A stretch of 62,272 nt of DNA from a bacterium (lineage in GTDB: Bacteria; Bdellovibrionota_C; UBA2361; SZUA-149; JAQTWB01): positions 1 through 62,272 of the forward strand of contig JAQTWB010000010.1 of NCBI GenBank assembly GCA_028689495.1, in the 5' to 3' direction. Numbering within the stretch: the stretch's first letter is position 1; every line of letters begins with the position of its first letter. Positions 1 through 62,272 of the stretch are shown one piece after another. The notes below the pieces were generated by a model that saw only the letters and a program-made list of their open reading frames with translations, ran no database searches and had not been told where the DNA came from. A program made the position numbers and the translations under genes.

Positions 1-3000
1 AAAGGCGCCGGTGAAGAGCGCATCGAGATGCAATTTCTCGCTGATGTCTTCGTCACCTGCGAAGCTTGTCAGGGAACTCGCTTTCAGCAAGCGGTCCAGA
101 CTGTTCGCTATGAAGGCTTGAGCGTTATCGATTTCCTGAAAATGACAATCAGCGACGCTGTCAACTTCTTCAAATCGTCAGAACAGAACAAAAGTTCGCT
201 GGAAATCCTTAAACGGCTTGAGCCCCTTGACGCTCTTGGACTCGGCTATCTCACCCTGGGACAGCCGCTCAACACCCTTTCCGGTGGCGAAGCACAAAGA
301 GTCAAACTCTCCTCTTACCTGCTTAACAATGCGGAACCAACTCTTTTCCTGCTGGATGAACCAACAACAGGTTTGCACCCACACAATGTGCAGCAACTGC
401 TCAATGTATTCGATTTGCTAATCGACAGAGGTCACAGCATTGTCTGCATCGAACACAATCTCGATGTTATCCGCGCCGCCGACTGGATCGTCGAATTCGG
501 TCCCGGTGGTGGTGAAAATGGTGGAGAGGTTATCGCTGCTACCGCACTTCCAGACTATCTCAAAAATCGCAAGGCCAACAAAAACCTGCCCACATGGAAA
601 GCCCTGCACTCCTTGAGAGACAAACCACGTCAATCGGTCCAAAAGATTGCCGGTAAGTCATCGAAAAAAACTCCCTTGACCCAGGATAACCATTCTCTCA
701 CCGGAACCCGGTCAATCCATATAGCCGGAGCCCGACACCACAACCTGAAAAATATTGCCCTCGACATTCCGCATAACAAAATAAACGTGCTGACTGGAGT
801 TTCGGGGAGCGGTAAGTCCAGTCTGGCTTTTGATATCGTCTTCCAGGAAGGACAAAGGCGTTATATCGACTGTCTCTCACCCTACGCCAGGCAATATATC
901 AAGCAGTTGTCACGAGCCGATGTTGATCGGGTCGAAGGCTTGCCGCCAACAATCGCCGTCTCACAAAAGACGGCTGTATCTTCGGGGATCTCCACGGTCG
1001 CAACTACTACTGAAATATACCAGTATCTGCGCCTGCTATACTGCAAAGCTGGTGAGCAACTCTGCCCAGACCACAATTTACCGGTGCGCAATCTCTCGGC
1101 TGAAGGTATCGCCGATTCTCTCGTTGAACGATTTTCCGGCAAACAGGTTTACATTTTTGCGCCAGTTGTTTCCGGACGCAAAGGCTACCACAACGAAGTC
1201 TTCCGCCGCGCCGTCAATGCCGAAATTTACAGCGGCCGCATTGACGGTGAATTCAGCTCGTTTGCCGAAGACACTCGACTCGAACGACACAAGCTGCACT
1301 GGATTTCCCTGCTGGTCGGCAATATTGCAGTAGCTCCGACAAAACGGTCCATTCTCAGCGAAGCAATTTCCCAGGCACTTGTCTTGAGCGATGGAACTGT
1401 TGAAGTCTGCCTGAAAAAAAGTGGTGACGAGCCCGCCATCTACAGCACCAAACGCGTCTGCCCCAAGTGCCTGAGAGGATTTCACGATCTCGACCCACAG
1501 GATTTCTCCTTTCGCTCAAGGCGCGGAAAATGTGGCAAGTGCGCCGGAAGAGGCGTCATCGAACAACGAGGCAAAACTGTCACCTGCCCGGAATGTGAAG
1601 GCTCGCGCCTCGGCACTATTGGCCGAAATGTTCTCTACGCTGAAAAACGCATTCATGAACTTACCGCAATGAATGCCTCCGAACTGCTGCATACCTTGCA
1701 ATCAACACCAGTCAACCTGCGACTGCAGCCTGTTATCGCCCCAATCATGAGCGAGGTTGTTCAACGCCTCAAGTTAATCGAAGATATCGGTTTGGACTAT
1801 CTGCGCCTAGACAGGGAAAGCGACTCGCTCTCCGGTGGCGAAGCCCAAAGGCTTCGTCTCGCCACAGCAGTCGGTTCACCGCTCACCGGTGTCTGTTACG
1901 TTTTTGATGAACCGACAATTGGCCTTCACGCAAGTGATCATGAAAACCTGTTTTCCGTATTTCGCAAGATACGCGACATGGGCAACACCTTGCTTATCGT
2001 CGAACACGATGAAGACACAATTCTCAGTGCCGATTATCTGATTGACATGGGCCCCGGAGGCGGAAGCCAGGGGGGAAACGTCGTTGCCGCTGGAACACCG
2101 TCGGAACTTATAAAAGACGGCTCGTCTGTCACGGCATTGTGCCTGCAGAAACGCTCGCTCAGAGCCCAGACTTCGGGGTCCGATCGAAAAACAACCGGGA
2201 CTGAACTGGTCACCATTAACAGCGCCTGCTGCAATAACCTCCAGCACGTTGACGCCTCATTTCCGGCTCAAGCCCTGACGGTCGTCGCTGGTTTGTCCGG
2301 CGCGGGGAAAAGCTCGCTTGTTCATGGAGTCCTGACACCGGCAATTGAGCAAACATTGGCCAAGAAGAAATCAAAAAAGAGCGAACAACTCTGGAGCGAG
2401 CTTATCCTGCCGGAAACAATCAAGCGACTGATTGAGATCGACCAGTCGGCAATCGGCAAGACTCCGGCCTCGACTCCGGCTTCATTTCTTGGCGTATTTG
2501 ACGAACTGCGAAAACTGTTTGCCTCTCTTCCCGAAGCAAAACTTCTCGGTTTTGACGCCGGCCATTTCTCCTACAATTCGGCGAAAGGACGCTGCCCGAC
2601 CTGCGGCGGAAAAGGCTTTGTCAAAGTGCCAATGAGCTTTCTGCCCGATGCTGTGTCTACCTGTGAGGAATGCCTCGGACTTCGCTATAAAAGTGAAATC
2701 CTCAAAGTTACATTCCAGGGCTTGTCGATTGGTGAAGTTCTCAACCAGACCTTCAGCGACACACTGACACTGTTCTCCACGCATCGGCGGGTAAAGGACA
2801 AACTGAAACTGGTCTGCGACCTCGGGCTGGGCTACATAAAAATCGGCCAGCCCACCTTCACCCTTTCCGGTGGAGAAGCCCAGCGACTGAAAATCTGCCG
2901 CGAACTCGCCTCATCGCAAAGTAGCGAGATACTCTACATCCTTGACGAACCAACCGTGGGCCTGCACATGAGTGACGTCGAACTGCTACTCAACATGCTT

Positions 3001-3192
3001 CGGGCCCTCGTCGAACGTGGCAACACAGTCCTTGTCATCGAACACAACCTCGACGTTATCCAGGCGGCAGATCATATCCTCGAAATGGGCCCCGGCGCTG
3101 GCCCTGCCGGTGGCAAGCTCGTTTTTTCCGGCACACCGCAAGAGCTGCGCAAATTGAAGAAAAAAACGGCAACATCCAAGGTTTTAGGTTGA
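1..3192 (+). CDS. UvrA-family excinuclease ABC subunit A-like protein. The 5' end is cut by the window edge. The visible part is one UvrA C-terminal ABC half followed by a complete UvrA unit, so this is a double-UvrA paralog.
   Basis: The frame is open from nt 1 to the stop at 3190-3192. Walker A GVSGSGKSSLAFD and AGLSGAGKSSL; ABC signature LSGGEAQR appears four times; Zn-finger-like CxxC pairs (CPKC, CGKC, CPEC, CPTCGG); repeated LDEPTxGLH and IEHNLDVI motifs. Confidence 0.85.
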   Translation, partial: KGAGEERIEMQFLADVFVTCEACQGTRFQQAVQTVRYEGLSVIDFLKMTISDAVNFFKSSEQNKSSLEILKRLEPLDALGLGYLTLGQPLNTLSGGEAQRVKLSSYLLNNAEPTLFLLDEPTTGLHPHNVQQLLNVFDLLIDRGHSIVCIEHNLDVIRAADWIVEFGPGGGENGGEVIAATALPDYLKNRKANKNLPTWKALHSLRDKPRQSVQKIAGKSSKKTPLTQDNHSLTGTRSIHIAGARHHNLKNIALDIPHNKINVLTGVSGSGKSSLAFDIVFQEGQRRYIDCLSPYARQYIKQLSRADVDRVEGLPPTIAVSQKTAVSSGISTVATTTEIYQYLRLLYCKAGEQLCPDHNLPVRNLSAEGIADSLVERFSGKQVYIFAPVVSGRKGYHNEVFRRAVNAEIYSGRIDGEFSSFAEDTRLERHKLHWISLLVGNIAVAPTKRSILSEAISQALVLSDGTVEVCLKKSGDEPAIYSTKRVCPKCLRGFHDLDPQDFSFRSRRGKCGKCAGRGVIEQRGKTVTCPECEGSRLGTIGRNVLYAEKRIHELTAMNASELLHTLQSTPVNLRLQPVIAPIMSEVVQRLKLIEDIGLDYLRLDRESDSLSGGEAQRLRLATAVGSPLTGVCYVFDEPTIGLHASDHENLFSVFRKIRDMGNTLLIVEHDEDTILSADYLIDMGPGGGSQGGNVVAAGTPSELIKDGSSVTALCLQKRSLRAQTSGSDRKTTGTELVTINSACCNNLQHVDASFPAQALTVVAGLSGAGKSSLVHGVLTPAIEQTLAKKKSKKSEQLWSELILPETIKRLIEIDQSAIGKTPASTPASFLGVFDELRKLFASLPEAKLLGFDAGHFSYNSAKGRCPTCGGKGFVKVPMSFLPDAVSTCEECLGLRYKSEILKVTFQGLSIGEVLNQTFSDTLTLFSTHRRVKDKLKLVCDLGLGYIKIGQPTFTLSGGEAQRLKICRELASSQSSEILYILDEPTVGLHMSDVELLLNMLRALVERGNTVLVIEHNLDVIQAADHILEMGPGAGPAGGKLVFSGTPQELRKLKKKTATSKVLG

Positions 3193-3327
3193 CTATGTGA
3201 AGCTCCGGGTAAAGTTCAGAGAGTAATCCAATTCTAGTCTTGGTTTTAGGTTGTTTTATAAGAGATAAAAATTTGATAGTTAACTCTATTAAGGGGCTAC
3301 TCTCCAATAAATATTGCACATGAACCT

Positions 3328-4329
3328 ATGGGATGCATATTGAACATGATTCGAAACGAAGAAGAAAGAACATCCCAATTTATCGATCAACGAGTCTGCA
3401 AATTATGCGATATCCATGATTTCGAGGATCCTGAGTTTGGGAAATTGGCAGTTGATATTTTTGGAGATCCTGCGATTTCAGCCCTGCATCACAGAAAACT
3501 TTGGGAGTTCACAATTACAGTAAAGGCCCTTCAGCGATATGGACTCTGGAATAGAGACTCTAGAGGTTTGTCGGTAGCAGCAGGGTTCGAAAGAGTTCTT
3601 TACTATATGACAAATTTCACAGGAAGAATTGTTGCCACAGATATTTACGGCGAAGGTGATTTTATAGATTTGGAAGCAACAGGGGACTTTCTTATCAATC
3701 CCGAGAAATACAGACCATACGAATATGAAAGAGAGCGACTTAGTGCTCTCAAAATGAATGCATTAAATCTACATTTCCCAAAAAATCTTTTTGATTTTGC
3801 TTTTTGTCTTTCATCAATTGAACACTTTGGCGGTGTATCTAATGCTGCTGTTGCCATTTCTGAAATGGGAAATGTTGTTCGTCCGGGTGGTTTAGTCATC
3901 GTAACTACTGATTGTTCTATTGATGGATCCAGTAGCGATCAAGTGTTCTCTCCCGCTGAAATCAAACGGCTGGTCAAAAAAAGTGGGTTGGAGTTGGTTG
4001 AAGATATTGATTTTTACATATCGCCTGATTCTCAGGGCCTATTATTGGACATGTTAAAAGATAATTTAGATTCACTTCCTCACATTAACTTAAAGTTCAT
4101 GCGGTCCAAATTTACGTCAATTTGCCTTGTATTCCAGAAAAAGGGCCGTGAAGACAATATCAAGAGGATAGACGATCAAGAGTTTGATCGAACTATTTCC
4201 AAGCTATCATCGGAGCAATACCCCACAAAACTACCGATCTGGGCTTACTGGGGTATTTTAAAAGTTAACCTCTTTGCCCGATATCAAAGGGGACTTTTCC
4301 GAATCATGAAGCTTATGGGGAATACTTAA
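3328..4329 (+). CDS. Class I SAM-dependent methyltransferase-like protein in an AT-rich patch.
   Basis: 333-aa ORF. Motif I-like GLSVAAGFERVLYYM, motif II-like GRIVATDI, FDFAFCLSSIEH and VRPGGLVIVTT resemble Methyltransf_11/23 folds. The surrounding 3.2-4.6 kb is clearly lower in GC than its neighbours. Confidence 0.5.
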   Translation: MGCILNMIRNEEERTSQFIDQRVCKLCDIHDFEDPEFGKLAVDIFGDPAISALHHRKLWEFTITVKALQRYGLWNRDSRGLSVAAGFERVLYYMTNFTGRIVATDIYGEGDFIDLEATGDFLINPEKYRPYEYERERLSALKMNALNLHFPKNLFDFAFCLSSIEHFGGVSNAAVAISEMGNVVRPGGLVIVTTDCSIDGSSSDQVFSPAEIKRLVKKSGLELVEDIDFYISPDSQGLLLDMLKDNLDSLPHINLKFMRSKFTSICLVFQKKGREDNIKRIDDQEFDRTISKLSSEQYPTKLPIWAYWGILKVNLFARYQRGLFRIMKLMGNT

Positions 4330-4606
4330 CAAATCCCAATTGATGGCATTTTGAAGGCCAAATCGAGATGGGCTCGTTTTACTTCTCCAAGCATTTTTCG
4401 CATATTCTTCGACCTCGATCTCCATCGAGAAACAGGCCAGAGAATAACCCGACTCCATTTTCACTGACTATTTTCATTCGTAGGAAGATCCAATTCCTTG
4501 GAATTTGTTGATTATCGTTTCAGCTTCACATGACGATGTCGACGTTTGTTCGCTGTATCGGAAACGTTAGGTTTTTCAACGAGTTTTTTAAAAAGAGGTA
4601 AGTATA

Positions 4607-5416
4607 ATGAATCAGTTAAATGCACATCACGACTTGGAAGGACTGGCGGGTTCGCCTGTCCTGGGTATCGTCAGTGGATTTGGTCCGATGGCAGGTACCG
4701 ACTTACTCCGCAAGGTGATCGCCAACACTAATGTCAACGAGGATAAAGAGCACCTGCCTGTCATGTTACTATCTGTCCCACCTGAAGGAAGTGACTTTCT
4801 CGGCGGAAAAATGAAAGTCAATCCTGGCACGCGAATCGGGAAAACATTACTGGCTATGGAGGCGATGAATGTTTCTATTGCGGCAGTTGCCTGCAATACT
4901 ATTCACGCCCCTATCATCTTTGATGAAATTGTCAGGGTCCTAAAAGACGCCGGAGCAAAAATCAAACTACTGCACATGATAGGTGAAGTAACTGATTTCT
5001 TAAAACGGAGTAGTATCCCTATAAACAAAGATGATGCGAAGATTGGTCTACTGGCAACCTCGGGAACTATCAAATCGCGAATCTATCAAGACCACCTTAA
5101 CTCGGCGGGATATTCGGTATTACTCCCTGACGAAACAACTCAAACGCAAGTCTATGATGCTATTTACAACGCGGATTTCGGTATTAAAGGGCACTCTTAT
5201 CCAATAAGCGCTGTCGCAATAAACTACCTGTCCGCGGCAGCACGTCACTTGGTCGATCGGGGGGCAAGCTGCATTGTTGTTGGTTGCACGGAACTGCCGC
5301 TTTTCTTCTCCGAACCATTTTTTGAAGATGTGCCTGTTATCGATGCCACGAATATCCTTGCTCGTGCATTGGTTCGAGAGGCAGCACCAGGTAAATTAAA
5401 ACTAATCGCCGAGTAG
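4607..5416 (+). CDS. Aspartate/glutamate racemase family protein (aspartate racemase-like).
   Basis: N-terminal GIVSGFGPMAGTDL and the two catalytic-Cys motifs AVACNTIHAP and VVGCTELPLF typical of the Asp/Glu racemase family. SD-like GAGG upstream of the ATG. Confidence 0.8.
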   Translation: MNQLNAHHDLEGLAGSPVLGIVSGFGPMAGTDLLRKVIANTNVNEDKEHLPVMLLSVPPEGSDFLGGKMKVNPGTRIGKTLLAMEAMNVSIAAVACNTIHAPIIFDEIVRVLKDAGAKIKLLHMIGEVTDFLKRSSIPINKDDAKIGLLATSGTIKSRIYQDHLNSAGYSVLLPDETTQTQVYDAIYNADFGIKGHSYPISAVAINYLSAAARHLVDRGASCIVVGCTELPLFFSEPFFEDVPVIDATNILARALVREAAPGKLKLIAE

Positions 5417-5489
5417 TGCCACTGGGGCAAGTTGAAAAACTTGTCCCGATTTTCATTTTAAGGACTTGAATTCAGCAACAAACACATTG

Positions 5490-5690
5490 TCATCGCCGAT
5501 CGATCGCATAACGACCGTCGTCGCGCAATTCGTAATTCAGCGGCGACATCAACACAAACGGGCGGACACAAGGCCCGCGCCCTACGATAGACAACAGCAA
5601 TTTGAATGTGCCTGTGATTGATATACACCAAACACAACGACCGTTGTCGAACAAGTCGTACATCAGCGACAATATCAATCTGCAGATCTG
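5490..5690. repeat. Repeat family A, copy 1: about 1.6 tandem copies of a ~115-bp structured unit.
   Basis: The unit contains hairpins acaacg-ac-cgttgt and gggcggac...gcccgcgccc and the core cgccctacgataNacaacaNcaatNtgaatgt. A second locus lies at 45851-46000. Confidence 0.6.
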
Positions 5691-6132
5691 CGTGAGGAAA
5701 GTTCTCATTTATTAAAACGCAATGGCAAAAGATGAGGCATCAACAGAAAAACGCTTTATAAAACTAAATATAATGTCCGGAAGATGCGCAAAGGGCAAAA
5801 TCCGACCGAGAATCCCTTCTCAATTGTACCATCTCAGACTTAACCTGACAGACACTGTCAGAACGCCTTGAATTCCAAAAAATTTACTTCACGATGTGGT
5901 GAAGGCAAATCTGTTTGGAAGTTCAAGGCTTTTAACTCCCATGCCTACCAGAGATTTGCCTGAACCTTGTACGTATTCATCGTGGTTATCTTGTCCGGTC
6001 GACTGTCGACCCGGACATCTCAATCGGCAAAATTGTCTAAGCAATTGCACGTAATTTCACAACTGAAACAAGTTTTGCCCGAATATCTTGTGAATGGCTA
6101 CGGTAGCAAGATCTCGAACCAGTAGAACATGT

Positions 6133-6684
6133 TTAACTGCTACAACTGCTACAACTTGAGGTGTCTCCTCCACCGGTATCAACATCGTTATTGTTAGCTG
6201 TGCTGTGCTGAGCGCTGCCCGTATGGGTCGGTGCATCATTGCCAACACTGCCGTGTTTGGCAGCAGGACTGCAATCACTACTACTGTTATCGATGTTATT
6301 CGGCGTCGGTGTTTCAAAATGACTGCTTAGTCCGGGCGCGTCCTGCGGATCGTTGCCTATCATCCACCACATCATTAACAAATGATCTGCCAGGTTGGAT
6401 GGTTCATCTTCGAGATAGCGGTAATATTCGGTGCGAAATGTACTGGCCGACGAACCGTTATAGCGAACTGACTGCAAACGTCGACGATTATCGGGTTTGA
6501 TTTCGACTGGCAAAAATTTCAGCAGAATAAGACTTGCCAACAGGCACGCCCTGTCCTCACTACTATTTGCGGCAGTGTAGTTCAAATCATCGACATAGCC
6601 TCTTAATTCAGAGCGATTCAAAACTCCGTCTTTTGCCCGTTTAAAAATAAACTGCAGCTCGGTGTAGCTTAAAATGTTGCTCAT
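6133..6684 (-). CDS. Hypothetical protein with a Cys/Ser-rich C-terminal tail (DTSSCSSCSS). Paralog of 48699-49136.
   Basis: 183-aa ORF. The central LLASLILLKFLPVEI block aligns with LLAMLFMIRFIPEDL of the paralog. Both end in a CX2CX2C(X2C) Ser-rich tail. Confidence 0.5.
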   Translation of the reverse strand: MSNILSYTELQFIFKRAKDGVLNRSELRGYVDDLNYTAANSSEDRACLLASLILLKFLPVEIKPDNRRRLQSVRYNGSSASTFRTEYYRYLEDEPSNLADHLLMMWWMIGNDPQDAPGLSSHFETPTPNNIDNSSSDCSPAAKHGSVGNDAPTHTGSAQHSTANNNDVDTGGGDTSSCSSCSS

Positions 6685-7209
6685 TGCGTTCTCCCGTGGA
6701 GTTAGAAAAAAAACTGGTTGCTTACACCCGTCACATGCCGGGTTCTTTGCTAACCATTACCGAGGCAACGCATTGCCGCAGTAATGGTTAGCAAAGTAGA
6801 ACACTTAAATTGTCGTTGAGTGTATGCTGCAAACCTTGTCTGTGATGCCGTAATCAGAAATAGTCGCAGGGATGACAACTGTGAACTACCAACCATTCTT
6901 GATTACGGTTTCGGAATATCTACCCAAAGGGCTCGTAGGCGAGCAAAATAGTAGGGAACTATTAGGATGTTTGGCTAATGAAGTCAAGATTAGGTATCCG
7001 TGGGCAGATTTTTTTAATCTCAAGGCGTCATGACAGTCTCTTTCAGTTGAAGTCTGGACCAGTGCAGACAACCAGGTTCGGCAAGGGCATTTCAATGCTG
7101 ATAAAAAGCCCATAAATGAGAGACCAGGTGGTCCCTCATTCATGGCCAATGCAGTTTGAACAACCTCAAAAAATGCACTCTGACTGCTGTTATATGGGAT
7201 GAGCTGACA

Positions 7210-8355
7210 CTACCCTTCGGTGGAGTCGCTCAACATGGCTGGGGTCACAGACAATGTTCCCCCATGTTCTCCAACGCTTTTACCGGCCAGATAAAGCTTG
7301 ATCACCTGTAAAACAACATCCTTGTTCACCTCGGCACCACAGGCGCTGAGGCAGCTTGTCATCAAACGGGCAATCTTAACGCCTTCTTTGCTACCTTCTT
7401 CTTCCGCCATCTGCCGACGAAGCTCGTTGTTTTTCCCACTTTCCTGAAGCTCGGTCGCTTCATTCTTTAAAGCGTTCATACGAATCTCATGCTCGGCCTG
7501 ATCAATCGCTTTCTTGGTATTGATCGTCGCCGCGCGGTTGAGAATCTCCTGCACACTTCGATCTTCCGGCATCCAGCCACGCAGCTGAATTTTGGAGATT
7601 TCAAGACCATACTCAACCATTTCTTCCGTGATGCTATTATCCATGAGTTGTTCGATTAATCTGCCCGGCTCGGCCTTAAAATCGTCGAACGTGACAGTAC
7701 CGACAAGCTTGGTTACTCCGGTCATGATTGTATTAAACATAGCGCCAAACGGGTCATCCGTGCTGTTTGTGAATTTGCCGAGGTTCGAAACCTTGAAATA
7801 AATCATTAACTTCACAATCAGCGGAGTTTGATCAGTTTTTGTCCGAGCGGCAACTGAGAAATAGGCTTGAGTCGGTTTGAGACGGACCACCTGAAACCTG
7901 AGATGGCGCGGCTCCTTACCTAACCCATCACTATCCCCACCGCCAGTCAGACAGAATGTGTGTAACTTTTCGTCGGGCTTCACATAAACGCAGTTTGAAA
8001 CTTCCCCGACGTTACCATCGGGAACCTTGCCGCCGAAGTAGTAATTTTGCTTACCATCGCCACCGATGACAACAATGGCTTCGTTTTCAGCCAGCTGAAA
8101 GCGGCTATGTGGTTCCATGTTGCCATCAGGATGAATGTGCAACGCCGCAGGCCCATTGATCACAGTATCTACGCCTGTCTCATCGTAGACTGAAACCCGT
8201 TGCTCCTGATGTATCGCCTGAAAGGTAAAAAATCTTACGTTGCACCAGGGCGGCAGATATCTTGGCCCATCGACTATTACTTCTTTGGAAAAAGGGCTTG
8301 AAACAAGGGCGCGTCGACCCGATGGAATAAACTTGAAAAGCTTAGTTATAGACAT
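7210..8355 (-). CDS. SPFH/band-7-like or major-vault-protein-like domain protein. The start is uncertain; the ORF extends to 8514.
   Basis: The C-terminal region (TFDDFKAEPGRLIEQLMDNSITEEMVEYGLEISKIQLRGW...AIDQAEHEIRMNALKNEATELQ) resembles the SPFH / MVP shoulder with a coiled-coil tail. Upstream repeats (VYDETGVDTVINGP..., IVVIGGDGKQNYYFGG) look MVP-like. Family assignment is tentative. Confidence 0.4.
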   Translation of the reverse strand: MSITKLFKFIPSGRRALVSSPFSKEVIVDGPRYLPPWCNVRFFTFQAIHQEQRVSVYDETGVDTVINGPAALHIHPDGNMEPHSRFQLAENEAIVVIGGDGKQNYYFGGKVPDGNVGEVSNCVYVKPDEKLHTFCLTGGGDSDGLGKEPRHLRFQVVRLKPTQAYFSVAARTKTDQTPLIVKLMIYFKVSNLGKFTNSTDDPFGAMFNTIMTGVTKLVGTVTFDDFKAEPGRLIEQLMDNSITEEMVEYGLEISKIQLRGWMPEDRSVQEILNRAATINTKKAIDQAEHEIRMNALKNEATELQESGKNNELRRQMAEEEGSKEGVKIARLMTSCLSACGAEVNKDVVLQVIKLYLAGKSVGEHGGTLSVTPAMLSDSTEG

Positions 8356-8802
8356 TGTAATAACCTCTTGTCCCGTAGGACTAAAAATGAAAATGGAGTG
8401 CCAATCTCTCCAACAAGGCCGAAGGCTCTGCTGCCTTAGGCCGTGCTGGAAAGTCCCACTACACCAAATTTTTACTGGAAATTCTTTTAAAGAACGGACA
8501 GCTAAGAAGAACATCCGCTGTTATCACAAGCAGTAATCCCATCAGTAGATCCTTTGCGGGAACAAAAACCATTCAAAACTGCGGGCACTTCTTATCATGC
8601 AACAACACGATGTTTCAACAAACAGCCGAGCCATAAACCAGAACAGCGTAATGCTCCCAACTCACCACGGACTTATGTAATAAATCCGTGTAATTGACTT
8701 CTGGTCTCCAGAAAAATCGCCTAGGTATGGATGATGCTGGTGTAATAAACCACTTTCAGGAGCAGAGAATATCCTTATTCTCTGCATTCCATAATTTAGA
8801 TC

Positions 8803-9150
8803 TCAAATATCAGGTGCGTTGCTGCCTCCCGGACCATGGTCAAAGAAGTCGAAATCCGTTTTGAGAGATAGACGCTCTCCTCTGTTGGACGGGATAGAAG
8901 GTGTCGGTCTTGATGGACGAAAGAGCCAAAAGAGCAAAGCAAAGACCACAACCAATGCTCCAAACAGCATCAGTTGTCCCTGAAAATCAAGGTTGCCTAA
9001 CAAATGATAAATTCCTCCTGTGCTCATGGCAGCCAGACCAAATATCAGGCTTATCCGACCGCGAACCAACAACTCGAGGACACAAAGGGCAATGCCGGCA
9101 TAGATCCAGTAAAACGGATCGAGATTGTCCAGATATTCTGAAAAAGTCAT
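8803..9150 (-). CDS. Small membrane protein, possibly an NfeD-like partner of the SPFH protein.
   Basis: ORF 8803-9210; the likely start is MTFSEYL. Two hydrophobic helices are followed by a soluble tail. It sits immediately upstream of the SPFH-like gene on the same strand. The NfeD call rests on context only. Confidence 0.3.
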   Translation of the reverse strand: MTFSEYLDNLDPFYWIYAGIALCVLELLVRGRISLIFGLAAMSTGGIYHLLGNLDFQGQLMLFGALVVVFALLFWLFRPSRPTPSIPSNRGERLSLKTDFDFFDHGPGGSNAPDI

Positions 9151-9488
9151 AACGTTTTCTCCTCTCATAACAAGAATGTGCTCCTGTGGTTGCCAGAAAC
9201 TGTGCACCAAAAAATGCTCATAAAACCTCCATAGTGAAATGTGAAAATAAGTGCCTTGGATACTGCAAACGCATGTGATCGTCTGGCCAAAAAATTGAGG
9301 GGGAAAACAAAAAACATGTTTACACCAGCCTCAGCTCAGGAGTTGAGCAGAGGCCAGCTTGGGTTAAGTGCCCGAAATAAAGATAGTTGGAAGGATCAGG
9401 GGTAATGCGACGAGGCGTTCTAGCAGAAAATTGGCGAAAGGCGAATGGAGCCTGACTTGAAAATCGGAATGGCTGGATGAGGTGAAAG

Positions 9489-9590
9489 CGAAAATGGGAC
9501 CGGGTTACTTTTACCCATAACGAAAATGGGCGAAAATGGGACCGGGTGGCGAAAATGGGACCGGGTTACTCGAAAATGGGACCGGGTTAC
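9489..9590. repeat. Repeat family C, array 1: GAAAATGGGACCGGGTTAC x4 with short variable linkers (reverse-complement orientation of GTAACCCGGTYCCATT).
   Basis: Direct reading. The same core is seen at 43607-43748 (x5), ~44335-44360 and ~46721-46750. Confidence 0.7.
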
Positions 9591-9654
9591 TTTTACCCAT
9601 CACTCCGACCAGGCCAATCATGCAGTTAGCACAAAGAAATCACCTGGTTATCTA

Positions 9655-9740
9655 CCCCCTCAAAAGATAGTCTTAACTTTTAGTCAAAAAATCAAAGATT
9701 ATTCATTTTTTTCATAATTGAAACGGCATAGCGACTGCCG
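9655..9740. repeat. Repeat family D copy (CAAAAG..GTCTTAACTTT..AATCAAAGA..TTTTCATAATTGAAACG).
   Basis: About 80% identical to 12628-12712. Shorter relatives (CCATTTCAAAANNGGTCTTA[AC]C) occur at 48041-48070 and 49459-49492. Confidence 0.55.
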
Positions 9741-9761
9741 GCCGTCAAGGAGCCCAAATCA

Positions 9762-9910
9762 TAACCTCAAAATGGGAGTGTTGCGAAATTAGCATTTCGC
9801 CAGGATTGACTTCCGTCAATCCACTTTTTCGCATCTACGATACGAAAAAGTCTCCCCTCTATTAGTTTTTCTTTTGTAGGGCCAAAATGGCCCTACATTT
9901 ACTGCGCTTG
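9762..9910. repeat. Repeat family B, copy 1: a ~150-bp structured element with three hairpins (gcgaaat-tagc-atttcgc; ttgac-ttccg-tcaa; gtagggcc-aaaat-ggccctac).
   Basis: Near-identical to 45554-45693. The two copies bracket the ~36-kb defence/accessory segment. Confidence 0.65.
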
Positions 9911-10013
9911 GTATTCTTTTTAGCGCGCAGGCATCCAGCTTACGCTGTCTGCATTTTGGGTGTGGTGTTCAACAGACCCAAAATGCGCCGGGGAACGACG
10001 GAACTCTCGCAAC

Positions 10014-11957
10014 CTACATCCTGTCTCGTACGTTGATCATCAGCGGCATATCGCCCGAAAGTCCCCACTGCTCATACACTTCCAGCCCCACTCCATTGAC
10101 ACTGCGCTGATACCACTGTCCCGATGACGGACGATAGACTGCGATATCAGCCAGGCCATCACTTTCCAGATCACTGGCAAGTGGCAAATCACCCGGCAGA
10201 CCGAACTGCACGACAGTGTTTTTGTTGTGACAATCGTATGAAGTGCGCGACGGACAGAAATACCAGTTGCCCGATTCCGGCCTCCAGACAGCAAGGTCAA
10301 CCTTGTCGTCTCCGTCAAAATCGCCGGGAATTGGCCGGTCGCCGGACAAGCCCCACTGGTAAGAGTATGTGCTGGCCTCTTCTCCTTCCTTGTGAACCTT
10401 GATGTACCAGGTTCCATTCCCCGGCCGCCAGACGGCGAAGTCGGTCATGCCATCGTTGTCGTAATCAAGTGAGAGTGGCACATCACCGGGTAGCCCCCAC
10501 TGTTCAACACGGTATGAGTTGTCGGCAAAGCGGATATACCAATTCCCTTCGCTCGGTCTCCAGACGGCGTAATCGTTAATGCCGTCTCCATCAAAATCTC
10601 CTTCCATCGGCACATCGCCCGGCAGTCCCCATTGCACAACGCGGTAACTGCTGTCCGCGTGACGGATGTACCAGTTTCCTTCGCTCGGCCGCCAAATAAC
10701 GAGCTCACTGGTCTTGTCGCCATCAAAATCACCGCGAAGCGGCACGTCCCCGGAAAGACCCCACTGAACCATGCTCACCGATTCGGAGAAGGGCTGCCTG
10801 ACATACCAGACGCCGTTTTCCGGGCGCCAGACGGCGATCTCGTCAACCTGTTCTTCTGTTTCAGCAGTAACTTTCATTCTGCGCAAACGGTCGCTCAGCG
10901 GATATGGCTTTAGTATCACCTCTCCGACGCGATCATAGCGATTGCCGTTCTGGCGACCACCCCAGGCGAGAATATGGTTGTGGTCATTAAGCGCCAGCGC
11001 CGAAGTAATGGTCCATGCCGAGCCTGAAACCAGAGCCGGAGTCAGATCCACCAGTCCGCTTTTCGTCCCGACAAGCGGCAAAGCCGAACCGCTACCAAGG
11101 TAGCTGCTGCCGACAATCACACCGGAGTTATTGACGTCGTAGACGACGACATGACTGCCGGCGAAGGGGATGTTCTCCACCGTCGGAGTCTGTGCCGCCG
11201 TGTCGAGATAAAATGTCTCGCCCTCGCCAACTTCACCGACAATAAGGCCATCATCATTTACCGCGTATGGCTTAATCGAGGTATTGCCCACCCAGTTCTG
11301 AATCACGGGAGCAGTGGCTGGTGCGTCGTAAAACATAAATTTATTCGCATAATCCCAGCCAACCAACAGTCCATTATTGTTGATGTCGGAAACTGTCCCG
11401 TAGGGCAAAACAGGATAAAAGGCCGATTGGATATTGATTTCGCCTGCTTCTGTCTGCCCCTGACGATGGCGACAGGCATAATAACCTTCCGACTGAACCC
11501 AGCAGACACTTGCTACGTACTCCCCGCTACCACTTATCGCCGTTGGCATATGCATGGAGGCGTAAGAAGTTGAACCTTTCCCATAAAATGAACTCAAACG
11601 GCCAAGCTCAGTGGTGTAACTGTAAGAATAACCACATATGGAACCGTCATCCGCAACGCCTGTCACCACACCATTCTCCCCGTTCGTCCAGCGCTGGCCG
11701 CTTATCTCTGGTGGCTCAACAGCTGCCTGAAATATTTCCTGAGTACCCCTGATGTAGCTGAAAAGATGTCCACCTGATGGAACGCGATCGAGGTTATCGA
11801 TCTTTCGCTGAACAATTACGCCGTAGTTATAGCCCGCACCGGTGCCGACATGAATTGTCGCAAGAGATTCCGCCGGCAGCGGAGATGAAGACTGGGCATG
11901 TAGATGCTGCGGCAGCAGTAGCATCAGGGACAAGACGATATATTTTTGCAATTTCAT
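10014..11957 (-). CDS. Secreted FG-GAP/VCBS-like repeat protein (beta-propeller type).
   Basis: Signal peptide MKLQKYIVLSLMLLLPQHLHAQS (start chosen at 11957). At least six C-terminal repeats of the form WRPxxGxWYxR...QWGLxGDxPxxGDFDGDGxxDxAVWRP. Confidence 0.7.
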   Translation of the reverse strand: MKLQKYIVLSLMLLLPQHLHAQSSSPLPAESLATIHVGTGAGYNYGVIVQRKIDNLDRVPSGGHLFSYIRGTQEIFQAAVEPPEISGQRWTNGENGVVTGVADDGSICGYSYSYTTELGRLSSFYGKGSTSYASMHMPTAISGSGEYVASVCWVQSEGYYACRHRQGQTEAGEINIQSAFYPVLPYGTVSDINNNGLLVGWDYANKFMFYDAPATAPVIQNWVGNTSIKPYAVNDDGLIVGEVGEGETFYLDTAAQTPTVENIPFAGSHVVVYDVNNSGVIVGSSYLGSGSALPLVGTKSGLVDLTPALVSGSAWTITSALALNDHNHILAWGGRQNGNRYDRVGEVILKPYPLSDRLRRMKVTAETEEQVDEIAVWRPENGVWYVRQPFSESVSMVQWGLSGDVPLRGDFDGDKTSELVIWRPSEGNWYIRHADSSYRVVQWGLPGDVPMEGDFDGDGINDYAVWRPSEGNWYIRFADNSYRVEQWGLPGDVPLSLDYDNDGMTDFAVWRPGNGTWYIKVHKEGEEASTYSYQWGLSGDRPIPGDFDGDDKVDLAVWRPESGNWYFCPSRTSYDCHNKNTVVQFGLPGDLPLASDLESDGLADIAVYRPSSGQWYQRSVNGVGLEVYEQWGLSGDMPLMINVRDRM

Positions 11958-12283
11958 ATCTCGGGCCATGATTTGTAGGTGGCAATTCAAATGATGTGGT
12001 TCTTCGGGCCATACCACAGTAACGATCTCAAAAAAGCAATGAGAGACTGGTTTATACTGCTCGAGATTAAGGTGTTCTAAATCGGGGAAATTAATGTGCG
12101 ACGACTATACACATTGCCATGACTGGAATGGTGGGTGATACTTCGTGCATAAGCATCGCACCGAAAAGTGTGTCGAGATATAAATGTGGGCCGTAACCAG
12201 GACAGGGCGATATGTTTTTGCGCGCTCATATTTCAGGCCTTACTGCTCGTCATTAAATAAACGCTGAAGCCATAAGGAGAAAA

Positions 12284-12583
12284 ATGCACTTCATAATTAT
12301 TGCCCGTGACGGCACAGACGCAGAAGCGGCCAATCGTAGACAAAATGCCCGTGAAGCCCACCTGAAAAATATTGCCGACAATCGGCACCACGTGCTGATG
12401 GGAGTGGCAACTCTTGATGAACAAGGGCAAATGAACGGCTCCGTGCTTGTTGTCGATTTTTCCGATCGCGAAGCTCTCGACCGCTGGCTGGCCGAGGAGC
12501 CCTATGTTGTGCAACAGGTCTGGAAGGAGATCGAGATTGTTCCGGGCAAAGTTGGACCGGCGTTTTTGAAGCAGCTGGATTGA
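12284..12583 (+). CDS. YciI-like family protein.
   Basis: 99 aa, MHFIIIARDGTDAEAANRRQNAREAHL...GSVLVVDFSDREALDRWLAEEPYV. The size and pattern fit the YciI/dimeric alpha-beta-barrel family. Confidence 0.7.
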   Translation: MHFIIIARDGTDAEAANRRQNAREAHLKNIADNRHHVLMGVATLDEQGQMNGSVLVVDFSDREALDRWLAEEPYVVQQVWKEIEIVPGKVGPAFLKQLD

Positions 12584-12715
12584 CCAAGAAATGTGCCGGC
12601 GCCCATGTGCGCCGGACAACTAAACCATATGCCGTTTCAAAAGGGGTCTTAACTTTCAGCTGAAATAATCAAAGAATTTTCAGCCTTTTCATAATTGAAA
12701 CGCTATAACAGAAGC

Positions 12716-13867
12716 TCACAAGTCTCCTTCACGAAACACATCCAGATAGGGCTTGAACACGAACATCCGGTTTCGACTTTGTCCTGTGGTTTCTTTTAAA
12801 ATATTGTGCCTGCACATCAAAGCAATGAGCTCGTTTGCCGGGCCATAATTGACCTGACAAACCTTGGCAGCTTGTTCGATATTGATGAAGGGGTGCTTGA
12901 ACAAATGTTGCAGAAGGACATAGCCTCTGGAGGAGCGCCTTCCAAACTGGGTCTGTATCAGATTCTCTATTTGTAGCTTCAGCTCAATGATCTTTTTTAA
13001 CGCATCGCAGGCATCCGTTGCGGTTTGCTCGACTCCGACCAGGAAGTACTTTATCCATTGCATCATATCGTTCTTTGTTCTTACAAAAGTAAGATTGTCG
13101 TAGTAGAGGTGCTTGTTCCTTTCGAAAAAGACCGACAGATACAGCAGCGGCTGCTCCAGCATTCCGACGCTCACCAGGAATAATGTTATGAGCAGTCTTC
13201 CAATTCGGCCATTGCCATCCAAAAACGGATGTATCGTTTCAAACTGATAGTGAGCTATTGCAATGCGAATCAGTTCCGGCAACTGCAATTCGTCGTTGTG
13301 GATGAACATTTCAAGATCAGTCATCAGATCCGGCACAAGGTCCGGATGAGGAGGAATAAATGTCGCATCGGCAAGACTGGCTCCACCGATCCAGTTCTGA
13401 CTGGTGCGGAACTCACCGGGCATTTTATGTTGACCTCTTACACTGTCCAGAAGAATGCGGTGCACCTGCTTCAGCAACCGCGATGAGATCGGCAGCGTCC
13501 GGAGTTCCTGGATGGCGAGATTAAGAGCCGTAATATAATTGTGAACCTCTTTCCAGTCGTTTCGTCGCTCGGGATTGATTTCCTCCTCAGGAAGTAGAGC
13601 TTCATCAATGTTTGTCTGCGTCCCTTCAATTCGGCTTGAAAGAACCGCCTCCTTTGTCACATGCAGCTGGATAAAAAGGTTGATATCCGGAACCAACCGG
13701 GCGCAGGCATTCAACTCACCCAACTTGACCGCACTTTTCTCAAGTAAATGATTGAGCTCCACCGACGACCATTCCCAGGAGCTGTTAATCCTGGTTGGGA
13801 CAAAATATTTATACTGGTACCCCTTTTCGTAACTTCCGGCGCTGTATTGGCTTAAATTTATTGACAT
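12716..13867 (-). CDS. Fic/DOC family protein (putative AMPylase) with a C-terminal wHTH.
   Basis: Canonical Fic motif HPFLDGNGRIGR, inside ...AHYQFETIHPFLDGNGRIGRLLITL. Confidence 0.85.
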   Translation of the reverse strand: MSINLSQYSAGSYEKGYQYKYFVPTRINSSWEWSSVELNHLLEKSAVKLGELNACARLVPDINLFIQLHVTKEAVLSSRIEGTQTNIDEALLPEEEINPERRNDWKEVHNYITALNLAIQELRTLPISSRLLKQVHRILLDSVRGQHKMPGEFRTSQNWIGGASLADATFIPPHPDLVPDLMTDLEMFIHNDELQLPELIRIAIAHYQFETIHPFLDGNGRIGRLLITLFLVSVGMLEQPLLYLSVFFERNKHLYYDNLTFVRTKNDMMQWIKYFLVGVEQTATDACDALKKIIELKLQIENLIQTQFGRRSSRGYVLLQHLFKHPFINIEQAAKVCQVNYGPANELIALMCRHNILKETTGQSRNRMFVFKPYLDVFREGDL

Positions 13868-13904
13868 AATTCGGTATCAGGACCTTGGTTGCCATGATGG
13901 CAAA

Positions 13905-13996
13905 CTGAAAGTGAATAGATTGTTATTTCATTTTGTAGCACCGAAAGTGAAATAACGAAAACATTATTTCACTTTACGGCACCAATATGAAATAAC
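13905..13996. promoter_or_regulatory. Putative operator/promoter upstream of fic: a perfect 11-bp-arm palindrome AAGTGAAATAA-N8-TTATTTCACTT (13945-13974) plus two further TGAAATAAC-like half-sites.
   Basis: Direct reading of inverted repeats 40-130 bp upstream of the fic start. Confidence 0.45.
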
Positions 13997-14054
13997 GGGG
14001 TTGCTGTTTTTGATAACCTCGCGCCATGCCTTCCCCGGGATCTGCCCGCCCAAG

Positions 14055-14144
14055 GGTCAGACCGAACGTGGTGCAACAGGTCTGGAAGGAGATCGAGATT
14101 GTTCCGGGCAAGGTCGGGCCGGCATTCTTGAAACAGGCGAACTA
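14055..14144 (+). pseudogene. 3'-terminal stub of a second yciI-like gene (…VVQQVWKEIEIVPGKVGPAFLKQAN*).
   Basis: About 85% nt identity to 12506-12583, the 3' end of the intact yciI. There is no upstream coding continuation. Confidence 0.5.
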
Positions 14145-14151
14145 AGCCAAA

Positions 14152-14772
14152 CTACTCACCGACCATGCTCAATTGCTTTCCATCAAACTGCAAGACAGGC
14201 TTCCATGGCCCGCCAGTTGGCCCGACACTGATAAAGGATTTCTCGTAACTGCCGTTGTCGTATGTCTGATATGAGGTGCAGTCTTTGATATCCGCCGACT
14301 CCTCGGCGCTTACTTCAGGCCAGGCCGAGATTTCGGCATAGCTGCCATTTTTCTCCAGCCGATAATATTTATACTCCTGACAATTGGGCTCCTCCTTTGG
14401 GCAACCGTGCAGCATGAACACCAGACTATCCCCCGGCATCAGCCTTGGTGTCACGGAAAACCGCGAGGCATCATCGCGCCAGCGTGCGGGCGCCGCAATT
14501 GCTACAACCCGCTCCAACTTGCTGGTTTCAGCGGCATAAAGATAAATCTCGGCCTTCACATCACTCACCGATGGAATACCGCGACTCCAGCCAGTCATGT
14601 CACCAAGCAAGGGATAGTGGAGATTATAGCTCGTCAAACCAACGGCAATTTGAGCGCACTCCTTTCCGGCACTATCACCGCTGACCCTGACCGAGAGCTC
14701 CGCCGGACCTTTGCAGGCAATGAGGAAGAGCAGTAGCAGAGCCGTGAGCGGGGGGCGAAATGGGGAATTCAT
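14152..14772 (-). CDS. Hypothetical lipoprotein.
   Basis: Signal peptide plus lipobox: MNSPFRPPLTALLLLFLIAC|KG. Confidence 0.45.
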   Translation of the reverse strand: MNSPFRPPLTALLLLFLIACKGPAELSVRVSGDSAGKECAQIAVGLTSYNLHYPLLGDMTGWSRGIPSVSDVKAEIYLYAAETSKLERVVAIAAPARWRDDASRFSVTPRLMPGDSLVFMLHGCPKEEPNCQEYKYYRLEKNGSYAEISAWPEVSAEESADIKDCTSYQTYDNGSYEKSFISVGPTGGPWKPVLQFDGKQLSMVGE

Positions 14773-14904
14773 TCTCAGGTCGCTCCACTTGAAAGTCATG
14801 CGTGGTTGATATGCGTTTTACGGATGTATTTAAGTCTGTCATACCTGATATCGGCAAATGACTGCCAGCTGGAAATTTGGTGTGTGGGACCCGGCTCCAG
14901 TGTT

Positions 14905-15816
14905 TTACTCTTCGTTAAAATAATCTGTATCGACGGCCTTAAGTTGAAATGTCTTCCTAGTAGACACGCCAACACCAAAATCAATCATATATTGGGCAAG
15001 CTGTTCGCCATCGATAAGAACAATTTTACTATCAAGACCAGAGGCGAAATCTCGCGCGCCCTGACTGAAAGTTGAAGTTGTGATAAACACTCCTTTACGC
15101 GCTCTGACACCCTGGAGAGTACCAGCGAACTTTTGAATTTCCGGTCACTGAACTGACTGCTCCCAGCGCTTCGCCTGAATGTAAATTGTATCAAGGCCCA
15201 AACGATCTTCTTTAATGATTCCGTCAATGCCGCCATCGTTGGAGTAAGATGTCGCCTCGGCATTACCTTGCAGATCTCCGCCGTAACCCATGGCTACCAA
15301 TAGATCGACAACCATCTTCTCAAAGAATGCCGGTGAAGCGGACTTGACCTGTTCGAGGATTTCGTCAGCAAGCTGAGAATGTATCTGCTTATAGTAGTAA
15401 CTCAGCTGTTCATCTGGAGTCCGTTCGGACGGTGAGAGGATGGCTTGCCGAGAAACGGGTTCCTGTTCATTACTTTTGACCTTGAACTCGAGAAAATCTG
15501 AAAATCGCGAGAGCAACTCATTATCAATCCCCTCCGGCCCTTCCAACAACACCCCCTTACCCCGCGCGGTAATTTTTACCGTCCCGCGTCGTGGTGACTC
15601 CAACAACCCCGCTTTCTTCAGATAGGTTTTGGCCCAGCCAACCCTGTTGCGCATATAGGTTGACTGTCCACTTGGAAGGCGGCTCTTTCGCTCCTCCTCA
15701 TCCAGAGCAAAATGCACCGTCATCGCCTCTACGCAATCATTAAATGTGTATATCTCACCATTCTCAATATGTTGAAGAAGTGGCAGCATAATTGTTTGAT
15801 AATCAGGAATCGGCAT
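14905..15816 (-). pseudogene. mrr: mrr, type IV methyl-directed restriction endonuclease, interrupted by an in-frame TGA (15145-15147).
   Basis: The N-terminal Mrr_N region (MPIPDYQTIMLPLL...) and the catalytic region (GIDGIIKEDRLGLDTIYIQAKRW...) are in the same frame as the downstream PEIQKFAGTLQGVRARKGVFITTSTFSQGARDFA...IVLIDGEQLAQYMIDFGVGV. A single TGA sits where Mrr proteins have the Arg of the conserved G-R-PEIQ segment, consistent with CGA>TGA. Confidence 0.8.
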
Positions 15817-15952
15817 GCAGCAGGTTTCCGTTCTATGCTTGTATTGGGCGAATCGTTGTTGTCATTGTCTTTCCGGACAGTCGGGCAAGTAAGTATTTTA
15901 ATCAGAGTCAGTTTGGCGTCGATCAGCGATGAATGGATTTACATCTTTACCG

Positions 15953-17995
15953 TCAGTCAATAATTGCCTTAAGCAAAGCATCCCTTGCGTCAGAGTAAAA
16001 CTGAATATCGATCTTTGTTGCCATATCATCTGTTAAATCGATCAACTGGCGGCGACATGAGACCGGCATAAGTAACGCAGCCGCTCCTTTTTCAACTGCG
16101 ATTTCAGCAAGAGTAACCGGATTGTGCACGGGCTCAATTGAGCCCCCAAGATTTATTTCCCCAACAATTATCAGCCCACCTCGCACACTCTTTTTCAGTA
16201 GAGATGTACAAAGAGCGATTAATGCCGCTACTCCCAGTTTTGCACCGGCCTTGGAGGCATCAAATGCTCGCAGCTGTACTGTAAACTCATGTTGACGGGC
16301 ATCCTTGTCACCAACAAGTTGTGCCGAACGCGCGTAAAGGTTCTGCTCAGCATAGCCAAGACTCTCCCTGAATGCTGGCGGGACTGGTTTGTTGAGAATC
16401 TTAACCCCCGAGCCTCGGCCTTCATTTATCTCGATACGATAAAGTCCGGGATGATCGTCATTTCCCCCCGGGCTGATACTCCAGACCTGTCCTGGCTCAA
16501 GAGGGTCCCCGCCGACACAATTTTCGCTATTCAACTCGGGGGTGTTGACGAATTTTTCAACTCCATTGGCACCCATAACGTAACTAAAGTGGGTATTGCG
16601 AAACTCGGCGGCACCAATACGTTTTTGCTGTTCTTTAACCCGACGTCTTGACTCCATGGCGATACGAACTGCCCATTCGAGGTCATCCTCTGCAACATCC
16701 CCACCTCCAGGATAGAGAAGTTTTAGCAAACCACTGATTGTCTTGTTGACCGCAGTTGTATCCCGACCAGAAAGGGACCCCCCAAAGAAAACATGGTTCT
16801 GAAGGATACTAATGCGGCTCTGGCGGCGAAGCTGGCTCCAGCATTCGGATAGAAAGTCACTAACTAAACCAAAATGGTTGGTTAACAGCTCCTTGCTGAT
16901 TTTTGGCACATCCCAACCGGGCAAAAAGGCATGAATGCGATCCATGAATGCAGTATCATCTTTCATCTCCGGCGGCATTGGCCCGAACAAATGTCCGATG
17001 CGTTGCTGATGTTCCACATCGACATCGAAGTTACCAACCATCACGATACTGCCATCGGCTCGGATGCTTTCCTTGCCGCGGCTGAATTCGCCGGACTCCA
17101 TGTAGCCCTTCATGATGTTCACGCCGTCTTTCTGATCAAAAGAGATACCAGATACTTCATCAAAGCAGACTACATCGTATTGGCAGACCAATCCTCGCTG
17201 ACCAGTAGCGTTGTGGACAAACATCTGCGCAACTGTTGCTTTACCCCCAGAAATCAAGTGCGCGTACGGAGAGATTTGCTGGAATAGGTGACTTTTCCCT
17301 GTTCCCCGGGGTCCGAGTTCCACCAAATTGTAGTTACGCTCGACAAAAGGCACCATTCGCAACAACAGCGCATCGCGTTGTCGCTCGCTCAATCCGCCTG
17401 GTTCAATGCCGACAGACCGCAACAAAAATGTCTTCCACTGGTCAGTGGAGAACGACTTACGGGCCTCAGCTAACACATCAAGAACATCTCGCTTAGATAA
17501 CTGAATTTCCCGAAGGCCCGTGACTCCAAATGGTCGCCCCTTACTTTCCTGTGCAATAGTGACATCAAAGGTTAAAGTAATCTCGGCATAAAAACCGCCA
17601 GTCAACATACGCTCGTGCCGGTTAACCAATGCACCGCTTATACGAACTTCGTTTAAGCGCAGGCTAGGTAAAGTCGCGACATACTCCCCTTTATTGTCGA
17701 CACGAGCGGTAATACGGTCGATGATTTTCACCTCACCCGTTTCAAGCGCCCTGGCCTTAAAAAGCTCCTCCTCTCCCGCCTTGACCGTTCTGGATTTAAG
17801 TTGCCTCTCGACAATTTCAAGGCCCTCATTTATCTCATCCTGGTCTACGCTGGCGCAGTATCGGCCAAGTAAAAACTCAACGACGTAAGTCGGCACAGGG
17901 AACTGGCGGCTAAACGTCCGAACCAGATCCTTGCGAACCAGGTAGCCCTCTAAAGAGGATGCCGCTTTATTGTCGATTTGATCCATTTCAATCAT
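15953..17995 (-). CDS. brxL: BREX Lon-protease-like protein BrxL.
   Basis: 680 aa. The N-terminus (MIEMDQIDNKAASSLEGYLVRKDLVRTFSRQFPVPTYVVEFLLGRYCASVDQDEI) matches the characteristic BrxL start. It has an ATPase P-loop GPRGTGKSHLF and a Lon-like C-terminus. Its start overlaps the pglZ stop (ATGA). Confidence 0.85.
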   Translation of the reverse strand: MIEMDQIDNKAASSLEGYLVRKDLVRTFSRQFPVPTYVVEFLLGRYCASVDQDEINEGLEIVERQLKSRTVKAGEEELFKARALETGEVKIIDRITARVDNKGEYVATLPSLRLNEVRISGALVNRHERMLTGGFYAEITLTFDVTIAQESKGRPFGVTGLREIQLSKRDVLDVLAEARKSFSTDQWKTFLLRSVGIEPGGLSERQRDALLLRMVPFVERNYNLVELGPRGTGKSHLFQQISPYAHLISGGKATVAQMFVHNATGQRGLVCQYDVVCFDEVSGISFDQKDGVNIMKGYMESGEFSRGKESIRADGSIVMVGNFDVDVEHQQRIGHLFGPMPPEMKDDTAFMDRIHAFLPGWDVPKISKELLTNHFGLVSDFLSECWSQLRRQSRISILQNHVFFGGSLSGRDTTAVNKTISGLLKLLYPGGGDVAEDDLEWAVRIAMESRRRVKEQQKRIGAAEFRNTHFSYVMGANGVEKFVNTPELNSENCVGGDPLEPGQVWSISPGGNDDHPGLYRIEINEGRGSGVKILNKPVPPAFRESLGYAEQNLYARSAQLVGDKDARQHEFTVQLRAFDASKAGAKLGVAALIALCTSLLKKSVRGGLIIVGEINLGGSIEPVHNPVTLAEIAVEKGAAALLMPVSCRRQLIDLTDDMATKIDIQFYSDARDALLKAIID

Positions 17996-20337
17996 GTAAG
18001 ACCTCCACCAATTACTGTGGCGATTTGCGCAACCAGCGACCCACCACCATCGATCAGCACCACTGTTGCTTGCGCCCCCTCCATGTCCTCGTCTTCGACA
18101 ACAACGGAGGCCGTGCCGTTATCTTTAAGCGGTTTGCGGCCTAAGATCACACTGGACGATGAGTTACCAGCTTGGCGACGAATATCCAGTGATAAACCTG
18201 AAAAATTACCATCCACTGCCACAGTGCAGCGCAACCCCTTCCACACCACGTTGGTAAATCCGACAATTCCCGACACCGCGCTACGCGTGACCGTTAATTG
18301 CAGCGTCAGGCACTCCTGCAGGCTAAGGCCGCCATGGGTGTATTCTTCTCCGTTTTTGAAACAGCTCACACCATCAGCAAGCGCAAAATGCTGCTCCGGA
18401 TTCCAGTACCATGGATAAAGCCGCTCGTTAGAAACGGCCCCGGGTTTTAACGAGGCGCATCTGCCCCACTTGTTATCCGCTAAGGCACTGGGAAGATCGA
18501 TCTTGGGCAATCCACCCGGCAACAATAACCAACCGTGGTCGGTAACGACCCGAACACGTGCCCATCCAGCTTTTAAGAGCTCCGCGATCCGGTTCGCTAT
18601 CTCCAGAATCAGGGCATCAATGTTCCTGGCAAGTTTACACCCTCGGTTGTGACCCTCGTGGTCGATATCACCAAACTCGCACCAGGCCATGCCCTGGCCA
18701 TGGCCATCGGCAGAAGGTTTCAGAATTGACCACCCCGCATCGGTCAATAATTTCTTCAGGTGGTAGCCGCCCTTTAATGACTGGCCAGTGTCGACCACGG
18801 ACGGCTCAAAATCAGGACTTTCATCCTTTCCCCGAATTTTGTCTCGTACCGGAGTAACTGCAGCCTTACCCGTTGCCGTTACGCTCGGCAAGGCGGCCCA
18901 GATAGGCTCCTCGAAAATATCAAGCCCTCGCCCCTCCAAATACCCGACCAGTCGCTTCCCAGCATCAAAGCGGAGTCCATCAACAAACAGGATACAATCA
19001 CCAGTGCGGAATGTTTCCGTATTTGCAGTAAGGCAGGAGCCGCCAGGATAGGATGCACCATCGACCGACTTCTGAAGATAGCGAGCCGAATCCTCAATCC
19101 ACGGCAGGTAAACGCAACGGATAGCTGTCGTCACGGCCTCAAAGTCTGCAGGAATATCGACTTGAGCCAATGCCCGTATCAATCCGTCATCTACCAGCCA
19201 TCCTTGACTGCAATAACCAGCCGCGATTTCGTCAACCGAACCTGCGGCAAGTCCACTTTTCGTGTTCTCAGCAATAATCGCCAGATATTCCAATGTGCAG
19301 GCCAAGGGCGTAGCACCCAATTCGGCCCAGACTGAATTACGCCTTAACCCATGCTGGTGTTCCAGCTCGGTGATTTTAATCCTCGCGTCATGCGCAGGGA
19401 CATTGACCAGCGCCATTAGATCGCGGCGAAGACAATTCTCCTGATCATCACTCCATTGAGGCCAGCCATCTTTAGTTCCATCATCATTTAACCAAAATAG
19501 ATCCTTGCTAGGGGGCTGGCATTTTCTAATCTGTGAAGGGATATTAGGATAGCGCTTAGGCGCTTCGCAATAACGCTCCCAAACTGCCTGCCAGGGCCCC
19601 TCGTGGTTCGCTAGGCGGGTCGCACCAGCTAACAGACCGTCGTTGTCAGGGTTAAAAATCAATTGTGACTTGCAAACCTCAATGAAAGCTTTCCATTCGT
19701 TCTCACCACGGCTCGCTTGAAACGCATCCCCCCGATCAAGCCACTGCAGCAAATCTCGAATCGGGTCGCCACCTGTCAACAGGGTGTTGAAGTAATCTTT
19801 ATCCAGACGCTTGCCCCTCAATAACGAAACATCCTCATCGAGAAGGCGATACAGCGCGAGTTGCATGGCATTCTTGGCATCGTTATCCTGGGCCACGTCC
19901 AGCCCAAGACCACCTTGTTCGGATTTCAAATAGGCCAGGATTGTCCAATCCTTCGCATTTATTTGTGACCAGATCACGCCCCGGTATTGCAGTTCAGCAA
20001 GCGGCTTCAAGTTGTCCGGGCAACTTTCAATAGCCCGCAGGTCCTGTCGGCTGACGCCCGGCAGATAAAAAATCGGTGTCCGATCCTTGGGCAGAGAAAC
20101 ACCCTCGGCATAACCAGCCATCGCGCAGCGCAGCCAAATCGCCGGCCCAGTGCGCTTGTCTGGCGCATAGTCGCCGAGAATCAGCAGTTCAGGCAGCTCT
20201 GCCTGAAGAACGGGAATGACGGCTTCCCACTGTCGCTCGCGATCCGGCCACAGAATACATGCAGGTGCGACCTGAGCCTCCGGGTTGAACACTGCGGCAT
20301 CGCGAATGGATTTCAGGAGATGATCAAGCACTCTCAT
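17992..20337 (-). CDS. pglZ: BREX alkaline-phosphatase-superfamily protein PglZ (BrxZ).
   Basis: 781 aa. Lies between the pglX-side genes and brxL in canonical BREX type 1 order. Its first ~70 aa are duplicated at 23141 and 25197. Confidence 0.8.
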   Translation of the reverse strand: MRVLDHLLKSIRDAAVFNPEAQVAPACILWPDRERQWEAVIPVLQAELPELLILGDYAPDKRTGPAIWLRCAMAGYAEGVSLPKDRTPIFYLPGVSRQDLRAIESCPDNLKPLAELQYRGVIWSQINAKDWTILAYLKSEQGGLGLDVAQDNDAKNAMQLALYRLLDEDVSLLRGKRLDKDYFNTLLTGGDPIRDLLQWLDRGDAFQASRGENEWKAFIEVCKSQLIFNPDNDGLLAGATRLANHEGPWQAVWERYCEAPKRYPNIPSQIRKCQPPSKDLFWLNDDGTKDGWPQWSDDQENCLRRDLMALVNVPAHDARIKITELEHQHGLRRNSVWAELGATPLACTLEYLAIIAENTKSGLAAGSVDEIAAGYCSQGWLVDDGLIRALAQVDIPADFEAVTTAIRCVYLPWIEDSARYLQKSVDGASYPGGSCLTANTETFRTGDCILFVDGLRFDAGKRLVGYLEGRGLDIFEEPIWAALPSVTATGKAAVTPVRDKIRGKDESPDFEPSVVDTGQSLKGGYHLKKLLTDAGWSILKPSADGHGQGMAWCEFGDIDHEGHNRGCKLARNIDALILEIANRIAELLKAGWARVRVVTDHGWLLLPGGLPKIDLPSALADNKWGRCASLKPGAVSNERLYPWYWNPEQHFALADGVSCFKNGEEYTHGGLSLQECLTLQLTVTRSAVSGIVGFTNVVWKGLRCTVAVDGNFSGLSLDIRRQAGNSSSSVILGRKPLKDNGTASVVVEDEDMEGAQATVVLIDGGGSLVAQIATVIGGGLT

Positions 20338-20362
20338 GGGCGATACCCTCGCCGTAATCTAA

Positions 20363-21373
20363 TCATAAATACTTTTCTTTATTTTCCTGGCAATGCGTCC
20401 GGACAACATCAACCCAGCGTTCATACCAATGCCAAGACGTGCCAGCCACAAGGGAGCCGTAGCCCTTGACAGTATTTCTTGCGTCAAGAGATTGCCAGAG
20501 TTTTGTGTGATGATGCATTAAAAAGCCCGAATATCCCTCGGATCTCATCAAATCTACAATTTGCTTTGGCAGATACTTCTTCTTTTCGGTCTCTTTGATT
20601 ATTTTGTATTCCTTGTTTACCGCCTCCGCCAAAGCCGAATCGCTTTGTACAAACTCGATAACACGATCCGCCTGGCCTTTATGATTGGCTGTTTTAGGAA
20701 CGAACAATATGCGATAGGCGTAGCGCGGATTTGAGAATTCATCGTCCGACAATTCAGTATCAAAATCTTTAATGTAACCTTGTATGTTAACTGGTAACCC
20801 GGGATGCTCCTCGAGCAGTTCCTTTTGCTCGGTCGAGATCGTTGAAAACTGTAGACTGAACGAGAGATGCCTTTCTATTCCGTTGTTGACCCCGAACAAT
20901 TTTTTGATGTACTCGTTGTAATTCAGTCCGCAGGCCTGAAAACGAGCGCTCAATATATCGTCAATTCGGGTTGTCATTTGGTGTTCAATTTCGTGCCGCA
21001 ACCCTATCAGGAATCTCAGGTTATTGGCCGTATCCTTATCAATAGGACATTTAGCATCATTCAGACAACGCTCAAGCTCCCAGTACTTGTATGCGCCATG
21101 TTTGGTTCTATCGAATTCACGACGTTTACCGCTCTGGCGGCAATATCGATACTCAATTTTTTGATCACGGAAATAGGCGTGAAGCAGATATGTCCAGGCG
21201 ATAATCATCAGCACCACATAAGATTCAGACTTGAAGCCTATGTTAGGGTTGTTAAATATCTGTACTGCTGCAAGAGCAGCCTCTCGAGACTTCTTGAGAA
21301 GTTCGCTCTTGATAGCACCGACACGCCGAAGCCGTTTGCTCATTATGCCGTCTCCTGGACCTTCTGCTGCCAC
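20363..21373 (-). CDS. Hypothetical protein with a HEPN-like Rx4H motif (GLRHEIEH). Cargo module 3, gene b.
   Basis: 336 aa. Predicted helical N-terminal region (AVQIFNNPNIGF...) and RHEIEH matching the HEPN Rx4-6H pattern. No other recognised family. Confidence 0.4.
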   Translation of the reverse strand: MAAEGPGDGIMSKRLRRVGAIKSELLKKSREAALAAVQIFNNPNIGFKSESYVVLMIIAWTYLLHAYFRDQKIEYRYCRQSGKRREFDRTKHGAYKYWELERCLNDAKCPIDKDTANNLRFLIGLRHEIEHQMTTRIDDILSARFQACGLNYNEYIKKLFGVNNGIERHLSFSLQFSTISTEQKELLEEHPGLPVNIQGYIKDFDTELSDDEFSNPRYAYRILFVPKTANHKGQADRVIEFVQSDSALAEAVNKEYKIIKETEKKKYLPKQIVDLMRSEGYSGFLMHHHTKLWQSLDARNTVKGYGSLVAGTSWHWYERWVDVVRTHCQENKEKYL

Positions 21374-22635
21374 GCCAGCACTAGGGCTTTGCTACCCCTA
21401 GCCGCCTCTTGAATAATTGTTGCTAATGCTGCTGTTTCGGCTTTGTGCGTTCCGATATAACCGGAACGGATCAAACTGAGCATGTCGGCTTCTCGGAGAT
21501 AGGTTCCATCCAACGCTTTGTAACTGAGACGAACGCCACCCTTAGGGCCTCTGGCCTCAGGGGCAGCAAGGATCTGGTTCAGATGGTCGAGAGAGACAAG
21601 AAACGATTGATGCGTATCGTCTACGATCTTGCGCTTCACAAATTTGAAGAAAAATGGATTGCGGCTCAGCCTGTAGTCACTCAAAGAACCATCAAAGTCA
21701 GGAAGTCTCATGCGGGCAATTTCATCGCGCAACTGCTTGTCAGGACGAAACAACCAATCACGGTTTTCACTCTCTTGCTTGTCTTCCTCAAGCATCTTGT
21801 ACTGGAGCATAACAATATTGCCCCGGGTTTCGTTGATGTAGATGAGGTCAACGCCCAGCATCTGCTCCAAGGGCAATTTGTTAGCGGTGTAAATCACCAG
21901 CCGTTCGTCAGCCCTTTGAAAGACGGCTCGCCCGGTCACATCAGCGGAGATCGCATCGAATCCGGGGAAGCGCAATGAATCCGAATGCACTACGTTGTCC
22001 TCAAAGAGGTGAGCTCCGATAAGACCAAGACCAGATGATGCGCCCTTCTTGAGGGTAACCTGATCCGGTATGGCACTGCCCCGAATTCCAAAAGCTGCCA
22101 TTGCCGACTTAATGGCATCCTCCTGTGCCCAGAAGGTGTTCGTCACGCGCCTCAACCGTGGCAAAAGGGAAAGAGCTGTATCCAGGGCAGATTGATTGTC
22201 GGAATCCGCCGCCAGAAGTTCGACCAGACGAACGCTGAGTTTGGGTGAGAGGCTTGTAATCGCTCCTTGAGCAGGTAGTCGTTTGCCCAGCAAACGCTTC
22301 ATTCGCGAATCAGTGAGCAACGCCTCTATCGACTGAAGAGAATTGGGGTTCAAGGCCCGCAGTTTCTTAATAGTTAGACGAGATTCGAAGGTGCTCACCG
22401 CCGCTTTTTTAGTGGCAGTGGCCATATAGCACTTGGTTGAATCACCTTCCTGCATTTCCAGCAAACAAAGCGTTGGCAGCTTGATAGCCAGAAGTACAGA
22501 ATGTGGTTTTACCAAAGTAAGGAGCTCGAACCCATGCTGCAAATTCTGGAAGGATTCAGACATAGCCTCATCGAAGCGAATCAAGATCAGGGGTTTCTTC
22601 TGAACCCATTTTGCGATCTTGACTGCTGCACTCAT
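21343..22635 (-). CDS. Hypothetical protein. Cargo module 3, gene a.
   Basis: 430-aa ORF. Its ATG overlaps the stop of the preceding junction duplicate (ATGA). No confident domain. A weak D...E.K pattern (GVDLIYINETRGNIVMLQYK) is noted only. Confidence 0.4.
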   Translation of the reverse strand: MSAAVKIAKWVQKKPLILIRFDEAMSESFQNLQHGFELLTLVKPHSVLLAIKLPTLCLLEMQEGDSTKCYMATATKKAAVSTFESRLTIKKLRALNPNSLQSIEALLTDSRMKRLLGKRLPAQGAITSLSPKLSVRLVELLAADSDNQSALDTALSLLPRLRRVTNTFWAQEDAIKSAMAAFGIRGSAIPDQVTLKKGASSGLGLIGAHLFEDNVVHSDSLRFPGFDAISADVTGRAVFQRADERLVIYTANKLPLEQMLGVDLIYINETRGNIVMLQYKMLEEDKQESENRDWLFRPDKQLRDEIARMRLPDFDGSLSDYRLSRNPFFFKFVKRKIVDDTHQSFLVSLDHLNQILAAPEARGPKGGVRLSYKALDGTYLREADMLSLIRSGYIGTHKAETAALATIIQEAARGSKALVLAWQQKVQETA

Positions 22636-23141
22636 TCGGCGACCTCCCTTGCAGCGCGTTTTTCCTTCAAACTCGGGTGGTGGTCGTTGATGCGGTCGCC
22701 GTCAAAGACGTGATACCAGGGGGCGGATGCGACGTCCTTGACATAGCAGGCTCTGAGGAAAAATGAACGAAACCAAATAAGATTAAAAAGGTAGCCAGAG
22801 TTTCTAGCTCCGGCATTCGCAACGAACCCAACAAACCGCCGCCGTATCGTAGTGTAGCCAGACCAGGATGGTCTGGCTACCATCGCGCTCGGGCCGTAGG
22901 GGGTTATTGGATTCATCAGCTCAATTCGTGGGGATACCTCAATAGCGGGCCCCGTCCGCTTTTCCGGCGCATAGTCGCCGAGAACCAGCAGTTCCGGCAT
23001 CCCCGCCTGAAGAATGGGAATGACGGCTTCCCACTGTCGCTCACGATCCGACCACAGAATACATGCAGGTGCGACCTGAGCCTCCGGGTTGAAAACTGCG
23101 GCATCGCGAATCAATTTCAGGAGATGATCAAGTACTCTCAT
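22632..23141 (-). pseudogene. Junction duplicate 2. It contains the pglZ 5' end (~200 bp, ~90% identical to 20140-20337), a ~175-bp spacer with palindromic E-elements, and a copy of the pglX 3' end (…VKDVASAPWYHVFDGDRINDHH…).
   Basis: The first 72 aa are nearly identical to the PglZ N-terminus (MRVLDHLLK.IRDAAVFNPEAQVAPACILW.DRERQWEAVIP.LQA..PELL.LGDYAP.KRTGPAI) and then diverge. The 3' 60 bp match the last 60 bp of pglX. Almost identical to 24688-25197. Confidence 0.7.
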
Positions 23142-23144
23142 ACG

Positions 23145-23681
23145 TCACGTTTCCTGTGCACTGTCTATGAGGCCATATGTTGTGGCCAGTGAATCATTAA
23201 TAACAGCTACAGAGACTGGCGAAAGTCCCCAGGTCTTTATTGTCGATCGTAAGGCTTTTAAAAGAGCATCATGCAACGGTGGCAACCATGCATCCTTATG
23301 CCCGTTGATGACCAAAACAAACTTCGCATCCGCTTGTGACAAATCGAGTTTCTTAAATTCATCGGGTAATTCCGAGGCAGCTTGCGGATGCCGTCTAAGA
23401 ATTGCTGCCCATCCCAAAGAAAAAGCATTGACGAGTTTCTCTCGGATTTCGGCAATAAAATCATCAAAGTTCGGCTGAGTTTTAGGGTGGGGCGTGCTGG
23501 ATTTAGCCTCAACAATCCAAATAACTGATTTACCGTTACTTACTTGCAACAGCAGAAATTCCGCCATCTGGACATGATCTTTAATTGCGGCATAGCAATT
23601 ACTCTTTTCTACACGAAAACAATAGCCATCCGGGTAAGGACCAAATGTCATATCAGATTCGATAATAGGTTGGGTCGTCAT
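23145..23681 (-). CDS. Hypothetical 178-aa protein. Cargo module 2, gene b (partner of the ATPase).
   Basis: The ORF overlaps the ATPase gene end by 4 nt. No recognisable motif. Confidence 0.4.
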   Translation of the reverse strand: MTTQPIIESDMTFGPYPDGYCFRVEKSNCYAAIKDHVQMAEFLLLQVSNGKSVIWIVEAKSSTPHPKTQPNFDDFIAEIREKLVNAFSLGWAAILRRHPQAASELPDEFKKLDLSQADAKFVLVINGHKDAWLPPLHDALLKALRSTIKTWGLSPVSVAVINDSLATTYGLIDSAQET

Positions 23682-24691
23682 TTGAGCGTCAACCCCACTT
23701 CTTCTTTATACAGACGAATCGACTCATCGATTATCGGGTTATCAGGCATTCCGCTCTTCAGATCAGAGGTCTCCCATTTATTAGTGGAGGATGAGATAAC
23801 AGGAATGGACACTCCCTTTTCCTGGGCCAGAAGATAGAGCTTTTTCACCACAAAATACGAGTGGCTTGCGAGAAAAAACTGAATGCCGCGCTCCGCCAGT
23901 ACGGCGATAATATCTAGCAACTCGGAGATCGCTGTCGGGTGGAGCGCCGACTCCGGTTCATCAATAAAAACAATCGAGTGGATATCCAGGTAACGGTTAC
24001 TCAGCAAGGTATCCAGAATGGCAATCTTCTTGATGCCTTCCGCTGTTACACCAATAGGAAACTTCTGATTACCCTTTTTAAACTGCCAGCGTCCTGAAAC
24101 TTCATCGTATTCAACTTTGCCGCCAAACATATCTTCCAACCGTTTTCGTGAATCGGAAAATTCCTTAAAATTTTTACCACGCTGTGGCAACTGTCTTAAC
24201 GCGCGAGTTAGATCGAGATACGTATCATCAAAGCCAAATAATTTATCCTGCTCGCGAGATTTAAGAATAATCTGATGCAGCGACAGCACCTCTTTGGCCG
24301 GCAAAAAAATAGAATTGCTGCTTCTAGGTGGGATGTGATTTTCCAGAGATGCGATCTGTTTAGTTGTGTCTTTTCTGAATTTATAGCTGAATCCGTTGCG
24401 CTCAAATTCCATCTCAAAGGACAATGATCCGTCAGCACCTTTTGTCACAAGCTCGCCAATTTTGTCGGCTTGAAAGGTCCAGTATAACTTGTCGGCAAGA
24501 ATCTCTGACGCGGACTTGAGCTCATCACCACGTTTATACTCCTCTATTGTTCGCATTGCGGAATAGAGAGCTTTTAAAAGAAACGTCTTACCTGTACTGT
24601 TGCCTCCTAAAACCAAGTTAATTTTACCTAACTGATTCCAGTGAAGGTCGGTCAAAGGTCCGAAGTTTTTGAGTCCTATCTTGTTAATCAT
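23678..24691 (-). CDS. ABC-type (AAA_21/SMC-like) ATPase. Cargo module 2, gene a.
   Basis: Walker A GGNSTGKTFLLKALY; Walker B/D-loop IVFIDEPESALHP; H-loop LASHS. 337 aa, the compact size of defence-associated minimal ABC ATPases. Its ATG overlaps the upstream stop (ATGA). Confidence 0.7.
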   Translation of the reverse strand: MINKIGLKNFGPLTDLHWNQLGKINLVLGGNSTGKTFLLKALYSAMRTIEEYKRGDELKSASEILADKLYWTFQADKIGELVTKGADGSLSFEMEFERNGFSYKFRKDTTKQIASLENHIPPRSSNSIFLPAKEVLSLHQIILKSREQDKLFGFDDTYLDLTRALRQLPQRGKNFKEFSDSRKRLEDMFGGKVEYDEVSGRWQFKKGNQKFPIGVTAEGIKKIAILDTLLSNRYLDIHSIVFIDEPESALHPTAISELLDIIAVLAERGIQFFLASHSYFVVKKLYLLAQEKGVSIPVISSSTNKWETSDLKSGMPDNPIIDESIRLYKEEVGLTLK

Positions 24692-25197
24692 AACTTCTCT
24701 CCCAAGCTATTCTTTTTATCTTCTAATTTCAGGTGGTGGTCGTTGATGCGGTCGCCGTCAAAGACGTGATACCAGGGTGCAGATTCCACGTCCTTGACAT
24801 AGCAGGCTCTGAGGAAAAATGAACGAAACCAAATAAGATTAAAAAGGTAGCCAGAGTTTCTAGCTCCGGCATTCGCAACGAACCCAACAAACCGCCGCCG
24901 TATCGTAGTGTAGCCAGACCAGGATGGTCTGGCTACCATCGCGCTCGGGCCGTAGGGGGTTATTGGATTCATCAGCTCAATTCGTGGGGATACCTCAATA
25001 GCGGGCCCCGTCCGCTTTTCCGGCGCATAGTCGCCGAGAACCAGCAGTTCCGGCATCCCCGCCTGAAGAATGGGAATGACGGCTTCCCACTGTCGCTCAC
25101 GATCCGACCACAGAATACATGCAGGTGCGACCTGAGCCTCCGGGTTGAAAACTGCGGCATCGCGAACCGCTTTCAGGAGATGATCAAGAACCCTCAT
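24688..25197 (-). pseudogene. Junction duplicate 1: pglZ 5' end, spacer with E-elements, and pglX 3'-end copy (…VKDVESAPWYHVFDGDRINDHH…).
   Basis: As for 22632-23141; the two duplicates are ~98% identical to each other. Confidence 0.7.
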
Positions 25198-25231
25198 GCG
25201 TCACCCGTCTTTGTATTGTTGAAAGTCTCAA

Positions 25232-28200
25232 TCATTCGCCCTCCTGTTCGTTTTCGGCAATAACTCGCCTAGCCTCTCGATCGTATCCCTCCGCCAAACC
25301 TCTTAAGATTGCTGCAAATCGCTGAAACCCTGCATTCTCAACTTTCTCGGCTTTAATTCGGAACTGTTCTGCGAATTCTCTCTCCGGCTTCCCGGTTGGG
25401 TCAACCCAACGAACACCGCGTGAGTTGTATATCCCCGTCCTGAAACCGGCGCGCATATTATCAGCTTCACGGTCATTTAATGCGTCAGCGACAGTGCGGT
25501 GTATCCATAATCCGTCTGGGTGCGGTGGGGTATGAATCAATACTTCGCCAATATTGCTGAGAGCAACTTCCAGGTGGCCGGACTCCGTACAGACTTCTTT
25601 TACCCTCTTGAGCCAGTCTATAAAACTCTCTTCGCTGAACGTTCCATCCTTCTGTGTTCCCGGCGGTGTCTTCCACTGATGCAGTAGCCGCCAGGCGTTT
25701 GCTGCTATCGCCTTTTTCTCCTCAGTGGGGTCTGTCAATGGCGGATCTTCATTTTTGGAACGGTAAATCAATCGAATGACCTCACAAAAGAACTCGGGGT
25801 CATTCGCCAGTCTGCTTTCAAGGAGTTGGGGCGCCGCTCCTCTATGATGGTCGAGCAAGGAAACATACGCCCACTCAACTCTAAAGAGGTCTTCTTCATT
25901 GACTGAAGGCTCTGCCTGAAGAAACTGGATCAATTCGACAATGTCGTGCTCGTCCATAACATAGCGCGGCTCATTGGAGGACAGCGCAGCAAGCAACGCT
26001 CTGACACATTGACTACTATCGATAGGTTGCTTGGCATGGCGCATCTTGTCCAGGCAGCCTATCGCCGCGTGTGGTCTGCCGTATTCAAGGAGCTTCTCAA
26101 CTGCCATCTCAAGATCACCATCAGCCTGATAGGCATTCGCGCCAGTGCGAGTCCAGTATTCTCTCTCTTTCGCCTGAAGCCATTCAGAGGCGCGATCCCA
26201 TGCTCCCCGAATAAACGGCAAACATGCCAGGAACTGTCCTACTTGTTCTGGTGACCAGTCGGATTTATCGATATCGTCGCACCACTCCCAGCCTTTGAGG
26301 AGATGACTCCGCCAGATAAAACCACTCACCAACGCCGTGTGCTTATCGTCCGCGGAATCCAGGAAGTGGGGCAAAAAGGTCCGCTCAATGATTGAGTCGG
26401 CAATAGCGCCAAGCGCGTGCCCTACCTGCCTGGGAGCAGAAACTGATTCGGCAAATCGAATCAAACCCTCCGCACAATCTTGCTGAAAAATTTCCGAAAT
26501 GGCCGTTTCACGTCGGGTATCGAGTTTCTTGCGCTGTTCCTCCCAATCGCCATCTTCTTCATAAAGATCGAAATCGCGATCCGTAAAAAGATGCTGATAT
26601 AAGTTGAACGGGTTGGTGGGGGCGAGTAGCTCAGCAACCTGTTCAATGCGGGTAATCAGCTCATCTGACAATGCCCATTTTGCATCGGAGAACCGGCGGT
26701 GTTTGTTTGTGAATTTTGCAAGATGGTCCCAAATCAAAAGTCGCTGCTCTTCGGGAAGCGCAGCGATGGGTAGGGAAGCAAGAACATCGAGTAGTTGATC
26801 AAAAGCTGATTTAGGCAGGTGATCAAAATGATCAATCAATGCAGAAAGCCTAGCGGTATCTTCACCAGCGGTCTCCACCGCAAGCTCCGCGTAAAAAGTT
26901 GCCTGCTGCCAATATTCTTGCGTCGTCACATCCCCCCAATCATCGGGGATTATCTGACGCCAAATTGGTTTGTGCGACCCAGAGGAAATCTGGCGCTGGC
27001 CGGGTAAAAGCTTATTAATCAAGTTCCATGCTATATCAGGATTCTCACGAAGAATTGTCTGCACTGCGGCTTGGCGCTTTTCAACCCCTGCCAGCGTTTG
27101 CGGAAACCAAGGAAGCAATATAGCGGTGAGCGAATTGAATGGTCGATTGTCCCAATTACCCCCCGGATCATGGCTGGCAAGGTCGGCAAGCGCAACACAA
27201 ACTCGAACGAGATATTGTTCATCCCATGCCAGCCCCTCTAACGCCCAAAGGAGGCCGGTCAGATAATTCCTTCCAAAAATCCCCCCATCCTCCTCATTGA
27301 AGAGGTCTACAAATGGACAAGAACTTTGCTTGAGCGCAAACTCGACCGCATCGAGAAATTGCGTTGGCGCCACTTCGGCCAAGATGGGTAATAAATCGTT
27401 GACGCTTCCCCATCTCTTCCAATCCGCCTCCTCGAAAAGCTCTCTTATAAACGAGGCGCAGATCGTCTCTGTCTTATCGGGCGAACACTGCTTACAAACC
27501 TCGGGGTAACTCCCAATGATGGCTAACCCTTCAGCAATACCCTTTCGCAGGTCCTTGGAGCTTTTTAATACTTTGCCATAAATGCTTGCAGCACTTCTAT
27601 CGTCAGCCGGCAGCTCAAATATGGGATCACTCTCCGTCATGATCCTCAGAGCAATGCTCCTAAAGGTATCGAGATCATTATCCAAAATACGCGACCCCAG
27701 CATCCTCCAAAGCTCAACTCGATTACCAACTTTCCAGATGCCGTTTTTGAGAGACAACGGACTATCAGGGGTGTGCAATATCTCCCGTGCCTTCTTGAGC
27801 CAGGCGTCATAACTGACACCGAGCAGTTCGGTTATTGCCTCACGGTCGCATTCACTCTTTTCGTTCCAGCTACCAATCAGGATTGCTTGTGTCAGACAGG
27901 TGGCGTCTGGGTGATGAGTCCACACACTGGAAATCTCTATTGCTTTTGGATTGGCAGTTATGTTTATATTGTTGACTGCCGCTTTAACCACAATAAGGCA
28001 AATTTCCGCCGTATATCGATCCGGATTAAAGTCCTCTTTCATTTGTTGATATGGATGAATGTAATTACGGAAATTTCTTAAGGTCTGACCGAACTGCTTA
28101 ACATCTTGCCTTACAATTCCAAGATCGTGTGCGACATTAATGAACTGCTCGAGACTCCAGTCTTTAAAGTCTTTGCTCTTTCCTCTCTGATCTTTCGGTG

Positions 28201-28471
28201 ATTGTGTTGATCTATTAAAGTCCGCAGGTTTCTTATTAGCCAATCCAATAAGTAGACCCTCTAATAGAGAGCCACAAAGTATAATGGTTGCCAGGGGCGA
28301 ATGTGGCAAACAACGCTGCGCTTCAATAAAACGTTCCTCAAGAAGACGCACGAGTTTTGGATCTAATAATGAAGATGGAAGAGACAGTTCTTCAACTGCT
28401 TCGGCAGCGTCTTTAGGTACTGGTGCAATTAGAAGGGTGTTCAGCTCTTCTTGCTTCATATTACCACTCAC
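25232..28471 (-). CDS. Large uncharacterised protein (1079 aa) with a possible N-terminal HEPN-like domain. Cargo module 1.
   Basis: The start codon shares its A with the pglX stop. The N-terminal ~170 aa carry GSLLEGLL...RNFRNYIHP (Rx6H). The remainder is W/L-rich and looks helical. No catalytic motif recognised. Confidence 0.5.
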   Translation of the reverse strand: MSGNMKQEELNTLLIAPVPKDAAEAVEELSLPSSLLDPKLVRLLEERFIEAQRCLPHSPLATIILCGSLLEGLLIGLANKKPADFNRSTQSPKDQRGKSKDFKDWSLEQFINVAHDLGIVRQDVKQFGQTLRNFRNYIHPYQQMKEDFNPDRYTAEICLIVVKAAVNNINITANPKAIEISSVWTHHPDATCLTQAILIGSWNEKSECDREAITELLGVSYDAWLKKAREILHTPDSPLSLKNGIWKVGNRVELWRMLGSRILDNDLDTFRSIALRIMTESDPIFELPADDRSAASIYGKVLKSSKDLRKGIAEGLAIIGSYPEVCKQCSPDKTETICASFIRELFEEADWKRWGSVNDLLPILAEVAPTQFLDAVEFALKQSSCPFVDLFNEEDGGIFGRNYLTGLLWALEGLAWDEQYLVRVCVALADLASHDPGGNWDNRPFNSLTAILLPWFPQTLAGVEKRQAAVQTILRENPDIAWNLINKLLPGQRQISSGSHKPIWRQIIPDDWGDVTTQEYWQQATFYAELAVETAGEDTARLSALIDHFDHLPKSAFDQLLDVLASLPIAALPEEQRLLIWDHLAKFTNKHRRFSDAKWALSDELITRIEQVAELLAPTNPFNLYQHLFTDRDFDLYEEDGDWEEQRKKLDTRRETAISEIFQQDCAEGLIRFAESVSAPRQVGHALGAIADSIIERTFLPHFLDSADDKHTALVSGFIWRSHLLKGWEWCDDIDKSDWSPEQVGQFLACLPFIRGAWDRASEWLQAKEREYWTRTGANAYQADGDLEMAVEKLLEYGRPHAAIGCLDKMRHAKQPIDSSQCVRALLAALSSNEPRYVMDEHDIVELIQFLQAEPSVNEEDLFRVEWAYVSLLDHHRGAAPQLLESRLANDPEFFCEVIRLIYRSKNEDPPLTDPTEEKKAIAANAWRLLHQWKTPPGTQKDGTFSEESFIDWLKRVKEVCTESGHLEVALSNIGEVLIHTPPHPDGLWIHRTVADALNDREADNMRAGFRTGIYNSRGVRWVDPTGKPEREFAEQFRIKAEKVENAGFQRFAAILRGLAEGYDREARRVIAENEQEGE

Positions 28472-31400
28472 TAAGTTAATTTCCTCGCATCGCCTTTTAC
28501 TTCCAGGGTCAAGTGGTGGTCGTTGATTCGGTCGCCGTCAAAGACGTGATACCAGGGTGCTGATTCAACATCCTTACCCCGGTCCTTATTCCAGTTGATG
28601 TTGGGTTTGTCGCGCAGGACGCCTGCGCCTTTCTTGCCGACATCGGGCACGCTGAGGAAGGGGCGGATGTTGAGGCGAACACCGTCGTTGAGATCGGGGT
28701 CCCAGCCGATGGGCTGTTTTTCCAGTGGTTTCCAGCGAACAAAGATGTCATAGGGCGCTTGGCCTTCGAGAATCAGCTCCAGCTTTTTCTTGAGGCTTTC
28801 TGCTGCGGCTAGGCGTTCCTGGGCTCCGTCCACTTTACTGGCGATGTCCTGTTTCTGGCGGCTGATCCAGTCGCCCAGATAGGTATATATCAGGGTTTCA
28901 AGCAGCTTGGCGTCGAGCTTGTGGTAGTTGACCAGGGCGGCGAATCCGTCTGGCAGGCCATCCCAGATGTGCCAGATGAAGGGGCGATGCTGGAACAGCT
29001 TGCAGTGCTGAGTGAAGAACTTCTCCCGCAGCCAGGTCTCCAGTGTCTTGCCCGCGTGATCGGCGCTTTTGAGCAGCGCGGCCAGGGGAACGGTAGCCAG
29101 ACCATCTTGGTCTGGACTTTCAGAAGAATTACCAGAGCTAGAAGCTCTGGCTACCTTGTAGGCGGCGGCCAGCAGGTTCAGCAGGCGGTCGGACGCAGAT
29201 GCTTCACCCCGTACCGGCGGGATGCAGACGATGCCGTCATCATCAGCGTAGCTAGATAGGCTTTCGCAGCGCTTAACCCATTCGCGCTGCTCCTCGGCCA
29301 GTTCCATGCTGGCATCCAACTCGGCAGGCCAACGGTAGCCGAGGAGTCGGGCAACTGCGACTTGCAGCACGGTAGCGTCGGTGCGCAGAGTTGAAGCGGA
29401 TTCCAACCGCTTTGTTTCTTCATTCCAAACTACCGAACCACACGGATGGCCGTGGAAGATCCATTGGGTGGGGTCGTTGGTGTAGGGTTTAGGGAGACCG
29501 TTCGGATATTTTTCTTCTGCGACTTTTGTCCAGCGGTCGAGGTCAAAGGGGACTTTTGTTATTGTCGCGGCGGTAACCTTTAATGCTTGGTCGACAGCGC
29601 GAACGTTTTCATGGAACACATCTGACTCTACATAAGCAAAAATTGCAGGAATAACATTCTCGGTAGATGGGCAAATCGGACATATGTTGTCATCGAAAGC
29701 CTCACCATTATAAAGAAATGGCTCTAACTTTCTCATTTTGTTGACAACAACGCCTCTACGACAAAAAACACTTTGACCGTGTAGGCGGCATCCAAGCTGC
29801 GTGTTTAGCTCGACATCATCTAAGGGAACTTTGCAAAGCTGTGAGCGACCAGTCCATGGATTTCCAGCATTTGGTGAGTTAAGCCAATAAACATGGGTCT
29901 TTTCGCCCTCGGGGAACTCCCAGAAGTACATCAAAAACCTTGGCCCATCCCCAGTTGTGCTTCCTTTTCCATAGTCAGCTATTTCAGCTAGTAGAGGCAG
30001 ACTTTGAAACTTTTCAAAGCCAACCCTAGCATCCGGATTCTCCAACTGCTTCGCTTGCTCAACGCTCTTGATTTCTGCCGTCCGCAGTTGCGCCGCTTTT
30101 TCGGTAGCGGTGCGGGGCTCGGAGACATCAACACCGCGAATCAGGTTAGGAGCAGCATCGTGGTGTGGCCTGTCGCCTTCAGACCAGAGCTGGAAGCTCT
30201 GGCTACCTTCTGCGCCACGGCTGAGGATGATCATTGCTACGAACGCACCCGCTGCCGCTGACGAATCAAATCCGCCTTCACCCAACCGCGCTATCAGATG
30301 CCAGGTGTCTCTCTTTAGCAGCTTCTCGCGGAATTTTTTGTAGCTGGTCAGGAAGAGCCAGTTCTGTGGCAAGACGATGCTGGACGTGCCGCCCTCAACG
30401 CAAAGTTCCAAACAGCGCTCGAGAAATACAGTCGCCAGATCGTTCTTCGCCGCCGGATAGTGTCTTTCGCAGAAATCCCTCAGTCCCTCAGTTTGCTTGC
30501 CTCGCGCCAGATATGGCACATTGGTGATGACCCAATGATATCGCTGTGCGAGCAGGGTTACAGCTTTTGCTACGCCGCGCGCTACCACGGCTGTCTCGTG
30601 ATGTTCAAAAGGAGCTTCGGCACCAACAGCCTGCTCCAACACCTGGCACACATCGTTCCAACCAAAACCAAAGTTATTTTTAGGCCCGACAAGCTCGGAT
30701 GCCTCTGTTTTGTGTGGGTCTATCAAACTTCCCAGTATAGGTGCCCGAGCAAATAGATCGTGTAGAATCCCCAGCGCTAAATATATGTTCTGCTTCCGAG
30801 CACCAAGTTGACGCCATTCCTCTCGACTCATAGTTACCGACAACCCAGAGCAGGCCAGATGAAGTTCAGGCAGCACACGGTAGCCACCGGCGTTCGGGTA
30901 TTTCCAGGCGGTCAGCGCCAGGGCAAAAGCGGCCAGCTCCACGCAACGCTGATCCAGTTCCAGACCATGGATGTTTTCCCTCAGCACCGCATCAACTGCG
31001 TCCCTGGCCGACAACCCCTCGCGCTCCATGCGCATCGGCACCAGCATCAGGAAGGCTGCCACCAGGAAATGGCCCGAACCGCAGCAGGGGTCGAGGATCT
31101 TCAGATCGGCAAGTTGCTCCGGCCAGCTGTCAAAGGTCCCAGCCGCCGGCATAAAGGTAGCCGGACCATCCTGGTCTGGCACCTCCAATCCAGCAAATTC
31201 CTCCGACCCGGGTGTTATGGTAGCCAGACCATCTTGGTCTGGCCTCTTCCAACGCCACTTCCAATCGCCCAACCCCGCTTTATCGGGGTTATCCCACGTG
31301 TACTGGATCTGAAAAAAATACTCTTTCTCAGACCTGATGATGTGGTTGTAAGCGTCTTCCTGCCATAAATGACCCTTTCGACCCAGATACTTATTGGCCT

Positions 31401-32760
31401 CATTAGCGGTGAAAGACTTCCAGGAATGTATAATTCCGGACAGCTCCCATCCTTGATGGGGCTCCACAATGACATGCACATGATTGGGCATTATGCACCA
31501 GGCGTGCAATTGATAACGCTCCCCATCAAAATAGCGCAAAGCATTAGCGACCATATCGGCAATATCCGGGTTGACGAGACAACATTCGCCAGCTCCCGAA
31601 TCCAGGAAAGCCTCAATTCGTTCGGAATAAAGGAACTGGATGCGCTTTTGCTCCTCTTCATTGAGGGGGCGATTGGCAAGGATAGCCTGATCTTCGATCG
31701 CTTTGCGTTCCGCAAACCAGGCATCACGTTTGGCAGAGGGGACCGAATCAGCAAGACGAAAACAAACATGGTAAATGGCCCGGTCGCAGGTCCAATGCGG
31801 TAAATTTTCGCCTTTTGTGATTGAGAGAGAAGTTTCGTCCAATCCCGGGATGCTGAGAAGGCCAGACCAGGATGGTCTGGCTACCTTTTCGCGGCACCGA
31901 TGCGTCTGTGGCTCGCTGGGGATGCCAGAGCTTCCAGCTCTGGCGACAACAAAACGCAGATAGTCCAGCGGCACACCGGGGATAGCCGCCTTCCGGCGCA
32001 GTTCCTCTTCGCTGCTGGCGTTTTTAAGGTCGGCTTCGCTGAGCCGTCTTGCCGCCCACCAGGCGCCCAAAGAGTTGTCGAGCAGGAAGCTGACCATATA
32101 GGGCTCGGTGAAGAGCTGGGTGACGGCAGGCAACTCCCTGCTGCCTATCTTAACTTCCGATTTGTTGATCCGTTCTTTATTGTCGGCCTGCCAGAACTGA
32201 TAGACCCAGCCCAAAGAATCCGAGGCAGTGAAAACCGGAAGCTCCAGATCCGCCACCAGGCGCTCGAGTTTTTGCTGATGCTCGGGTGGCAAGCTCAGTT
32301 GGAATACCGGCGAGTCGAGCCGGAAGATCTGCGGCAGCATGCGGGCAGCAAACCGGGCGGCCAGCTCCCAACCGTTAGCCGCGCCTTCATCGGCGGCGAG
32401 GTCTTCACACTCTTCGAGGGTGACTGCTACTGGATCGTCCGGGTCGGGATACATCAGCAGATTGTTCTCGGCCAAAAATCGCGCGAATAGCATGCGGTGC
32501 CAGTGCTCGTAGGCAACCTCTTCGATCAGGCGATCCATGGTTTGAATCTTGCTGCCATTGAGTGAATCACCCAGTTGCCGGCCGTGAACGCGCAGCTTAC
32601 GGCGCAGCTCCCGTTCCTGTTCGCTCAGGTGCGCAAAGGGCGCGGTTTCACCCACGGCAAGCTGTTCCAGCGCGGCTCGGGCAGCGTCCTCGGCAATATC
32701 ACGCGCATCTTTGATGGTGCGTTCGAGTCGGTTTCTCAATGTTTTGTCGAGCGGCTGCAT
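28471..32760 (-). CDS. pglX: BREX adenine-specific DNA methyltransferase PglX, enlarged to 1429 aa by in-frame palindromic insertions.
   Basis: Methyltransferase motif I DPCCGSGHFLVAAF and motif IV NVPY (VITNVPYLARGK). It sits between brxC and pglZ. At least six ~26-bp palindromes are inserted in frame. Confidence 0.85.
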   Translation of the reverse strand: MQPLDKTLRNRLERTIKDARDIAEDAARAALEQLAVGETAPFAHLSEQERELRRKLRVHGRQLGDSLNGSKIQTMDRLIEEVAYEHWHRMLFARFLAENNLLMYPDPDDPVAVTLEECEDLAADEGAANGWELAARFAARMLPQIFRLDSPVFQLSLPPEHQQKLERLVADLELPVFTASDSLGWVYQFWQADNKERINKSEVKIGSRELPAVTQLFTEPYMVSFLLDNSLGAWWAARRLSEADLKNASSEEELRRKAAIPGVPLDYLRFVVARAGSSGIPSEPQTHRCREKVARPSWSGLLSIPGLDETSLSITKGENLPHWTCDRAIYHVCFRLADSVPSAKRDAWFAERKAIEDQAILANRPLNEEEQKRIQFLYSERIEAFLDSGAGECCLVNPDIADMVANALRYFDGERYQLHAWCIMPNHVHVIVEPHQGWELSGIIHSWKSFTANEANKYLGRKGHLWQEDAYNHIIRSEKEYFFQIQYTWDNPDKAGLGDWKWRWKRPDQDGLATITPGSEEFAGLEVPDQDGPATFMPAAGTFDSWPEQLADLKILDPCCGSGHFLVAAFLMLVPMRMEREGLSARDAVDAVLRENIHGLELDQRCVELAAFALALTAWKYPNAGGYRVLPELHLACSGLSVTMSREEWRQLGARKQNIYLALGILHDLFARAPILGSLIDPHKTEASELVGPKNNFGFGWNDVCQVLEQAVGAEAPFEHHETAVVARGVAKAVTLLAQRYHWVITNVPYLARGKQTEGLRDFCERHYPAAKNDLATVFLERCLELCVEGGTSSIVLPQNWLFLTSYKKFREKLLKRDTWHLIARLGEGGFDSSAAAGAFVAMIILSRGAEGSQSFQLWSEGDRPHHDAAPNLIRGVDVSEPRTATEKAAQLRTAEIKSVEQAKQLENPDARVGFEKFQSLPLLAEIADYGKGSTTGDGPRFLMYFWEFPEGEKTHVYWLNSPNAGNPWTGRSQLCKVPLDDVELNTQLGCRLHGQSVFCRRGVVVNKMRKLEPFLYNGEAFDDNICPICPSTENVIPAIFAYVESDVFHENVRAVDQALKVTAATITKVPFDLDRWTKVAEEKYPNGLPKPYTNDPTQWIFHGHPCGSVVWNEETKRLESASTLRTDATVLQVAVARLLGYRWPAELDASMELAEEQREWVKRCESLSSYADDDGIVCIPPVRGEASASDRLLNLLAAAYKVARASSSGNSSESPDQDGLATVPLAALLKSADHAGKTLETWLREKFFTQHCKLFQHRPFIWHIWDGLPDGFAALVNYHKLDAKLLETLIYTYLGDWISRQKQDIASKVDGAQERLAAAESLKKKLELILEGQAPYDIFVRWKPLEKQPIGWDPDLNDGVRLNIRPFLSVPDVGKKGAGVLRDKPNINWNKDRGKDVESAPWYHVFDGDRINDHHLTLEVKGDARKLT

Positions 32761-32769
32761 TTCTTACCC

Positions 32770-34311
32770 CTACTTCCGTATCGCTTTTAGCATCCGCATT
32801 CCTTTACGGGTCAGGCGGTATTGCTGTTTTTTGCTGCGCGGTGCTTCGGGAAGTGTTCGTTCCAGAGCGGCCACTTCCTCTAACAGGCGAACAATTGCTT
32901 TCTTGTAATTCCCAGTGCGTGAAGAGTAACCGAGAATGCTTAGCAGCTCGGTTGAACCTCTCGGAAAGGCTTCACATGCCTCCAGGATCTTTCGCTCTAT
33001 TTCGCTCAACTCATGGGCCTCATCATGGGCCTCATCATGGGCTATACCGAGTGACTCGGGGTGAACTGGCAAACGAAAGAGGAAGTAACTGTGCTCTTCA
33101 TCTGTTTCAAATATTGGCTGGGGCGAACCGTTTCTTTCAACGGCGCGCATGATCTTGGGAATGCCGGTTGAGCGCCCCTCAGTCAGATCTAACTCTTTAA
33201 AGAACTCACCAATTCGACGATTCCTGTAGCGACGGCTAATTGCCTTGCCCATGCGCAGGTCCGCCATTCGGATCGAGCGATCCGGGCCGGGAAAACTAAG
33301 AATTACCAGTTCATCGGGTGAGATACGGACCTCTATGGGTTCGCGCTCTTCGTAAGAGCGATGATAAACAGCGTTGACCAATGCCTCTTCAACCGCCGCG
33401 TAGGGAAAGTTCCAGATGCGATCAGCTTCCGCTCTGTTCGGGTGCTTGATAATGGTCTCTTTCAGATAATTTCTCTGTATGTGACTCAGGGCATCTCGCG
33501 TCATACGAGCCAGGGGCCCTGTAAACACCTTCTCTTCGAATTTATCCCCACCGGGACCGTCCGGAAACCAGACCACATCTATTTGGGTGGCGGGAAAGAA
33601 TGATTCAGGGTGCTCATTAAAAAACATCAGCCCGATATTTTTGGGAAAAGCGGCTTCGGTTCGCCCACCAACAACATTCATTTGGCGGCCAAGTGCCTCG
33701 ATCGATATCGTCGAAGCATCATCTGCGAGATCGCTGCCAACCTCGCGCAAAAACTCTTCGATCAACCGCGGGGATAGATCCTCCATGCTCGCCCTTTGAT
33801 TGTATCGATCGTCGAATGGAACAGTTGCCGCCAAACCAATCAACTCACGCTCATCATCATTCCTGGCACGTACCGTGCTCGATTGCCTGCGAATGTAGTA
33901 GGCCCAGTCGGAGGACGTTTCCGATAGGCTTACTCGCGCTTTGTAGGGACGTGTTTCACCGCCGGGGGCCCAGATCGCAAGTATCATCTTGCCACCAATC
34001 GTAATCGGCGAAGTTAGCGGATGATACGCCGGTTGAATGGCCTGGTGCCCAAGCCTGAGTATCTCTTTCTGGATCTCATCGACCTGATTCTCGGCAATCC
34101 CCTTCGGTGGCAAAACAGGTTGTCCTTCGCGCTCTTCCACTCCGATGAGGATGTAACCGCCGCCTAGATTATGAAAATCGTTGGCAAATGCACAAATCGA
34201 ATGCAGGACATCCTGCGGGTTCCACCCTGCCTTAAACTCAAGTCGTTCCCATTCGACAGACTTGCCATGTAAAAGGTCGTCGACAGCTATTGGCAAGGCC
34301 AGTGTGCTCAT
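32770..34311 (-). CDS. AlbA_2 (Schlafen-like) plus HATPase_c_4-type protein, of the kind often annotated 'RecG-like helicase/transcriptional regulator', embedded between brxC and pglX.
   Basis: The N-terminus (LHGKSVEWERLEFKAGWNPQ...FANDFHNLGGGYILIGVEE) is typical of the AlbA_2 domain. A C-terminal wHTH-like region is present. The start is chosen at MSTLALP (34311), whose ATG overlaps the brxC stop (ATGA). Confidence 0.55.
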   Translation of the reverse strand: MSTLALPIAVDDLLHGKSVEWERLEFKAGWNPQDVLHSICAFANDFHNLGGGYILIGVEEREGQPVLPPKGIAENQVDEIQKEILRLGHQAIQPAYHPLTSPITIGGKMILAIWAPGGETRPYKARVSLSETSSDWAYYIRRQSSTVRARNDDERELIGLAATVPFDDRYNQRASMEDLSPRLIEEFLREVGSDLADDASTISIEALGRQMNVVGGRTEAAFPKNIGLMFFNEHPESFFPATQIDVVWFPDGPGGDKFEEKVFTGPLARMTRDALSHIQRNYLKETIIKHPNRAEADRIWNFPYAAVEEALVNAVYHRSYEEREPIEVRISPDELVILSFPGPDRSIRMADLRMGKAISRRYRNRRIGEFFKELDLTEGRSTGIPKIMRAVERNGSPQPIFETDEEHSYFLFRLPVHPESLGIAHDEAHDEAHELSEIERKILEACEAFPRGSTELLSILGYSSRTGNYKKAIVRLLEEVAALERTLPEAPRSKKQQYRLTRKGMRMLKAIRK

Positions 34312-37300
34312 ATGATCACTGGCCCCTGATCGATCTGTTCGTTTAGAGCCGCTCCAGCCTGAGCCAACCATTTCTCGACATCCTCCTTCGTCTTCAACGT
34401 CGCCGACGGCAGCCGGGCTCGCTGCGACTTTGGTTCAAGTAACTGTGCCGCTTCCAAAAGGATTGATTGATAACGGCCATCCATAGCCGCAATACGATCC
34501 CTTAACGAGGGCAAAGGATATTTATCAAGTGTATTCAGAATTGATTGAGTATCGGCCACATCGAATTGCGGCGCTCCCTGGCTGGTTAATCCCTGTGGTT
34601 CACGCAGAGCATGCCTTTGCTCGGGTTCAAGCTGTTTCCAGTTCGCATCTGTTTCAAGCTGCTGCTCTCCAGCATCCAAATGGCGCTTCCAAAGGTTTTG
34701 CAGGCAGTTCAGCTCTTGTCTAAATAATTGAGTAATACTGGCAAGCAATGGCGCAACCGGATCCGGATCTTCAAGTAGAAGCCGTTGCTGCTCAATAGTC
34801 ATCACCTGGGCCAGGATAACTTCAGCGTCCTGAAGCCCGGAAGCGTGATTCATCAGACGCTTCAAGACAATCCAGTTGGGCCAGCGCTTGGCGATGCGCT
34901 CGGCGAGATCGGTCCAGCTATCGATGCTGCTGCAAAGTTCATCACGCCGGTTGTAGAGGGCCAGCAGTTGCTCATTACCTGCTGTGCGGCGAATTTCATC
35001 GACGGATGTGGTATCCGGACAAATAGGCTTCGGAGCCTCACCACCTGCCTGGCCGGCCAGTTCCAGCATTTTCTGGAGAAACAGCGGCACGTGAACCAAT
35101 TCCTCGCCCTGCTTCGCCGAAAGGCCGACCTTTTGCAACAGCTTGCGGATCTGGATGCGTTGGGCAGTGGTGACAGTGGCGGATTCCACTTTAAACATCA
35201 CCTTGCTAATGGCCTTGCGCTCCAACTCCCTGGGGTCGAGGGTTTGGCCACGCTCGTCTTGCGCCCGGATCAGCCCAGCCACCAATAGCACTAGGAGACC
35301 GCCATCAATCGCATCGCGGGACCAGCCATAGGGTGAGGCATCAAAATGAGCGCGGATATCCAGGCCTTTCTTGCCACCAGCGATAAAGCCGAGAATAGCT
35401 TTGCACACAGTGTTCTTTGCGGGTTCCCCCTCGTCACCGACCGCCTTGAGGGCATCGGGAGCACCTTTTTGGGCTTTTTCATACACCTTGGCCCAACCGA
35501 CATGATCGGCGGTATGGAACTGCGGGTAGAGCCGTTGCAAAGCGTTATCCGAAGCTTCGAGGATCATTTCCTGCAGATCATTGCCAACTATTTCATTACC
35601 CCCGCCCTGAAAGACGCGGGCTCCAGAGAGGGCTTCATTGAGCAGTTCGCGAATCTTACCTTCAGAGGTCTGCTTGGTAGTCTCCATCGCCGCTCGGGCT
35701 TCGCTGCCTTCTGGAGTATTAGGCGCTCCACGATTGTCCAAAGTGGCGCTGGCGGCCTTGAAATAGATGAGGTGGCGGCGAAGGTCGTCAGCCGCACGCT
35801 TGGGGATAAAGACAAAAACGGTCGGTGACTGATTGCCCGCTTGTCTTGCATCAGCCCGCACCGAATTTTCGTCGATACTCCAGCCATCGCGAACCCAGAC
35901 ACAAATTTTCTGATTGGCGTCGTTGGGCAACTGAGCGTCAAACACCGGATGGATCTCGCGCGCGACTTTCGCATGCCCCTGGACCAAAGAGAGCTTGCGC
36001 ACCATCTCGCCGAATCGATTGCGGATGCGGTCATCGCGTTCTGTCTCAATGCGATGAGCTTCGTTGGACAAGGCGGAGCGCTGGCTTAAGAATTCGTCGT
36101 TCCAGGCTGCGCTTTCTTCAGTCTGTATACGGTATTCATCACCGACCTTCATCAACAGATCGCAATCATCCAACAACCGGGGCAACTTGCTGCGCAAACT
36201 ACTACTGCCGTTGGAAAGATCTTCGACCAGTAGATCGGCAAGGCTATCTATAGAGGCCCGGATGCCGATTTCGTTGTTATGGCTGCCAAGCTTGTTAATA
36301 AGGAACACTAGCCCACAGGCGCGGGCCACCAGTCGTTCGTCTTCAGTACCCTTTATCCAGCTCATCGTCCTCTCGTGAACCTTGCGTGGCAGAATGCGAG
36401 ACTGGAGCAATTTGTCGGCGGAGTCGAAGTAGAGATAGTCAGCCGGCACTACATGACCTAATGGTTCACTCAGCTTGGTCTGGATGACCTTGTGCACCAT
36501 GCTGAGCTGGTTACGGAGCTGGCTATCTGTTCCGGTCTGATCGAGGACCCGCAGTGTGTTTTCCCAAAAACGACGGCGCACTGGCAGAATGGGATAGTCC
36601 TGAGGGAAATGCTGTATATCGTTTTGCCTGTGCCCAATTGTCGTTCCCGCCAGATGTCGGGAGATTTCGCCCAGGTTTGTTTGCATGATTTGCTCGATGG
36701 GCGTCTTTGCTTCCGGCTTTTTAGCCAGAATGACCTGACGAATGACCGTATCAACGTCCGCATCGGATAGTTCCACGCGAACGGTAAAACGCCCTTCGAG
36801 TTTTTTCAGATTACTCGTGCCGGTCACCGCCGTTTGACCGGTGCCGATGAAGATAAGTTTCCCACCAATGTTTTTTGAGCAAGCTTCTACCGCCTCCTGG
36901 ACATCATGGGATCGTTGACCGTCTTCCCCAATAAACTGCTGCACCTCATCGAGAACCACCAATGTCAGGGGGAATTTGCAATCTTTCATCAGGGCCTGCC
37001 GAATGGCCTTAAGCATATCATCGCTGGAAATGTCCTGAACGTAAGGGTAGAGATTGTTCAGGGTCTCAACACAAGATACGGGCGATGAAAAGAGCTTGGG
37101 CTTAGCCTGAACCAGGGCATCATGAAGCCCCTCCGCGACATAGAAGTTGTCCAGCTCTTCGTCCCAGTCAAGGCCATTCTGCTCAACATGGGTGCGGATC
37201 TGATCATAGATGCCTTCGTGTTTGAGCCACATGACGAAGCGGGCAACCGGATATTGCTCGGGTAATCCGGCCGATTTGAAAATGATGCGCAGGAGCGCCA

Positions 37301-37748
37301 GCCGGACACTGCCGCTCGCGCTGGCACCCAAAGTACCGGATGCCGCATGCAGGCCACCATGGCGCTTCGCCTGAGTGCTCAGTTCCTTGAAATTATCAGT
37401 AATACCTTGCGGCAGGTTGGCAATGCCGCGAGCCGTGGCTCCATCCTCAAAGGTAGTGTCGACCCAAAGCGCACGAAGCATTTTGACGAGGTGCGATTTA
37501 CCTGATCCGTAAAAACCACTAACCCAGACCGCAGGTTGCTGCGCCTGGTCGATGTTTTTGAGGTAAGTCTCGAGAATGTGCAACATTCCTTTCTCGTATT
37601 GGCCGTCACAAACGAAAGTCTCGAGCTCATACCGTAGCACCTCCAGCGCTTGGCAGGTCTTTTCGTCGTTGACGCTTGCCACCCCCTCGTTAACCAGTTT
37701 TCGGGTGGCCGGATCTTTTTGGAATATATCGCGATTATTCATCATCAT
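34308..37748 (-). CDS. brxC: BREX ATPase BrxC (PglY).
   Basis: P-loop VWVSGFYGSGKSHLVKMLRALW. About 1150 aa. Follows brxB. The start is chosen at MMMNNRDIFQKD with AAGG 3 nt upstream; the ORF extends to 37853. Confidence 0.85.
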   Translation of the reverse strand: MMMNNRDIFQKDPATRKLVNEGVASVNDEKTCQALEVLRYELETFVCDGQYEKGMLHILETYLKNIDQAQQPAVWVSGFYGSGKSHLVKMLRALWVDTTFEDGATARGIANLPQGITDNFKELSTQAKRHGGLHAASGTLGASASGSVRLALLRIIFKSAGLPEQYPVARFVMWLKHEGIYDQIRTHVEQNGLDWDEELDNFYVAEGLHDALVQAKPKLFSSPVSCVETLNNLYPYVQDISSDDMLKAIRQALMKDCKFPLTLVVLDEVQQFIGEDGQRSHDVQEAVEACSKNIGGKLIFIGTGQTAVTGTSNLKKLEGRFTVRVELSDADVDTVIRQVILAKKPEAKTPIEQIMQTNLGEISRHLAGTTIGHRQNDIQHFPQDYPILPVRRRFWENTLRVLDQTGTDSQLRNQLSMVHKVIQTKLSEPLGHVVPADYLYFDSADKLLQSRILPRKVHERTMSWIKGTEDERLVARACGLVFLINKLGSHNNEIGIRASIDSLADLLVEDLSNGSSSLRSKLPRLLDDCDLLMKVGDEYRIQTEESAAWNDEFLSQRSALSNEAHRIETERDDRIRNRFGEMVRKLSLVQGHAKVAREIHPVFDAQLPNDANQKICVWVRDGWSIDENSVRADARQAGNQSPTVFVFIPKRAADDLRRHLIYFKAASATLDNRGAPNTPEGSEARAAMETTKQTSEGKIRELLNEALSGARVFQGGGNEIVGNDLQEMILEASDNALQRLYPQFHTADHVGWAKVYEKAQKGAPDALKAVGDEGEPAKNTVCKAILGFIAGGKKGLDIRAHFDASPYGWSRDAIDGGLLVLLVAGLIRAQDERGQTLDPRELERKAISKVMFKVESATVTTAQRIQIRKLLQKVGLSAKQGEELVHVPLFLQKMLELAGQAGGEAPKPICPDTTSVDEIRRTAGNEQLLALYNRRDELCSSIDSWTDLAERIAKRWPNWIVLKRLMNHASGLQDAEVILAQVMTIEQQRLLLEDPDPVAPLLASITQLFRQELNCLQNLWKRHLDAGEQQLETDANWKQLEPEQRHALREPQGLTSQGAPQFDVADTQSILNTLDKYPLPSLRDRIAAMDGRYQSILLEAAQLLEPKSQRARLPSATLKTKEDVEKWLAQAGAALNEQIDQGPVII

Positions 37749-37767
37749 GCCTTGATTGGTTGGGCGT

Positions 37768-38343
37768 TCAAAATTCTTTGTCGGCAGTGATCGGCACAGC
37801 GAGATAGTTCCACCCGTCATATCCATCCAACAGTCGATAGTTGTTGTTTTCATAGCTGCCGGGGAAAAAAACCAGCAGCCGTCCCTTGACCATTGGGGCT
37901 AATTTGTCGACAACCTCTTTAACTTTCAGAAATCCAAAAAGCGAACCAACCCCCTGAATTGCCACAACGGCGTCCGATCCAATGTCGTTTTTCTCGACAA
38001 AGCCCTTGAATTCATCGGTGATGAATTCAAGATACTTCGGCAGCAGCGTGGAAAGCAGATGTGGCTTCTGGAAATAGCTCTTGGCGTATCGTTGTGAGAC
38101 GAGCCAAATTGCAAATGTATCAGTCAGGTCGAACATCGCCCATTGGTGGCCGGCCTCTCGCGTGACGATTTCAAATTCATCGACTTTGTTGCGTAGCCAG
38201 CGTTCTTCAGTTTCGTTGTAGACACAGAAGATAACGCGCTGTGCCGCGGCGGCATCGTCGCGCCACGGGACGGAGATGTATTTACTATAGGATCGTATAA
38301 GCCGTTTAACCTTGCTCACGAAGCCACTCCATTTCTTCTTCAT
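37768..38343 (-). CDS. brxB: BREX protein BrxB (DUF1788-like).
   Basis: 191 aa. The C-terminal RLLVFFPGSYENNNYRLLDGYDGWNYLAVPI fits the BrxB signature. Located between brxA and brxC. Confidence 0.7.
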   Translation of the reverse strand: MKKKWSGFVSKVKRLIRSYSKYISVPWRDDAAAAQRVIFCVYNETEERWLRNKVDEFEIVTREAGHQWAMFDLTDTFAIWLVSQRYAKSYFQKPHLLSTLLPKYLEFITDEFKGFVEKNDIGSDAVVAIQGVGSLFGFLKVKEVVDKLAPMVKGRLLVFFPGSYENNNYRLLDGYDGWNYLAVPITADKEF

Positions 38344-48036: not shown

Positions 48037-48698
48037 TACCATTTCAAAACCGGTCTTACCGATCAACGGAGTCTTTAAACACGATATAGTAATCTTCGGA
48101 ACGGTCATGAGTCTGAAATTTCAGCTCATGACCCGCTTCCATACTCTGCTTAAATTAAGGTTCCATATTGCAACTGGTCAGACGTTTCTGGTTACGGCAT
48201 CACAGACAAACCACTTTGAAATACACTTCCGATTGAGTTGGGCAAATCAAAAACCTATCCTTCTATTTTTGGGGTAAAGGCACATTGCATTTTTCGCACC
48301 GATGTTGCCTGGCTCTGACCCGGAAATTGCACGTAAGTTCACAGCTAAAGCTGGTAATTGTCTGTTATTGCTGTTCCGAGTTTTCCGACAGTCTGTAATT
48401 GACGACTCTGCTGTCAGGAGATATTGAAAAAGTCCCCTTTCCTTAGTGTAGAAGTATATCTTGCCGCATTCATCGCTGCGCTTTCAGTAACTCAAGTCTG
48501 CCCACTTGAAGCCTGAACCTGCAATACCGATGAATGCGGCACGACAGTGATAAGGTTACAAGATTATGTCTGCAACAACATGCCATCCACCTGAAGTAAT
48601 GCTCCGACAGGCGCTTCTCCAGGCGGGTGGCACGTTGTTCAGGTCGATATTCTCTGAACGCTTACTGCCCGTTTTTCAACTTCAAACGGAGCATAATC

Positions 48699-49136
48699 AT
48701 GACTCAACATACTATTCCTTTAAACAAACTGAATGCCATGCACCACGGTGCCGAAAATGGCGAGTTTAGCCGTCGTCAACTGCGTGAACACGCCGAAATT
48801 CTAAATACCACGGCACTGATGAGCCCGGACGAAGAGGTAAAACTGCTGGCGATGCTATTCATGATTCGTTTTATCCCGGAAGACCTTGCCGAAGATACAC
48901 TGGAATCTTTTGCCAATATCAACCGGACAAGTGTTGTGTACAACAGGCTGCAAAATCGTTTTACGCCGGTAATTTTGAAGACAGCCACGAACGATCAGCA
49001 ACAACTCTACCTTTGGCTTTTTTCAAACGGGGAGCGGGGCTCGATTCCAACTCCTGTTTGTAATCGTCGAAAAAAACGCCCGGGGGGCAATTGCAGTAGC
49101 TGCAGCGACTGTTCTAGCTGCAGTAATGACGACTAG
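48699..49136 (+). CDS. Hypothetical protein with a Cys/Ser-rich C-terminal tail (NCSSCSDCSSCSNDD). Paralog of 6133-6684.
   Basis: Start at MTQHT with GGAG SD; the ORF extends to 48627. Flanked by inverted GGAAATTGCACGTAAGTTCAC repeats. Confidence 0.5.
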   Translation: MTQHTIPLNKLNAMHHGAENGEFSRRQLREHAEILNTTALMSPDEEVKLLAMLFMIRFIPEDLAEDTLESFANINRTSVVYNRLQNRFTPVILKTATNDQQQLYLWLFSNGERGSIPTPVCNRRKKRPGGNCSSCSDCSSCSNDD

Positions 49137-49619
49137 CCCGGATGTTGCACGTAAGCCCGTCGTGAGGTTGTGAAGTCTGTGGCAAGGCGTGGGGGTAGAG
49201 AGTCGGGAATACTGGCGTATTCCCGAGCGAACGCTCCCCCGCGGATTGTCCAGAATTCGCGACCGCAGCAGGGTAATCAAAGAGTGCAAACTGTAACGAC
49301 AAAATTTAAACAGAATCGGTCGTTGCACTCGTAAATTCGCGGGTGAAACCTGTTTCAGCCGTGAACTTACGTGCAATTTCCTGGCTCGCCCGAATGTTGC
49401 ACGTAAGCAATATTTAGAAATGAGGTGATAATTGAATCAGGCAGGGAAGCCTGATTCTTTCGGCTATACCATTTCAAAAATGGTCTTAACTAGAAGCTGA
49501 AACGTTTTGACAACCAGGTTTTTAATTACACTGTCGTCGCCCATCGCAATTCCGATTGGGGAAATAGTATGTACCAAATCAAACTTGGCAGCCTCGCCTT
49601 GATTCAATATTCAGGGGGC

Positions 49620-52031
49620 TTAACGTACAACATCCGGGTCAACCAGCTTTTCCAACTTCACCCCCCTCCAATAGGTCCAATCAGAAGACAATTCATTCTT
49701 TGGCCCTCCCGTTGTCCGCAGCTCGACAACACCTTCCATGGAAGCCTCAATATCCAAACTAAACTCATGCGGTCCTCTGGACGAGAGGACTTGAGACGGA
49801 TTTAATAAAACATCATACAACACCGTCTCTTGACCACTCCCCTCCCGCAAAATTATCGAAAAGCCCGCCCCGTCTGTGGGGAACGGATTATTTTCAGAAT
49901 ACGCCCCTGCCAATATTCCATACTGCCCTGTTAAAAGGTACTTCCCTGATTCCAACGGATACGACATGGCACCCGGCGGATGAACCATCATAACCGTGAC
50001 CCGGTCTTCTAGAATATTCTCGAAAGGACGAGTCACCCTGGATGGTCCCGACAATAAAGCAGGAAAATAGTTATCCAGAAGTTTGCTGACTGATGTATGA
50101 CTACCATTGCCGCTTCGGCTTTTTATCGGCACCACAGAATATTGCACAGATAAATTTGATAACCTGGCCAACCACGGCAAATCATATTCAGCAGTGACAC
50201 GAACTGACGAGACCACAGGCAGAGAACCCCCAGTGTGCCAATTAATCAAGTCCGTTTCATCAATAACTAAAGGAGAAAGTAGAAATCCATCCGCTGCAAG
50301 CTTTGGGAGAATGCGAAAAAAATGCTCATGCTCTCCTTCTGCAATCACATGAATGTAATATCTTGGAGCACGATATAATAATGTTAGCAGCTTCAACCAA
50401 AGTGGCTGATCAATCTTGACCTTCAGATAAATCCGCTCTCCCTTAAAGGCAGTCAAATCCAGATTCTCGCCAAGATTTTTGCTAAACAGAGCATCATCGG
50501 CAGCAACACCAATTTCTTCATTCTCCAATTTTTTTTGAAAAAGAAGGTACCCCTTTTCATAAGCGATTGGCTTATACCTGGTCAGCAAGGCTTCCATGAC
50601 ACCTTTATCATTCATCATCGGGAACCTGCCATCGACAATCTGGTTCTTATAAAGAAGATATTCTGGCGCATCCGCTCCCTGAATAAAACTGGTATTTAGC
50701 TTCCGTAAAGACGGAGTATATGCCGTGTATCCCTGAAAAAGCGGGCGCGGCTTCCAGTTAAAATCATTTAGAAGCAAAATTCCCTGCTCCAACCCAATCA
50801 TATCGACCGTGGAGTTACCGACGATACCGGATATCACAGGGAGTTTATAATATTGCGACATCCACGCTTTGCGAGCCTTACGGGATTCAACAATATCAGG
50901 ATAGAACACAAGGTTATGAAAATTTCCCGAAACTTCAGTCGGCCATTTACCGGCAAGTTTCAGTGGCCCCTCTCCAGCCAAAGTAAGCCCATATAATGAA
51001 ATACCCGCTATCAAATAACACAAAACAAGAGAAGGAAGATGTCGAATCCGATCAAAGACAGTGAGCACTGTGAACGGAAGAAAAACCATCAATGCGAAAA
51101 ACTGTAACGAGTGTGCATCGTGCCGGACAAACCCCGACTTCCAACCCAAAAAAACTGTCATCAGAATGCAGATCGAGTAACAAAAAACCTCAAATGTAGG
51201 TTCCTCTCTGATCTTCAAAAGAAGTAGCAGTAATGTAAGAACACAGACAAGTAATGTGCAGACTAGCTCAGAGCCAATAAAACCCAAACTCATTGTCGAA
51301 CTGAATTCCGAAGACAACTCAATTGAGTAAGACAAAAATGGACCCAAATCCGAAAGACTCTGCCCAAGGAGCCACCACCCGGCCAAAAAAAATAGCATGA
51401 ATAATGGCGGAACAAGCAAATTAACTCTACGTTTTTTCGTGACGACCGCATGAATTCCCACAATTACCGACATTACGCATGACAACAAGGCAAAGGTAAA
51501 TTTGTCCAAGGCAAAAAGCGCCATGAACATCGTTGTGAACAGAAGAAAAATAAGATGCTGCTCTTTTCTTAAACTAGAACGCAGGAGCCACAACACAGTT
51601 GTTGTAACCAATAAGAAAATCAACGCATCATTTGGAAAGGCACGAAGAACAACGAGCACCAGGAGATAAAACCACAGCTGATGGAACGCACTCGCCAGAC
51701 GAGAACCGGTGAAAATTAAAATACAAGAAGCAAAAAGGGAGATTAAGATTTGAACAATTAGAAATCTTGGAAAAACTGCCGAATCAAATGCCGCGTTAGG
51801 GTATGTATAACAGGCTCCAGGGCCATAGGTGAAAATAACGTCACTCCCCCAGCGCCAACCACTGGCACATGCATAAGACAGCATTTGCGACCATGACTCC
51901 TCCGAGTTTGACGATGCGGTAACAACACCAAAATTCAAAAAGGAAATGAAAACCAAAACAAAAAGCGAAAAGGCTAAAAACGCTTTATACAGTTTTGTAG
52001 AATAATCTGAAATTGAAGCTGCAAAAATCAA
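49620..52031 (-). CDS. Large polytopic membrane protein (YfhO-like or glycosyltransferase-like), AT-rich.
   Basis: 803 aa with 10 or more N-terminal TM helices and a large C-terminal extracytoplasmic domain. Family not assignable from sequence alone. Confidence 0.45.
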   Translation of the reverse strand: MIFAASISDYSTKLYKAFLAFSLFVLVFISFLNFGVVTASSNSEESWSQMLSYACASGWRWGSDVIFTYGPGACYTYPNAAFDSAVFPRFLIVQILISLFASCILIFTGSRLASAFHQLWFYLLVLVVLRAFPNDALIFLLVTTTVLWLLRSSLRKEQHLIFLLFTTMFMALFALDKFTFALLSCVMSVIVGIHAVVTKKRRVNLLVPPLFMLFFLAGWWLLGQSLSDLGPFLSYSIELSSEFSSTMSLGFIGSELVCTLLVCVLTLLLLLLKIREEPTFEVFCYSICILMTVFLGWKSGFVRHDAHSLQFFALMVFLPFTVLTVFDRIRHLPSLVLCYLIAGISLYGLTLAGEGPLKLAGKWPTEVSGNFHNLVFYPDIVESRKARKAWMSQYYKLPVISGIVGNSTVDMIGLEQGILLLNDFNWKPRPLFQGYTAYTPSLRKLNTSFIQGADAPEYLLYKNQIVDGRFPMMNDKGVMEALLTRYKPIAYEKGYLLFQKKLENEEIGVAADDALFSKNLGENLDLTAFKGERIYLKVKIDQPLWLKLLTLLYRAPRYYIHVIAEGEHEHFFRILPKLAADGFLLSPLVIDETDLINWHTGGSLPVVSSVRVTAEYDLPWLARLSNLSVQYSVVPIKSRSGNGSHTSVSKLLDNYFPALLSGPSRVTRPFENILEDRVTVMMVHPPGAMSYPLESGKYLLTGQYGILAGAYSENNPFPTDGAGFSIILREGSGQETVLYDVLLNPSQVLSSRGPHEFSLDIEASMEGVVELRTTGGPKNELSSDWTYWRGVKLEKLVDPDVVR

Positions 52032-52215
52032 AGTTCCTCACCTTCTCAAGATCGGGTAATACGGTCTAACAACGTTGGCAATGATATGTAGGGGCGCTTC
52101 GAGAAGCGCCCATGTGTGACCAACCCGGCACCGTAGATAGTCAGTGTTTTTTGCAGCGGAGCTGGAGCTCCACTGCCCCACTACGCTCTCTCGCAGATTG
52201 CCAGAAATTTCGAGA

Positions 52216-53781
52216 CTACGCCGCCCCGTTCAACATTGCTGTCAGCTTGTCGGGCAGGCCGGAGAAGTCGCCATTTGACATCATGACAAACAGGGTTTTC
52301 TGCTGTGAGGACTGGGCTGAGGCGAGAACTTCGCCAGCTTTGGCGAGAAATTCATCCATACTCTCCAGCAGGCCCGAGCGGCAGCCGGTGGCTTCAATGT
52401 CGCGCACAAGTCGCTCGACATCAAGCTCGGAGGCATCGCCGAATTTAGAGTAAACTCCCTCGCTCGATATTCGGCGAATCCATGCTTCGTCAGCGGCAAA
52501 GAAACTCTCAGCATAAGCTCTCTGAAACACGGCGCGGCGGCTTGTATTGGAACGCGGTTCAAAAAAGGCAACAATACGCCAGTCGCGATAACGCTCGCGA
52601 AGTCCGGCAAGAGTTGTTTTAACTGCGGTAGGATGATGAGCGAAGTCCTCAATCAACAAAGTGGAGCTGTTCTGAAAACGAATCTGCTGCCGCCGTGCAA
52701 CACCGGAAAAACTCTTGATCCCGGCAGCTATCACTCCTCGATCGAGACCGAGTAGCCGTCCAACAGCAAAAGCGGCAAGTGCATTAAGTGCGCTATGCTC
52801 ACCCAAAAGGATTGTTGCAAAACTGTCAGTCTCACGCGTATCGCCAGAGCCGATAGTCGTCCGCACCGTAAATGCGACATTCTGCAAACCGCTTGCCGGA
52901 TCAACCGTTCGCCTGCTGATACAATAATCAGCCAGGTCGCGGCTACCATAAAAAACAACTTCAGCTTTAAGCAAGCCCCGGGTTTGGGCTCGTTCAACAA
53001 CCGCACGCACCCGTTCATTATCGGCACAGGCGACAACGAATCCCGATTCGGGTACAAGTGATATCGCTTGAACAAACTCGTCTTCTATCTGCTCAACGGT
53101 CTGGTAAATATCAGCATGATCAAACTCAATGCTGGTGATCAGCAATATATCAGGCCGGTAGGAGAGAAATTTCGGCCATTTGGCAAACCAGGCGCTGTCA
53201 TATTCGTCACCTTCAAGCACCACTGAACGCTTGGCAACTTCCACATCTTCAGCGACAAGCCGCACCGGCTTGGCAAAATCGCCGGGCATACCGCCAATGA
53301 AATATCCCGGCTTACGCCCGGCATAATCAAGCATCGCCGTAATCAGCGAGGTCGTTGTCGTCTTCCCGTGGGTGCCGCTGACAACAATTGAATTGGGACA
53401 ATACGAACGCTCGCCGATTAAAAAAGCGGAAAGAGCTTCCGGCATCGAAGCATAAGGTTTCCCTGTTTCAAGCGCTGCGACAGCTTCCGGGTTATCAGAC
53501 CGAATGGCGTTGCCGATAATAAATCCGTCAATATCATCCGCCAGGTTATCGGCACTATAGCCGCAATAAATCTGATCGATTGTTTTTTTTATGAAGTCGC
53601 CCATCGGCGGATAGAAAGCCTTATCGCTACCCGAAACAACAAACCCCTTGTCTTTAAGCAAAGCAGCCAGAGATCCAGTTCCGGTCCCGCAAATACCTAT
53701 AACGTGAATCTTCGACCCTTTCTCCAGTTGCGAAAGAGCGGCGGATCGTTCGCGGCTGTGCTGCAATTCAAATTCTCTCAT
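52216..53781 (-). CDS. mpl: UDP-N-acetylmuramate:L-alanyl-gamma-D-glutamyl-meso-diaminopimelate ligase (murein peptide ligase Mpl).
   Basis: IHVIGICGTGTGSLA, FYPPMGDF, FIIGNAIRSDNPEAVAA, VSGTHGKTTTTSL and DFAHHPTA are collinear with the E. coli Mpl motifs. Confidence 0.75.
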   Translation of the reverse strand: MREFELQHSRERSAALSQLEKGSKIHVIGICGTGTGSLAALLKDKGFVVSGSDKAFYPPMGDFIKKTIDQIYCGYSADNLADDIDGFIIGNAIRSDNPEAVAALETGKPYASMPEALSAFLIGERSYCPNSIVVSGTHGKTTTTSLITAMLDYAGRKPGYFIGGMPGDFAKPVRLVAEDVEVAKRSVVLEGDEYDSAWFAKWPKFLSYRPDILLITSIEFDHADIYQTVEQIEDEFVQAISLVPESGFVVACADNERVRAVVERAQTRGLLKAEVVFYGSRDLADYCISRRTVDPASGLQNVAFTVRTTIGSGDTRETDSFATILLGEHSALNALAAFAVGRLLGLDRGVIAAGIKSFSGVARRQQIRFQNSSTLLIEDFAHHPTAVKTTLAGLRERYRDWRIVAFFEPRSNTSRRAVFQRAYAESFFAADEAWIRRISSEGVYSKFGDASELDVERLVRDIEATGCRSGLLESMDEFLAKAGEVLASAQSSQQKTLFVMMSNGDFSGLPDKLTAMLNGAA

Positions 53782-54890
53782 TCGACGACACCATAATTAA
53801 TTCTTCGCAGTGGCGAAAATCCTTCTCGCAGAGAAACCTGAGCGGCATGTTGAAGCCAGAGATCAACAAGAACAAGAGATAACATAGCTTCAACAATCGG
53901 CACGGCGCGCAACGCGACACACGGATCGTGGCGGCCCCGGGTAATAACCTCGGCCGGAGAAAAATCCTTGTCAATGGTGCGGCAATGCTGCGGTAACGAC
54001 GAGGTTGGCTTGAAGGTAACCCTGGCGACTACTGGCGCACCGGTAGAAATCCCCCCGAGAACCCCACCATGATTATTGCTGAGAAATCCCTCTGGCGTCA
54101 TTTCATCGTGATACACACTGCCCGGTATCGAAACAGCAGCAAACCCTTCGCCGATTTCAACAGCTTTCGCCGCTGGCATACTCATCAGCGCCCCGGCAAT
54201 CAGCGCATCAAGCCGACCAAATACCGGTTCCCCCCAACCAGGTGGCACACCTTCAGCCACCACCTCCACAACACCACCAACTGAATCACGGCTCTTTCGC
54301 GCCATTTCAATCGCCTGCCTCATCGGCTCGATGGCATCCGGATCGACACAGCGCAACTCGTTGTCTTCTACCTGGGCCCAATCATATTTACCGGCTTTCA
54401 CTGTTCCGACCTGAATAAGACCGCCTTTAACAGTAACACCTGCTGTTGCCAGCAATTGTCTGGCAACAGCACCGGCGATTACGCGCGAAACTGTCTCCCG
54501 GGCGGAAGAACGTCCGCCACCACGATAATCGCGAACACCGTATTTGGCGAAATAAGAAAAATCAGCATGCCCGGGACGAAACAGGTCTTTAATAGCGCTG
54601 TAGTCCTTCGAACGCTGATCCTGATTATGAACGATAAAAGCCAGCGGCGTTCCTGTCGTCACTCCCTCAAAAGTCCCACTGAGCAATTCCGCCGTATCGC
54701 TTTCCTGGCGCTGGGTAACAAGAGAGGACTGCCCGGGTCGACGACGGTCGAGCTGTTGTTGAATTGCCGATACATCTAGCGGCAAACCGGCCGGACAACC
54801 ATCTATGACCACACCGAGGGCGGCACCATGGCTTTCACCAAATGTCATCACACGAAAGAGTTGTCCAAAAGTATTACCGAACATCTGCAC
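53778..54890 (-). CDS. aroC: Chorismate synthase.
   Basis: MFGNTFGQLFRVMTFGESHGAALGVVIDGCPAG... is the canonical AroC N-terminus. 370 aa. Confidence 0.9.
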   Translation of the reverse strand: MQMFGNTFGQLFRVMTFGESHGAALGVVIDGCPAGLPLDVSAIQQQLDRRRPGQSSLVTQRQESDTAELLSGTFEGVTTGTPLAFIVHNQDQRSKDYSAIKDLFRPGHADFSYFAKYGVRDYRGGGRSSARETVSRVIAGAVARQLLATAGVTVKGGLIQVGTVKAGKYDWAQVEDNELRCVDPDAIEPMRQAIEMARKSRDSVGGVVEVVAEGVPPGWGEPVFGRLDALIAGALMSMPAAKAVEIGEGFAAVSIPGSVYHDEMTPEGFLSNNHGGVLGGISTGAPVVARVTFKPTSSLPQHCRTIDKDFSPAEVITRGRHDPCVALRAVPIVEAMLSLVLVDLWLQHAAQVSLREGFSPLRRINYGVVE

Positions 54891-54908
54891 CCTTAGAAAT
54901 TACACTCA

Positions 54909-56019
54909 TCAGAAATTAAACTCATCCGACATCAGATAAGCGCGAATGAAACGATCGATACTGCCATCCATTACACTTTGCACATCCCCCGTTTCTTCCC
55001 CGGTCCGCAAATCCTTGACCATCTGATAAGGTTGCATCACATAAGAACGAATCTGACTGCCAAAGTCGATCTTTTTCCTCTCGCCGGCAATTTGCGCCAT
55101 TTCCGCCGCTTTCTTCTCTTTCTCCAGCTCGTACATCTTCGCTTTCAGCATACGCATCGCAACAGCTTTATTTTTATGCTGGGAACGGTCAGTCTGACAG
55201 GCGACAATAATTCCGGTCGGAATGTGGGTAATTCGCACTGCTGAATCGGTCTTGTTGACGTGCTGACCACCGGCTCCACTGGAGCGATAGGTATCGATAC
55301 GAAGGTCGTCTTCGTTGATATCAACCTCCACGTCATCATCGAGATCGGGCATTGTCGAAACACTGGCAAAGGATGTGTGACGCCGAGCATTTGAATCAAA
55401 CGGTGAAATCCGCACCAGGCGATGAACTCCCCGCTCGGAACGCAGATAACCAAAAGCATTAGATCCCTGAATCAGCACTGAAGCATTTTTAATGCCCGCT
55501 TCTTCTCCAGGCTGAATTGAAAGGATATCTGTTTTAAAGCCTTTTTTATCCGCCCAACGCAGATACATCCGCAAAAGCATCTCACCCCAATCCTGGGCTT
55601 CGGTTCCCCCAGCGCCAGAATTTATTTCCAAAATGGCATCCGATGAATCGTGTTCACCGGAAAGCATGCGCTGAAGCTCTATCTGCTCCATCAGCGCCTC
55701 AGCCTTGGCAAGCTCCTGCTCGCACTCCGACTGAAACTCGGCAGCATCGGGATCGGCAAACAGCTCCATCAATTCCGCCGCGTATTCAAGGGCTGCCCCA
55801 AGTGAATCAATATTGCCGAGTTGCTCAGCAATTTCCGCGCGCTCCCTTAGCAGTTTCTGAGCTCTCTCGTTATCGCTCCAAAAATCGGGGGCTGATGATT
55901 CGTGCTCCAACTGATCAAGTTTCTCTCTCTTGCCCGGGACGTCAAAGATAACCTCCCAGCGCTTCGAGTCTGGCCCGAAGTCGCTCGAGTGTTGTGCGCA
56001 ATTCTCCTGCGGTTAACAT
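54909..56019 (-). CDS. prfB: Peptide chain release factor 2 with a programmed +1 ribosomal frameshift (CTT TGA C at 55941-55947).
   Basis: ATG at 56019 with an AAGGAG SD. 25 codons are followed by an in-frame TGA within GGGAGG-TTAT-CTT-TGA-C. The +1 frame continues into ORF 54909-55910, which contains the GGQ release-factor motif (SGAGGQHVNKT). Confidence 0.9.
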
Positions 56020-56028
56020 CTCTTCTCC

Positions 56029-56490
56029 TTACTCCTCACTACACTCTTCACTACAACATAGCAGACGAAGCTCTTCTTCCTTTTCCTCCATCCGCCGAAC
56101 TTCTTCTTCGGGAACATTTTCATGATCGTAGCCCAATAAATGCAGCAAACCATGAATCAACAAACGCTGCATTTCATCGGCCAGGGAAACTTCATATTCC
56201 AACGCCTGTCGGACTGCTGTTTCCTGAGATATGACAATGTCACCCAGGTGCCCTTGTGAGTATAGGGAAAATTCCCCCTCATCAAGTGAAAAGGACAAGA
56301 CATCAGTCGGCTTGTCCTTGCCGCGATAATCGTTGTTTAATTGTCGGATTTCCCGATCGTCTGTAACAAGAATACTCAGCTCCCGTTCTTCACAACCCAA
56401 GACGCTTAAGAGCTTCCTTGCCGTCATTTCCAGTTTCTCGGCCGGTAGCAGTATCGGCAGGTGTTCCCTGATTAACAGATCCACTTCCAT
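56029..56490 (-). CDS. ybeY: rRNA maturation endoribonuclease YbeY.
   Basis: HGLLHLLGYDH metal-binding motif. About 150 aa from MEVDLLIREH. The longer ORF to 56673 overlaps the upstream gene. Confidence 0.8.
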   Translation of the reverse strand: MEVDLLIREHLPILLPAEKLEMTARKLLSVLGCEERELSILVTDDREIRQLNNDYRGKDKPTDVLSFSLDEGEFSLYSQGHLGDIVISQETAVRQALEYEVSLADEMQRLLIHGLLHLLGYDHENVPEEEVRRMEEKEEELRLLCCSEECSEE

Positions 56491-58882
56491 TTTCGGTCCC
56501 TTCTCTTTTATTCTTTTTCTCCGGCCCATTACCGTCAATACCAGCACTTTCAATACGAGTGCCTTCAATATCTGTCCCTTCAATAACAGCCGGCAAAGTG
56601 GTCTCACTCGGGCGTGACGCCCTCGCCTGATAGACCTTCTCCGCAGGCTCGTTGTATTGAATACGACGAGCATAAATTCCGGTAAGAACTCTTGTGAAAC
56701 TTTTGGCGATCAAATGCAGGTCACGCAAAGTAAGCTCACTCTCGTCAAGCTCACCGCTGGCAAACACCTTGTTGATAATCTTCTGCACCAAACCCTGAAT
56801 TTTGGCCGGCGAAGGATCAGTCAACGATTTGGATGAAGCCTCGACGCTATCAGCAAGCATCAATATCCCGGCCTCGCGAGTTTGCGGCCTTGGTCCAGGA
56901 TAGCTGTAAAGTGCGACATCCACTTCCTGCCCCTCTTCAACTTCCTTCTTGGCTTTTTCGTAAAAATACTCAATCCGGCTTGTGCCGTGGTGCTGACAAA
57001 TCAGGTCGATTAGTGGTTGAGGCAGCCGACTGTTACGAGCCATCTCTCCGCCATCTTTCACATGAGACTTGATTATCAGTGCCGACATTGACGGTGCCAA
57101 CTTATCGTGACGGTTCTCTCGCCCACCCTGGTTTTCAATAAAATAGAGCGGCTTCTTCGTCTTGCCGATGTCATGATAATAGGCACCTACTCTCACCAGC
57201 ATGCCGTTTGCGTCTATTTCTTTTGCCGCCTGCTCTCCCATCTGTCCGACAACCACAGAATGATTCCATGTTCCGGGGGCGGAAACTGACAACTCGCGCA
57301 AAAGTGGCTGGTCAAGTGACGCCAATTCCAAAAGCTTGATGTCGGTAATATAGGCGCCGATAAACTCGGCCAAAGGAGTCAGTCCGGCAGCAACAACACC
57401 GGAAATCACCCCGCCAAAAAAGCCACAGAGAACGCGGGAAATATTTTCCGAGTTGACCATTTCCGGATAAACAAAAACAAAACAGAGCAAAATCGCCGTG
57501 TTTAATACGGCAACGCGTAACCCGGCGACAAGAAATATCGAACGCCGGGCACAGTTCTTGACACTGACCGCACCGATAAAGTTGCCGGCAAAAATCAGCA
57601 GCACAATCGGCCAGGAGTTCTGCATAAAAACTCCGCTGAGCAAGCCGAAGCAGATTGTAAAAAACATCACGCTGGGAAATCCCATCGTCACCTGCAGTAA
57701 CATTCCGCCGGCAGCAACCGGAGCAATGTAAATTATTGCCTGTTCTCCGACGCCAAAATAAGCCGCACTAAATGCCGCACCGAGAACCAAACTAATCCGC
57801 AGCAGAACAAAACTGCCGACAATGACACATGATAGCAGCAGCAAGTCCCGATTTTGCGGATTAAACTTCTGCGCCCAGATACTGCGAATGAACGCATAAA
57901 CAAAAAGAAAGACCAGCAATGTCAGCAGACCAAACCCAATCATCATTCGCGTCAGGTTGGCTGCCCCCAGCTCAACTCGCAACTGGGCTAGTTTCCACAA
58001 ATGCTCAGCATTTACCCGATCTCCACCGCGAATAATCACCTCGCCTTTTTGAATGCGATAAAACGATGGGTTCGTCCGTCTGCGGGCATCTTCCTGAAGG
58101 CCGATTGTCGCTTCCTGATCAAAAAACACATTTGGTTCAAGAAACGAAAGGCAAAGCTTGCGTATCAGACTGACATACCCCGATGGCGATTCTCCGAGGA
58201 TTTTCTGAAGCCTGACTTCGACCTGCTCCATCGCTTCGCTGAGATCGTAAATATAACTGTCGTCATTCACAAAAGTCTTTTCTGCTCCTGACACCGGACT
58301 GAGCTCAACCCGGGCTGAAGTAGTTAAAAGATTGTGGAGATGACGTTTGTTGGCGATGATGCCGCGTTCGACAAGGGGACTGAGAATTGTAACAAAGTCT
58401 CTTTCTATGTCCGGCCAAACGGCAGTTGATTCCAGTAGCTCCCAATCCGAGTCAAGCAGGTCCAGGCGAAACAAACGTTGAATATTAGATCTCTCACGTG
58501 CTGTGGTTTGAACCTTGAGCTGACCTTCAGCAGAAAACTCTCCCTGTTCGCGCAAGGCGGAAAAGAGCTCATCCACCCTGTGCCGAGGCCCTCTCTCGGT
58601 TCGATCGTCGAGTGAAAATATCGAAGGCAGACTTTTTACAGCCTCCTCACGGCGAAGGTTTGTCGAATCCACGTCTTCAACGAGAATATCACGTGAAGCA
58701 CGAACTGTGCGTCGGGCGATATCTCCTTCCCGCAAATCCTCGGGCGTAAGAAAATCCGCGGCAAGGAAAGTCATGACAAAAGTTACAGCAATAGTCGTGG
58801 CAAACAGAATCAGAAACTTCCAGACGCCTTGTGAATAGGGTTTCGTCGTTTCAGTCTTTCGCACGTTGCTGTTCATGCACAA
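56390..58882 (-). CDS. 7TM-receptor-type membrane protein with an intracellular HD/HDIG hydrolase domain (YqfF/PgpH-like).
   Basis: Multi-TM core plus YYHDIGKTKKP and LADSVEAS HD-domain motifs. The conserved alaS-side/ybeY neighbourhood supports it. Confidence 0.8.
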   Translation of the reverse strand: MCMNSNVRKTETTKPYSQGVWKFLILFATTIAVTFVMTFLAADFLTPEDLREGDIARRTVRASRDILVEDVDSTNLRREEAVKSLPSIFSLDDRTERGPRHRVDELFSALREQGEFSAEGQLKVQTTARERSNIQRLFRLDLLDSDWELLESTAVWPDIERDFVTILSPLVERGIIANKRHLHNLLTTSARVELSPVSGAEKTFVNDDSYIYDLSEAMEQVEVRLQKILGESPSGYVSLIRKLCLSFLEPNVFFDQEATIGLQEDARRRTNPSFYRIQKGEVIIRGGDRVNAEHLWKLAQLRVELGAANLTRMMIGFGLLTLLVFLFVYAFIRSIWAQKFNPQNRDLLLLSCVIVGSFVLLRISLVLGAAFSAAYFGVGEQAIIYIAPVAAGGMLLQVTMGFPSVMFFTICFGLLSGVFMQNSWPIVLLIFAGNFIGAVSVKNCARRSIFLVAGLRVAVLNTAILLCFVFVYPEMVNSENISRVLCGFFGGVISGVVAAGLTPLAEFIGAYITDIKLLELASLDQPLLRELSVSAPGTWNHSVVVGQMGEQAAKEIDANGMLVRVGAYYHDIGKTKKPLYFIENQGGRENRHDKLAPSMSALIIKSHVKDGGEMARNSRLPQPLIDLICQHHGTSRIEYFYEKAKKEVEEGQEVDVALYSYPGPRPQTREAGILMLADSVEASSKSLTDPSPAKIQGLVQKIINKVFASGELDESELTLRDLHLIAKSFTRVLTGIYARRIQYNEPAEKVYQARASRPSETTLPAVIEGTDIEGTRIESAGIDGNGPEKKNKREGTENGSGSVNQGTPADTATGRETGNDGKEALKRLGL

Positions 58883-61515
58883 AGCTCCCTAAATTTCTGC
58901 AGGGCCTGATCGATTTTTTCCGGGCTGCCGCCACCAGCCTGAGCCAGATCCGCCTTGCCCCCACCCTTGCCACCGGTTATCGCCGACATTTCCTTGACCA
59001 GCTCGCCTGCATGAAAAGTGCTCACCAGATCCTTTGTCACGGCAGCCAGCAAGGTGAGCTTGCCTTCCTGGGCAGAGGCCAGCGCCAGACACCCGGAACC
59101 AATCCGTCCACGCAGATCATCCGCCATTTCGCGTAGTTGTTTTGCATCAGCATCTTCAATCTGCAACGCAAGAACCTTCATTCCGCCGCGTCCGGCAACA
59201 GCCTGTGAAACAAGGTCACCACCAGCGGCACTGCGAAGCTGCTGTTTTGCACGATCAGCCTCTCGTTCAAGATTCTTTATCTGCTCAGCCATCCGCTGCA
59301 CCCTTTCTTTGAGCGCCACCTCAGGTGAACCAGTCAGCTGCACAAGAGCACCAAGTACTTCGCGTTGAGACTGCAATGAATCAAATGCCGCTTCTCCAGT
59401 GACCGCCTCAATTCGCCTCACCCCAGCCGAAACCGAGCCTTCAGAAACAACCGTTAACAGCCCCAGGTCCCCAGAACGCGAGGCATGAGTTCCTCCGCAA
59501 AACTCGACGGAGTCTCGGCCAATCTGCACAACACGGACGTTCTGCCCATATTTTTCGCCAAACAGAGCCCGAGCTCCTGTTTTCCTCGCTTCTTCGATTG
59601 GCATAACCCGGGTTACAACCTCATCGTTATTGCGGATGGCGGTATTTGCAAGCTCCTCAATCCTTTTGATTTCCACTTGACTGACAACACCGGGATGACT
59701 GAAGTCAAACCTCAATGAAGTATCAGAAACTTTTGAACCAGCCTGCTTTACGTGATCACCAAGCACTTCACGCAAGGCCTGATGCAGGAGGTGAGTCGCC
59801 GAATGATGGGCGCGAATTTTTTTGCGCCGCGCGACATCGATCTCCAGTCTGACATTCTCGCCCTGCTTAAGCCGGCCCTCTGTCATGCGGCAAATATGCA
59901 CGATGGTGTCGCCGCCAACTTTTTGGGTGTCGAGAACTTCCACAACGGCGCTGTTACTGGTGATAGTGCCTGTGTCGCCGACCTGACCGCCACTCTCGGC
60001 GTAAAATGGTGTCCGTGCCACAACCATGGCGAATTCATCGCCAGCTGAAACTTCAGCTATTTCGCCTTCTTCGGTGAAGATACCAACAACTTCGGACTGA
60101 TAATCTTCGTATTCATATCCCACAAACTCGGTGGGACTCGCTTTAACCGAATTGCGCAATTTCAAGTCGCGTTCCGAAGATCGCGCCGCACGGGATCTCT
60201 GCTTCTGTTGCTCCATCTCCCGCTGGAACCCTTCAACATCAACCGAAAGGCCTTGCTGGGAAACAATATCTTCGGTCAGGTCCAACGGAAACCCATAGGT
60301 GTCATGGAGCAGAAAGGCAACAGAACCAGAAAGACTCTTCGCTCCCTGCGCCTTGCTTCCCGCTACCTCACCTTCAAGAATCGACAAGCCTGTATCAAGG
60401 GTTACAAGAAATCTTTCTTCCTCACGACGAACCGTCTCGATTACGGCATTACGCTCACGCGCCAGTTCCGGATACTGATCGGAATATAGCTCAACTACCT
60501 TGGCGACAAGTTCAAAAAGAAACGGCTTGCGCAAACCGAGATTGCGGCCGTGGCGACAAGCGCGGCGAATAAGCCGGCGCAGGACATAACCGCGTCCGTC
60601 ACTCGCTGGGAAAACACCATCGGCAATCAAGAATGCAGCCGCACGGGCATGATCGGCCGCAACACGTAGAGCGACATCACTTAAATATTCGGCGCTGACA
60701 GAAGGCTGATAACTTTTCCCGACATAGCTTGCTCCTGACAACTGCTCGCCACAGGCAATAATCGCGCGGAACAGATCAGTGTCATAATTCGCCAGAACTC
60801 CCTGTTTGACTGCGGCAATGCGCTCAAGCCCCATTCCGGTATCAACCGAGGGCTTCGGCAACGGATTTAGAGCGCCGGAGATATCGCGATTATACTGCAT
60901 GAAAACAAGGTTCCAGATTTCAAGATAGTCGCCATTGTCCGCACGAAAATCCTCTTCACTCTGGGAATTCACATCTTCCCCAAGGAAATAGTGAATCTCG
61001 GTGCAAGGGCCACAAGGGCCGGTCTCACCCATCGCCCAAAAGTTATCTTTGGCGCCCATTTTCAAGATACGCTGAGGATTGATATCCGTCAGCTCAGCCC
61101 AAAGCTTGCCAGCTTCATCATCATCCTCAAAAATTGTGACCCAGAGACGAGACTTGGGCAAGGCAACCACCTCGGTAAGAAACTCCCAAGCGTATTTGAT
61201 CGCCTCGCTCTTGAAATAATCGCCAAATGAAAAGTTGCCCAGCATTTCAAAAAAGGTGTGATGTCGTGCAGTGCGACCGACATTTTCCAGATCGTTGTGC
61301 TTGCCGGAAATTCTCAAACACTTCTGACAGGAGGTTGCTCTTGTATAACCCCTTTTTTCCGTGCCGAGAAATGTGTCCTTAAAAGGCACCATCCCGGCGT
61401 TGACGAACAACAGTGTCGGATCCCCTGCGGGAATAAGCGAAACACTGGCACAGGCAGTGTGCCCGCGCTGAGAAAAATACTCTTCGAACAATTTGCGAAT
61501 TTCTGCTGTTTCCAA
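58873..61515 (-). CDS. alaS: Alanine--tRNA ligase.
   Basis: 880 aa. The N-terminus (...FFEMLGNFSFGDYFK) and the editing-domain HxxxH/CxxxH region (SATHLLHQALREVLG; CGGTHASRSGDLG) are present. Confidence 0.95.
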   Translation of the reverse strand: METAEIRKLFEEYFSQRGHTACASVSLIPAGDPTLLFVNAGMVPFKDTFLGTEKRGYTRATSCQKCLRISGKHNDLENVGRTARHHTFFEMLGNFSFGDYFKSEAIKYAWEFLTEVVALPKSRLWVTIFEDDDEAGKLWAELTDINPQRILKMGAKDNFWAMGETGPCGPCTEIHYFLGEDVNSQSEEDFRADNGDYLEIWNLVFMQYNRDISGALNPLPKPSVDTGMGLERIAAVKQGVLANYDTDLFRAIIACGEQLSGASYVGKSYQPSVSAEYLSDVALRVAADHARAAAFLIADGVFPASDGRGYVLRRLIRRACRHGRNLGLRKPFLFELVAKVVELYSDQYPELARERNAVIETVRREEERFLVTLDTGLSILEGEVAGSKAQGAKSLSGSVAFLLHDTYGFPLDLTEDIVSQQGLSVDVEGFQREMEQQKQRSRAARSSERDLKLRNSVKASPTEFVGYEYEDYQSEVVGIFTEEGEIAEVSAGDEFAMVVARTPFYAESGGQVGDTGTITSNSAVVEVLDTQKVGGDTIVHICRMTEGRLKQGENVRLEIDVARRKKIRAHHSATHLLHQALREVLGDHVKQAGSKVSDTSLRFDFSHPGVVSQVEIKRIEELANTAIRNNDEVVTRVMPIEEARKTGARALFGEKYGQNVRVVQIGRDSVEFCGGTHASRSGDLGLLTVVSEGSVSAGVRRIEAVTGEAAFDSLQSQREVLGALVQLTGSPEVALKERVQRMAEQIKNLEREADRAKQQLRSAAGGDLVSQAVAGRGGMKVLALQIEDADAKQLREMADDLRGRIGSGCLALASAQEGKLTLLAAVTKDLVSTFHAGELVKEMSAITGGKGGGKADLAQAGGGSPEKIDQALQKFRELCA

Positions 61516-61517
61516 AA

Positions 61518-62183
61518 TTAACTCACATCAAGGTTAAGCACTTCGTGAAGAGTGCTGACATCATCAATAATCATATCAGGCTCAGCCTGTTCCAGAACCG
61601 CACGCCGTATCCCACCACTGAGAACTGCCACAGTATAACCAAACCCCGCGTCACGGGCGGAAATGACATCCGCCGGAATATCACCAACCATTACCGCTTC
61701 AGCGAGGTCAACTTCCAAACGATCGCATATTTCTCTCAACATCGAGCGCTTGTCAGTCCAGTGCACACTCTCATCGCTACGCGAACTCAAATGGGAAAAA
61801 TGCGACAACATACCGATCTGTCGCAAATCTCGCTCCAAATCTTCCCGCTGACAAATACGTGCAGTCGCCAACCCAACCTTCACTCCGCCAGAAGTAAGTT
61901 GTGACAACATCTGCCCTGTCCCGGGTATGGCAACCGGCGCCGGGAAACTCGCCCAGTCAAACCCCTGCCAGAATCCTTCAATTACCCGCTCACGCTCAGC
62001 CTCGGCAACAAAGCGGAAAAAATCGAACTCGGCAAAACTCGTCGCCATCACCTGATGATTAACATCAGTTATGCCTAGTTGTGGCAACAGGCGAAATGCT
62101 TCGGAAAAAAGAAAATCACGGTGAAACTCGACCAGAGTGCCATCAAAATCAAAAACCACCAGCTTTGGTGTAAACTTCCTCAT
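61518..62183 (-). CDS. HAD-superfamily hydrolase (phosphoglycolate-phosphatase-like).
   Basis: Motif I VVFDFDGTLVE; C-terminal VGDIPADVISARDAG. GGAGG SD upstream. Confidence 0.75.
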   Translation of the reverse strand: MRKFTPKLVVFDFDGTLVEFHRDFLFSEAFRLLPQLGITDVNHQVMATSFAEFDFFRFVAEAERERVIEGFWQGFDWASFPAPVAIPGTGQMLSQLTSGGVKVGLATARICQREDLERDLRQIGMLSHFSHLSSRSDESVHWTDKRSMLREICDRLEVDLAEAVMVGDIPADVISARDAGFGYTVAVLSGGIRRAVLEQAEPDMIIDDVSTLHEVLNLDVS

Positions 62184-62272
62184 CTTCGTCGCCTCCGCCG
62201 CTCCGGCGCCGATTTCCTCTCCGGACTGTAATCTTGCGGAGGTCGCAGCAAAGAAACAATTTCCGTATAGGT

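What the first reader, a model, noticed from the sequence alone, without database searches (positions are those of the whole stretch)
12500..14145. The fic module is flanked by diverged direct copies of the yciI 3' end and has a palindromic operator
The last ~80 bp of yciI (12506-12583) recur at 14067-14144 with ~85% identity, enclosing a D-family repeat, fic (minus strand) and its upstream region. That upstream region carries AAGTGAAATAA-N8-TTATTTCACTT and two more TGAAATAAC-like half-sites at −40 to −130 from the fic start. This looks like an inserted, autoregulated fic cassette. Fic proteins are commonly controlled by a dedicated repressor or antitoxin, but none is encoded adjacent here.
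Basis: partly seen in the sequence, partly recalled or inferred. Interest (0 to 1): 0.5.

Follow-up and report, generated by a model that had tools for sequence, protein, structure and literature searches.

The report
Inserted self-repressing SoFic defence gene cassette
A 1.56-kb piece of DNA carrying one anti-phage "SoFic-type" Fic toxin gene and its own operator was inserted into the end of the yciI gene and brought a spare copy of that gene end; this is an ordinary, already known kind of defence gene, although the insertion footprint recurs around related fic genes elsewhere.

Summary
The segment 12506-12583 (yciI 3' end) recurs at 14068-14144, with 66 of 78 bases identical and a 41-nt exact core. 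The perfect palindrome AAGTGAAATAA-N8-TTATTTCACTT lies at 13945-13974, with further half-sites beside it. A relative (L005, about 89% identical) has yciI directly abutting the downstream gene, so it is an empty site, and 1562 bp were inserted here. All 7 differences in the first 23 repeat codons are synonymous, so the two copies are two functional alleles, one of which came in with the insert. [quoted passage not shown] It matches the PADLOC SoFic defence model at E=4e-118 and sits beside a BREX/Mrr/GmrSD island. The same palindrome architecture lies upstream of fic relatives in unrelated contexts. Its half-site variants track the first residues of the predicted recognition helix. The missing regulator is therefore most likely Fic itself, as shown for CccR and suggested for SoFic. 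No antitoxin, integrase or transposase is present. In 10 of 59 related loci fic is also bracketed by locus-specific gene-end duplications (controls 4 of 376). Verdict: a new member of a known kind, with a modestly interesting recurrent insertion footprint.

The parts
12284..12583 (+). yciI (99 aa, Pfam YCII). Its last 78 nt are the left repeat copy, so the present gene is a hybrid of a resident body and an insert-borne 3' end.
12506..12583 (+). Left copy of the direct repeat, the insert-borne replacement 3' end of yciI (...KQLD*). Sequence to its right has no homology to the empty site.
12509..12549 (.). 41-nt exact core shared with 14071-14111. It is the likely crossover segment if integration was by a single crossover.
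12596..12615 (-). G+C-rich hairpin (7 G-C pairs) followed by a T-containing tail, terminator-like for fic. It lies between the convergent fic and yciI.
12637..12702 (.). 'D-family' repeat copy in the fic 3' flank, 82% identical to 9660-9725 with a partial copy at 49465-49502. It is absent from other fic loci and from L005, so it is specific to this genome or lineage.
12716..13867 (-). fic: class II Fic AMP-transferase of the SoFic type (Fic_N, Fic and C-terminal winged helix; H213PFLDGNGRIGR224; S77SRIEG82).
13909..13996 (.). Operator array of alternating half-sites AA(A/G)TGAAATAA at 13909-13919 (degenerate), 13923-13933 (-), 13945-13955 (+), 13964-13974 (-) and 13985-13995 (+). The perfect 11-N8-11 palindrome is 13945-13974. 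Same-orientation sites are 40-41 bp apart.
13963..13991 (-). Promoter-like site (TTCATA-17-AATAAT with TG, 9 of 12 matches) that overlaps the half-sites. The assignment is weak.
14001..14067 (.). G+C-rich distal end of the insert. The novel joint to the native yciI remnant lies at about 14064-14068.
14068..14144 (+). Right copy of the repeat, the displaced native 3' end of yciI (...KQAN*). It is contiguous and collinear with the empty-site relative L005.
14152..14799 (-). Native neighbour gene (215 aa, no family hit, signal-peptide-like N-terminus). It is convergent with yciI in the empty site and now lies upstream of fic on the same strand.

Best explanation
A 1562-bp DNA segment was inserted into the last 78 nt of yciI. 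It contains one gene, a SoFic-type class II Fic AMP-transferase, together with its promoter and operator, a terminator-like hairpin, and a copy of a yciI 3' end from a related lineage.

Recombination within, or next to, the shared yciI-end sequence left yciI intact by using the incoming end. It pushed the native end (14068-14144) to the far side of the insert. Two routes give this product. One is a single crossover of a circular or permuted copy within the 41-nt core. The other is recombination anchored by homology on one side, with an illegitimate joint at about 14067/14068.

The Fic protein is held in check in two self-contained ways. First, the N-terminal SSRIEG helix blocks the active site, as in other class II Fic proteins. 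Second, a dimer most likely binds through its C-terminal winged helices to the array of AA(A/G)TGAAATAA half-sites that overlaps its own promoter, and so represses its own transcription. By homology the gene serves as a stand-alone anti-phage (abortive-infection type) SoFic system at the edge of a BREX/Mrr/GmrSD defence island.

Shown here: the repeat, the insertion, the domain content and motifs, and the conservation of the operator with fic. Inferred: DNA binding by Fic, repression, defence activity, and the recombination route.
For: Insertion:
- L005 is collinear at about 89% identity and has yciI directly followed by the neighbour gene. The three-way alignment switches from the left copy to the right copy across the repeat.
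- All 7 differences in the first 69 nt of the repeat are synonymous third positions. Under neutral decay of a fragment this has P of about 2e-5 to 1e-4.
- The insert has lower G+C than its flanks.

Identity of the gene:
- Pfam Fic_N and Fic.
- PADLOC SoFic model at 4.3e-118 over the full length.
- PDB SoFic at 1e-35 over residues 46-376.
- AF2 model with pLDDT 84.8, and Foldseek TM 0.75-0.78 to SoFic. It also matches 7cb8 and 7xux.
- The catalytic and inhibitory motifs are invariant in 30 homologues.

Operator:
- It is unique in the window.
- The same 12-N8-12 palindromes, often two of them 40-41 bp apart, lie upstream of fic in L086, L089, L087 and many of L006-L085. These loci have different neighbours.
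- Half-site variants go with the residues at the start of the predicted recognition helix (340-345): NY[GR]PAN with GTGAAATAA, S[YF]K[AS]AN with GTAAAATAA, [TS]KK[SA]A with GTAAACT.

Precedents:
- CccR represses its own promoter through a palindrome (PMC9755527).
- The SoFic dimer binds the 100 bp upstream of its own gene. That fragment carries ATGTCGAT half-sites at -107, -68 and -28, also about 40 bp apart.
- SoFic is a stand-alone defence system.

No small conserved ORF lies next to fic. No integrase or transposase is present in the window.
Against: No binding or expression data exist for this protein.

The covariation between half-site and recognition helix is confounded by phylogeny, because the groups are also clades.

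The protein scores 178 bits against the NCBIfam SoFic equivalog, whose cut-off is 550 bits. It is only about 28% identical to SoFic, so target and defence activity cannot be transferred with confidence.

The promoter assignment is weak, at 9 of 12 matches.

The recombination route is unresolved. Using L005 as outgroup, the seven synonymous sites form a mosaic (3 favour the left copy, 4 the right), which does not discriminate between the models.

The outer junctions rest on a single MAG contig.

A paper reports a 47-aa downstream antitoxin (AS1) for E. coli Sofic (PMC12249575). A very small or non-canonical ORF here cannot be excluded absolutely.
Confidence: 0.75

Rival explanations
1. The palindromes are the operator of an unlinked host regulator encoded elsewhere in the genome. 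Fic itself does not bind them.
For: No experiment ties this Fic to DNA. AT-rich palindromes are common operator types. The half-site TGAAATAAT also resembles an extended -10 element.
Against: The palindromes accompany fic into unrelated genomes and phyla, with different neighbours each time. A host-specific regulator would not follow them. Half-site variants change together with the Fic recognition-helix residues. Only fic is constant in the cassette. There are no further sites in 62 kb. CccR and SoFic bind their own promoters.
Confidence: 0.08
2. The cassette is a non-autonomous integrative element (CIME-like or satellite). It would have been integrated at a yciI-3'-end att site by a tyrosine or serine recombinase supplied in trans. 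The TGAAATAA repeats would be arm-type recombinase sites.
For: A gene 3' end duplicated around an insert, with the insert supplying a replacement end, is the classic signature of integrase-mediated integration. One TGAAATAA also lies near the other end of the insert, at 12661. One related locus has the cassette at a tRNA-Met 3' end (L084). Another abuts an integrase gene (L029).
Against: No recombinase gene lies in the insert or anywhere in the 62-kb window. The TGAAATAA-type repeats go with fic, not with the target, in loci whose flanking repeats are entirely different. At least 12 different targets would need as many matching recombinases. The cassette boundaries relative to fic vary from locus to locus: 30-300 nt upstream and 5-200 nt downstream. 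That does not fit defined att arms.
Confidence: 0.1
3. There was no horizontal insertion with a foreign gene end. A local duplication of the yciI end, or a long target-site duplication, arose in situ and the two copies later diverged.
For: The two copies are each other's closest relatives. Each differs more from L005 than from the other copy.
Against: 7 of 7 differences are synonymous. A non-coding remnant should decay at all codon positions. The last two codons and the stop differ completely, and beyond them only the right copy continues into native sequence. Later allelic replacement of yciI by recombination could mimic this pattern, so the rival is not fully excluded.
Confidence: 0.05
4. 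The arrangement is an assembly artefact. The true state would be an empty site plus a separate (for example circular) 1562-bp molecule, joined wrongly through the 41-nt core.
For: The window is a MAG contig. The Logan unitig ends inside both copies, so it cannot phase the outer junctions.
Against: The core is only 41 nt and has distinguishing bases 1 nt beyond each side, so it is shorter than normal reads and than the large assembly k-mers. Similar bracketed arrangements are seen in 10 of 59 independent loci from other assemblies.
Confidence: 0.03

Closest known systems
SoFic (Shewanella oneidensis SO_4266 / MloA) and the 'SoFic' stand-alone anti-phage defence system (Millman et al. 2022)
   Same: [quoted passage not shown] It aligns over the full length. 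The inhibitory (S/T)xxxE(G/N) motif and the HPFxDGNGRxxR motif are both present. It is a single gene without a partner, sits in a defence-island context, and has repeated half-sites about 40 bp apart upstream of its own gene.
   Different: It is only about 28% identical to SoFic and scores below the NCBIfam equivalog cut-off. The half-site sequence and geometry differ: AAAGTGAAATAA as 12-N8-12 here, against ATGTCGAT as 8-N3-8 plus single sites in S. oneidensis. Target (EF-Tu for SoFic) and phage specificity are untested here.
CccR (Yersinia pseudotuberculosis YPK_0951), a Fic toxin and transcriptional autorepressor (PMC9755527)
   Same: A class II Fic (S59ARIEG) with a C-terminal HTH. The dimer binds inverted repeats that overlap its own -35 and -10 elements and represses its own gene. 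This is the mechanism proposed here.
   Different: The CccR operator is AGATAATCAT-N26-ATGATAATCT, a single pair with a 26-bp spacer. Here there are 4-5 half-sites about 20 bp apart centre to centre. CccR is a T6SS-secreted effector that targets FtsZ. Nothing here suggests secretion.
Class I Fic toxin-antitoxin modules (VbhT/VbhA, FicT/FicA) and the reported EcSofic-AS1 pair (PMC12249575)
   Same: A toxic Fic enzyme that must be kept inactive in uninfected cells.
   Different: There is no adjacent antitoxin ORF here, and no conserved small ORF across about 85 related loci. The inhibitory helix is part of the same polypeptide.
Integrative islands, and cis-mobilizable elements without an integrase (CIMEs), that insert in a gene 3' end and restore it (own knowledge)
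   Same: The target gene end is duplicated as direct repeats around the insert. The incoming copy completes the gene.
   Different: The insert is 1.56 kb and has no recombinase, no defined conserved ends and no conserved att core across loci. Repeats differ in length (25-143 nt) and in target from locus to locus.

Membership tests
Fic/Fido AMP-transferases | Catalytic motif HxFx(D/E)GNGRxxR within a Fic fold | tested here: met
   H213PFLDGNGRIGR224 is present in the translation and invariant in 30 homologues. Pfam Fic hits at 1.9e-20. The fold matches solved Fic structures.
Class II Fic proteins (intramolecular inhibition) | Inhibitory helix motif (S/T)xxxE(G/N) in the same chain, N-terminal to the Fic core | tested here: met
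   S77-S-R-I-E-G82 lies at the C-terminal end of, and just beyond, predicted helix 62-80. S77, S78, I80, E81 and G82 are invariant.
SoFic-type Fic proteins with a C-terminal winged helix | Full-length similarity that includes the C-terminal wHTH domain | tested here: met
   phmmer to SoFic covers residues 46-376 at 1e-35. Foldseek gives TM 0.75-0.78 over 352 columns. The model has helix 330-337, helix 341-353 and a beta wing. Pfam SoFic-like_C on the isolated C-terminus is only E=0.05.
SoFic-type Fic proteins with a C-terminal winged helix | Orthology to S. oneidensis SoFic (NCBIfam equivalog NF046030, cut-off 550 bits) | tested here: not met
   The score is 178.6 bits, below the 550-bit cut-off. 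It is a relative, not an equivalog.
SoFic anti-phage defence system | Match to the PADLOC/DefenseFinder-type SoFic model, as a single gene | tested here: met
   PDLC03963 SoFic at 4.3e-118, residues 18-379. No partner gene is present.
SoFic anti-phage defence system | Protects cells against phage | not testable with these tools
   Only context is available. It lies next to a split Mrr, BREX type 1 and GmrSD. Relatives sit beside AbiC-like, helicase, PIN and type I R-M genes.
Autorepressing Fic regulators (CccR-like) | Inverted-repeat operator in its own promoter region | tested here: met
   A perfect 11-N8-11 palindrome plus extra half-sites lies at -42 to -129. It is conserved upstream of relatives.
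Autorepressing Fic regulators (CccR-like) | The protein binds that operator and represses transcription | not testable with these tools
   Indirect evidence only. Half-site variants go with recognition-helix residues. Precedents exist in CccR and SoFic.
Class I Fic toxin-antitoxin / Sofic-AS1 pair | Adjacent small antitoxin gene | tested here: not met
   No plausible ORF lies in 12584-12715 or 13868-14067. No small ORF is conserved downstream of fic across the loci.
Integrase-mediated integrative element | Direct repeats derived from the target gene end (attL/attR) | tested here: met
Integrase-mediated integrative element | Recombinase gene in the element, or a conserved att core and arm sites | tested here: not met
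   No integrase is in the insert or the window. Flanking repeats are unrelated between loci and the boundaries vary.
Insertion sequence / transposon / MITE | Terminal inverted repeats with a short target-site duplication, and a transposase | tested here: not met
   No inverted repeat pairs the two ends of the insert. The duplication is 78 nt and diverged. No transposase is present.

The most novel reading that the evidence does not exclude
The SoFic-type fic gene with its operator may be a recurrent, recombinase-less 'homing' defence cassette. It would travel with a 25-140-nt copy of the end of its neighbouring gene and re-insert in new hosts by recombination at that patch. This leaves the gene intact and produces diverged gene-end duplications.

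Such bracketing repeats were found at 10 of 59 related loci against 4 of 376 control positions. The targets were as different as yciI, secA, tRNA-Met, ssb, hsdM and hsdR. If this is general, it would be a simple, overlooked route by which single-gene defence systems spread into gene boundaries without any mobile-element machinery.
Probability: 0.25. Interest if true: 0.6.

Novelty: new member of a known kind. Interest (0 to 1): 0.38.

Why it matters
The result removes an apparent puzzle, a toxic Fic enzyme with no antitoxin and no repressor gene. The protein carries both controls itself, as an inhibitory helix and a DNA-binding winged helix that faces its own operator.

It gives a concrete, testable operator for a large and very conserved branch of SoFic-type defence genes. 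The operator is AAAGTGAAATAA-N8-TTATTTCACTTT, repeated about every 40 bp. A ready-made specificity series is also available, because half-site variants pair with recognition-helix residues.

It documents a clean occupied-versus-empty site pair for a single-gene defence cassette. It also shows that the same kind of gene-end duplication surrounds related cassettes elsewhere. This bears on how defence genes reach new genomic positions without integrases.

Tried and rejected
- **Arm-type recombinase sites.** I considered that the TGAAATAA repeats were recombinase arm sites, because one copy lies near the other end of the insert (12661). I rejected this because the repeats follow fic, not the target.
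- **Crossover point.** I tried to place the crossover using L005 as outgroup. The seven synonymous sites form a mosaic and are uninformative at about 10% divergence.
- **Genome collection scan with YciI.** It returned only relatives at 44-56% identity, so no close genome was found. An exact-protein look-up of YciI found nothing.
- **Logan unitig.** Its length of 1581 nt looked like a possible circle. Its ends are exactly the k=31 break points of the 41-nt core, so it says nothing about circular forms.
- **Rfam.** The search of 9300-14300 found nothing. The fold of the fic 3' flank is not unusually stable (z = -0.97).
- **Phage and plasmid collections.** They hold only distant relatives, at most 42% identical. 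Viral contigs hold relatives at 36-59% identity without the same palindromes.
- **AS1-like small ORF downstream of fic.** None was found here or conserved across loci.
- **Literature search** for Fic cassettes flanked by gene-end duplications found nothing relevant.
Full report
**1. The observation**

The window region 12200-14200 holds three genes:
- yciI, 12284-12583 on the plus strand, 99 aa, Pfam YCII;
- a fic gene, 12716-13867 on the minus strand, 383 aa, Pfam Fic_N and Fic;
- a 215-aa gene with no family match, 14152-14799 on the minus strand.

The last 78 nt of yciI (12506-12583) recur at 14068-14144. The repeat finder reports 69 nt at 90% identity. Counted to the two stop codons the copies are 66/78 identical, and they share a 41-nt exact core, 12509-12549 = 14071-14111. 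A 38-nt probe from the core matches only these two places, with none expected by chance.

The palindrome AAGTGAAATAA-N8-TTATTTCACTT lies at 13945-13974. It is the only match in 62 kb even at three mismatches. Related half-sites lie at 13923-13933 and 13985-13995, with a degenerate one at 13909-13919. TGAAATAAC occurs three times in the window, all of them here. For the latter, 12637-12702 is 82% identical to 9660-9725.

**2. It is an insertion, and the displaced fragment is the native gene end**

The window is a MAG contig. A YciI protein 85% identical to the window's is encoded on a Logan contig, L005. L005 is collinear with the window at about 89% nucleotide identity. In L005, yciI (10001-10300) is followed six bases later by the homologue of the 14152-14799 gene (10307-10927).

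L005 10228-11019 aligns with window 14073-14876, and L005 9997-10288 aligns with window 12280-12571. In the three-way alignment, L005 follows the left copy upstream of the repeat and the right copy downstream of it. L005 is therefore the empty site, and the window carries a 1562-bp insertion. The copy at 14068-14144 is the original yciI end. The copy that now finishes yciI came with the insert.

All seven differences in the first 23 codons of the repeat are synonymous third positions. For a decaying non-coding remnant this has a probability of about 2e-5 to 1e-4. Both copies therefore evolved as working gene ends, in different lineages.

An independent Logan unitig (L004) is 100% identical to 12520-14100. 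It ends exactly where a k=31 graph must break at the 41-nt core, which supports the inner junctions but says nothing about circular forms.

No tRNA, integrase or transposase gene is present anywhere in the window. No inverted repeat pairs the ends of the insert.

**3. What the gene is**

The protein has the catalytic motif H213PFLDGNGRIGR224 and the inhibitory motif S77SRIEG82. Both are invariant among 30 homologues. Three lines of evidence place it with SoFic:
- It aligns over residues 46-376 with SoFic of Shewanella oneidensis (E=1e-35).
- An AlphaFold model (pLDDT 84.8) superposes on SoFic with TM 0.75-0.78. It ends in a helix-turn-helix (330-337 and 341-353) followed by a beta wing.
- The PADLOC model for the SoFic defence system matches at 4.3e-118 over the whole length.

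The NCBIfam SoFic equivalog is not reached (178 bits against a 550-bit cut-off). It is therefore a relative of SoFic rather than an orthologue.

SoFic was described as a stand-alone Fic-domain anti-phage system (bioRxiv 10.1101/2022.05.11.491447). Immediately to the right lie an apparently split Mrr gene, a BREX type 1 system and GmrSD. Close relatives sit beside AbiC-like, helicase, PIN and type I R-M genes.

The family is very large and unusually conserved, at 65-77% identity across several phyla.

**4. The operator belongs to fic, and the regulator is probably Fic**

Upstream of the closest relatives, which have different neighbours, the same architecture appears:
- L086 and L089: AAAGTGAAATAA-N8-TTATTTCACTTT followed by AAAATGAAATAA-N8-TTATTTACTTT.
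- L087 and L088: two such palindromes.

Among 80 metagenomic loci at 50-67% protein identity, most of the closer ones carry one to three palindromes of the same 12-N8-12 form. These are commonly 40-41 bp apart, and they use variant half-sites such as GTAAAATAA, CTAAAATAA, GTAAACTAA, GTAAATTA and TGCAAATAT. The motif therefore travels with fic and not with the yciI target. This rejects the idea that it is a recombinase arm site.

The variants go with the residues at the start of the predicted recognition helix: NY[GR]PAN with GTGAAATAA, S[YF]K[AS]AN with GTAAAATAA, [TS]KK[SA]A with GTAAACT, and xxSTAxR with TGCAAATAT. This fits a cognate protein-site pair, although the groups are also clades.

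No other gene, and no small ORF, is conserved beside fic.

The published work gives the mechanism:
- CccR of Yersinia pseudotuberculosis is a class II Fic with a C-terminal HTH. It represses its own promoter by binding AGATAATCAT-N26-ATGATAATCT (PMC9755527).
- Dimeric SoFic binds the 100 bp upstream of its own gene (bioRxiv 10.64898/2026.07.09.737422).
- In the sequence those authors list, I find the half-site ATGTCGAT at -107, -68 and -28, with inverted copies at -137 and -57. The same-orientation copies are again about 40 bp apart.

A half-site spacing of 20 bp centre to centre is about 68 Å. That is close to the 70 Å separation of the DNA-binding helices reported for the CccR dimer. This last point is inference.

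A weak promoter-like match (TTCATA-17-AATAAT) overlaps the half-sites. A G+C-rich hairpin at 12596-12615 looks like the fic terminator.

**5. How it got there**

Two routes give the observed product. One is a single crossover between the resident yciI end and a circular or permuted copy that carries a yciI-end patch. The other is recombination anchored by homology in yciI on one side, with an illegitimate joint at about 14067/14068 on the other. I cannot separate them. With L005 as the only outgroup, the seven synonymous sites form a mosaic.

The donor was probably a related lineage. The two copies are closer to each other than either is to L005. The fic 3' flank also carries a repeat otherwise seen only in this genome.

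**6. A recurrent footprint**

In related loci, fic together with its operator is often bracketed by direct repeats of 25-143 nt at 77-100% identity, 1.3-1.6 kb apart. These repeats are unrelated from locus to locus. With spacing limited to 1150-1700 bp, 10 of 59 eligible loci show this, against 4 of 376 control positions in the same contigs (Fisher P = 7e-7).

The repeats are gene ends:
- the 3' end of ssb in a phage-like region (L025);
- the 3' end of a sulfatase-family gene (L012);
- the 3' end of secA (L048);
- the 3' end of tRNA-Met (L084);
- a 3' part of hsdM (L034);
- the 5' end of hsdR (L050).

Where the repeats are coding, their differences look like allelic differences rather than decay. 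The boundaries relative to fic vary, so there are no defined element ends. Seven of 76 viral-contig loci of more distant relatives show similar brackets. A literature search found no description of this pattern.

**7. Verdict**

The thing itself is a new member of a known kind: a SoFic-type, class II, self-repressing Fic defence gene. The operator architecture, its co-variation with the recognition helix, and the recurrent gene-end duplications are useful additions rather than a new category.

Noticed in passing
L009, L012, L019, L025, L026, L027, L029, L030, L034, L048, L050, L062, L084 (coordinates): fic plus its operator is bracketed by locus-specific direct repeats of 25-143 nt. The repeats are ends of neighbouring genes (ssb, secA, tRNA-Met, hsdM, hsdR, a sulfatase-family gene). 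The count is 10 of 59 loci against 4 of 376 controls.
   Followed up: partly
S. oneidensis SoFic upstream DNA, Table S2 of bioRxiv 10.64898/2026.07.09.737422: The promoter fragment shown experimentally to bind SoFic contains the half-site ATGTCGAT at -107, -68 and -28, with inverted copies at -137 and -57. The same-orientation copies are about 40 bp apart, as in the window's operator array. The preprint's main text and the supplement part read here do not point this out.
   Followed up: partly
window 12637-12702, 9660-9725, 49465-49502: A short repeat family of about 65-80 nt (the 'D-family'). All three copies lie in the same orientation downstream of minus-strand genes. One has flanking inverted arms (12628-12640 / 12695-12707). 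There is no Rfam match, and it is absent from L005 and from other fic loci.
   Followed up: partly
window 9489-9600; L005 11020-11060: Several tandem or near-tandem copies of GAAAATGGGACCGGGTTAC(TTTTACCC). The motif also occurs in the relative L005 at a different place, which suggests a lineage-specific dispersed repeat.
   Followed up: no
window 3196-8711 and 9455-12279 versus L005: Compared with the collinear relative L005, the window has two further large extra segments. One is about 5.5 kb with methyltransferase, racemase and Band-7 genes. The other is about 2.8 kb with a 667-aa FG-GAP repeat protein. The neighbourhood of yciI is therefore a hotspot of lineage-specific insertions.
   Followed up: no
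window 14905-15090 and 15145-15816 (minus strand): An Mrr-type type IV restriction gene appears split into two ORFs. The first has Mrr_N plus the first half of Mrr_cat. A separate 61-aa ORF looks like the C-terminal end. This is a probable frameshift or pseudogene between the fic cassette and BREX.
   Followed up: no
window 15953-39235: A BREX type 1 system. BrxL, a methylase with Eco57I/N6_Mtase/MmeI_Mtase domains (presumably PglX) and BrxB have Pfam support; PglZ, BrxC and BrxA are assigned from position, size and my own reading only. Several extra genes are embedded in it (DUF3644, an AAA_21 ATPase and four ORFs with no family). The presumed PglX ORF gives a weak IS200-like Y1_Tnp hit at residues 413-468.
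   Followed up: no
window 32770-34371 (minus strand): A 533-aa protein inside the BREX locus combines Schlafen AlbA_2, HATPase_c_4 and a weak Fic-like_C winged-helix hit (24.4 bits, below Pfam's 27-bit cut-off), a C-terminal module related to those of Fic proteins.
   Followed up: no
window 39818-41527 (minus strand): A GmrSD-type (DUF262-like N-terminal domain) restriction gene closes the defence island on the far side of BREX.
   Followed up: no

What the first reader, a model, noticed from the sequence alone, without database searches (positions are those of the whole stretch)
14905..15816. mrr is inactivated by a single in-frame TGA at a conserved Arg position
Mrr_N and the catalytic region are otherwise intact and in one frame. 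The stop (15145-15147) sits where Mrr proteins have the Arg of the G-R-PEIQ segment, consistent with a CGA>TGA point mutation. Mrr attacks methylated DNA, and the island carries its own methyltransferases (pglX and the 3328-4329 MTase), so loss of mrr could reflect self-toxicity. It could also be a sequencing error.
Basis: partly seen in the sequence, partly recalled or inferred. Interest (0 to 1): 0.55.

Follow-up and report, generated by a model that had tools for sequence, protein, structure and literature searches.

The report
Nonsense-inactivated Mrr restriction gene beside BREX
A gene for an Mrr-type enzyme that cuts methylated DNA, located next to a BREX phage-defence locus in an uncultured bacterium, is broken by one premature stop codon at an invariant arginine; it is an ordinary, recent pseudogene, and nothing here shows why it was lost.

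Summary
On the minus strand, 15816..14905 is a 303-codon Mrr gene (Mrr_N plus Mrr_cat; 37% identical to E. coli EcoKMrr). Its only lesion is a TGA at codon 224 (15145-15147). That codon aligns with an Arg found in 119/119 full-length homologs and with EcoKMrr R229.

TGA is a true stop in this organism. It ends 22 of 39 long ORFs, and RF2 is present with its canonical CTT-TGA-C frameshift. No SECIS-like fold follows the stop.

A second assembly (Logan, run SRR22315507) reproduces the TGA in a 3,036-bp contig identical to the window. A consensus error is therefore unlikely, but population polymorphism was not tested.

The 223-aa product keeps the DNA-binding domain and the D...QxK motif. It loses a helix and two core strands of the nuclease fold. 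The sequence after the stop is as well conserved as the sequence before it, so the event is recent.

[quoted passage not shown] Intact Mrr-type nucleases sit beside closely related BREX loci. The 3328-4329 "MTase" shows no sign of being a DNA methyltransferase.

This is an ordinary pseudogene of low interest.

The parts
14905..15816 (-). mrr pseudogene: 303 sense codons, with codon 224 now TGA, plus a terminal TAA
   Evidence: Translation; Pfam Mrr_N and Mrr_cat; 37% identity to EcoKMrr over the full length, E 1e-57; best intact homologs 55-60% identical
15145..15147 (-). Premature TGA (codon 224) at the invariant Arg; the changed base is + strand 15147 (a now; g if ancestral CGA)
   Evidence: Arg in 119/119 protein homologs and 78/80 genomic homologs; equals EcoKMrr R229
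15148..15816 (-). Truncated 223-aa ORF that would be translated: Mrr_N winged helix, linker and the first part of the nuclease domain
   Evidence: ORF list; PADLOC mREase_IV profile positions 1-234 of 317, E 2.6e-49; the exact product is also called on Logan contig L001
15547..15801 (-). Mrr_N DNA-binding domain (aa 6-90), intact
   Evidence: Pfam PF14338, E 8.5e-29; coordinates
14986..15345 (-). Mrr_cat PD-(D/E)XK nuclease domain (aa 158-277), interrupted by the stop
   Evidence: Pfam PF04471, E 4.6e-36, one stretch across the stop; Foldseek best PDB hits for a homolog model are MspJI and AspBHI
15169..15225 (-). Catalytic motif D198 ... Q214-A-K216, upstream of the stop and retained
   Evidence: Invariant columns; align with EcoKMrr D203, Q219 and K221; D203A is the published catalytic mutant (PMC5435990)
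14905..15144 (-). Orphaned 3' part (codons 225-303 plus stop) encoding helix 225-237, strands about 242-247 and 265-269, and two helices of the nuclease fold; not degraded
   Evidence: AlphaFold2 model of the 60%-identical P0003; 3/40 conserved-column mismatches downstream versus 6/76 upstream
15953..17995 (-). Context: brxL, last gene of the BREX-1 operon, 136 bp upstream of mrr on the same strand
   Evidence: Pfam BrxL_N and BrxL_ATPase; PADLOC BrxL E 2.5e-296; NCBI name BrxL, MDD2942052.1
28471..32760 (-). Context: pglX, the BREX adenine methyltransferase invoked by the self-toxicity idea. The ORF is uninterrupted, with motif I DPCCGSGHF and motif IV NVPY
   Evidence: PADLOC PglX 1723.8 bits; NCBIfam and PDB PglX/BrxX matches; NVPY conserved in 15/15 related PglX

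Best explanation
This is a recently inactivated Type IV (modification-dependent) restriction endonuclease gene of the Mrr family, at the brxL end of a BREX-1 defence island. The host is an uncultured, probably Bdellovibrionota-like, bacterium.

A single base substitution turned the invariant Arg-224 codon into TGA. The most likely change is the transition CGA to TGA. Translation therefore ends after 223 residues.

The product keeps the N-terminal winged-helix domain and the D...QxK catalytic residues. It lacks the helix that begins at the Arg, two core beta-strands and two further helices of the PD-(D/E)XK fold. It is therefore expected to be nuclease-dead.

Shown: the lesion, its position, the integrity of everything else, and that UGA is a stop here. 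Inferred: loss of activity, recency, and the ancestral codon. The cause of the loss is unknown. The default is ordinary mutational turnover of a dispensable defence gene.
For: There is a single in-frame TGA in an otherwise full-length Mrr. The stop lies at an Arg invariant in 119/119 homologs and 78/80 genomic homologs, of which 13 use CGA and 9 use AGA.

UGA is a genuine stop in this organism. It ends 22 of 39 long ORFs, none of which has an internal TGA. prfB (RF2) is present with SPF and GGQ motifs and the canonical CTT TGA C +1 frameshift site. There is no SECIS-like structure (z = 0.05).

The same TGA appears in an independently built Logan contig identical over 3,036 bp.

In the AlphaFold2 model of a 60%-identical homolog (pLDDT 85), the Arg sits at the N-terminus of helix 225-237. 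The truncation removes that helix, strands 242-247 and 265-269, and two helices. The fold matches MspJI and AspBHI.

There is no excess decay after the stop: 3/40 versus 6/76 conserved-column mismatches.

NCBI protein accessions skip the gene. Fic is MDD2942050 and BrxL is MDD2942052, leaving one number for the intervening 215-aa ORF. This is consistent with mrr being treated as a pseudogene (inference).

Another defence-gene remnant lies on the same contig: a PDC-S01/DUF4143 fragment containing only the C-terminal half, at 46779-47441.
Against: Reads could not be inspected, so allele frequency in the metagenomic population is unknown. The Logan contig is probably from the same run as the MAG, because SRR22315507 also holds this organism's exact AlaRS.

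No close relative (above 60% identity) with an intact copy exists in the 5.8-billion-protein collection, the GTDB genomes or the JGI metagenomes. The ancestral codon is therefore inferred, not observed.

The perfect preservation of the downstream part is also what an error or a very low-frequency allele would give.

The stop context is UGA-C. From my own knowledge of E. coli (Poole, Brown and Tate 1995), this is the leakiest context, so some read-through product with a non-Arg residue is possible.
Confidence: 0.8

Rival explanations
1. The nonsense mutation was positively selected because this Mrr attacked the host's own DNA once it was methylated by the adjacent BREX PglX or another resident MTase. 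It explains the cause and is compatible with the pseudogene reading.
For: EcoKMrr is genotoxic when a Type III Mod is present. Type III Mod is an adenine MTase that methylates one strand of an asymmetric 5-6 bp site. The two loci counter-select each other and are anti-correlated across genomes (PMC3152355). PglX is the same kind of MTase (BREX methylation of asymmetric GGTAAG, PMC6326788). pglX here has an uninterrupted ORF with family-typical motifs. mrr lies 136 bp downstream of brxL on the same strand with no predicted terminator between them.
Against: Intact Mrr-type nucleases coexist with BREX. L084, L085 and L092 carry a 350-aa Mrr_cat nuclease immediately after a BrxL that is 87% identical to this one. 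L032 has an intact 53%-identical Mrr beside BrxC- and PglX-like genes. Salmonella LT2 has mrr2 next to brxL (PMC9009780). E. coli HS BREX transforms K-12 BW25113 as efficiently as the empty vector, and that strain's listed genotype has no mrr lesion (PMC6326788). Neither the specificity of this Mrr nor that of this PglX is known.
Confidence: 0.15
2. The TGA is a sequencing or consensus error, or a minority allele fixed by the assembler. The organism's real gene would then be intact.
For: The sequence comes from a MAG. Logan contigs for this organism in SRR22315507 are short (3.0 and 13.6 kb), which suggests modest coverage. The downstream part shows no decay at all.
Against: Two different assemblies give the same base within 3,036 identical bases. 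A substitution error that happens to create a stop at one specific codon is improbable at consensus level. NCBI appears not to have issued a protein for the gene.
Confidence: 0.1
3. UGA is recoded and a full-length, functional Mrr is made. Possible routes are selenocysteine, a reassigned genetic code or efficient programmed read-through.
For: The stop is in the UGA-C context, the weakest terminator context in E. coli (own knowledge). It is the same context as the RF2 frameshift site in this contig.
Against: TGA ends 22 of 39 long ORFs. RF2 is encoded and uses the UGA-dependent autoregulatory frameshift. The RNA after the stop folds no better than shuffled sequence (z = 0.05). The position is an invariant Arg, and neither Sec, Trp nor Gly would replace it. 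The AlaRS affinities are to Bdellovibrionota/Oligoflexia. From my own knowledge these use the standard genetic code; this was not checked here.
Confidence: 0.02
4. The truncated 223-aa protein has been retained for a new role, for example as a methyl-DNA-binding protein or as a modulator of another Mrr or BREX.
For: Mrr_N and the linker are intact. EcoKMrr function depends on its oligomeric state (PMC5435990; PMC12707154), so a fragment could in principle interfere.
Against: No other truncated homolog was seen among the 120 best hits; all are 294-331 aa except this one. No second Mrr is present in the window. The intact downstream part argues for recency, not for a settled new gene.
Confidence: 0.04

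Closest known systems
EcoKMrr (E. coli K-12 mrr, b4351), the archetypal Type IV methyl-directed restriction enzyme
   Same: Same length (303 versus 304 aa) and same architecture, Mrr_N winged helix plus Mrr_cat PD-QxK. 37% identity over the whole protein, E 1e-57. D198, Q214 and K216 align with D203, Q219 and K221, and the stop aligns with R229. Both sit in defence islands next to a modification-based system (hsdRMS in K-12, BREX here).
   Different: The window copy has a nonsense codon at the Arg and cannot make the last third of the nuclease domain. It is only 37% identical, so its specificity is unknown. The host is a distant uncultured lineage.
mrr2 adjacent to brxL of the StySA BREX system in Salmonella enterica LT2 (PMC9009780)
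   Same: An Mrr-family gene lies immediately beyond brxL at the edge of a Type 1 BREX cluster.
   Different: In LT2 the gene is treated as a normal gene. The paper places a strong TSS cluster upstream of it, oriented toward the BREX cluster. Here mrr is co-directional with brxL and carries a stop codon. Sequence similarity to mrr2 was not tested.
[quoted passage not shown] 2011, PMC3152355)
   Same: It provides the known mechanism by which a resident adenine MTase that methylates one strand of an asymmetric site makes Mrr genotoxic and selects for loss of one partner. PglX is that kind of MTase.
   Different: In that study the counter-selected gene was usually mod. The partner was a Type III Mod, not PglX. 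No evidence here links this Mrr to this PglX.
Mrr_cat nucleases downstream of brxL in related metagenomic BREX loci (L084, L085, L092)
   Same: They occupy the same position, directly after a BrxL that is 87% identical, and have the same Mrr_cat nuclease domain.
   Different: They are 350 aa with a different N-terminal region and only 31-33% identical over the catalytic domain. They are intact. They have Ala rather than Arg at the equivalent position ('NIQAPVVQQVRG').
MspJI / AspBHI modification-dependent endonucleases (PDB 4F0P, 4OC8)
   Same: They are the best structural matches to the model of the 60%-identical homolog, through the Mrr-like catalytic domain.
   Different: Their N-terminal domain is SRA-like, not winged-helix (PMC12707154). 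TM-scores are low for the whole chain.

Membership tests
Mrr family, Type IV restriction endonuclease (EcoKMrr-like) | N-terminal Mrr_N winged-helix domain | tested here: met
   Pfam PF14338, aa 6-90, E 8.5e-29, above the gathering score
Mrr family, Type IV restriction endonuclease (EcoKMrr-like) | C-terminal Mrr_cat PD-(D/E)XK domain with the D...QxK catalytic residues | tested here: met
   At sequence level, reading through the stop: PF04471 aa 158-277, E 4.6e-36. D198, Q214 and K216 are invariant and align with EcoKMrr D203, Q219 and K221.
Mrr family, Type IV restriction endonuclease (EcoKMrr-like) | Full-length homology to the archetype EcoKMrr | tested here: met
   BLASTP 37% identity over residues 1-300, E 1e-57; PADLOC mREase_IV E 2.6e-49 for the N-terminal fragment
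Mrr family, Type IV restriction endonuclease (EcoKMrr-like) | Uninterrupted ORF able to encode the complete nuclease fold (needed for a functional member) | tested here: not met
   TGA at codon 224. The truncation removes one helix, two strands and two further helices of the fold. It is a member by descent and a pseudogene by state.
Mrr family, Type IV restriction endonuclease (EcoKMrr-like) | Cleavage dependent on m6A or m5C modification | not testable with these tools
   Requires in vivo restriction or SOS assays with the repaired gene
BREX type 1 (genomic context) | brxA, brxB, brxC, pglX, pglZ and brxL in one cluster | tested here: met
   PADLOC matches: BrxA 1.8e-107 and PglZ E=0; BrxC E=0, BrxB 1.5e-80, PglX E=0 and BrxL 2.5e-296. 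NCBI names are BrxL and 'PglZ type B'. mrr is not one of the six core genes.
Conserved BREX accessory (is Mrr a regular partner of this BREX?) | Recurrent linkage of an Mrr-type gene with brxL or BREX in relatives | tested here: not met
   3 of 52 BrxL loci with at least 1 kb downstream carry an Mrr_cat gene. 1 of 80 Mrr-homolog loci has BREX genes within 10 kb. The linkage is occasional, not defining.
Selenoprotein or recoded UGA | SECIS hairpin just 3' of the UGA, or UGA not used as a stop in the genome | tested here: not met
   Fold z = 0.05. TGA ends 22 of 39 ORFs. RF2 is present with the CTT TGA C frameshift.
   Only Methyltransf_11, _25 and _23 generic class-I SAM MTase hits. There is no NCBIfam hit. 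The motif IV sequence itself was not searched for in this ORF. The ORF sits between uvrA (28-3192) and a racemase gene.

The most novel reading that the evidence does not exclude
The stop codon is the scar of a conflict between two defence systems in one island. On this reading, methylation by the BREX PglX (one strand, asymmetric site, m6A) elicited this Mrr, just as Type III Mod elicits EcoKMrr, and cells survived by killing mrr. That would make BREX a second natural class of Mrr trigger.
Probability: 0.12. Interest if true: 0.45.

Novelty: new member of a known kind. Interest (0 to 1): 0.12.

Why it matters
The practical value is mainly for annotation. The Mrr of this defence island should be counted as non-functional in any inventory of this genome's defence systems. 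The two fragments called by gene finders (223 aa and 61 aa) are one broken gene. If the loss was driven by the neighbouring BREX methyltransferase, it would extend the known Mrr-versus-methyltransferase antagonism to BREX. Nothing here demonstrates that, and several counter-examples of coexistence were found.

Tried and rejected
- Megablast of 14700-16000 against all complete E. coli genomes found no match, so this is not an enterobacterial allele.
- A PDB sequence search with the repaired Mrr found no solved relative at E <= 1e-3.
- I looked for close relatives with an intact codon. The 5.8-billion-protein collection gave only the identical truncated product, and the next best hit was 60% identical. 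GTDB species genomes gave at most 57%. An exact-flank pattern with NNN at the codon found 0 hits in JGI metagenomes. The ancestral codon could therefore not be observed.
- A related species contig (L082, SRR22388173, 82-92% DNA identity over window 41968-62272) ends before the BREX/mrr region and says nothing about mrr.
I modelled the 60%-identical P0003 instead.
- Selenocysteine and an alternative genetic code were rejected.
- I suspected that pglX might itself be damaged, because motif IV reads NVPY instead of NPPY. This was rejected: NVPY is conserved in 15/15 related PglX.
- A paper search for the run and protein accessions found nothing.
- No tRNA gene or att-like clue lies near mrr.

Full report
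**What is there.** The minus strand from 15816 to 14905 reads as 304 codons in one frame. It has a single internal stop, TGA at codon 224 (+ strand 'tca' at 15145-15147), and a terminal TAA. An ORF finder therefore splits the gene into a 223-aa ORF (15145..15816) and a spurious 61-aa GTG-started ORF (14905..15090).

With the stop masked, Pfam finds Mrr_N (aa 6-90, E 8.5e-29) and Mrr_cat (aa 158-277, E 4.6e-36). The Mrr_cat match is one stretch running straight across the stop. PADLOC calls the N-terminal fragment a Type IV methyl-directed restriction enzyme, covering profile positions 1-234 of 317.

The protein is 37% identical over its whole length to E. coli K-12 EcoKMrr (E 1e-57). D198, Q214 and K216 align with the EcoKMrr residues D203, Q219 and K221. 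The stop aligns with R229 in '...VGRPELQAF'. D203A is the published catalytic mutant (PMC5435990).

**Is the stop at a conserved Arg?** Yes. Among the 120 best database homologs, the column is Arg in all 119 sequences that cover it. It is followed by the almost invariant PEIQKFAG. In 80 genomic homolog loci the aligned codon is Arg in 78: CGT 17, CGC 15, CGA 13, CGG 12, AGG 12, AGA 9. Only CGA (a transition) and AGA (a transversion) are one step from TGA. CGA is a normal codon in this contig, at 173 of 1122 Arg codons.

**Is UGA really a stop here?** The window is a complete 62,272-bp contig of an NCBI MAG labelled only '[bacterium]' (locus tags PHC51_, proteins MDD29420xx). Its AlaRS is closest (59-62%) to Bdellovibrionota/Oligoflexia MAG proteins.

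Because the lineage is uncultured, I checked the genetic code directly:
- TGA terminates 22 of the 39 long ORFs, none of which contains an internal TGA.
- The contig encodes RF2 (SPF and GGQ motifs) with the classical autoregulatory +1 frameshift site, 'GGGAGG...TAT CTT TGA C'. That site only makes sense if UGA is read by RF2.
- The RNA 3' of the mrr stop folds no better than shuffled sequence (z = 0.05), so there is no SECIS.

Recoding is excluded for practical purposes.

**Is it an error?** Reads cannot be inspected here. However, the exact 223-aa product is also called on a Logan contig assembled independently from run SRR22315507. That contig is 100% identical to window 14082-17117 over 3,036 bases, including the TGA. 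The same run carries this organism's exact AlaRS on a 13.6-kb contig, so it is probably the read set from which the MAG was built.

This makes a consensus or polishing error unlikely. It does not show whether the population is polymorphic. NCBI protein accessions jump from Fic (MDD2942050) to BrxL (MDD2942052), leaving one number for the 215-aa ORF in between. mrr therefore apparently received no protein, as expected for a gene flagged as a pseudogene (inference).

**What the truncation does.** An AlphaFold2 model of the 60%-identical full-length homolog P0003 (mean pLDDT 85) shows the nuclease domain as helix 163-176, strands 190-192, 198-203 (Asp) and 211-217 (QAK), helix 225-237, strand 242-247, helix 253-261, strand 265-269 and helix 271-280. 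Its best PDB matches are the Mrr-like enzymes MspJI and AspBHI.

The Arg is the first residue of helix 225-237. Stopping there leaves the catalytic residues in place. It deletes the second helix and the fourth strand of the minimal alpha-beta-beta-beta-alpha-beta core, plus a further strand and two helices. Loss of nuclease activity is therefore the expected consequence (inference).

**How old is the lesion?** At columns conserved in at least 90% of homologs, the window sequence departs from consensus at 6 of 76 positions before the stop and 3 of 40 after it. All invariant residues after the stop are retained. There is no second lesion. The mutation is either very recent or not fixed.

**Relatives.** Apart from the identical truncated product, the nearest proteins in a 5.8-billion-sequence collection are 55-60% identical and come from many phyla. 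GTDB species genomes give at most 57%. An exact-flank search of JGI metagenomes gave nothing. 'Compare mrr in related strains' therefore cannot be done with public data. A related species contig (L082) stops short of the island.

**Context.** mrr lies 136 bp downstream of brxL on the same strand. No terminator-like site lies between them, and only a weak promoter-like match was found.

The island comprises, in order along the + strand:
- SoFic (12716-13867)
- a 215-aa lipoprotein-like ORF
- mrr
- a complete BREX-1 set, brxL, pglZ, pglX, brxC, brxB and brxA
- a GmrSD_N/HEC-05 protein (39818-41527)

pglX has an uninterrupted ORF. Its motif IV reads NVPY rather than NPPY, but NVPY is conserved in all 15 related PglX I could examine, so it is not a defect.

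**The self-toxicity interpretation.** The idea has a solid precedent. EcoKMrr is genotoxic in cells expressing Type III Mod enzymes. Those are adenine MTases that methylate one strand of an asymmetric site. The two loci counter-select each other and are anti-correlated in genomes (PMC3152355). PglX modifies DNA in the same manner (GGTAAG in E. coli HS; PMC6326788).

The evidence available here argues against any general incompatibility:
- Among 52 metagenomic loci with a BrxL 79-88% identical to this one and at least 1 kb of downstream sequence, three carry an intact 350-aa Mrr_cat nuclease immediately after brxL. These are L084, L085 and L092, which are among the closest relatives at 87%.
- One of 80 loci with an intact Mrr homolog has BrxC- and PglX-like genes next to it (L032).
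- Salmonella LT2 has mrr2 beside the brxL of StySA (PMC9009780).
- The E. coli HS BREX cluster transforms K-12 BW25113 as efficiently as the empty vector and methylates its genome. That strain's listed genotype has no mrr lesion (PMC6326788).

It sits between uvrA and a racemase gene, about 11 kb away. There is no reason to regard it as a DNA methyltransferase.

I therefore rate selected loss through PglX conflict at roughly 0.12-0.15. Ordinary decay of a dispensable defence gene is the default. The contig holds at least one other defence-gene remnant: a PDC-S01/DUF4143 protein reduced to its C-terminal half at 46779-47441.

**Verdict.** 'Inactivated by a point nonsense mutation at an invariant Arg' is well supported (about 0.8), with a residual 0.1 for an error or minority allele. 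The proposed cause is unsupported, and one of its premises is wrong.

The object is a dead member of a well-known family, Mrr, in a well-known setting: a Type IV enzyme at the edge of a BREX island. Interest is low.

More unusual things were seen nearby and are listed under Noticed in passing. They are a triplicated pglX/pglZ junction flanking three stacked cargo cassettes, and an in-frame RAYT-like domain with REP-like hairpins inside pglX.

Noticed in passing
window 20137-28575 (between pglZ 17992-20337 and pglX 28471-32760): Three cargo cassettes are stacked between pglX and pglZ, each bounded by a copy of the 'pglX 3' end + pglZ 5' end' junction. The pglZ 5' end (20137-20337) recurs at 22941-23141 (91%) and 24997-25197 (90%). 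The pglX 3' end (28465-28575) recurs at 22629-22739 and 24685-24795. The 169-aa ORFs 22632-23141 and 24688-25197 are PglZ N-terminal remnants (the first also a PglX C-terminal remnant). The cassettes are a 1079-aa protein with no Pfam, PADLOC or NCBIfam hit (25232-28471), HEC-02 A/B (23145-24691), and PDC-S19/DUF3644 plus a 430-aa unknown (20363-22635). The layout looks like serial homologous recombination between BREX loci carrying different cargo at this hotspot.
   Followed up: partly
window 28471-32760 (pglX), insert about 31117-31935; L134 84-782: PglX (1429 aa) has an in-frame insertion of about 275 aa relative to Salmonella PglX 8C45 and to the 1125-position PADLOC profile. The insert is a RAYT / Y1-transposase-like domain (NCBIfam REP_Tyr_transpos E 4e-17; HUH motif 'NHVHVIV'). 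It is flanked by REP-like hairpins (GCCAGACC...GGTCTGGC) that are translated in frame. More copies lie at 29092-29115, 30183-30209 and in both junction copies. A 51%-identical PglX in metagenome locus L134 carries the same domain in frame, with HUH conserved, the putative Tyr replaced by Phe, and its own in-frame repeats. Other relatives (L133, L140, L142) lack it.
   Followed up: partly
window 54909-56019 (-): This is prfB (RF2) with the canonical programmed +1 frameshift: a 25-codon ORF ending 'TAT CTT TGA C' preceded by GGGAGG, followed by the main frame carrying SPF and GGQ motifs.
   Followed up: yes
window 46779-47441 (+), with 46057-46566: The DUF4143 / PDC-S01 protein matches only profile positions 204-410 of 422, and no N-terminal ATPase part is found upstream. 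It looks like another defence-gene remnant. It lies in a segment of about 6.9 kb (43620-50528) that is absent from the related contig L082.
   Followed up: partly
window 12509-12570 and 14071-14132: A direct repeat of about 62 bp (92% identical) flanks the SoFic gene (12716-13867). The Logan contig L001 ends inside the right-hand copy.
   Followed up: no
window 39818-41527 (-): A 569-aa GmrSD_N (DUF262) / HEC-05 protein sits just beyond brxA. It is a second candidate nuclease, of the GmrSD restriction-enzyme N-terminal domain family, on the opposite flank of BREX from the dead mrr, and its ORF is uninterrupted. A related species contig (L082 source, 30 kb) ends inside its homolog.
   Followed up: no
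L084 8043-9101 region, L085 8043-9101, L092 6290-7342: In the closest BREX relatives (BrxL 87% identical), brxL is followed directly, overlapping or 6 bp later, by an intact 350-aa protein with a different, uncharacterised N-terminal region (about 200 residues) and an Mrr_cat domain. In L085 and L092 a large ATPase-like gene follows. This is a different Mrr-type accessory in the same slot.
   Followed up: partly
window 28-3192 (+) and 3328-4329 (+): ORF 28-3192 is uvrA-like (1054 aa; TIGR00630 1108 bits). The neighbouring 333-aa methyltransferase is a generic Methyltransf_11 protein with no NCBIfam match.
   Followed up: yes
window 32770-34371 (-): A 533-aa Schlafen AlbA_2 + HATPase_c_4 protein is inserted between brxC and pglX inside the BREX operon. 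Its function here is unknown.
   Followed up: no

What the first reader, a model, noticed from the sequence alone, without database searches (positions are those of the whole stretch)
20363..28560. The BREX pglX–pglZ junction is repeated three times, with cargo modules nested between copies and stop/start codons overlapping at each boundary
Seen directly: the last ~60 bp of pglX (28500-28560, encoding …VKDVESAPWYHVFDGDRINDHH…stop) recur at 24720-24795 and 22670-22745. The first ~200 bp of pglZ (20140-20337, MRVLDHLLK…KRTGPAI) recur at 24985-25197 and 22925-23141. Each pglZ-5' copy is followed by a ~175-bp spacer made of palindromic mini-elements and then by the pglX-3' copy. The two duplicates are ~98% identical to each other and ~90% to the genuine ends. 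Three foreign modules sit between them: a 1079-aa protein, an ABC-ATPase plus 178-aa partner, and a 430-aa plus 336-aa pair. The first ATG of each module overlaps the stop of the preceding pglX-3'-like segment (ATGA or shared A), so all are embedded in the BREX transcript. Inference: the layout X3-cargo1-[Z5·s·X3]-cargo2-[Z5·s·X3]-cargo3-Z5 is what repeated Campbell-type integration of small circles carrying cargo plus a junction mimic (pglZ-5'·spacer·pglX-3') would produce by homology with the chromosomal junction. This would be a homology-guided way of loading accessory defence genes into a BREX operon without breaking its polarity. I do not know of a described mechanism of this kind.
Basis: partly seen in the sequence, partly recalled or inferred. 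Interest (0 to 1): 0.92.

Follow-up and report, generated by a model that had tools for sequence, protein, structure and literature searches.

The report
Stacked defence cassettes in BREX operon
Three anti-phage gene modules sit stacked between two core genes of a BREX defence operon, separated by leftover fragments of those core genes, and these fragments look like recombination scars showing how bacteria add defence genes inside an existing defence system.

Summary
A complete type 1 BREX operon on the minus strand carries three cargo modules between pglX and pglZ: a 1079-aa unknown protein, HEC-02A/B, and a 430-aa protein plus DUF3644/PDC-S19. They are separated by two 510-bp seams, each made of pglZ-5' (201 nt), a ~200-nt spacer and pglX-3' (~108 nt).

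New here:
- Each seam is an intact 169-aa ORF.
- The two seams share a 379-nt stretch that is 100% identical, with module-specific edges.
- The spacer palindromes are REP/REPIN elements cognate to a RAYT transposase inserted in frame in pglX.

In 38 distinct related BREX loci, 35 carry cargo at this junction. The same modules occur singly with the same pglX-tail/ATGA and linker-to-pglZ-ATG junctions. At least eight other distinct loci show pglZ-5' and/or pglX-3' scars.

Seam and resident pglZ-5' differ mostly at synonymous sites (dN/dS ~0.2), so they come from different functional alleles.

The best explanation is additive capture of "pglX-3'–cargo–pglZ-5'" blocks by one-sided homologous recombination between BREX loci. 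Circular intermediates are possible but neither shown nor required. Embedding of defence genes is known; these scars appear undescribed. The order across the two identical cores rests on one metagenome assembly.

The parts
28471..32760 (-). pglX (1429 aa), the BREX methyltransferase. Its last ~80 nt before the tail (28495-28575) are the genuine X3' copy.
   Evidence: PADLOC PglX, 1723.8 bits; Pfam Eco57I, N6_Mtase and MmeI_Mtase; repeat family D3.
25232..28471 (-). Cargo 1: a 1079-aa protein of unknown function. Its start is a GTG overlapping the pglX TAG by 1 nt, or an ATG at 28459.
   Evidence: No PADLOC or NCBIfam hit and only weak DUF4145. Homologs (61-76% identity) sit at the same pglX-pglZ junction in L006, L021, L032, L036 and L048. 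The same 33-34-nt linker to the pglZ ATG is present.
24688..25197 (-). Seam A, a 169-aa ORF: pglZ-5' 24997-25197, spacer 24796-24996 (REP doublet 24847-24936), pglX-3' plus a unique tail 24688-24795.
   Evidence: PADLOC finds PglZ (residues 2-68) and PglX (135-168) in the sister copy, seam B, which was the copy scanned.
23678..24691 (-). Cargo 2a: HEC-02A, an ABC-type ATPase. Its ATG overlaps the seam A stop (ATGA).
   Evidence: PADLOC HEC-02A, E=1.1e-164; Pfam AAA_21 and AAA_15; junction sequence.
23145..23681 (-). Cargo 2b: HEC-02B, the NERD-like partner.
   Evidence: PADLOC HEC-02B, E=3.6e-66. The NERD assignment comes from bioRxiv 10.1101/2024.01.29.577857.
22632..23141 (-). Seam B, a 169-aa ORF: pglZ-5' 22941-23141, spacer 22740-22940 (REP doublet 22791-22880), pglX-3' plus the canonical tail 22632-22739.
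   Evidence: Its pglX-3' plus tail is ~88-91% identical to the pglX ends of relatives (L008, L035) against 83% to the resident pglX.
22732..23110 (.). The 379-nt core that is 100% identical between seam B and seam A (24788-25166).
   Evidence: Position-by-position comparison.
21343..22635 (-). Cargo 3a: a 430-aa protein of unknown function. Its ATG overlaps the seam B stop (ATGA).
   Evidence: No family hit. It is found with the DUF3644 gene directly after pglX in L011, L012, L015, L035, L050, L053, L061, L080 and L086.
20363..21343 (-). Cargo 3b: a DUF3644 / PDC-S19 protein, with its ATG in a TAATG overlap with cargo 3a.
   Evidence: PADLOC PDC-S19, E=2.2e-168 from residue 11 of the longer ORF; Pfam DUF3644; junction.
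17992..20337 (-). pglZ (781 aa). Its first 201 nt (20137-20337) are the genuine Z5' copy.
   Evidence: PADLOC PglZ, 1068.6 bits; repeat family D1.
31157..31947 (-). REP-RAYT-REP unit inserted in frame in pglX (aa ~271-534). It is the source family of the seam palindromes.
   Evidence: Pfam Y1_Tnp; NCBIfam REP_Tyr_transpos, 67.5 bits, below the cut-off of 80; 69% identity to stand-alone RayT proteins; HUH motif and a conserved Tyr in QYTWDNP retained; flanking hairpins.
29093..29154 (-). In-frame REP doublet inside pglX (aa ~1202-1222). A further single REP lies at 30184-30206.
   Evidence: Absent from PglX relatives.
15953..17995 (-). brxL.
   Evidence: PADLOC BrxL, E=2.5e-296.
34308..39235 (-). 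brxC (34308-37853), brxB (37768-38343) and brxA (38306-39235).
   Evidence: PADLOC BrxC, BrxB and BrxA.

Best explanation
The pglX-pglZ junction of this BREX-1 clade is a recombination hotspot for defence cargo.

The movable unit is a block: pglX 3' end plus its own tail, then cargo, then a short cargo-specific linker, then the pglZ 5' end. These blocks move between diverged BREX loci because about 500 nt on each side of the junction are ~80-85% conserved.

Ordinary two-sided recombination would replace one cargo with another. Stacking happens when only one side recombines homologously and the other end joins illegitimately. This could be homology-facilitated illegitimate recombination, or the topologically equivalent single crossover of a circularised fragment. 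The result is a Z5'::X3' seam.

An existing seam presents pglZ-5' and pglX-3' in permuted order. A later linear X3'-cargo-Z5' fragment can therefore integrate there in ends-in fashion with gap repair, or a circle can integrate by a Campbell-type crossover. Either route duplicates the seam. This is the likely origin of seams A and B around HEC-02.

The REP/REPIN spacer is a lineage-specific secondary insertion from the RAYT that resides in pglX.

Shown: the architecture, the recurrence of modules and scars, the foreign origin of the flanks, and the identical core.
Inferred: the recombination pathway, the order of events, and expression by coupling to the seam ORF.
For: 1. The repeats and layout are confirmed.
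2. Of 38 distinct relatives with both gene ends on one contig, 35 carry same-strand cargo at this junction and 3 carry none. Sampled cargo are defence families: Septu, HEC-01, HEC-06, Ppl-like and PDC-M38.
3. The modules occur alone or in other combinations: cargo 3 alone (L011, L012, L015, L035, L050, L061, L080); cargo 1 alone (L032, L036, L048); c1-seam-c3 (L006); c3-seam-HEC-02 (L030); 942-aa-seam-HEC-02 (L026); c1-seam-HEC-01 (L021).
4. Each cargo keeps its own linker to the pglZ ATG whether a full pglZ or a seam fragment follows. Cargo 3 keeps the same pglX tail and ATGA overlap whether a full pglX or a seam precedes it.
5. Scars have variable breakpoints. L006 joins Z(1-120) to X3'(-100) at a ~10-nt microhomology, GGAAGCCGTC. 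L026 has Z(1-~215) plus an NNHHLTLAEK... remnant, and L030 has Z(1-~134) plus the last ~15 nt. L021 has the c1 linker fused to an FNGDGINDYH remnant. L025, L031, L073 and L083 have Z5' remnants only. L051 is the mirror image, with a pglX-3' remnant only.
6. Seam versus resident pglZ-5' in the window: 12 synonymous and 8 non-synonymous differences, dN/dS 0.19-0.21, binomial P=0.001 against neutrality.
7. X3'(A) is 97% identical to the L035 and L013 pglX ends against 88% to its own pglX. In L030 and L031 the seam Z5' is closer to other genomes' pglZ than to the resident one.
8. The flanks are conserved: ~0.75-0.85 mean pairwise identity over pglZ nt 1-780, and ~0.77-0.89 over the last ~540 nt of pglX.
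Against: - No read-level or experimental evidence exists for any recombination pathway.
- The two-seam order depends on how one assembler resolved a 379-nt exact repeat.
- Several multi-gene cargo regions have no detectable scar (for example L013, L017, L018, L028, L029). Either scars are lost quickly or other routes exist.
- The seam ORF is open in the window (P~0.014 by chance for frame plus no stop codons, my estimate), and in L006 the fusion is in frame and open (1 in 3 by chance for frame). This could mean selection on the seam itself rather than a passive scar.
- Ends-in recombination would have to use short arms, ~30 nt on one side and ~100 nt on the other.
- L006 is a 4x-coverage contig with a split brxL, so its fine detail is less reliable.
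Confidence: 0.7

Rival explanations
1. One reading: small circular DNAs, each carrying a cargo plus a ready-made junction mimic (pglZ-5'.spacer.pglX-3'), integrate one after another by single Campbell-type crossovers with the chromosomal junction.
For: The layout is exactly what such integration predicts. Recombination between the 379-nt identical cores would release precisely such a circle, [HEC-02 + seam]. The assembly graph cannot exclude that HEC-02 plus a seam exists as a circle.
Against: - Seams in other genomes have different breakpoints and no spacer, so there is no conserved mimic.
- The spacer is a lineage-specific REPIN.
- Modules clearly derive from ordinary chromosomal pglX-cargo-pglZ loci.
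- Linear one-ended recombination gives the same product.
- No replication or mobilisation function is present in the cargo.
Confidence: 0.25
2. Assembly artefact or strain mixture. The real chromosome is pglX-c1-seam-c3-pglZ, as in L006, and HEC-02 with its flanks belongs to another strain, locus or molecule that was threaded in through the exact repeat.
For: A 379-nt exact repeat exceeds usual k-mer sizes. The independent Logan assembly of the same run breaks at exactly these repeats.
Against: - The HEC-02 flanks, a pglX-3' tail upstream and pglZ-5' downstream, are confirmed at 100% identity in the independent assembly.
- HEC-02 preceded by a Z5'::X3' seam occurs in L026 and L030, which are titled chromosome-level MAG assemblies.
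- Single seams in L006, L021, L025 and L031 involve no exact repeat.
Confidence: 0.12
3. A purely intragenomic origin: tandem duplication of the junction region followed by decay, with cargo later swapped in.
For: Seam pglZ-5' copies in the window, L006 and L073 are closest to the resident pglZ. Tandem duplication at REP sequences is a known process (from my own knowledge, not checked here).
Against: - dN/dS ~0.2 between seam and resident copies is not what decay of a dead duplicate gives.
- pglX-3' copies and tails are closer to other genomes' pglX than to the resident one.
- In L030 and L031 the seam pglZ-5' is nearer to foreign alleles.
- Cargo-specific linkers and tails match single-module loci.
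Confidence: 0.08
4. The seams are selected adaptor ORFs. The pglZ ribosome-binding site and start drive a short chimeric ORF whose pglX-like stop overlaps the next cargo's ATG. This would keep translational coupling and is the reason the 169-aa frame is open.
For: Both window seams are open and the L006 seam is in frame. ATGA overlaps occur at both seam/cargo boundaries, mirroring the pglX/cargo overlaps in single-module loci.
Against: - Seams in L026, L030 and L031 carry frameshifts or stop codons.
- The two window seams share one recent core, so they count as one observation.
- The only full-length match in 5.8 billion proteins is the sister copy on this same contig, and the only other Z5'::X3' chimera is the 98-aa L006 ORF.
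Confidence: 0.15
5. RAYT/REP-mediated mobilisation. The HUH transposase embedded in pglX cuts at the REP hairpins in the seams and moves cargo as single-stranded circles.
For: REP doublets of the RAYT's own family sit in both seams and nowhere else outside pglX in 62 kb. The RAYT keeps its catalytic motifs.
Against: - None of the other seam-bearing loci has these hairpins.
- L031 has its own RAYT and REPs in pglX but none at its seam.
- The identical core extends ~230 nt beyond the REP doublet on the pglZ side but only ~58 nt on the pglX side. This fits homologous exchange, not cut-and-paste at hairpins.
Confidence: 0.05

Closest known systems
Defence genes embedded within BREX, Hma, DISARM and type I RM operons ('guilt-by-embedding', Payne et al., bioRxiv 10.1101/2024.01.29.577857; backup effectors in BREX, PMC12839542)
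   Same: Same-strand defence cargo is nested between core genes. HEC-02 and PDC-S19 are families defined by that work.
   Different: Those papers catalogue the content. How genes become embedded is left open: the word 'recombination' does not occur, and embedding is attributed to a 'genomic sink'. Duplicated core-gene fragments at module boundaries are not mentioned.
Type VI secretion effector-immunity arrays with orphan immunity genes
   Same: New modules are acquired at a conserved locus by homologous recombination plus homology-facilitated illegitimate recombination. Older genes are retained and truncated gene remnants are left behind (PMC8189183).
   Different: There the displaced effector is truncated and only the immunity genes persist. 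Here every module stays complete and in the operon, and the scar is a fusion of fragments of two different flanking core genes (Z5'::X3').
Rhs/CDI orphan toxin-immunity modules (from my own knowledge; not checked in the literature tools)
   Same: Displaced modules are reported to keep a stub of the conserved upstream gene, which serves as homology for later recombination.
   Different: As for the type VI arrays: here no module is displaced or silenced, and the scar combines fragments of two different core genes. This comparison rests on recall only.
Campbell-type integration and ends-in (gap-repair) recombination; homology-facilitated illegitimate recombination in natural transformation
   Same: Additive insertion with duplication of the homologous segment. 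One homologous anchor plus a microhomology joint: L006 shows a ~10-nt microhomology.
   Different: These are general mechanisms. Their use to stack defence cassettes inside a defence operon, with the seam acting as a reusable landing pad, was not found in the searched literature.
Integron cassette arrays
   Same: A co-oriented array of promoterless-looking cassettes separated by repeated boundary elements. Defence cassettes in integrons are known (bioRxiv 10.1101/2024.07.02.601686, listed).
   Different: No integrase is present among the ORFs between pglX and pglZ. The boundaries are fragments of host genes, not attC sites, and exchange is driven by homology.
REPIN-RAYT systems
   Same: A RAYT-family Y1/HUH transposase is flanked by its REPs, and inverted REP doublets occur nearby.
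   Different: Everything sits in frame inside coding sequence, in pglX and in the seam ORFs, rather than between genes. No copy lies elsewhere in the 62 kb.

Membership tests
BREX type 1 | brxA, brxB, brxC, pglX, pglZ and brxL are co-oriented in this order. | tested here: met
   PADLOC hits for all six genes on the minus strand between 39235 and 15953.
Embedded defence cassettes (guilt-by-embedding sense) | Extra genes nested between core genes of a multi-gene defence system, in the same orientation. | tested here: met
   Five cargo ORFs lie between pglX and pglZ, and one 533-aa ORF lies between brxC and pglX, all on the minus strand.
Embedded defence cassettes (guilt-by-embedding sense) | The cargo belongs to known or candidate defence families. 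| tested here: inconclusive
   HEC-02A, HEC-02B and PDC-S19 give strong hits. The 1079-aa and 430-aa proteins have no PADLOC, Pfam or NCBIfam family.
HEC-02 | An ABC ATPase (A) adjacent to a NERD-like partner (B). | tested here: met
   HEC-02A E=1.1e-164 and HEC-02B E=3.6e-66, with overlapping ORFs. Defence activity was not tested here.
Additive homologous/illegitimate integration scars (Campbell, HFIR or ends-in) | Direct, in-register duplicates of the host sequences that flank the insertion site bracket each added block. | tested here: met
   Three pglZ-5' and three pglX-3' copies in register.
Additive homologous/illegitimate integration scars (Campbell, HFIR or ends-in) | The same blocks exist singly at the same site in relatives, with the same junctions. 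| tested here: met
Additive homologous/illegitimate integration scars (Campbell, HFIR or ends-in) | The duplicated flanks derive from a different allele, not from local decay. | tested here: met
   dN/dS 0.19-0.21, P=0.001. The pglX-3' copies are closer to foreign pglX.
Additive homologous/illegitimate integration scars (Campbell, HFIR or ends-in) | A circular intermediate or excision product. | not testable with these tools
   This needs reads or experiments.
Integron | An IntI tyrosine recombinase next to the array. | tested here: not met
   No recombinase domain in any ORF between pglX and pglZ in the Pfam and PADLOC scans. The other BREX genes were scanned with PADLOC only.
Integron | attC sites between cassettes. 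| not tested
   The boundaries are recognisably pglZ and pglX fragments plus REPs. No attC model was run.
Orphan-module arrays (type VI, Rhs, CDI) | Sequential acquisition leaving truncated copies of a conserved flanking gene. | tested here: met
Orphan-module arrays (type VI, Rhs, CDI) | Displaced modules are incomplete or orphaned. | tested here: not met
   All five cargo ORFs are intact with coupled starts.
REPIN-RAYT | A RAYT-family Y1 (HUH) transposase. | tested here: met
   Pfam Y1_Tnp 30.2 bits, above the cut-off of 23. 69% identity to proteins named RayT. HUH motif and a conserved Tyr present. NCBIfam equivalog 67.5 bits, below the cut-off of 80.
REPIN-RAYT | The RAYT is flanked by REPs, and inverted REP doublets occur elsewhere. 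| tested here: met
REPIN-RAYT | Extragenic location and genome-wide dispersal. | tested here: not met
   All copies are in frame within pglX or the seam ORFs, and none lies elsewhere in 62 kb. The rest of the genome is not available.

The most novel reading that the evidence does not exclude
Z5'::X3' seams are more than scars. Once formed, a seam would be a recombinase-independent landing pad that turns the BREX pglX-pglZ junction into a cassette-capturing and cassette-shedding platform. Any pglX-cargo-pglZ fragment from another BREX locus could be added there in register. Recombination between the repeats could delete modules cleanly while restoring intact pglX or pglZ. The open seam ORF would keep translational coupling. 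In this lineage the RAYT/REPIN system living inside pglX might further stimulate exchange at the seams.
Probability: 0.15. Interest if true: 0.85.

Novelty: new variant of a known kind. Interest (0 to 1): 0.62.

Why it matters
Embedding of defence systems inside other defence systems is now used to discover new immunity genes, but how cargo gets there is an open question. These seams are physical footprints of the process. They show that modules travel with the ends of pglX and pglZ as homology arms. They show that stacking rather than replacement occurs, and that the events leave datable scars.

This makes the question testable in two ways. One is a scan for core-gene fragments at module boundaries in BREX, Hma, DISARM and type I RM loci. 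The other is transformation experiments.

It also has three practical uses:
- It delimits cargo modules precisely.
- It flags two recurrent uncharacterised cargo genes (1079 aa and 430 aa) as defence candidates.
- It warns annotators that short pglZ-N/pglX-C "hypothetical proteins" are seam products.

Tried and rejected
1. I tested whether the 169-aa ORF is a protein family. The only full-length hit among 5.8 billion proteins is the sister copy on this same contig; the 98-aa L006 ORF is the only other Z5'::X3' chimera. The other short hits with a PglZ N-terminus are contig-end truncations or frameshifted or decaying pglZ, for example L001-L005.
2. Loci reported as matching unit residues 1-162 (L009, L020, L033, L039, L042, L045, L072) are the native pglX-3' then pglZ-5' order with little or no cargo. 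They are not seams.
3. I considered that the REPs bracket the PglX specificity region and might swap it. This is rejected: the variable region is aa ~660-1080, one REP lies inside it, and the REP doublet lies in a conserved stretch.
4. I looked for the palindromes as a genome-wide REP family. None lies outside pglX and the seams in 62 kb, and none occurs in L001-L035. My first pattern, had the wrong spacing.
5. A promoter scan of the region gave no excess over shuffled sequence and no site in the seams.
6. The parts of the spacer outside the REPs match nothing in the window or the loci.
7. I looked for a similar seam at the brxC-pglX junction and found none.
8. Exact-protein look-ups of pglX and the 1079-aa protein, intended to find alternative assemblies, found nothing on record.
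9. Literature searches for a described mechanism found none. The terms were "between pglX and pglZ"; BREX with embedded and partial duplication; RAYT with BREX. The library holds open-access PMC and bioRxiv only.

Full report
**What is in the window**

The minus strand carries a complete type 1 BREX system. PADLOC identifies BrxA (38306-39235), BrxB (37768-38343), BrxC (34308-37853), PglX (28471-32760), PglZ (17992-20337) and BrxL (15953-17995).

Seven co-oriented ORFs lie between pglX and pglZ:
- a 1079-aa protein with no family assignment (25232-28471);
- a 169-aa ORF (24688-25197);
- HEC-02A (23678-24691) and HEC-02B (23145-23681);
- a second 169-aa ORF (22632-23141);
- a 430-aa protein with no family (21343-22635);
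- a DUF3644/PDC-S19 protein (20363-21343).

**Check of the observation**

The repeats are as described. The first 201 nt of pglZ recur at 22941-23141 and 24997-25197. These copies are 90-91% identical to the genuine one and 97.5% identical to each other. A ~70-nt core of the pglX 3' end (KDVESAPWYHVFDGDRINDHH) recurs at 22659-22739 and 24715-24795.

- After the conserved pglX-3' core, each copy has its own divergent tail of 13-14 codons.
- Each pglZ-5'/spacer/pglX-3' unit is one open 169-aa reading frame.
- The two units share an exact 379-nt core (22732-23110 = 24788-25166). They differ only at their outer edges.
- The stop/start overlaps are ATGA or TAATG at four boundaries. The 1079-aa gene instead starts at a GTG sharing one base with the pglX TAG, or at an ATG 12 nt downstream.

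**What the spacer is**

The spacer palindromes come in two hairpin types: GGTAGCCAGACCATCCTGGTCTGGCTAC and GGTAGCCAGAGCTTCTAGCTCTGG. In the seams they form an inverted doublet. The same hairpins occur at four places inside pglX and nowhere else in the 62 kb, nor in L001-L035.

Two pairs of hairpins flank a ~260-aa in-frame insertion in PglX (aa ~271-534). This insertion is a RAYT-family Y1/HUH transposase, on the following evidence:
- Pfam Y1_Tnp is above its cut-off.
- It is 69% identical to stand-alone proteins named "REP element-mobilizing transposase RayT".
- The HUH motif and a conserved Tyr are retained.
- The NCBIfam equivalog score is below its cut-off.

The spacer is therefore a REP/REPIN insertion of a family resident in this pglX. 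It is not part of a conserved junction mimic. As single-stranded DNA it folds better than shuffled controls (z = -2.97). One hairpin followed by a T-run scores as terminator-like.

**Relatives**

A protein search with the 169-aa ORF found its sister copy and one other chimera, P0080. The contig carrying P0080, L006, reads pglX - 1179-aa homolog of cargo 1 - [pglZ(1-120)::pglX-3'(last ~100 nt)] - 431 aa - DUF3644 - pglZ - brxL. It is collinear with the window at ~71-77% nucleotide identity but lacks HEC-02, the second seam and the spacer. The fusion point in L006 is a ~10-nt microhomology.

Scans of genome and metagenome collections gave 83 further loci, L007-L089. Of the fetched loci, 64 have both gene ends on one contig, and these collapse to 38 distinct loci. 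Of the 38, 35 carry same-strand cargo at this junction and 3 carry none. Sampled cargo are known or candidate defence systems: Septu, HEC-01, HEC-06/GmrSD-like, Ppl-like and PDC-M38.

The window's modules recur singly or in other orders:
- cargo 3 alone (L011, L012, L015, L035, L050, L061, L080);
- DUF3644 alone (L027);
- cargo 1 alone (L032, L036, L048);
- cargo 3 followed by HEC-02 (L030);
- a 942-aa gene followed by HEC-02 (L026);
- cargo 1 followed by HEC-01 (L021).

**Scars elsewhere**

Where modules are stacked, leftovers of the core genes lie at the boundary.

| Locus | What lies at the boundary |
|---|---|
| L026 | pglZ(1-~215) plus a pglX tail remnant (..NNHHLTLAEKHTAVREHN) directly before HEC-02A |
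| L030 | pglZ(1-~134) plus the last ~15 nt of that tail |
| L021 | the cargo 1 linker fused to a pglX-3' remnant (FNGDGINDYH..) before HEC-01 |
| L025/L069/L070, L031, L073, L083 | pglZ-5' remnants only |
| L051, and by homology L055 | mirror image: a pglX-3' remnant retained next to pglZ after a small inserted gene |

L026 and L030 are records titled as single chromosomes. From this I infer that their seams are not short-read artefacts. Several multi-gene cargo regions show no scar, so scars are either lost over time or not always made.

**Blocks move with their flanks**

Each cargo type keeps a characteristic short linker to the pglZ ATG, whether a full pglZ or only a seam fragment follows. 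For cargo 1 this holds in the window, L006, L032, L036 and L048. For DUF3644 it holds in the window, L006, L011, L012, L015, L027, L061 and L030.

The 90 nt upstream of the 430-aa gene in seam B, including the GCCGAATGAGTGCAGC overlap, match the pglX ends of loci carrying only cargo 3.

The pglX-3' copy in seam A is 97% identical to the pglX ends of L035 and L013, against 88% to the resident pglX. The copy in seam B, with its tail, is 91% identical to L008 against 83% to the resident pglX.

The seam pglZ-5' differs from the resident pglZ-5' by 12 synonymous and 8 non-synonymous changes. This gives dN/dS of 0.19-0.21, with P=0.001 against neutral expectation. Comparisons between functional pglZ genes give 0.07-0.12. 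The two copies therefore diverged while both were parts of working genes. In L030 and L031 the seam copy is closer to foreign pglZ alleles than to the resident one.

Roughly 500-800 nt on each side of the junction are conserved at ~0.75-0.89 mean pairwise identity across relatives. This provides homology arms.

**Most likely mechanism**

Blocks of the form pglX-3'+tail - cargo - linker - pglZ-5' are exchanged between BREX loci through the conserved flanks. Two-sided exchange replaces cargo. If only one side recombines homologously and the other end joins illegitimately, the block is added instead. A single crossover of a circularised fragment gives the same product. Either way a Z5'::X3' seam is left, with variable breakpoints and microhomology at the joint.

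A seam presents the two arms in permuted order. A later linear X3'-cargo-Z5' fragment can therefore integrate at the seam in ends-in fashion with gap repair, or a circle can integrate by a Campbell-type crossover. Both routes duplicate the seam.

This accounts for the 379-nt identical core with module-specific edges around HEC-02. Later gene conversion between two seams would give the same pattern. The architecture, recurrence and allele origins are shown. The pathway and the order of events are inferred.

**Rivals**

- *An assembly or strain-mixture artefact.* This could explain only the double seam. The independent Logan assembly of the same run confirms the flanks of HEC-02 and cargo 3 at 100% identity but breaks in the repeats, so read-level confirmation is needed.
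- *Local duplication followed by decay.* dN/dS and the foreign affinities argue against it.
- *RAYT-mediated mobilisation.* This is unlikely because other seams lack REPs. L031 has its own RAYT and REPs in pglX but none at its seam.
- *Selection on the seam ORF as a translational adaptor.* This remains open. The window and L006 seams are in frame, while the L026, L030 and L031 seams are broken.

**Comparison with what is known**

Embedding of defence genes in BREX and other systems is described and has been used for gene discovery. HEC-02 and PDC-S19 come from that work, which leaves the route of embedding open. A 2026 survey of BREX diversity reports embedded effectors but does not mention transposases or such scars.

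The closest analogue of the process is the growth of type VI effector-immunity arrays by homologous plus homology-facilitated illegitimate recombination (PMC8189183). Rhs and CDI orphan modules are similar, but that comparison rests on my own knowledge. The case here differs in that all modules stay complete and in the operon, and the scar fuses fragments of two different core genes.

I found no paper describing this for BREX. The searchable library holds open-access papers and preprints only.

**Verdict**

I file it as a new variant of a known kind: additive module stacking by one-sided homologous recombination, here inside a defence operon. Interest is moderate to high, mainly because it makes the question of how defence systems become embedded directly testable.

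Noticed in passing
window 31157-31947 (also 29093-29154 and 30184-30206); L031 1790-2527, 4184-4543: A RAYT-family HUH transposase with its flanking REPs is inserted in frame in pglX, and further REP or REPIN copies sit in frame elsewhere in the gene. L031 has a 37%-identical RAYT at the same PglX site with its own, different REP doublets, again inside pglX. A search of 1.84 billion representatives found roughly ten clusters in which one aligned stretch spans PglX N-part, RAYT and methyltransferase start; most keep the PNHVH motif. No paper in the searched library links RAYT or REPIN with BREX.
   Followed up: partly
PglX site after ..LDYLRFV (window aa 271); L007, L019, L081, L074: The same PglX position holds other in-frame, palindrome-flanked inserts in relatives. 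L007, L019 and L081 have a ~130-aa domain that by eye resembles DUF559/Vsr-like endonucleases (..RRQHPVGRYILDFYC..ELDGGQH..; not scanned against a family library). L074 has a solo palindrome remnant. PglX length ranges from 1087 to 1429 aa. The site looks like a permissive loop that collects small selfish elements.
   Followed up: partly
window 32770-34371 (-): A 533-aa Schlafen/AlbA_2 + HATPase_c_4 + Fic-like-C protein is embedded between brxC and pglX. No duplicated core-gene fragment lies at that junction. Several relatives carry other cargo there, including an HEC-02A-like ATPase in L008, L028, L041, L067 and L081.
   Followed up: partly
window 25232-28471 and 21343-22635 (-): Two uncharacterised cargo genes recur at the BREX junction. 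The 1079-1179-aa family is present in at least 6 loci. The 430-aa protein accompanies DUF3644/PDC-S19, which PADLOC files as a single-gene candidate, in at least 10 loci; DUF3644 also occurs alone in L027 and without the 430-aa gene in L023. Both proteins are candidates for new defence components.
   Followed up: partly
window 24850-24870 and 22794-22814 (-): In each seam one REP hairpin is followed by TACCTTTTTA and scores as an intrinsic-terminator-like site on the coding strand. It could attenuate or stabilise transcripts between modules.
   Followed up: no
window 39818-41527, 15145-15816, 12716-13867 (-): The BREX operon sits in a wider defence island: an HEC-05/GmrSD-like protein upstream, and an Mrr-like type IV restriction enzyme and SoFic downstream.
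   Followed up: no
L051 745-1270 (and L055 979-1491): The cargo here is a small palindrome-flanked gene that by eye resembles the four-helix-bundle (23S rRNA intervening-sequence type) proteins; it was not scanned against a family library. It is followed by a retained pglX-3' remnant abutting the pglZ ATG, which is a mirror-image seam.
   Followed up: partly
L067 8239-8472: pglX is reduced to a fusion of its first ~50 and last ~30 codons, an almost complete internal deletion that keeps both ends, in an otherwise intact BREX locus.
   Followed up: no

What the first reader, a model, noticed from the sequence alone, without database searches (positions are those of the whole stretch)
23145..24691. 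Cargo 2: a compact ABC-type ATPase plus a 178-aa partner, with a two-gene abortive-infection-like architecture
The ATPase carries Walker A GGNSTGKTFLLKALY, the D-loop FIDEPESALHP and an H-loop LASHS, i.e. the AAA_21 or SMC-like minimal ABC ATPase seen in many two-gene anti-phage systems. The partner overlaps it by 4 nt and has no motif I can name. The pair is bounded on both sides by the duplicated pglZ/pglX junction modules.
Basis: partly seen in the sequence, partly recalled or inferred. Interest (0 to 1): 0.6.

Follow-up and report, generated by a model that had tools for sequence, protein, structure and literature searches.

The report
Known HEC-02 defence pair inside BREX
The two genes are a real, intact copy of HEC-02, an already catalogued two-gene anti-phage system made of an ABC ATPase and a small PD-(D/E)xK nuclease, sitting as one of three cargo cassettes between pglX and pglZ of a type 1 BREX locus; the pair is ordinary, but the way the cassettes are stacked is less so.

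The parts
23678..24691 (-). HEC-02 ABC ATPase, 337 aa. Motifs: Walker A G29-x4-G34-K35-T36; degenerate signature T216-A-E218-G219-I-K221-K222; Walker B D244-E245; D-loop S248-A-L-H251-P252; H-loop H277.
23145..23681 (-). HEC-02 partner, 178 aa: a small stand-alone PD-(D/E)xK-fold nuclease. Putative catalytic residues are E41 (start of beta2) and E58-A-K60 (end of beta3). E8, E25, K82, N85 and H128 are also conserved.
23678..23681 (-). ATGA overlap of the ATPase stop codon and the partner start codon, implying translational coupling.
   Evidence: Seen in the sequence. The same CAAATGA junction is present in 7 of 7 orthologous loci checked.
24692..24722 (-). Leader of about 31 nt belonging to the cassette. 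It contains a GGGAGAG Shine-Dalgarno-like stretch upstream of the ATPase ATG.
   Evidence: Nucleotide homology to the non-BREX copy L110 starts at window 24722. Sequence.
24688..25197 (-). Junction module A, upstream of HEC-02. A chimeric 169-codon ORF made of pglZ codons 1-67 (24997-25197), a 201-nt spacer (24796-24996) and a pglX 3'-end remnant (24688-24795). I interpret it as a recombination scar and not as a gene.
   Evidence: PADLOC PglZ E=3.6e-25 on aa 2-68 and PglX on aa 135-164. NCBIfam BREX_PglZ_1_B on aa 3-67.
22632..23141 (-). Junction module B, downstream of HEC-02. Same composition: pglZ codons 1-67 (22941-23141), spacer (22740-22940) and pglX 3'-end remnant (22632-22739).
   Evidence: PADLOC PglZ E=1.4e-24 and PglX E=3.3e-5.
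22942..24796 (-). The exchange unit: pglX-3' remnant (108 nt), HEC-02 and pglZ-5' remnant (201 nt).
   Evidence: Aligns as one colinear block (77% identity, 1878 nt) with the intact pglX end, HEC-02 and pglZ start of L007 8869-10739.
24913..24933 (.). REP-like palindrome GCCAGACCAGGATGGTCTGGC in spacer A. The identical copy in spacer B is at 22857-22877.
   Evidence: 6 matches in the window against 0.01 expected. The other four are inside pglX, three of them flanking its RAYT insertion.
24850..24870 (-). Terminator-like hairpin GCCGGAGCTAGAAACTCTGGC followed by a T-run in spacer A. The identical copy in spacer B is at 22794-22814.
   Evidence: This is a consensus match only, and function is untested.
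28471..32760 (-). Context: resident BREX-1 pglX. The cargo array begins at its 3' end.
   Evidence: PADLOC PglX E=0.
17992..20337 (-). Context: resident BREX-1 pglZ (type B). The cargo array ends at its 5' end.
   Evidence: PADLOC PglZ E=0 and NCBIfam BREX_PglZ_1_B E=3.5e-283.

Best explanation
The pair is an intact member of the HEC-02 anti-phage system, consisting of an SMC/Rad50/PtuA-like ABC ATPase (the ATPase component, 337 aa) translationally coupled to a small PD-(D/E)xK nuclease (178 aa). It is carried as a horizontally exchanged cassette in the pglX-pglZ gap of a complete type 1 BREX locus. The most likely mechanism follows the pattern of other ABC-ATPase/nuclease defence dyads. The ATPase dimerises through ATP-dependent head engagement and acts as the sensor and gatekeeper. 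The nuclease is the effector and cuts nucleic acid through E41/E58/K60 once a phage cue is detected. This gives a second layer of immunity that does not depend on BREX. Shown here: the family assignment, the folds, conservation of all catalytic motifs in both proteins, strict gene pairing with a conserved ATGA overlap, purifying selection, and recurrent embedding in BREX-1 and type I R-M loci. Shown in the literature, for a 28%-identical homolog only: protection against several coliphages, with both genes required. Inferred and not shown: that the two proteins form a complex, what the trigger is, whether the substrate is phage DNA, host DNA or RNA, and whether the outcome is abortive infection.
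Confidence: 0.85

Rival explanations
1. This is a refinement of the best explanation and not a replacement for it. The pair would be a PARIS-like guard of BREX. Its ATPase would specifically sense phage anti-restriction proteins that disable BREX or type I R-M (Ocr-type DNA mimics or similar) and then release the nuclease to abort infection.
Against: The pair is also found alone in unrelated chromosomal sites and on a plasmid (L005, L009, L110, L010). The tested HEC-02 protected E. coli MG1655 deltaRM, a host with its restriction-modification systems deleted and HEC-02 as the only system supplied. The effector is PD-(D/E)xK and not the AriB TOPRIM. The AriA hit comes from a model that behaves like generic AAA_21.
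Confidence: 0.2
2. The pair would be a toxin-antitoxin or addiction module (the Pfam name for AAA_21 is 'putative AbiEii toxin, type IV TA'). Its main role would be to stabilise the BREX island or the cassette itself, not to sense phage.
For: The Pfam AAA_21 annotation, the two small overlapping genes, the presence on a plasmid next to a recombinase, IS26 and other TA genes, and frequent horizontal transfer.
Against: The Pfam label is a family nickname and not a test. AbiEii proper is a nucleotidyltransferase. A homologous pair gives phage defence and needs both genes. Neither protein resembles a known antitoxin, and the large family of uniform length under strong purifying selection fits an enzyme pair.
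Confidence: 0.07
3. The pair would be an integral accessory subunit of this BREX system, for example supplying the missing nuclease or an ATP-driven loader for PglX/PglZ, and not an autonomous system.
For: It has the same orientation as the BREX operon and tight, overlapping gene boundaries with pglX and pglZ in L007. It recurs at the same BREX position in several loci.
Against: It is absent from the canonical six-gene BREX-1 described in the literature (abstracts listed). It is interchangeable at the same site with unrelated cargo, namely the 430-aa + DUF3644 pair and the 1079-aa protein. It also occurs in a type I R-M locus and alone, and the tested homolog works without BREX.
Confidence: 0.04
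4. The pair would be a housekeeping DNA-repair ATPase-nuclease pair (RecF/RecN/SbcCD-like) or an ABC-transporter ATP-binding subunit with an accessory protein.
For: There are weak sub-threshold NCBIfam hits to RecF and to many transporter NBDs, with E from 2e-4 to 1e-2 and scores far below cut-offs. SMC, Rad50 and RecF are structural neighbours.
Against: All of those hits cover only the Walker A or the Walker B/D-loop segments, at 15-25 bits against cut-offs of 170-850. No permease, binding protein, Mre11/SbcD or coiled-coil insertion is present. The distribution is patchy and defence-island based, and the best matches by more than 100 orders of magnitude are defence models.
Confidence: 0.02

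Closest known systems
HEC-02 (Hma-embedded candidate 02; Payne, Hughes, Fineran & Jackson 2024 preprint; PADLOC-DB v2), tested example from Dickeya dianthicola NCPPB 3534 (WP_024108366.1 and WP_024108365.1)
   Same: The architecture is the same: an ABC ATPase of about 340 aa, then a PD-(D/E)xK protein of about 170-180 aa, overlapping and co-oriented, embedded in a larger defence system. The ATPase is 28% identical over 304 aa. The nuclease shares E8, E25, the acidic residue at the start of beta2, the ExK motif, K82, N85 and H128. Both proteins are best hits to HEC-02 models.
   Different: It belongs to a different subfamily. The window proteins hit PDLC04214 and PDLC04221, whereas the tested proteins hit PDLC04146 and PDLC04145 best. 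The host system is BREX-1 and not Hma. The first catalytic acid is Glu and not Asp. This subfamily has not been tested experimentally in anything I could find.
Septu and retron-associated PtuA/PtuB (retron Ec78, Ec83, Eco7)
   Different: The PtuB effector is an HNH nuclease, and the partner here has no HNH match. PtuA models hit only the C-terminal third of the ATPase at about 1e-11. No retron RT or ncRNA lies nearby.
PARIS (AriA/AriB)
   Different: AriB is a TOPRIM/DUF4435 protein that cleaves tRNA, whereas the partner here has a PD-(D/E)xK fold and no AriB match. Sensing of Ocr is untested.
OLD-family ABC ATPase plus PD-(D/E)xK REase dyads embedded in BREX (NAR 2026, PMC12839542)
   Same: This is the same described class: an ABC ATPase paired with a stand-alone REase-fold nuclease inside BREX core loci, proposed to be backup effectors.
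NERD domain nucleases (Pfam PF08378)
   Same: Both have the PD-(D/E)xK fold and an ExK motif. Payne et al. call the HEC-02 small protein NERD-like on the basis of structure superposition.
   Different: There is no sequence match to PF08378 for the window protein or for any of 37 homologs, even at E<=10.

Membership tests
HEC-02 (PADLOC-DB v2) | The ATPase matches a HEC-02 ATPase model over its full length. | tested here: met
   PDLC04214 E=1.1e-164, aa 1-336 of 337. PDLC04213 gives 3e-61 and PDLC04146 gives 2e-43.
HEC-02 (PADLOC-DB v2) | The small partner matches a HEC-02 nuclease model over its full length. | tested here: met
   PDLC04221 E=3.6e-66, aa 1-172 of 178. Three further HEC-02 partner models also hit, and no other family does.
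HEC-02 (PADLOC-DB v2) | The two genes are adjacent and on the same strand. | tested here: met
   4-nt ATGA overlap, conserved in all orthologous loci checked.
HEC-02 (PADLOC-DB v2) | Homology to the experimentally tested Dickeya pair. | tested here: met
   ATPase: 28% identity over 304 aa, E=2e-33. Nuclease: weak, with hhalign E=0.011, but the tested nuclease hits the window family's model PDLC04221 at 8.9e-6 and the catalytic columns align.
HEC-02 (PADLOC-DB v2) | Anti-phage activity that requires both genes. | not testable with these tools
   Reported only for the Dickeya homolog.
ABC ATPase superfamily (SMC/Rad50/RecF/OLD/PtuA-type soluble heads) | Walker A, signature-like motif, Walker B, D-loop and H-loop in order, plus the ABC head fold. 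| tested here: met
OLD-family ABC ATPase clade | Closer to OLD, GajA and AriA than to other ABC clades. | tested here: inconclusive
PD-(D/E)xK nuclease superfamily | Restriction-endonuclease-like alpha/beta core with an acidic residue at the start of beta2 and (D/E)xK in beta3. | tested here: met
PD-(D/E)xK nuclease superfamily | Metal-dependent nuclease activity. | not testable with these tools
   No biochemical test was possible.
NERD (Pfam PF08378) | Sequence match to the NERD profile. | tested here: not met
   No Pfam hit at E<=10 for the window protein or for 37 homologs.
PARIS (AriA/AriB) | The partner is an AriB TOPRIM/DUF4435 protein. | tested here: not met
   The partner hits only HEC-02 models in PADLOC and nothing in Pfam. 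Its fold is PD-(D/E)xK.
Septu (PtuA/PtuB) | The partner is an HNH nuclease (PtuB). | tested here: not met
   No PtuB or HNH hit. PtuA models cover only about aa 204-285 of the ATPase.
Gabija (GajA/GajB) | ATPase fused to TOPRIM, plus a UvrD-like helicase partner. | tested here: not met
   The ATPase is 337 aa with no TOPRIM domain, and the partner is 178 aa and not a helicase.
HEC-01 / RloB-type (ATPase + DUF4276) | The partner is a DUF4276/TOPRIM-like protein. | tested here: not met
   No DUF4276 hit. HEC-01A models hit only the C-terminal part of the ATPase at 1e-13 or weaker.
AbiL (AbiLi/AbiLii) | AbiLi ATPase together with an AbiLii partner. | tested here: not met
   AbiLi hits at 2e-20, more than 140 orders of magnitude weaker than HEC-02, and there is no AbiLii hit for the partner.
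ABC transporter module | A neighbouring permease or substrate-binding gene, and an NBD above the curated family cut-off. | tested here: not met
   All transporter NCBIfam hits score 14-24 bits against cut-offs of 195-850. No membrane component lies next to the pair in any of 9 contexts.

The most novel reading that the evidence does not exclude
The junction modules flanking HEC-02 would be more than inert scars. Under this reading, the pglX 3' end and pglZ 5' end act as portable homology arms that travel with each cargo, so the pglX-pglZ gap of BREX-1 works as a homology-driven, integron-like stacking site. Cassettes would be added one after another, each addition leaving a pglZ'-spacer-'pglX joint. 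Cassettes flanked by near-identical 484-nt direct repeats, such as HEC-02 here, could pop out or amplify. The REP/RAYT element that has invaded this locus (a RAYT in frame inside pglX, with REPs in both joints) might take part in forming the joints.
Probability: 0.3. Interest if true: 0.55.

Novelty: already known. Interest (0 to 1): 0.2.

Why it matters
The pair matters little in itself. A standard PADLOC run would label it HEC-02, and finding OLD/ABC-ATPase plus REase dyads inside BREX is published. It does add a clean, intact example of the untested BREX/R-M-embedded HEC-02 subfamily. It also gives a confident structural assignment of the small protein with a defined catalytic triad to mutate. 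The HEC-02 mechanism (trigger, substrate, abortive or not) is still open. The surroundings are more useful. Three different cargo cassettes are stacked at one BREX site and separated by identical pglZ'/REP/'pglX joints. The HEC-02 unit is colinear with an intact pglX-HEC-02-pglZ locus elsewhere. pglZ 5' remnants accompany HEC-02 in three other loci, one of them outside BREX. Together these give a concrete, testable picture of how embedded defence genes are exchanged between BREX loci.

Tried and rejected
(1) E. coli origin: megablast of the region against 5,426 complete E. coli genomes found nothing. The window is a whole 62,272-bp MAG contig labelled only 'bacterium'.
(2) Naming the partner by sequence: Pfam at E<=10, NCBIfam, and Pfam on 38 homologs gave nothing relevant, so NERD membership by sequence is rejected.
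(3) Sequence search of the ATPase against PDB chains gave only one marginal hit (E=0.006). Fold comparison was needed instead.
(5) Phage carriage: tblastn of the partner against 50,697 phage records gave no match. Only one plasmid hit was found.
(6) Do the pglX-3' and pglZ-5' remnants cluster by the cargo they accompany? Pairwise identities of the short arms were inconclusive, and some values were artefacts of end-free alignment.
(7) Looking for the junction spacer elsewhere: exact 25-mer and 23-mer probes against JGI metagenome contigs found nothing. This test is insensitive to divergence.
(8) A second, decayed HEC-02 in L003 (split ATPase plus a 176-aa ORF between brxC and pglX): the 176-aa protein is not a homolog of the HEC-02 partner (hhalign E=0.65).
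(9) Later mechanistic work or a renaming of HEC-02: none found in the searchable library.
(10) Promoter scan: there was no excess of sigma-70-like sites in 20-29 kb (8 found against 9.3 expected), so nothing can be said about cassette-specific promoters.

Full report
**1. What is there**

On the minus strand, a 337-aa ORF (23678-24691) is followed by a 178-aa ORF (23145-23681). The stop codon of the first overlaps the start codon of the second in ATGA.

They are Walker A G29-GNST-GKT36, Walker B IVFID244-E245 followed by the D-loop SALH251-P, and the H-loop LASH277-S. A degenerate signature motif, TAEGIKK (216-222), is also present. All of these are invariant across 33 homologs.

Both proteins have large families. 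The ATPase has 3243 relatives at E<=1e-10. The partner has 679 relatives in the word-indexed search and 1076 clusters at 50% identity in an exhaustive profile search, nearly all of them stand-alone proteins of 165-185 aa.

Synonymous sites against most orthologs are saturated. Against the nearest ortholog (L007), dN/dS is 0.04 for the ATPase and 0.15 for the partner. These are real, constrained genes. The window is a complete MAG contig annotated only as 'bacterium', with the two proteins named 'ATP-binding protein' and 'hypothetical protein'.

**2. What it is**

PADLOC-DB v2 assigns both proteins, end to end, to HEC-02. The ATPase hits PDLC04214 at E=1.1e-164 and the partner hits PDLC04221 at E=3.6e-66. 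No other family matches the partner. Pfam sees only AAA_21 and AAA_15 in the ATPase and nothing in the partner.

HEC-02 was defined by Payne et al. (bioRxiv 10.1101/2024.01.29.577857) as an ABC ATPase plus a NERD-like PD-(D/E)xK protein found embedded in Hma systems. The Dickeya dianthicola version reduced plaquing of several coliphages in E. coli MG1655 deltaRM, and both genes were required. A BREX/DISARM/R-M-embedded cassette family was later 'incorporated into the HEC-02 model'. I could not confirm that this cassette family is the window's subfamily.

I compared the window pair directly with the tested one. The ATPases are 28% identical over 304 aa (E=2e-33). The small proteins are about 24% identical and only weakly related in a profile-to-sequence comparison (E=0.011). 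However, the tested nuclease hits the window family's model at 8.9e-6, and a multiple alignment superposes E8, E25, E41 (on D43 of the Dickeya protein), E58-x-K60 (on E56-x-K58), K82, N85 and H128. The window pair is therefore a different subfamily of the same system, and its activity is inferred, not demonstrated.

**3. Structures**

The invariant E41 sits at the start of strand 42-48, and E58-A-K60 sits at the end of strand 51-60. This is the canonical placement of the catalytic acid and the (D/E)xK motif. No homolog reaches Pfam NERD by sequence (0 of 38). 'NERD-like' is therefore a statement about fold only.

The most conserved stretch of the family, aa 126-166, is the least confidently modelled. 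I interpret this as a probable interaction surface, which is an inference.

**4. Context**

The window holds a complete BREX-1 locus:
- brxA 38306-39235
- brxB 37768-38343
- brxC 34308-37853
- an embedded 533-aa gene, 32770-34371
- pglX 28471-32760
- pglZ 17992-20337
- brxL 15953-17995

Between pglX and pglZ lie three cargo cassettes. Cargo 3 is a 1079-aa protein. Cargo 2 is HEC-02. Cargo 1 is a 430-aa protein plus a DUF3644/PDC-S19 protein.

Elsewhere the HEC-02 pair is found in these settings, always adjacent and with the ATGA overlap:
- between pglX and pglZ in L001, L002, L003 and L007/L008
- between hsdS and hsdR of a type I R-M system in Desulfovibrio inopinatus (L004)
- alone at unrelated chromosomal sites (L005/L006, L009, L110)
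- on a Comamonas plasmid next to a recombinase and IS26 (L010)

It was not found in phage records. No transporter component lies next to it anywhere. The cassette has lower GC (about 0.44-0.47) than the BREX genes around it.

**5. How it most likely works**

By analogy with PARIS, Septu, Gabija and OLD, and on the evidence above, the ATPase is the ATP-dependent sensor and gatekeeper and the PD-(D/E)xK protein is the nuclease effector.

Shown:
- the folds
- intact catalytic motifs in both proteins
- obligate gene pairing and purifying selection
- defence-system context
- in a distant homolog, phage protection that needs both genes

Inferred:
- that the two proteins form a complex
- what the trigger is
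- what the substrate is
- whether the outcome is abortive infection

A PARIS-like role as a guard triggered by anti-BREX or anti-R-M proteins is attractive given the embedding. It is weakened by the stand-alone copies and by the fact that the tested system worked in a host with its restriction-modification systems deleted. TA/addiction, BREX-subunit, repair and transporter readings are all less well supported (see the rival explanations).

**6. The flanks**

The two 'junction modules' (24688-25197 and 22632-23141) are 169-codon chimeric ORFs. Each is built from three pieces:
- codons 1-67 of pglZ, 91% nt-identical to the resident gene
- a 201-nt spacer carrying a REP-like palindrome (GCCAGACCAnnnTGGTCTGGC) and a terminator-like hairpin with a T-run
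- the last ~30 codons of pglX

The two copies are 100% identical over about 390 nt.

The block from 24796 to 22942 consists of the pglX remnant, HEC-02 and the pglZ remnant. It aligns as one colinear 1,878-nt segment with the intact pglX-HEC-02-pglZ of L007. Each unit between spacers therefore looks like a slice cut from a simpler BREX locus.

Extra pglZ 5' fragments also sit upstream of HEC-02 in L001 and L002. A 52-aa PglZ N-terminal remnant follows the HEC-02 copy in L110, which is outside any BREX locus. The same three cargos recur in different combinations: L001 has cargo 1 plus HEC-02, and L002 has a cargo-3 ortholog (66% identical) plus HEC-02.

This pattern fits cassette gain by recombination through the conserved pglX-3' and pglZ-5' arms, with imprecise or Campbell-type events leaving duplicated arms. 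I could not establish the mechanism, and I did not find the joint elsewhere.

One caveat applies. Two perfect 390-nt repeats 2,056 nt apart in a metagenome-assembled contig mean that the copy number and order of the HEC-02-plus-junction unit depend on the assembler.

**7. Verdict**

The pair is an already catalogued system (HEC-02). It is none of PARIS, Septu, Gabija, AbiL or RloB-type, and it is not a transporter module. Novelty is 'already known' and interest is low (0.2). The cassette-stacking architecture around it, and the RAYT/REP invasion of pglX, are the more unusual features and are listed separately.

Noticed in passing
window 28471-32760 (pglX), insertion at about 31180-31930 (aa ~277-527): PglX is 1429 aa, against 1125-1146 aa in orthologs. 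The extra ~250 aa is an in-frame insertion encoding a RAYT-like HUH tyrosine transposase (Pfam Y1_Tnp 5e-7; NCBIfam REP_Tyr_transpos 4e-17; motifs MPNHVHVIV and AYNHIIRS). REP palindromes flank it at 31861-31881 and at 31160-31180/31223-31243, and a further REP lies at 29096-29116 inside the coding sequence. The ORF stays open throughout. Whether this PglX is still functional is unknown.
   Followed up: partly
window 22632-23141 and 24688-25197: The junction modules are chimeric pglZ(1-67)/REP+terminator spacer/pglX-3' scars. They are 100% identical to each other over about 390 nt, but only 91% and about 82-88% identical to the resident pglZ and pglX ends. HEC-02 is thus flanked by 484-nt direct repeats that could mediate pop-out or amplification of a 2,056-nt unit. 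The possibility of an assembly artefact is not excluded.
   Followed up: partly
L001 8831-8966; L002 8670-8845; L110 2947-3129: Extra pglZ 5' fragments accompany HEC-02 in other loci. They lie upstream of it in two BREX loci that carry a second cargo, and downstream of it in a non-BREX location (60-aa ORF MRVLDHFLKAFRN...). This shows that the cassette can carry a pglZ arm with it.
   Followed up: partly
window 20363-22635 (cargo 1): A 430-aa protein with no family hit, followed by a DUF3644 protein (PADLOC PDC-S19, E=2e-168). The same two genes occur together between pglX and pglZ in L001. PDC-S19 is listed as a single-gene candidate, but here it looks like a two-gene cassette.
   Followed up: no
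window 25232-28471 (cargo 3): A 1079-aa protein with only a weak N-terminal DUF4145 hit (E=0.003, below the cut-off) and no PADLOC match. A 66%-identical 1179-aa ortholog occupies the same BREX position in L002, again upstream of HEC-02. It may be an uncatalogued BREX-embedded defence candidate.
   Followed up: partly
window 32770-34371: A 533-aa gene embedded between brxC and pglX. Counterparts in L001 and L002 carry SLFN_AlbA_2 + HATPase_c_4 domains. PADLOC gives only weak hits to pAgo-associated models.
   Followed up: no
window 39818-41527: A 569-aa GmrSD/BrxU-like protein (PADLOC HEC-05, E=4e-47) lies just upstream of brxA, adding another defence layer at this island.
   Followed up: no
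PADLOC-DB models PDLC04145 and PDLC04146: The A/B labels are swapped for the original Dickeya-derived HEC-02 models. PDLC04146 'HEC-02B' is the ATPase and PDLC04145 'HEC-02A' is the nuclease, whereas the later models (PDLC04213/04214 = A = ATPase; PDLC0422x = B = nuclease) use the opposite convention.
   Followed up: yes
Genome-contig scan, L011-L090: The REP palindrome GCCAGACCAnnnTGGTCTGGC is concentrated in a few MAGs. About 20 loci come from one Desulfobacterales MAG (CAXXIG01), and there are several each in Desulfobacteraceae, Lentisphaeraceae, Poribacteria and Bradymonadales MAGs. This is a hint, and no more, about the lineage of the unnamed source bacterium.
   Followed up: no
L003 3825-5388: Between brxC and pglX, L003 carries a second ABC ATPase split into two ORFs (227 + 124 aa), followed by a 176-aa protein that is not related to the HEC-02 partner (hhalign E=0.65). 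It is a different and possibly decaying ATPase dyad.
   Followed up: partly
window 12506-12574 and 14068-14136: A 69-nt direct repeat, 90% identical, with copies 1,562 nt apart, lies downstream of the BREX locus. It is unexplained.
   Followed up: no

What the first reader, a model, noticed from the sequence alone, without database searches (positions are those of the whole stretch)
25232..28471. Cargo 1: a 1079-aa uncharacterised protein with a HEPN-like Rx6H motif, translationally fused into the BREX operon directly after pglX
The start codon shares a nucleotide with the pglX stop. The N-terminal ~170 aa carry GSLLEGLL…LRNFRNYIHP, consistent with the HEPN Rx4-6H signature. The remaining ~900 aa form a predicted helical region, and no known catalytic motif was recognised. 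Position and operon embedding make it a candidate new defence effector or BREX accessory factor.
Basis: inference. Interest (0 to 1): 0.7.

Follow-up and report, generated by a model that had tools for sequence, protein, structure and literature searches.

The report
HEPN RNase–solenoid protein embedded in BREX
The 1079-residue gene after pglX is real and encodes a likely RNA-cutting HEPN head on a large helical-repeat body; it belongs to a huge unannotated family that carries many different immune "warheads", so it is probably a new abortive-infection defence protein riding inside BREX and type I restriction operons.

Summary
The ORF lies at 25232-28471 on the minus strand and encodes 1079 aa. 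Its GTG start shares one base with the pglX stop (TAGTG), and both quoted motifs are present.

This C-terminal module defines a very large family: 7163 cluster representatives, from bacteria and archaea, all named "hypothetical". Its N-terminal position is swapped among at least 12 domain types: HEPN (three kinds), SIR2, TIR, PNP, Schlafen, SMEK, FRG, GT4-conflict, metallophosphatase, HTH and two unknown types.

The HEPN-bearing form follows pglX (BREX-1) or hsdS (type I R-M) directly in 14 of 16 independent loci.

Best reading: a single-polypeptide abortive-infection effector, with a latent HEPN RNase controlled by a solenoid sensor, carried as a cargo cassette. A PrrC-like "guardian of restriction" role is the main rival. 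There is no experimental evidence, so this is a candidate new defence family.

The parts
25232..28471 (-). Whole gene: 1079-aa HEPN + alpha-solenoid protein (NCBI MDD2942060.1 is called from the ATG at 28459)
   Evidence: ORF list and translation. 100% match to P0001. More than 1500 homologues. 7163 cluster representatives.
28469..28473 (-). Start/stop overlap TAGTG: the pglX stop TAG (28473-28471) overlaps the GTG start (28471-28469). A GAGGA Shine-Dalgarno-like box lies about 10 nt upstream.
   Evidence: Sequence. Homologues show the same coupling to pglX or hsdS.
27950..28363 (-). HEPN domain (aa ~37-174)
28052..28081 (-). Predicted catalytic motif L-R132-N-F-R135-N136-Y-I-H139-P (Rx6H)
   Evidence: Position. 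R, R, N and H are invariant in 133 aligned relatives.
28250..28273 (-). Conserved helix motif GSLLEGLL (aa 67-74; G and E invariant)
27725..27904 (-). Small alpha/beta element (H-E-H-H-E-E) at the start of the conserved module. It may be a winged-helix-like element; this is inference from secondary structure only.
   Evidence: DSSP on the C-terminal model. No fold match was obtained for it separately.
25235..27724 (-). HEAT/ARM-like alpha-solenoid (~830 aa), the conserved family core
27140..27169 (-). Near-invariant loop DPGGNWDNRP (family motif DPGG.W.NRP...LPW.PQT)
   Evidence: Invariant columns in alignments A3 and A4. Position.
25382..25426 (-). Near-invariant C-terminal loop NSRGVRWVDPTGKPE
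28471..32760 (-). Upstream pglX (1429 aa), the BREX-1 methyltransferase/specificity gene to which the target is coupled
   Evidence: PADLOC PglX E = 0. Pfam Eco57I, N6_Mtase, MmeI_Mtase.
24688..25197 (-). Adapter ORF J1 (169 aa) directly downstream. It consists of pglZ codons 1-66, then REP-like hairpins, then the last ~30 codons of pglX. It delimits the target's cassette.
17992..20337 (-). Genuine pglZ (781 aa), which closes the cargo region
   Evidence: NCBIfam BREX_PglZ_1_B, E 3.5e-283.

Best explanation
The gene encodes a self-contained abortive-infection-type immune protein, carried as a cargo cassette in the pglX-pglZ gap of a type 1 BREX operon.

**Shown**
- The N-terminal ~175 aa has a HEPN fold with an invariant R-x6-H motif.
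- The other ~900 aa is a short alpha/beta element plus a HEAT-like solenoid. This module is the conserved core of a very large family.
- In relatives, the N-terminal slot is occupied by interchangeable immune effector domains.
- The gene is co-oriented with pglX and start/stop-overlapped with it.

**Inferred**
- In uninfected cells the solenoid keeps the HEPN domain inactive, for example monomeric or occluded.
- During infection the solenoid senses a trigger. This is most likely a phage protein or another conserved infection cue, bound directly in the way the DSR2 helical-repeat domain binds a phage protein.
- Sensing lets two HEPN domains pair into the composite, metal-independent RNase site.
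- The active RNase cleaves tRNA, rRNA or mRNA, stops translation and aborts the infection.
- Placement inside BREX or type I R-M gives co-expression with the first-line system, so the protein acts as a second layer when restriction fails.
For: **HEPN head**
- R128, R131, N132 and H135 in ATG numbering (R132, R135, N136, H139 in GTG numbering) are invariant in 133 sequences.
- DUF4145-type and DUF3644-type HEPN domains are proven defence RNases in RAZR (PMC13017515) and HEC-08 (10.1101/2024.01.29.577857).

**Family and effector swapping**
- The family has 7163 representatives at E <= 1e-3.
- The N-terminal slot holds SIR2_2, TIR_2, PNP_UDP_1, SLFN_AlbA_2, SMEK_N, FRG, GT4-conflict, Abi_C, DUF4062 or Metallophos.
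- Several of these match PADLOC effector models of short-pAgo, CBASS and AbiJ systems. The matches fall only in the N-terminal part.
- A split form exists in which the N-terminal domain is a separate overlapping gene.

**Genomic context**
- 14 of 16 independent HEPN-form loci lie directly after pglX or hsdS.
- Other forms lie beside Abi, SieB, AbiE, PIN and TIR genes, Shedu plus type I R-M, integrases and plasmid regions.
- The family is absent from 50,697 phage records.

**Autonomy of the sensor**
- The same C-terminal module works in stand-alone loci.
- BREX-embedded and R-M-embedded HEPN forms are interleaved by sequence identity. This argues that the sensor does not depend on one particular host system.

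**Precedent**
- 'Guilt by embedding' has a high validation rate: 7 of 9 embedded candidates tested were active, including HEC-02, which is also present in this window (10.1101/2024.01.29.577857).
Against: - There is no experimental evidence for any family member.
- The Pfam DUF4145 hit is below threshold (18 vs 23.1 bits).
- The C-terminal module is unusually conserved (60-78% identity across phyla, with many invariant Trp, Pro, Gly and Arg residues). This is atypical for a fast-evolving phage-protein receptor. It could instead indicate a conserved host ligand, a nucleic acid, or an enzymatic or assembly function.
- The strict placement of the HEPN form after the specificity gene (14/16) is more than a generic defence-island effect and fits the guardian rival.
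- Some type-A members sit among housekeeping or polysaccharide genes.
Confidence: 0.5

Rival explanations
1. Guardian of restriction (PrrC- or PARIS-like). The protein docks on, or monitors, the methyltransferase/specificity complex (PglX in BREX, HsdS/HsdM in type I R-M), or it senses phage anti-restriction proteins such as Ocr-like DNA mimics that hit both systems. It releases its HEPN RNase only when the first-line system is disabled.
For: - The HEPN form is found directly downstream of pglX or hsdS in 14/16 loci, usually with start/stop overlap. That arrangement would give stoichiometric co-production.
- The HEPN module alone, in small proteins, also sits between hsdS and hsdR (L062, L058, L063).
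- PrrC, a HEPN anticodon nuclease, occupies exactly this position in EcoprrI and is released by T4 Stp (PMC3710099, PMC12707154).
- From outside knowledge, not tested here: BREX and type I R-M share the inhibitor Ocr. PARIS, which senses Ocr, is described as an R-M guardian in PMC12707154.
- HEPN-form C-termini diverge faster than the type-A 'hub'.
Against: - The same C-terminal module functions in many stand-alone contexts with other effectors.
- PglX and HsdS are unrelated partner surfaces, yet BREX- and R-M-embedded proteins are interleaved in sequence.
- Embedding may simply reflect a recombination hot spot that also holds HEC-02, GmrSD, RhuM, Abi_2, Schlafen and DarTG (PMC12255303).
- No interaction test was possible.
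Confidence: 0.27
2. Integral BREX accessory subunit. The protein is part of the BREX machinery itself, for example a scaffold or specificity/regulatory partner of PglX, and is required for BREX methylation or exclusion rather than being an independent effector.
For: - Operon position and 1-nt overlap with pglX.
- Six BREX-1 loci from different lineages carry it in the same slot.
Against: - None of the PADLOC BREX protein models match it.
- It occurs equally in type I R-M, and other forms stand alone.
- The slot also holds unrelated cargo such as GmrSD and HEC-02.
- It is bounded by an adapter ORF that marks it as an inserted cassette.
- How often BREX-1 loci in general lack it was not measured here.
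Confidence: 0.05
3. Non-immune or selfish role. Either the HEPN domain is a non-catalytic nucleotide/RNA-binding module on a structural or regulatory solenoid protein, or the protein is a fused toxin-antitoxin-type addiction module that merely stabilises the mobile cassette or locus.
For: - Distant family members carry N-terminal HTH_3 domains and are annotated as HigA antitoxin or HTH regulators.
- Some members lie among housekeeping genes.
- Very high conservation across phyla suggests mobile, self-maintaining elements.
Against: - The invariant R/N/H motif is typical of catalytic HEPN domains (PMC3710099).
- The alternative N-terminal domains are nearly all enzymatic immune effectors.
- Contexts are rich in defence genes.
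Confidence: 0.1

Closest known systems
PrrC anticodon nuclease of the EcoprrI type Ic R-M locus (and its stand-alone relative RloC)
   Same: - A HEPN-superfamily RNase gene embedded between the specificity gene and the restriction gene of a methylation-based defence operon.
- Established as a latent second-line suicide effector (PMC3710099, PMC12707154).
- A stand-alone paralogue exists, as in this family.
   Different: - PrrC has an N-terminal ABC-type ATPase and a C-terminal HEPN domain.
- The protein here has an N-terminal HEPN domain, no NTPase (no Walker A, no AAA/ABC Pfam hit) and a ~900-aa solenoid.
- No sequence relationship was detected.
DSR2 (defence-associated sirtuin 2) and similar single-chain effector-plus-helical-repeat sensors
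   Same: - Architecture: an N-terminal enzymatic effector followed by a large alpha-helical repeat domain in one polypeptide.
- A branch of this family carries SIR2 in the same slot.
   Different: - No PADLOC model of any kind, and therefore no DSR model that library may hold, matches the C-terminal module, even in the SIR2-bearing members. The library's DSR content was not checked separately.
- The resemblance is architectural analogy, not family membership.
DUF4145/DUF3644-type HEPN immune proteins: RAZR (Zn-finger + DUF4145), Ishtar, HEC-08
   Same: - Single-gene systems with a divergent HEPN RNase whose R/H motif is needed for defence (PMC13017515; 10.64898/2026.07.06.735840; 10.1101/2024.01.29.577857).
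- There is weak DUF4145 similarity here.
   Different: - The partner domains are small Zn-finger or beta-rich modules rather than an 890-aa solenoid.
- The Pfam DUF4145 threshold is not reached.
- This HEPN subtype forms its own cluster, shared with a ~275-aa protein family.
'Auxiliary/backup effectors' and embedded systems of BREX and R-M loci (BrxU/GmrSD, HEC systems, DarTG2 in type I R-M)
   Same: - A gene inserted inside the core operon of a methylation-based system, in a recognised hot spot (PMC12839542, PMC12255303, 10.1101/2024.01.29.577857).
- The window also holds HEC-02, PDC-S19 and a Schlafen-type gene in such slots.
   Different: - This family is not among the PADLOC v2 models, including the HEC and PDC candidates.
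- PMC12839542 says HEPN domains in BREX loci are typically stand-alone modules, in some cases fused to MNT nucleotidyltransferases. It mentions no solenoid fusion in the passages read.
STAND/NLR-like (Avs, bNACHT) and short-pAgo effector-swapping platforms
   Same: The same repertoire of interchangeable N-terminal effectors (SIR2, TIR, REase/SMEK, Schlafen, HEPN, PNP) on a conserved sensor platform. The SIR2 and SMEK modules here match the short-pAgo partner models.
   Different: - There is no NTPase, APAZ or PIWI domain.
- The platform is an NTPase-free alpha-solenoid with no known relative.

Membership tests
HEPN superfamily | Four-helix up-down bundle HEPN fold | tested here: met
HEPN superfamily | Conserved Rx4-6H motif with a polar residue after the R | tested here: met
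   R132-N-F-R-N-Y-I-H139. R, R, N and H are invariant in 133 relatives.
HEPN superfamily | Metal-independent endoribonuclease activity, usually through dimerisation | not testable with these tools
   Needs biochemistry. Inferred from the motif only.
Pfam DUF4145 (PF13643) | Score above the gathering threshold of the family model | tested here: not met
   18.0 bits against a cut-off of 23.1, E 0.0031. 12.6 bits for homologue P0004. It is treated as a related but separate HEPN subfamily.
BREX type 1 core components (BrxA, BrxB, BrxC, PglX, PglZ, BrxL) | Matches one of the six core protein models | tested here: not met
   No PADLOC or NCBIfam BREX model hits the protein. All six core genes are separately present in the window.
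BREX type 1 core components (BrxA, BrxB, BrxC, PglX, PglZ, BrxL) | Association restricted to BREX loci | tested here: not met
   The same HEPN form is embedded in type I R-M in 7 loci, and other forms stand alone.
PrrC/RloC anticodon nucleases | N-terminal ABC-type ATPase regulating a C-terminal HEPN domain | tested here: not met
   No ATPase domain in Pfam and no Walker A motif. The HEPN domain is N-terminal.
PrrC/RloC anticodon nucleases | Embedding within an R-M operon between the specificity and restriction genes (PrrC) | tested here: met
   hsdS-X-hsdR in L025-L028 and L038-L040, hsdS-X in L034 and L039, and hsdM-hsdS-X in L042, where hsdR was not seen. pglX-X-pglZ in six BREX loci.
DSR1/DSR2 | Sequence or structure similarity of the C-terminal sensor domain to a known defence sensor | tested here: not met
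STAND/NLR-like (Avs) immune sensors | Central P-loop STAND NTPase | tested here: not met
   No AAA/NACHT/NB-ARC Pfam hit and no Walker A motif.
Anti-phage defence system (generic) | Protects against phage or mobile-element infection when expressed | not testable with these tools
   Comparative support only: effector swapping, embedding, and absence from phage records.

The most novel reading that the evidence does not exclude
- The ~890-aa module may be a previously unrecognised, NTPase-free immune sensor platform of bacteria and archaea. It would be comparable in reach to STAND/NLR or short-pAgo platforms, with at least 12 effector types and about 7000 clusters at 50% identity.
- Its HEPN-armed branch may be a dedicated guardian of methylation-based immunity. 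It would be translationally coupled to the specificity subunit of either BREX or type I R-M, and would fire when that system is neutralised by phage anti-restriction proteins.
- The branch may spread between operons as plug-and-play cassettes, joined by chimeric adapter ORFs that preserve translational coupling.
Probability: 0.25. Interest if true: 0.85.

Novelty: new variant of a known kind. Interest (0 to 1): 0.7.

Why it matters
- **A large unannotated family.** If the reading is right, several thousand 'hypothetical proteins' across bacterial phyla and some archaea belong to one modular immune family that current defence-finding resources miss (Pfam 2025, NCBIfam 2026 and PADLOC v2).
- **A new sensor type.** It would add a structural sensor, a solenoid without an NTPase, to the effector-swapping logic known from NLR-like, pAgo and DSR systems.
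- **A tractable test of layered immunity.** The HEPN branch bears on an open question: how do second-line abortive effectors embedded in R-M and BREX operons know that the first line has failed? The same protein occurs in two mechanistically different host systems, so it can be tested in both.
- **Cassette stacking.** The adapter-ORF structure around the gene suggests how cargo is stacked inside defence operons without breaking operon expression.

Tried and rejected
- **E. coli genomes.** Megablast of the gene found no match.
- **Curated protein libraries.** Pfam, PADLOC and NCBIfam gave nothing on the full protein or on type-A, type-B, type-E, split and 275-aa relatives. The exceptions were the weak DUF4145 hit and the N-terminal effector hits.
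- **PDB by sequence.** Profiles of the HEPN domain (A1) and of the C-terminal module (A3) gave only chance-level hits.
- **Genome scans.** The single-sequence scan gave only 9 loci.
- **Phage records.** tblastn found no match. I therefore rejected the idea that this is a phage gene or a prophage superinfection-exclusion gene.
- **Conserved partner gene.** I looked for one. The downstream small genes of type-A loci (196 aa and 176 aa) are unrelated to each other and to the 169-aa ORF in the window, so a two-gene system was rejected.
- **Relationships among N-terminal types.** hhalign of type A against type B, SMEK and Schlafen, and of the window HEPN domain against type E and Abi_C, showed no relationship. 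A nuclease assignment for the majority type-A domain (conserved E...DD...QxK) therefore remains a guess.
- **Literature.** Eight full-text searches found no description of this family. The library is incomplete, so prior description cannot be excluded.
- **Base composition.** The gene does not stand out from the BREX core.
- **Transcription signals.** The promoter/terminator scan is uninformative, apart from terminator-like REP hairpins in the adapters.
Full report
**1. Observation**

The window holds an uninterrupted 1079-codon ORF at 25232..28471 on the minus strand. Its GTG start shares one base with the TAG stop of the upstream 1429-aa ORF (...ACTTAGTGAGTGG...).

That upstream ORF is PglX. 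It matches the PADLOC PglX model at 1724 bits and Pfam Eco57I, N6_Mtase and MmeI_Mtase.

All other BREX-1 genes are present in the same orientation:
- BrxA-like, 38306-39235
- BrxB, 37768-38343 (88% identical to a Pfam-BrxB protein)
- BrxC, 34308-37853
- PglZ, 17992-20337
- BrxL, 15953-17995

NCBI's own call for this metagenome-assembled genome starts at an ATG 12 nt downstream (1075 aa, 'hypothetical protein', MDD2942060.1). Homologues begin MSGELKQ... at the position of the GTG, and their starts overlap the stop of their upstream gene.

Both quoted motifs are present: GSLLEGLL at aa 67-74 and LRNFRNYIHP at aa 131-140, which makes R132-x6-H139. The accurate wording is 'translationally coupled', not 'fused'.

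**2. Anatomy**

*N-terminal domain.* Pfam gives only a sub-threshold DUF4145 hit (E 0.003, 18 bits against a cut-off of 23.1). PADLOC and NCBIfam give nothing.

Further HEPN proteins followed: AbiA, LsoA, AbiV, RnlA and HepS. In the alignment R128, F130, R131, N132, Y133, I134, H135 and P136 (ATG numbering; add 4 for GTG numbering) are invariant, as are G63 and E67 of the GS.LEG helix. The HEPN assignment is therefore structural, and the Rx6H motif is under strong constraint.

*C-terminal region.* I predicted the C-terminal 902 aa with 107 sequences and obtained pLDDT 89.8 and pTM 0.63. It is all-alpha apart from a small H-E-H-H-E-E element at its start. That element may be winged-helix-like, but this rests on secondary structure only.
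- Foldseek finds only HEAT proteins at TM <= 0.28.
- A sequence profile finds nothing in the PDB.
- There is no Walker A motif.

The region is a HEAT/ARM-like solenoid of a kind not yet solved.

**3. The family**

The protein has 1532 scored homologues (E <= 0.001 among the 8000 candidates scored) in the 90%-clustered collection. Every one that carries a source name is called 'hypothetical', and none has a Pfam domain on record. An exhaustive HMMER search of 1.84 billion cluster representatives gave 7163 hits at E <= 1e-3 and 3059 at E <= 1e-30.

What is conserved is the C-terminal ~890 aa (query residues ~180-1075). Conservation is striking: 60-78% identity between Victivallales, Rhodocyclaceae, Chlorobium, Planctomycetes, Desulfobulbus, Aliidiomarina and Syntrophus, and about 56% to one archaeal member (Methanoperedens). 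There are many invariant Trp, Pro, Gly and Arg residues and two near-invariant loops, DPGG.W.NRP...LPW.PQT and NSRGV..VDP.GK.E.

The N-terminus is interchangeable. Clustering 247 N-termini gave the following picture:

| N-terminal type | Notes |
|---|---|
| Type A, ~280 aa | Majority type. No database hit. Conserved E...DD...QxK |
| Type B, ~365 aa | No database hit |
| HEPN type of the window, ~175 aa | 16 members |
| SIR2_2 | Pfam hit |
| PNP_UDP_1 | Pfam hit |
| FRG | Pfam hit |
| GT4-conflict | Pfam hit |
| Abi_C | A second HEPN family |
| 'HEQRNxLYH' type | A third, canonical Rx4H type |
| SMEK_N | Pfam hit |
| DUF4062 | Pfam hit |
| TIR_2 | Pfam hit |
| SLFN_AlbA_2 | Pfam hit |
| Metallophos | Pfam hit |
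| HTH_3 | Distant plasmid members, annotated 'HigA antitoxin' or 'HTH regulator' |
| None (~860-aa forms) | The N-terminal domain is a separate overlapping gene |

PADLOC recognises several of these N-termini as effectors of known systems: short-pAgo SIR2 (E 1e-102 to 1e-117), the Aga REase/SMEK module, bSEFIR, the CBASS PN effector and AbiJ. It never recognises the C-terminal module.

The window's HEPN module also forms the C-terminal half of a separate ~275-aa protein family at 50-60% identity (559 hits).

**4. Context**

I obtained 16 independent loci for the HEPN-bearing form.

| Setting | Loci |
|---|---|
| BREX-1, pglX - X - pglZ | window, L005-7 (Syntrophus), L008, L018 (Synergistetes), L036, L041 |
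| pglX 3' remnant upstream only | L033, the closest relative |
| Type I R-M, after hsdS and before hsdR | L025/26/40, L027/38, L028, L032, L034, L039, L042 |
| After an HEC-02-like AAA_21 plus small-protein pair | L035, L037 |

So 14 of 16 lie directly after the specificity-determining gene, typically with overlapping stop and start. For L032 the upstream gene was not scanned. It is called hsdS from its C-terminal tail only.

By C-terminal identity, BREX-embedded and R-M-embedded proteins are interleaved. Each is about as close to the type-A 'hub' (68-86%) as to other HEPN forms (58-90%). This points to repeated hopping between the two kinds of operon, and either faster divergence or repeated domain swaps.

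Non-HEPN forms are placed more freely:
- next to type I R-M plus Shedu (L022)
- beside a PIN_8/HEPN_RES_NTD1 gene (L023)
- beside a transposase (L024)
- in an integrase-bounded island with a TIR protein (L011)
- on conjugative plasmids next to Abi, SieB and AbiEii/AbiEi genes (L029-L031)
- among polysaccharide or housekeeping genes (L001, L009)

No member occurs in 50,697 phage records, and the gene has no near-identical DNA match in complete E. coli genomes.

**5. How it most likely works**

*Shown:*
- A HEPN fold with an invariant catalytic-type motif.
- A conserved solenoid platform.
- Effector interchange.
- Operon coupling.
- Defence-rich contexts.

*Established knowledge:*
- HEPN domains with Rx4-6H are metal-independent RNases that need dimerisation (PMC3710099, PMC13017515).
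- HEPN RNases embedded in R-M operons act as latent suicide effectors, with PrrC as the paradigm (PMC3710099, PMC12707154).
- Genes embedded in defence operons are very often defence systems themselves: 7 of 9 tested in 10.1101/2024.01.29.577857, including HEC-02, which is present two genes downstream here.
- BREX loci are known to carry auxiliary or backup nucleases (PMC12839542).

*Inferred:* the solenoid holds the HEPN domain inactive, senses an infection cue and promotes HEPN pairing. RNA cleavage then arrests translation and aborts infection.

I favour an autonomous sensor (confidence about 0.5). The same platform works with many effectors in many stand-alone contexts, and the proteins from BREX and R-M are interleaved.

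The main rival (about 0.27) is a PrrC- or PARIS-type guardian that monitors PglX or HsdS complexes or senses anti-restriction proteins. It is supported by the near-exclusive position after the specificity gene. It is also supported by the finding that even the small HEPN-only relatives sit between hsdS and hsdR (L062, L058, L063).

An integral BREX subunit (about 0.05) and a non-immune or addiction role (about 0.1) are less likely.

One caution applies to all of these. The high conservation of the solenoid is unusual for a receptor of fast-evolving phage proteins. It may point to a conserved ligand, a nucleic acid or an assembly function.

**6. Comparison with known systems**

In position and effector class the protein works like PrrC. 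In architecture it works like DSR2, Avs or short-pAgo partners. It is a member of none of these:
- It has no ABC ATPase.
- It has no STAND NTPase.
- It gives no PADLOC match of any kind in the C-terminal module, and no defence protein appears among the listed PDB fold matches.
- It does not reach the DUF4145 threshold.

It is a HEPN-superfamily protein: fold and motif were tested and met, and activity is untested. It is not a BREX core component.

**7. Novelty and value**

I found no model in Pfam (2025), NCBIfam (2026) or PADLOC v2, and no description in eight full-text literature searches. Prior description elsewhere cannot be excluded.

I rate it a new variant of a known kind: a single-chain effector-plus-sensor abortive-infection protein, and an R-M/BREX-embedded HEPN backup effector. 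Its sensor platform is large, widespread and structurally new. Interest 0.7.

**8. Things seen on the way**

*Adapter ORFs.*
- The cargo region between pglX and pglZ is built from three cassettes: the target; HEC-02A/B; and a 430-aa unknown plus PDC-S19.
- The cassettes are separated by two 96%-identical 169-aa 'adapter' ORFs.
- Each adapter consists of pglZ codons 1-66, about 200 nt with two REP-like hairpins (GTAG + palindrome), and the last ~30 codons of pglX.
- Each adapter ends exactly where the next cargo gene starts.
- A type I R-M locus shows the analogous chimera, hsdR 5' + hsdS-like tail, between the family gene and RhuM/Abi_2 (L032).

*REP-like hairpins inside pglX.*
- The same hairpins lie inside the coding sequence of pglX.
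- Compared with the closely related PglX of L036, the window's PglX carries a ~255-aa in-frame insertion at about aa 272-534. Its ends lie next to hairpins, and it contains a Y1_Tnp (IS200/RAYT-like) segment.
- It also carries a 16-aa in-frame insertion made of a hairpin doublet.

Noticed in passing
window 24688-25197 and 22632-23141 (minus strand); compare L032:4323-4640: Two 96%-identical 169-aa 'adapter' ORFs separate the three cargo cassettes between pglX and pglZ. Each consists of pglZ codons 1-66, about 200 nt with REP-like hairpins, and the last ~30 codons of pglX, and each ends exactly where the next cargo gene starts. This keeps start/stop coupling along the operon. A type I R-M locus has the analogous chimera (hsdR 5' plus an hsdS-like tail) between the family gene and RhuM/Abi_2. 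Together these suggest a general way of stacking cargo cassettes.
   Followed up: partly
window about 31160-31945 (PglX aa ~272-534); hairpins at 31187-31243 and 31854-31899: The window's PglX (1429 aa) carries a ~255-aa in-frame insertion relative to the closely related PglX of L036 (1148 aa). REP-like hairpins (GGTAGCCAGACCA...TGGTCTGGC) lie at its two ends, and it contains a Pfam Y1_Tnp (IS200/RAYT-like) segment at aa 413-468, E 5e-7. This may be a REP/RAYT-type element living in frame inside a defence methyltransferase.
   Followed up: partly
window 29089-29169 (also 30183-30221): A doublet of the same REP-like hairpins lies inside the pglX coding sequence. It corresponds to a 16-aa in-frame insertion (..ARASSSGNSSESPDQDGLATV..) that is absent from L036 PglX.
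   Followed up: partly
window 32770-34371 (minus strand): A 533-aa Schlafen/AlbA_2 + HATPase_c_4 + Fic-like_C protein is inserted between brxC and pglX. This matches the 'Schlafen-histidine kinase-wHTH' backup effector class described for BREX loci in PMC12839542. A similar gene follows the family gene in L042.
   Followed up: no
window 23145-24691 and 20363-22635 (minus strand): Two other cargo cassettes. One is HEC-02A/HEC-02B (ABC ATPase plus NERD-like nuclease), a system validated experimentally in 10.1101/2024.01.29.577857. The other is a 430-aa protein with no database hit plus a PDC-S19 candidate. HEC-02-like pairs also neighbour the family gene in L035, L036 and L037.
   Followed up: partly
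P0271-P0390 (e.g. P0361 in L014:8001-8843); L062:8004-8435, L058, L063: The window's HEPN module (LR[DN]FRNYIHPYQQ) is also the C-terminal half of a separate, unannotated ~275-aa protein family (559 hits). One member lies in an integrative conjugative element. Small HEPN-only relatives sit between hsdS and hsdR, including one in a human-gut contig.
   Followed up: partly
P0008 aa 1-285 and relatives (type-A N-terminus); P0146 aa 1-365 (type B): The two commonest N-terminal domains of the family have no hit in Pfam, NCBIfam or PADLOC. hhalign shows no relation between them or to SMEK, and none between type A and Schlafen. Type A conserves GGGG.{2}FE...DD...QxK, which could be a PD-(D/E)xK-like nuclease signature, but this is unproven.
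   Followed up: partly
L029:152-4264 (Shewanella baltica OS195 pS19502), L030:4672-8736 (Rhizobium gallicum plasmid): Distant family members (25-30% identity over the whole C-terminal module) are annotated in RefSeq as 'HigA family addiction module antitoxin' or 'helix-turn-helix transcriptional regulator'. The only basis is a ~50-aa N-terminal HTH_3 domain on proteins of 1350-1370 aa, so these are probably misleading names.
   Followed up: partly
window 24850-24870 and 22794-22814 (minus strand): One of the REP-like hairpins in each adapter ORF is followed by a T-rich run and scores as an intrinsic-terminator-like site. It might attenuate transcription between cassettes.
   Followed up: no
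L001:7790-9259 versus L001:14127-15627: In a Gammaproteobacteria genome, the type-A family gene and its small neighbours sit between two successive copies of a Glycos_transf_2 + Hexapep gene pair in a polysaccharide cluster. This may be another case of flanking duplication around an inserted cassette.
   Followed up: no
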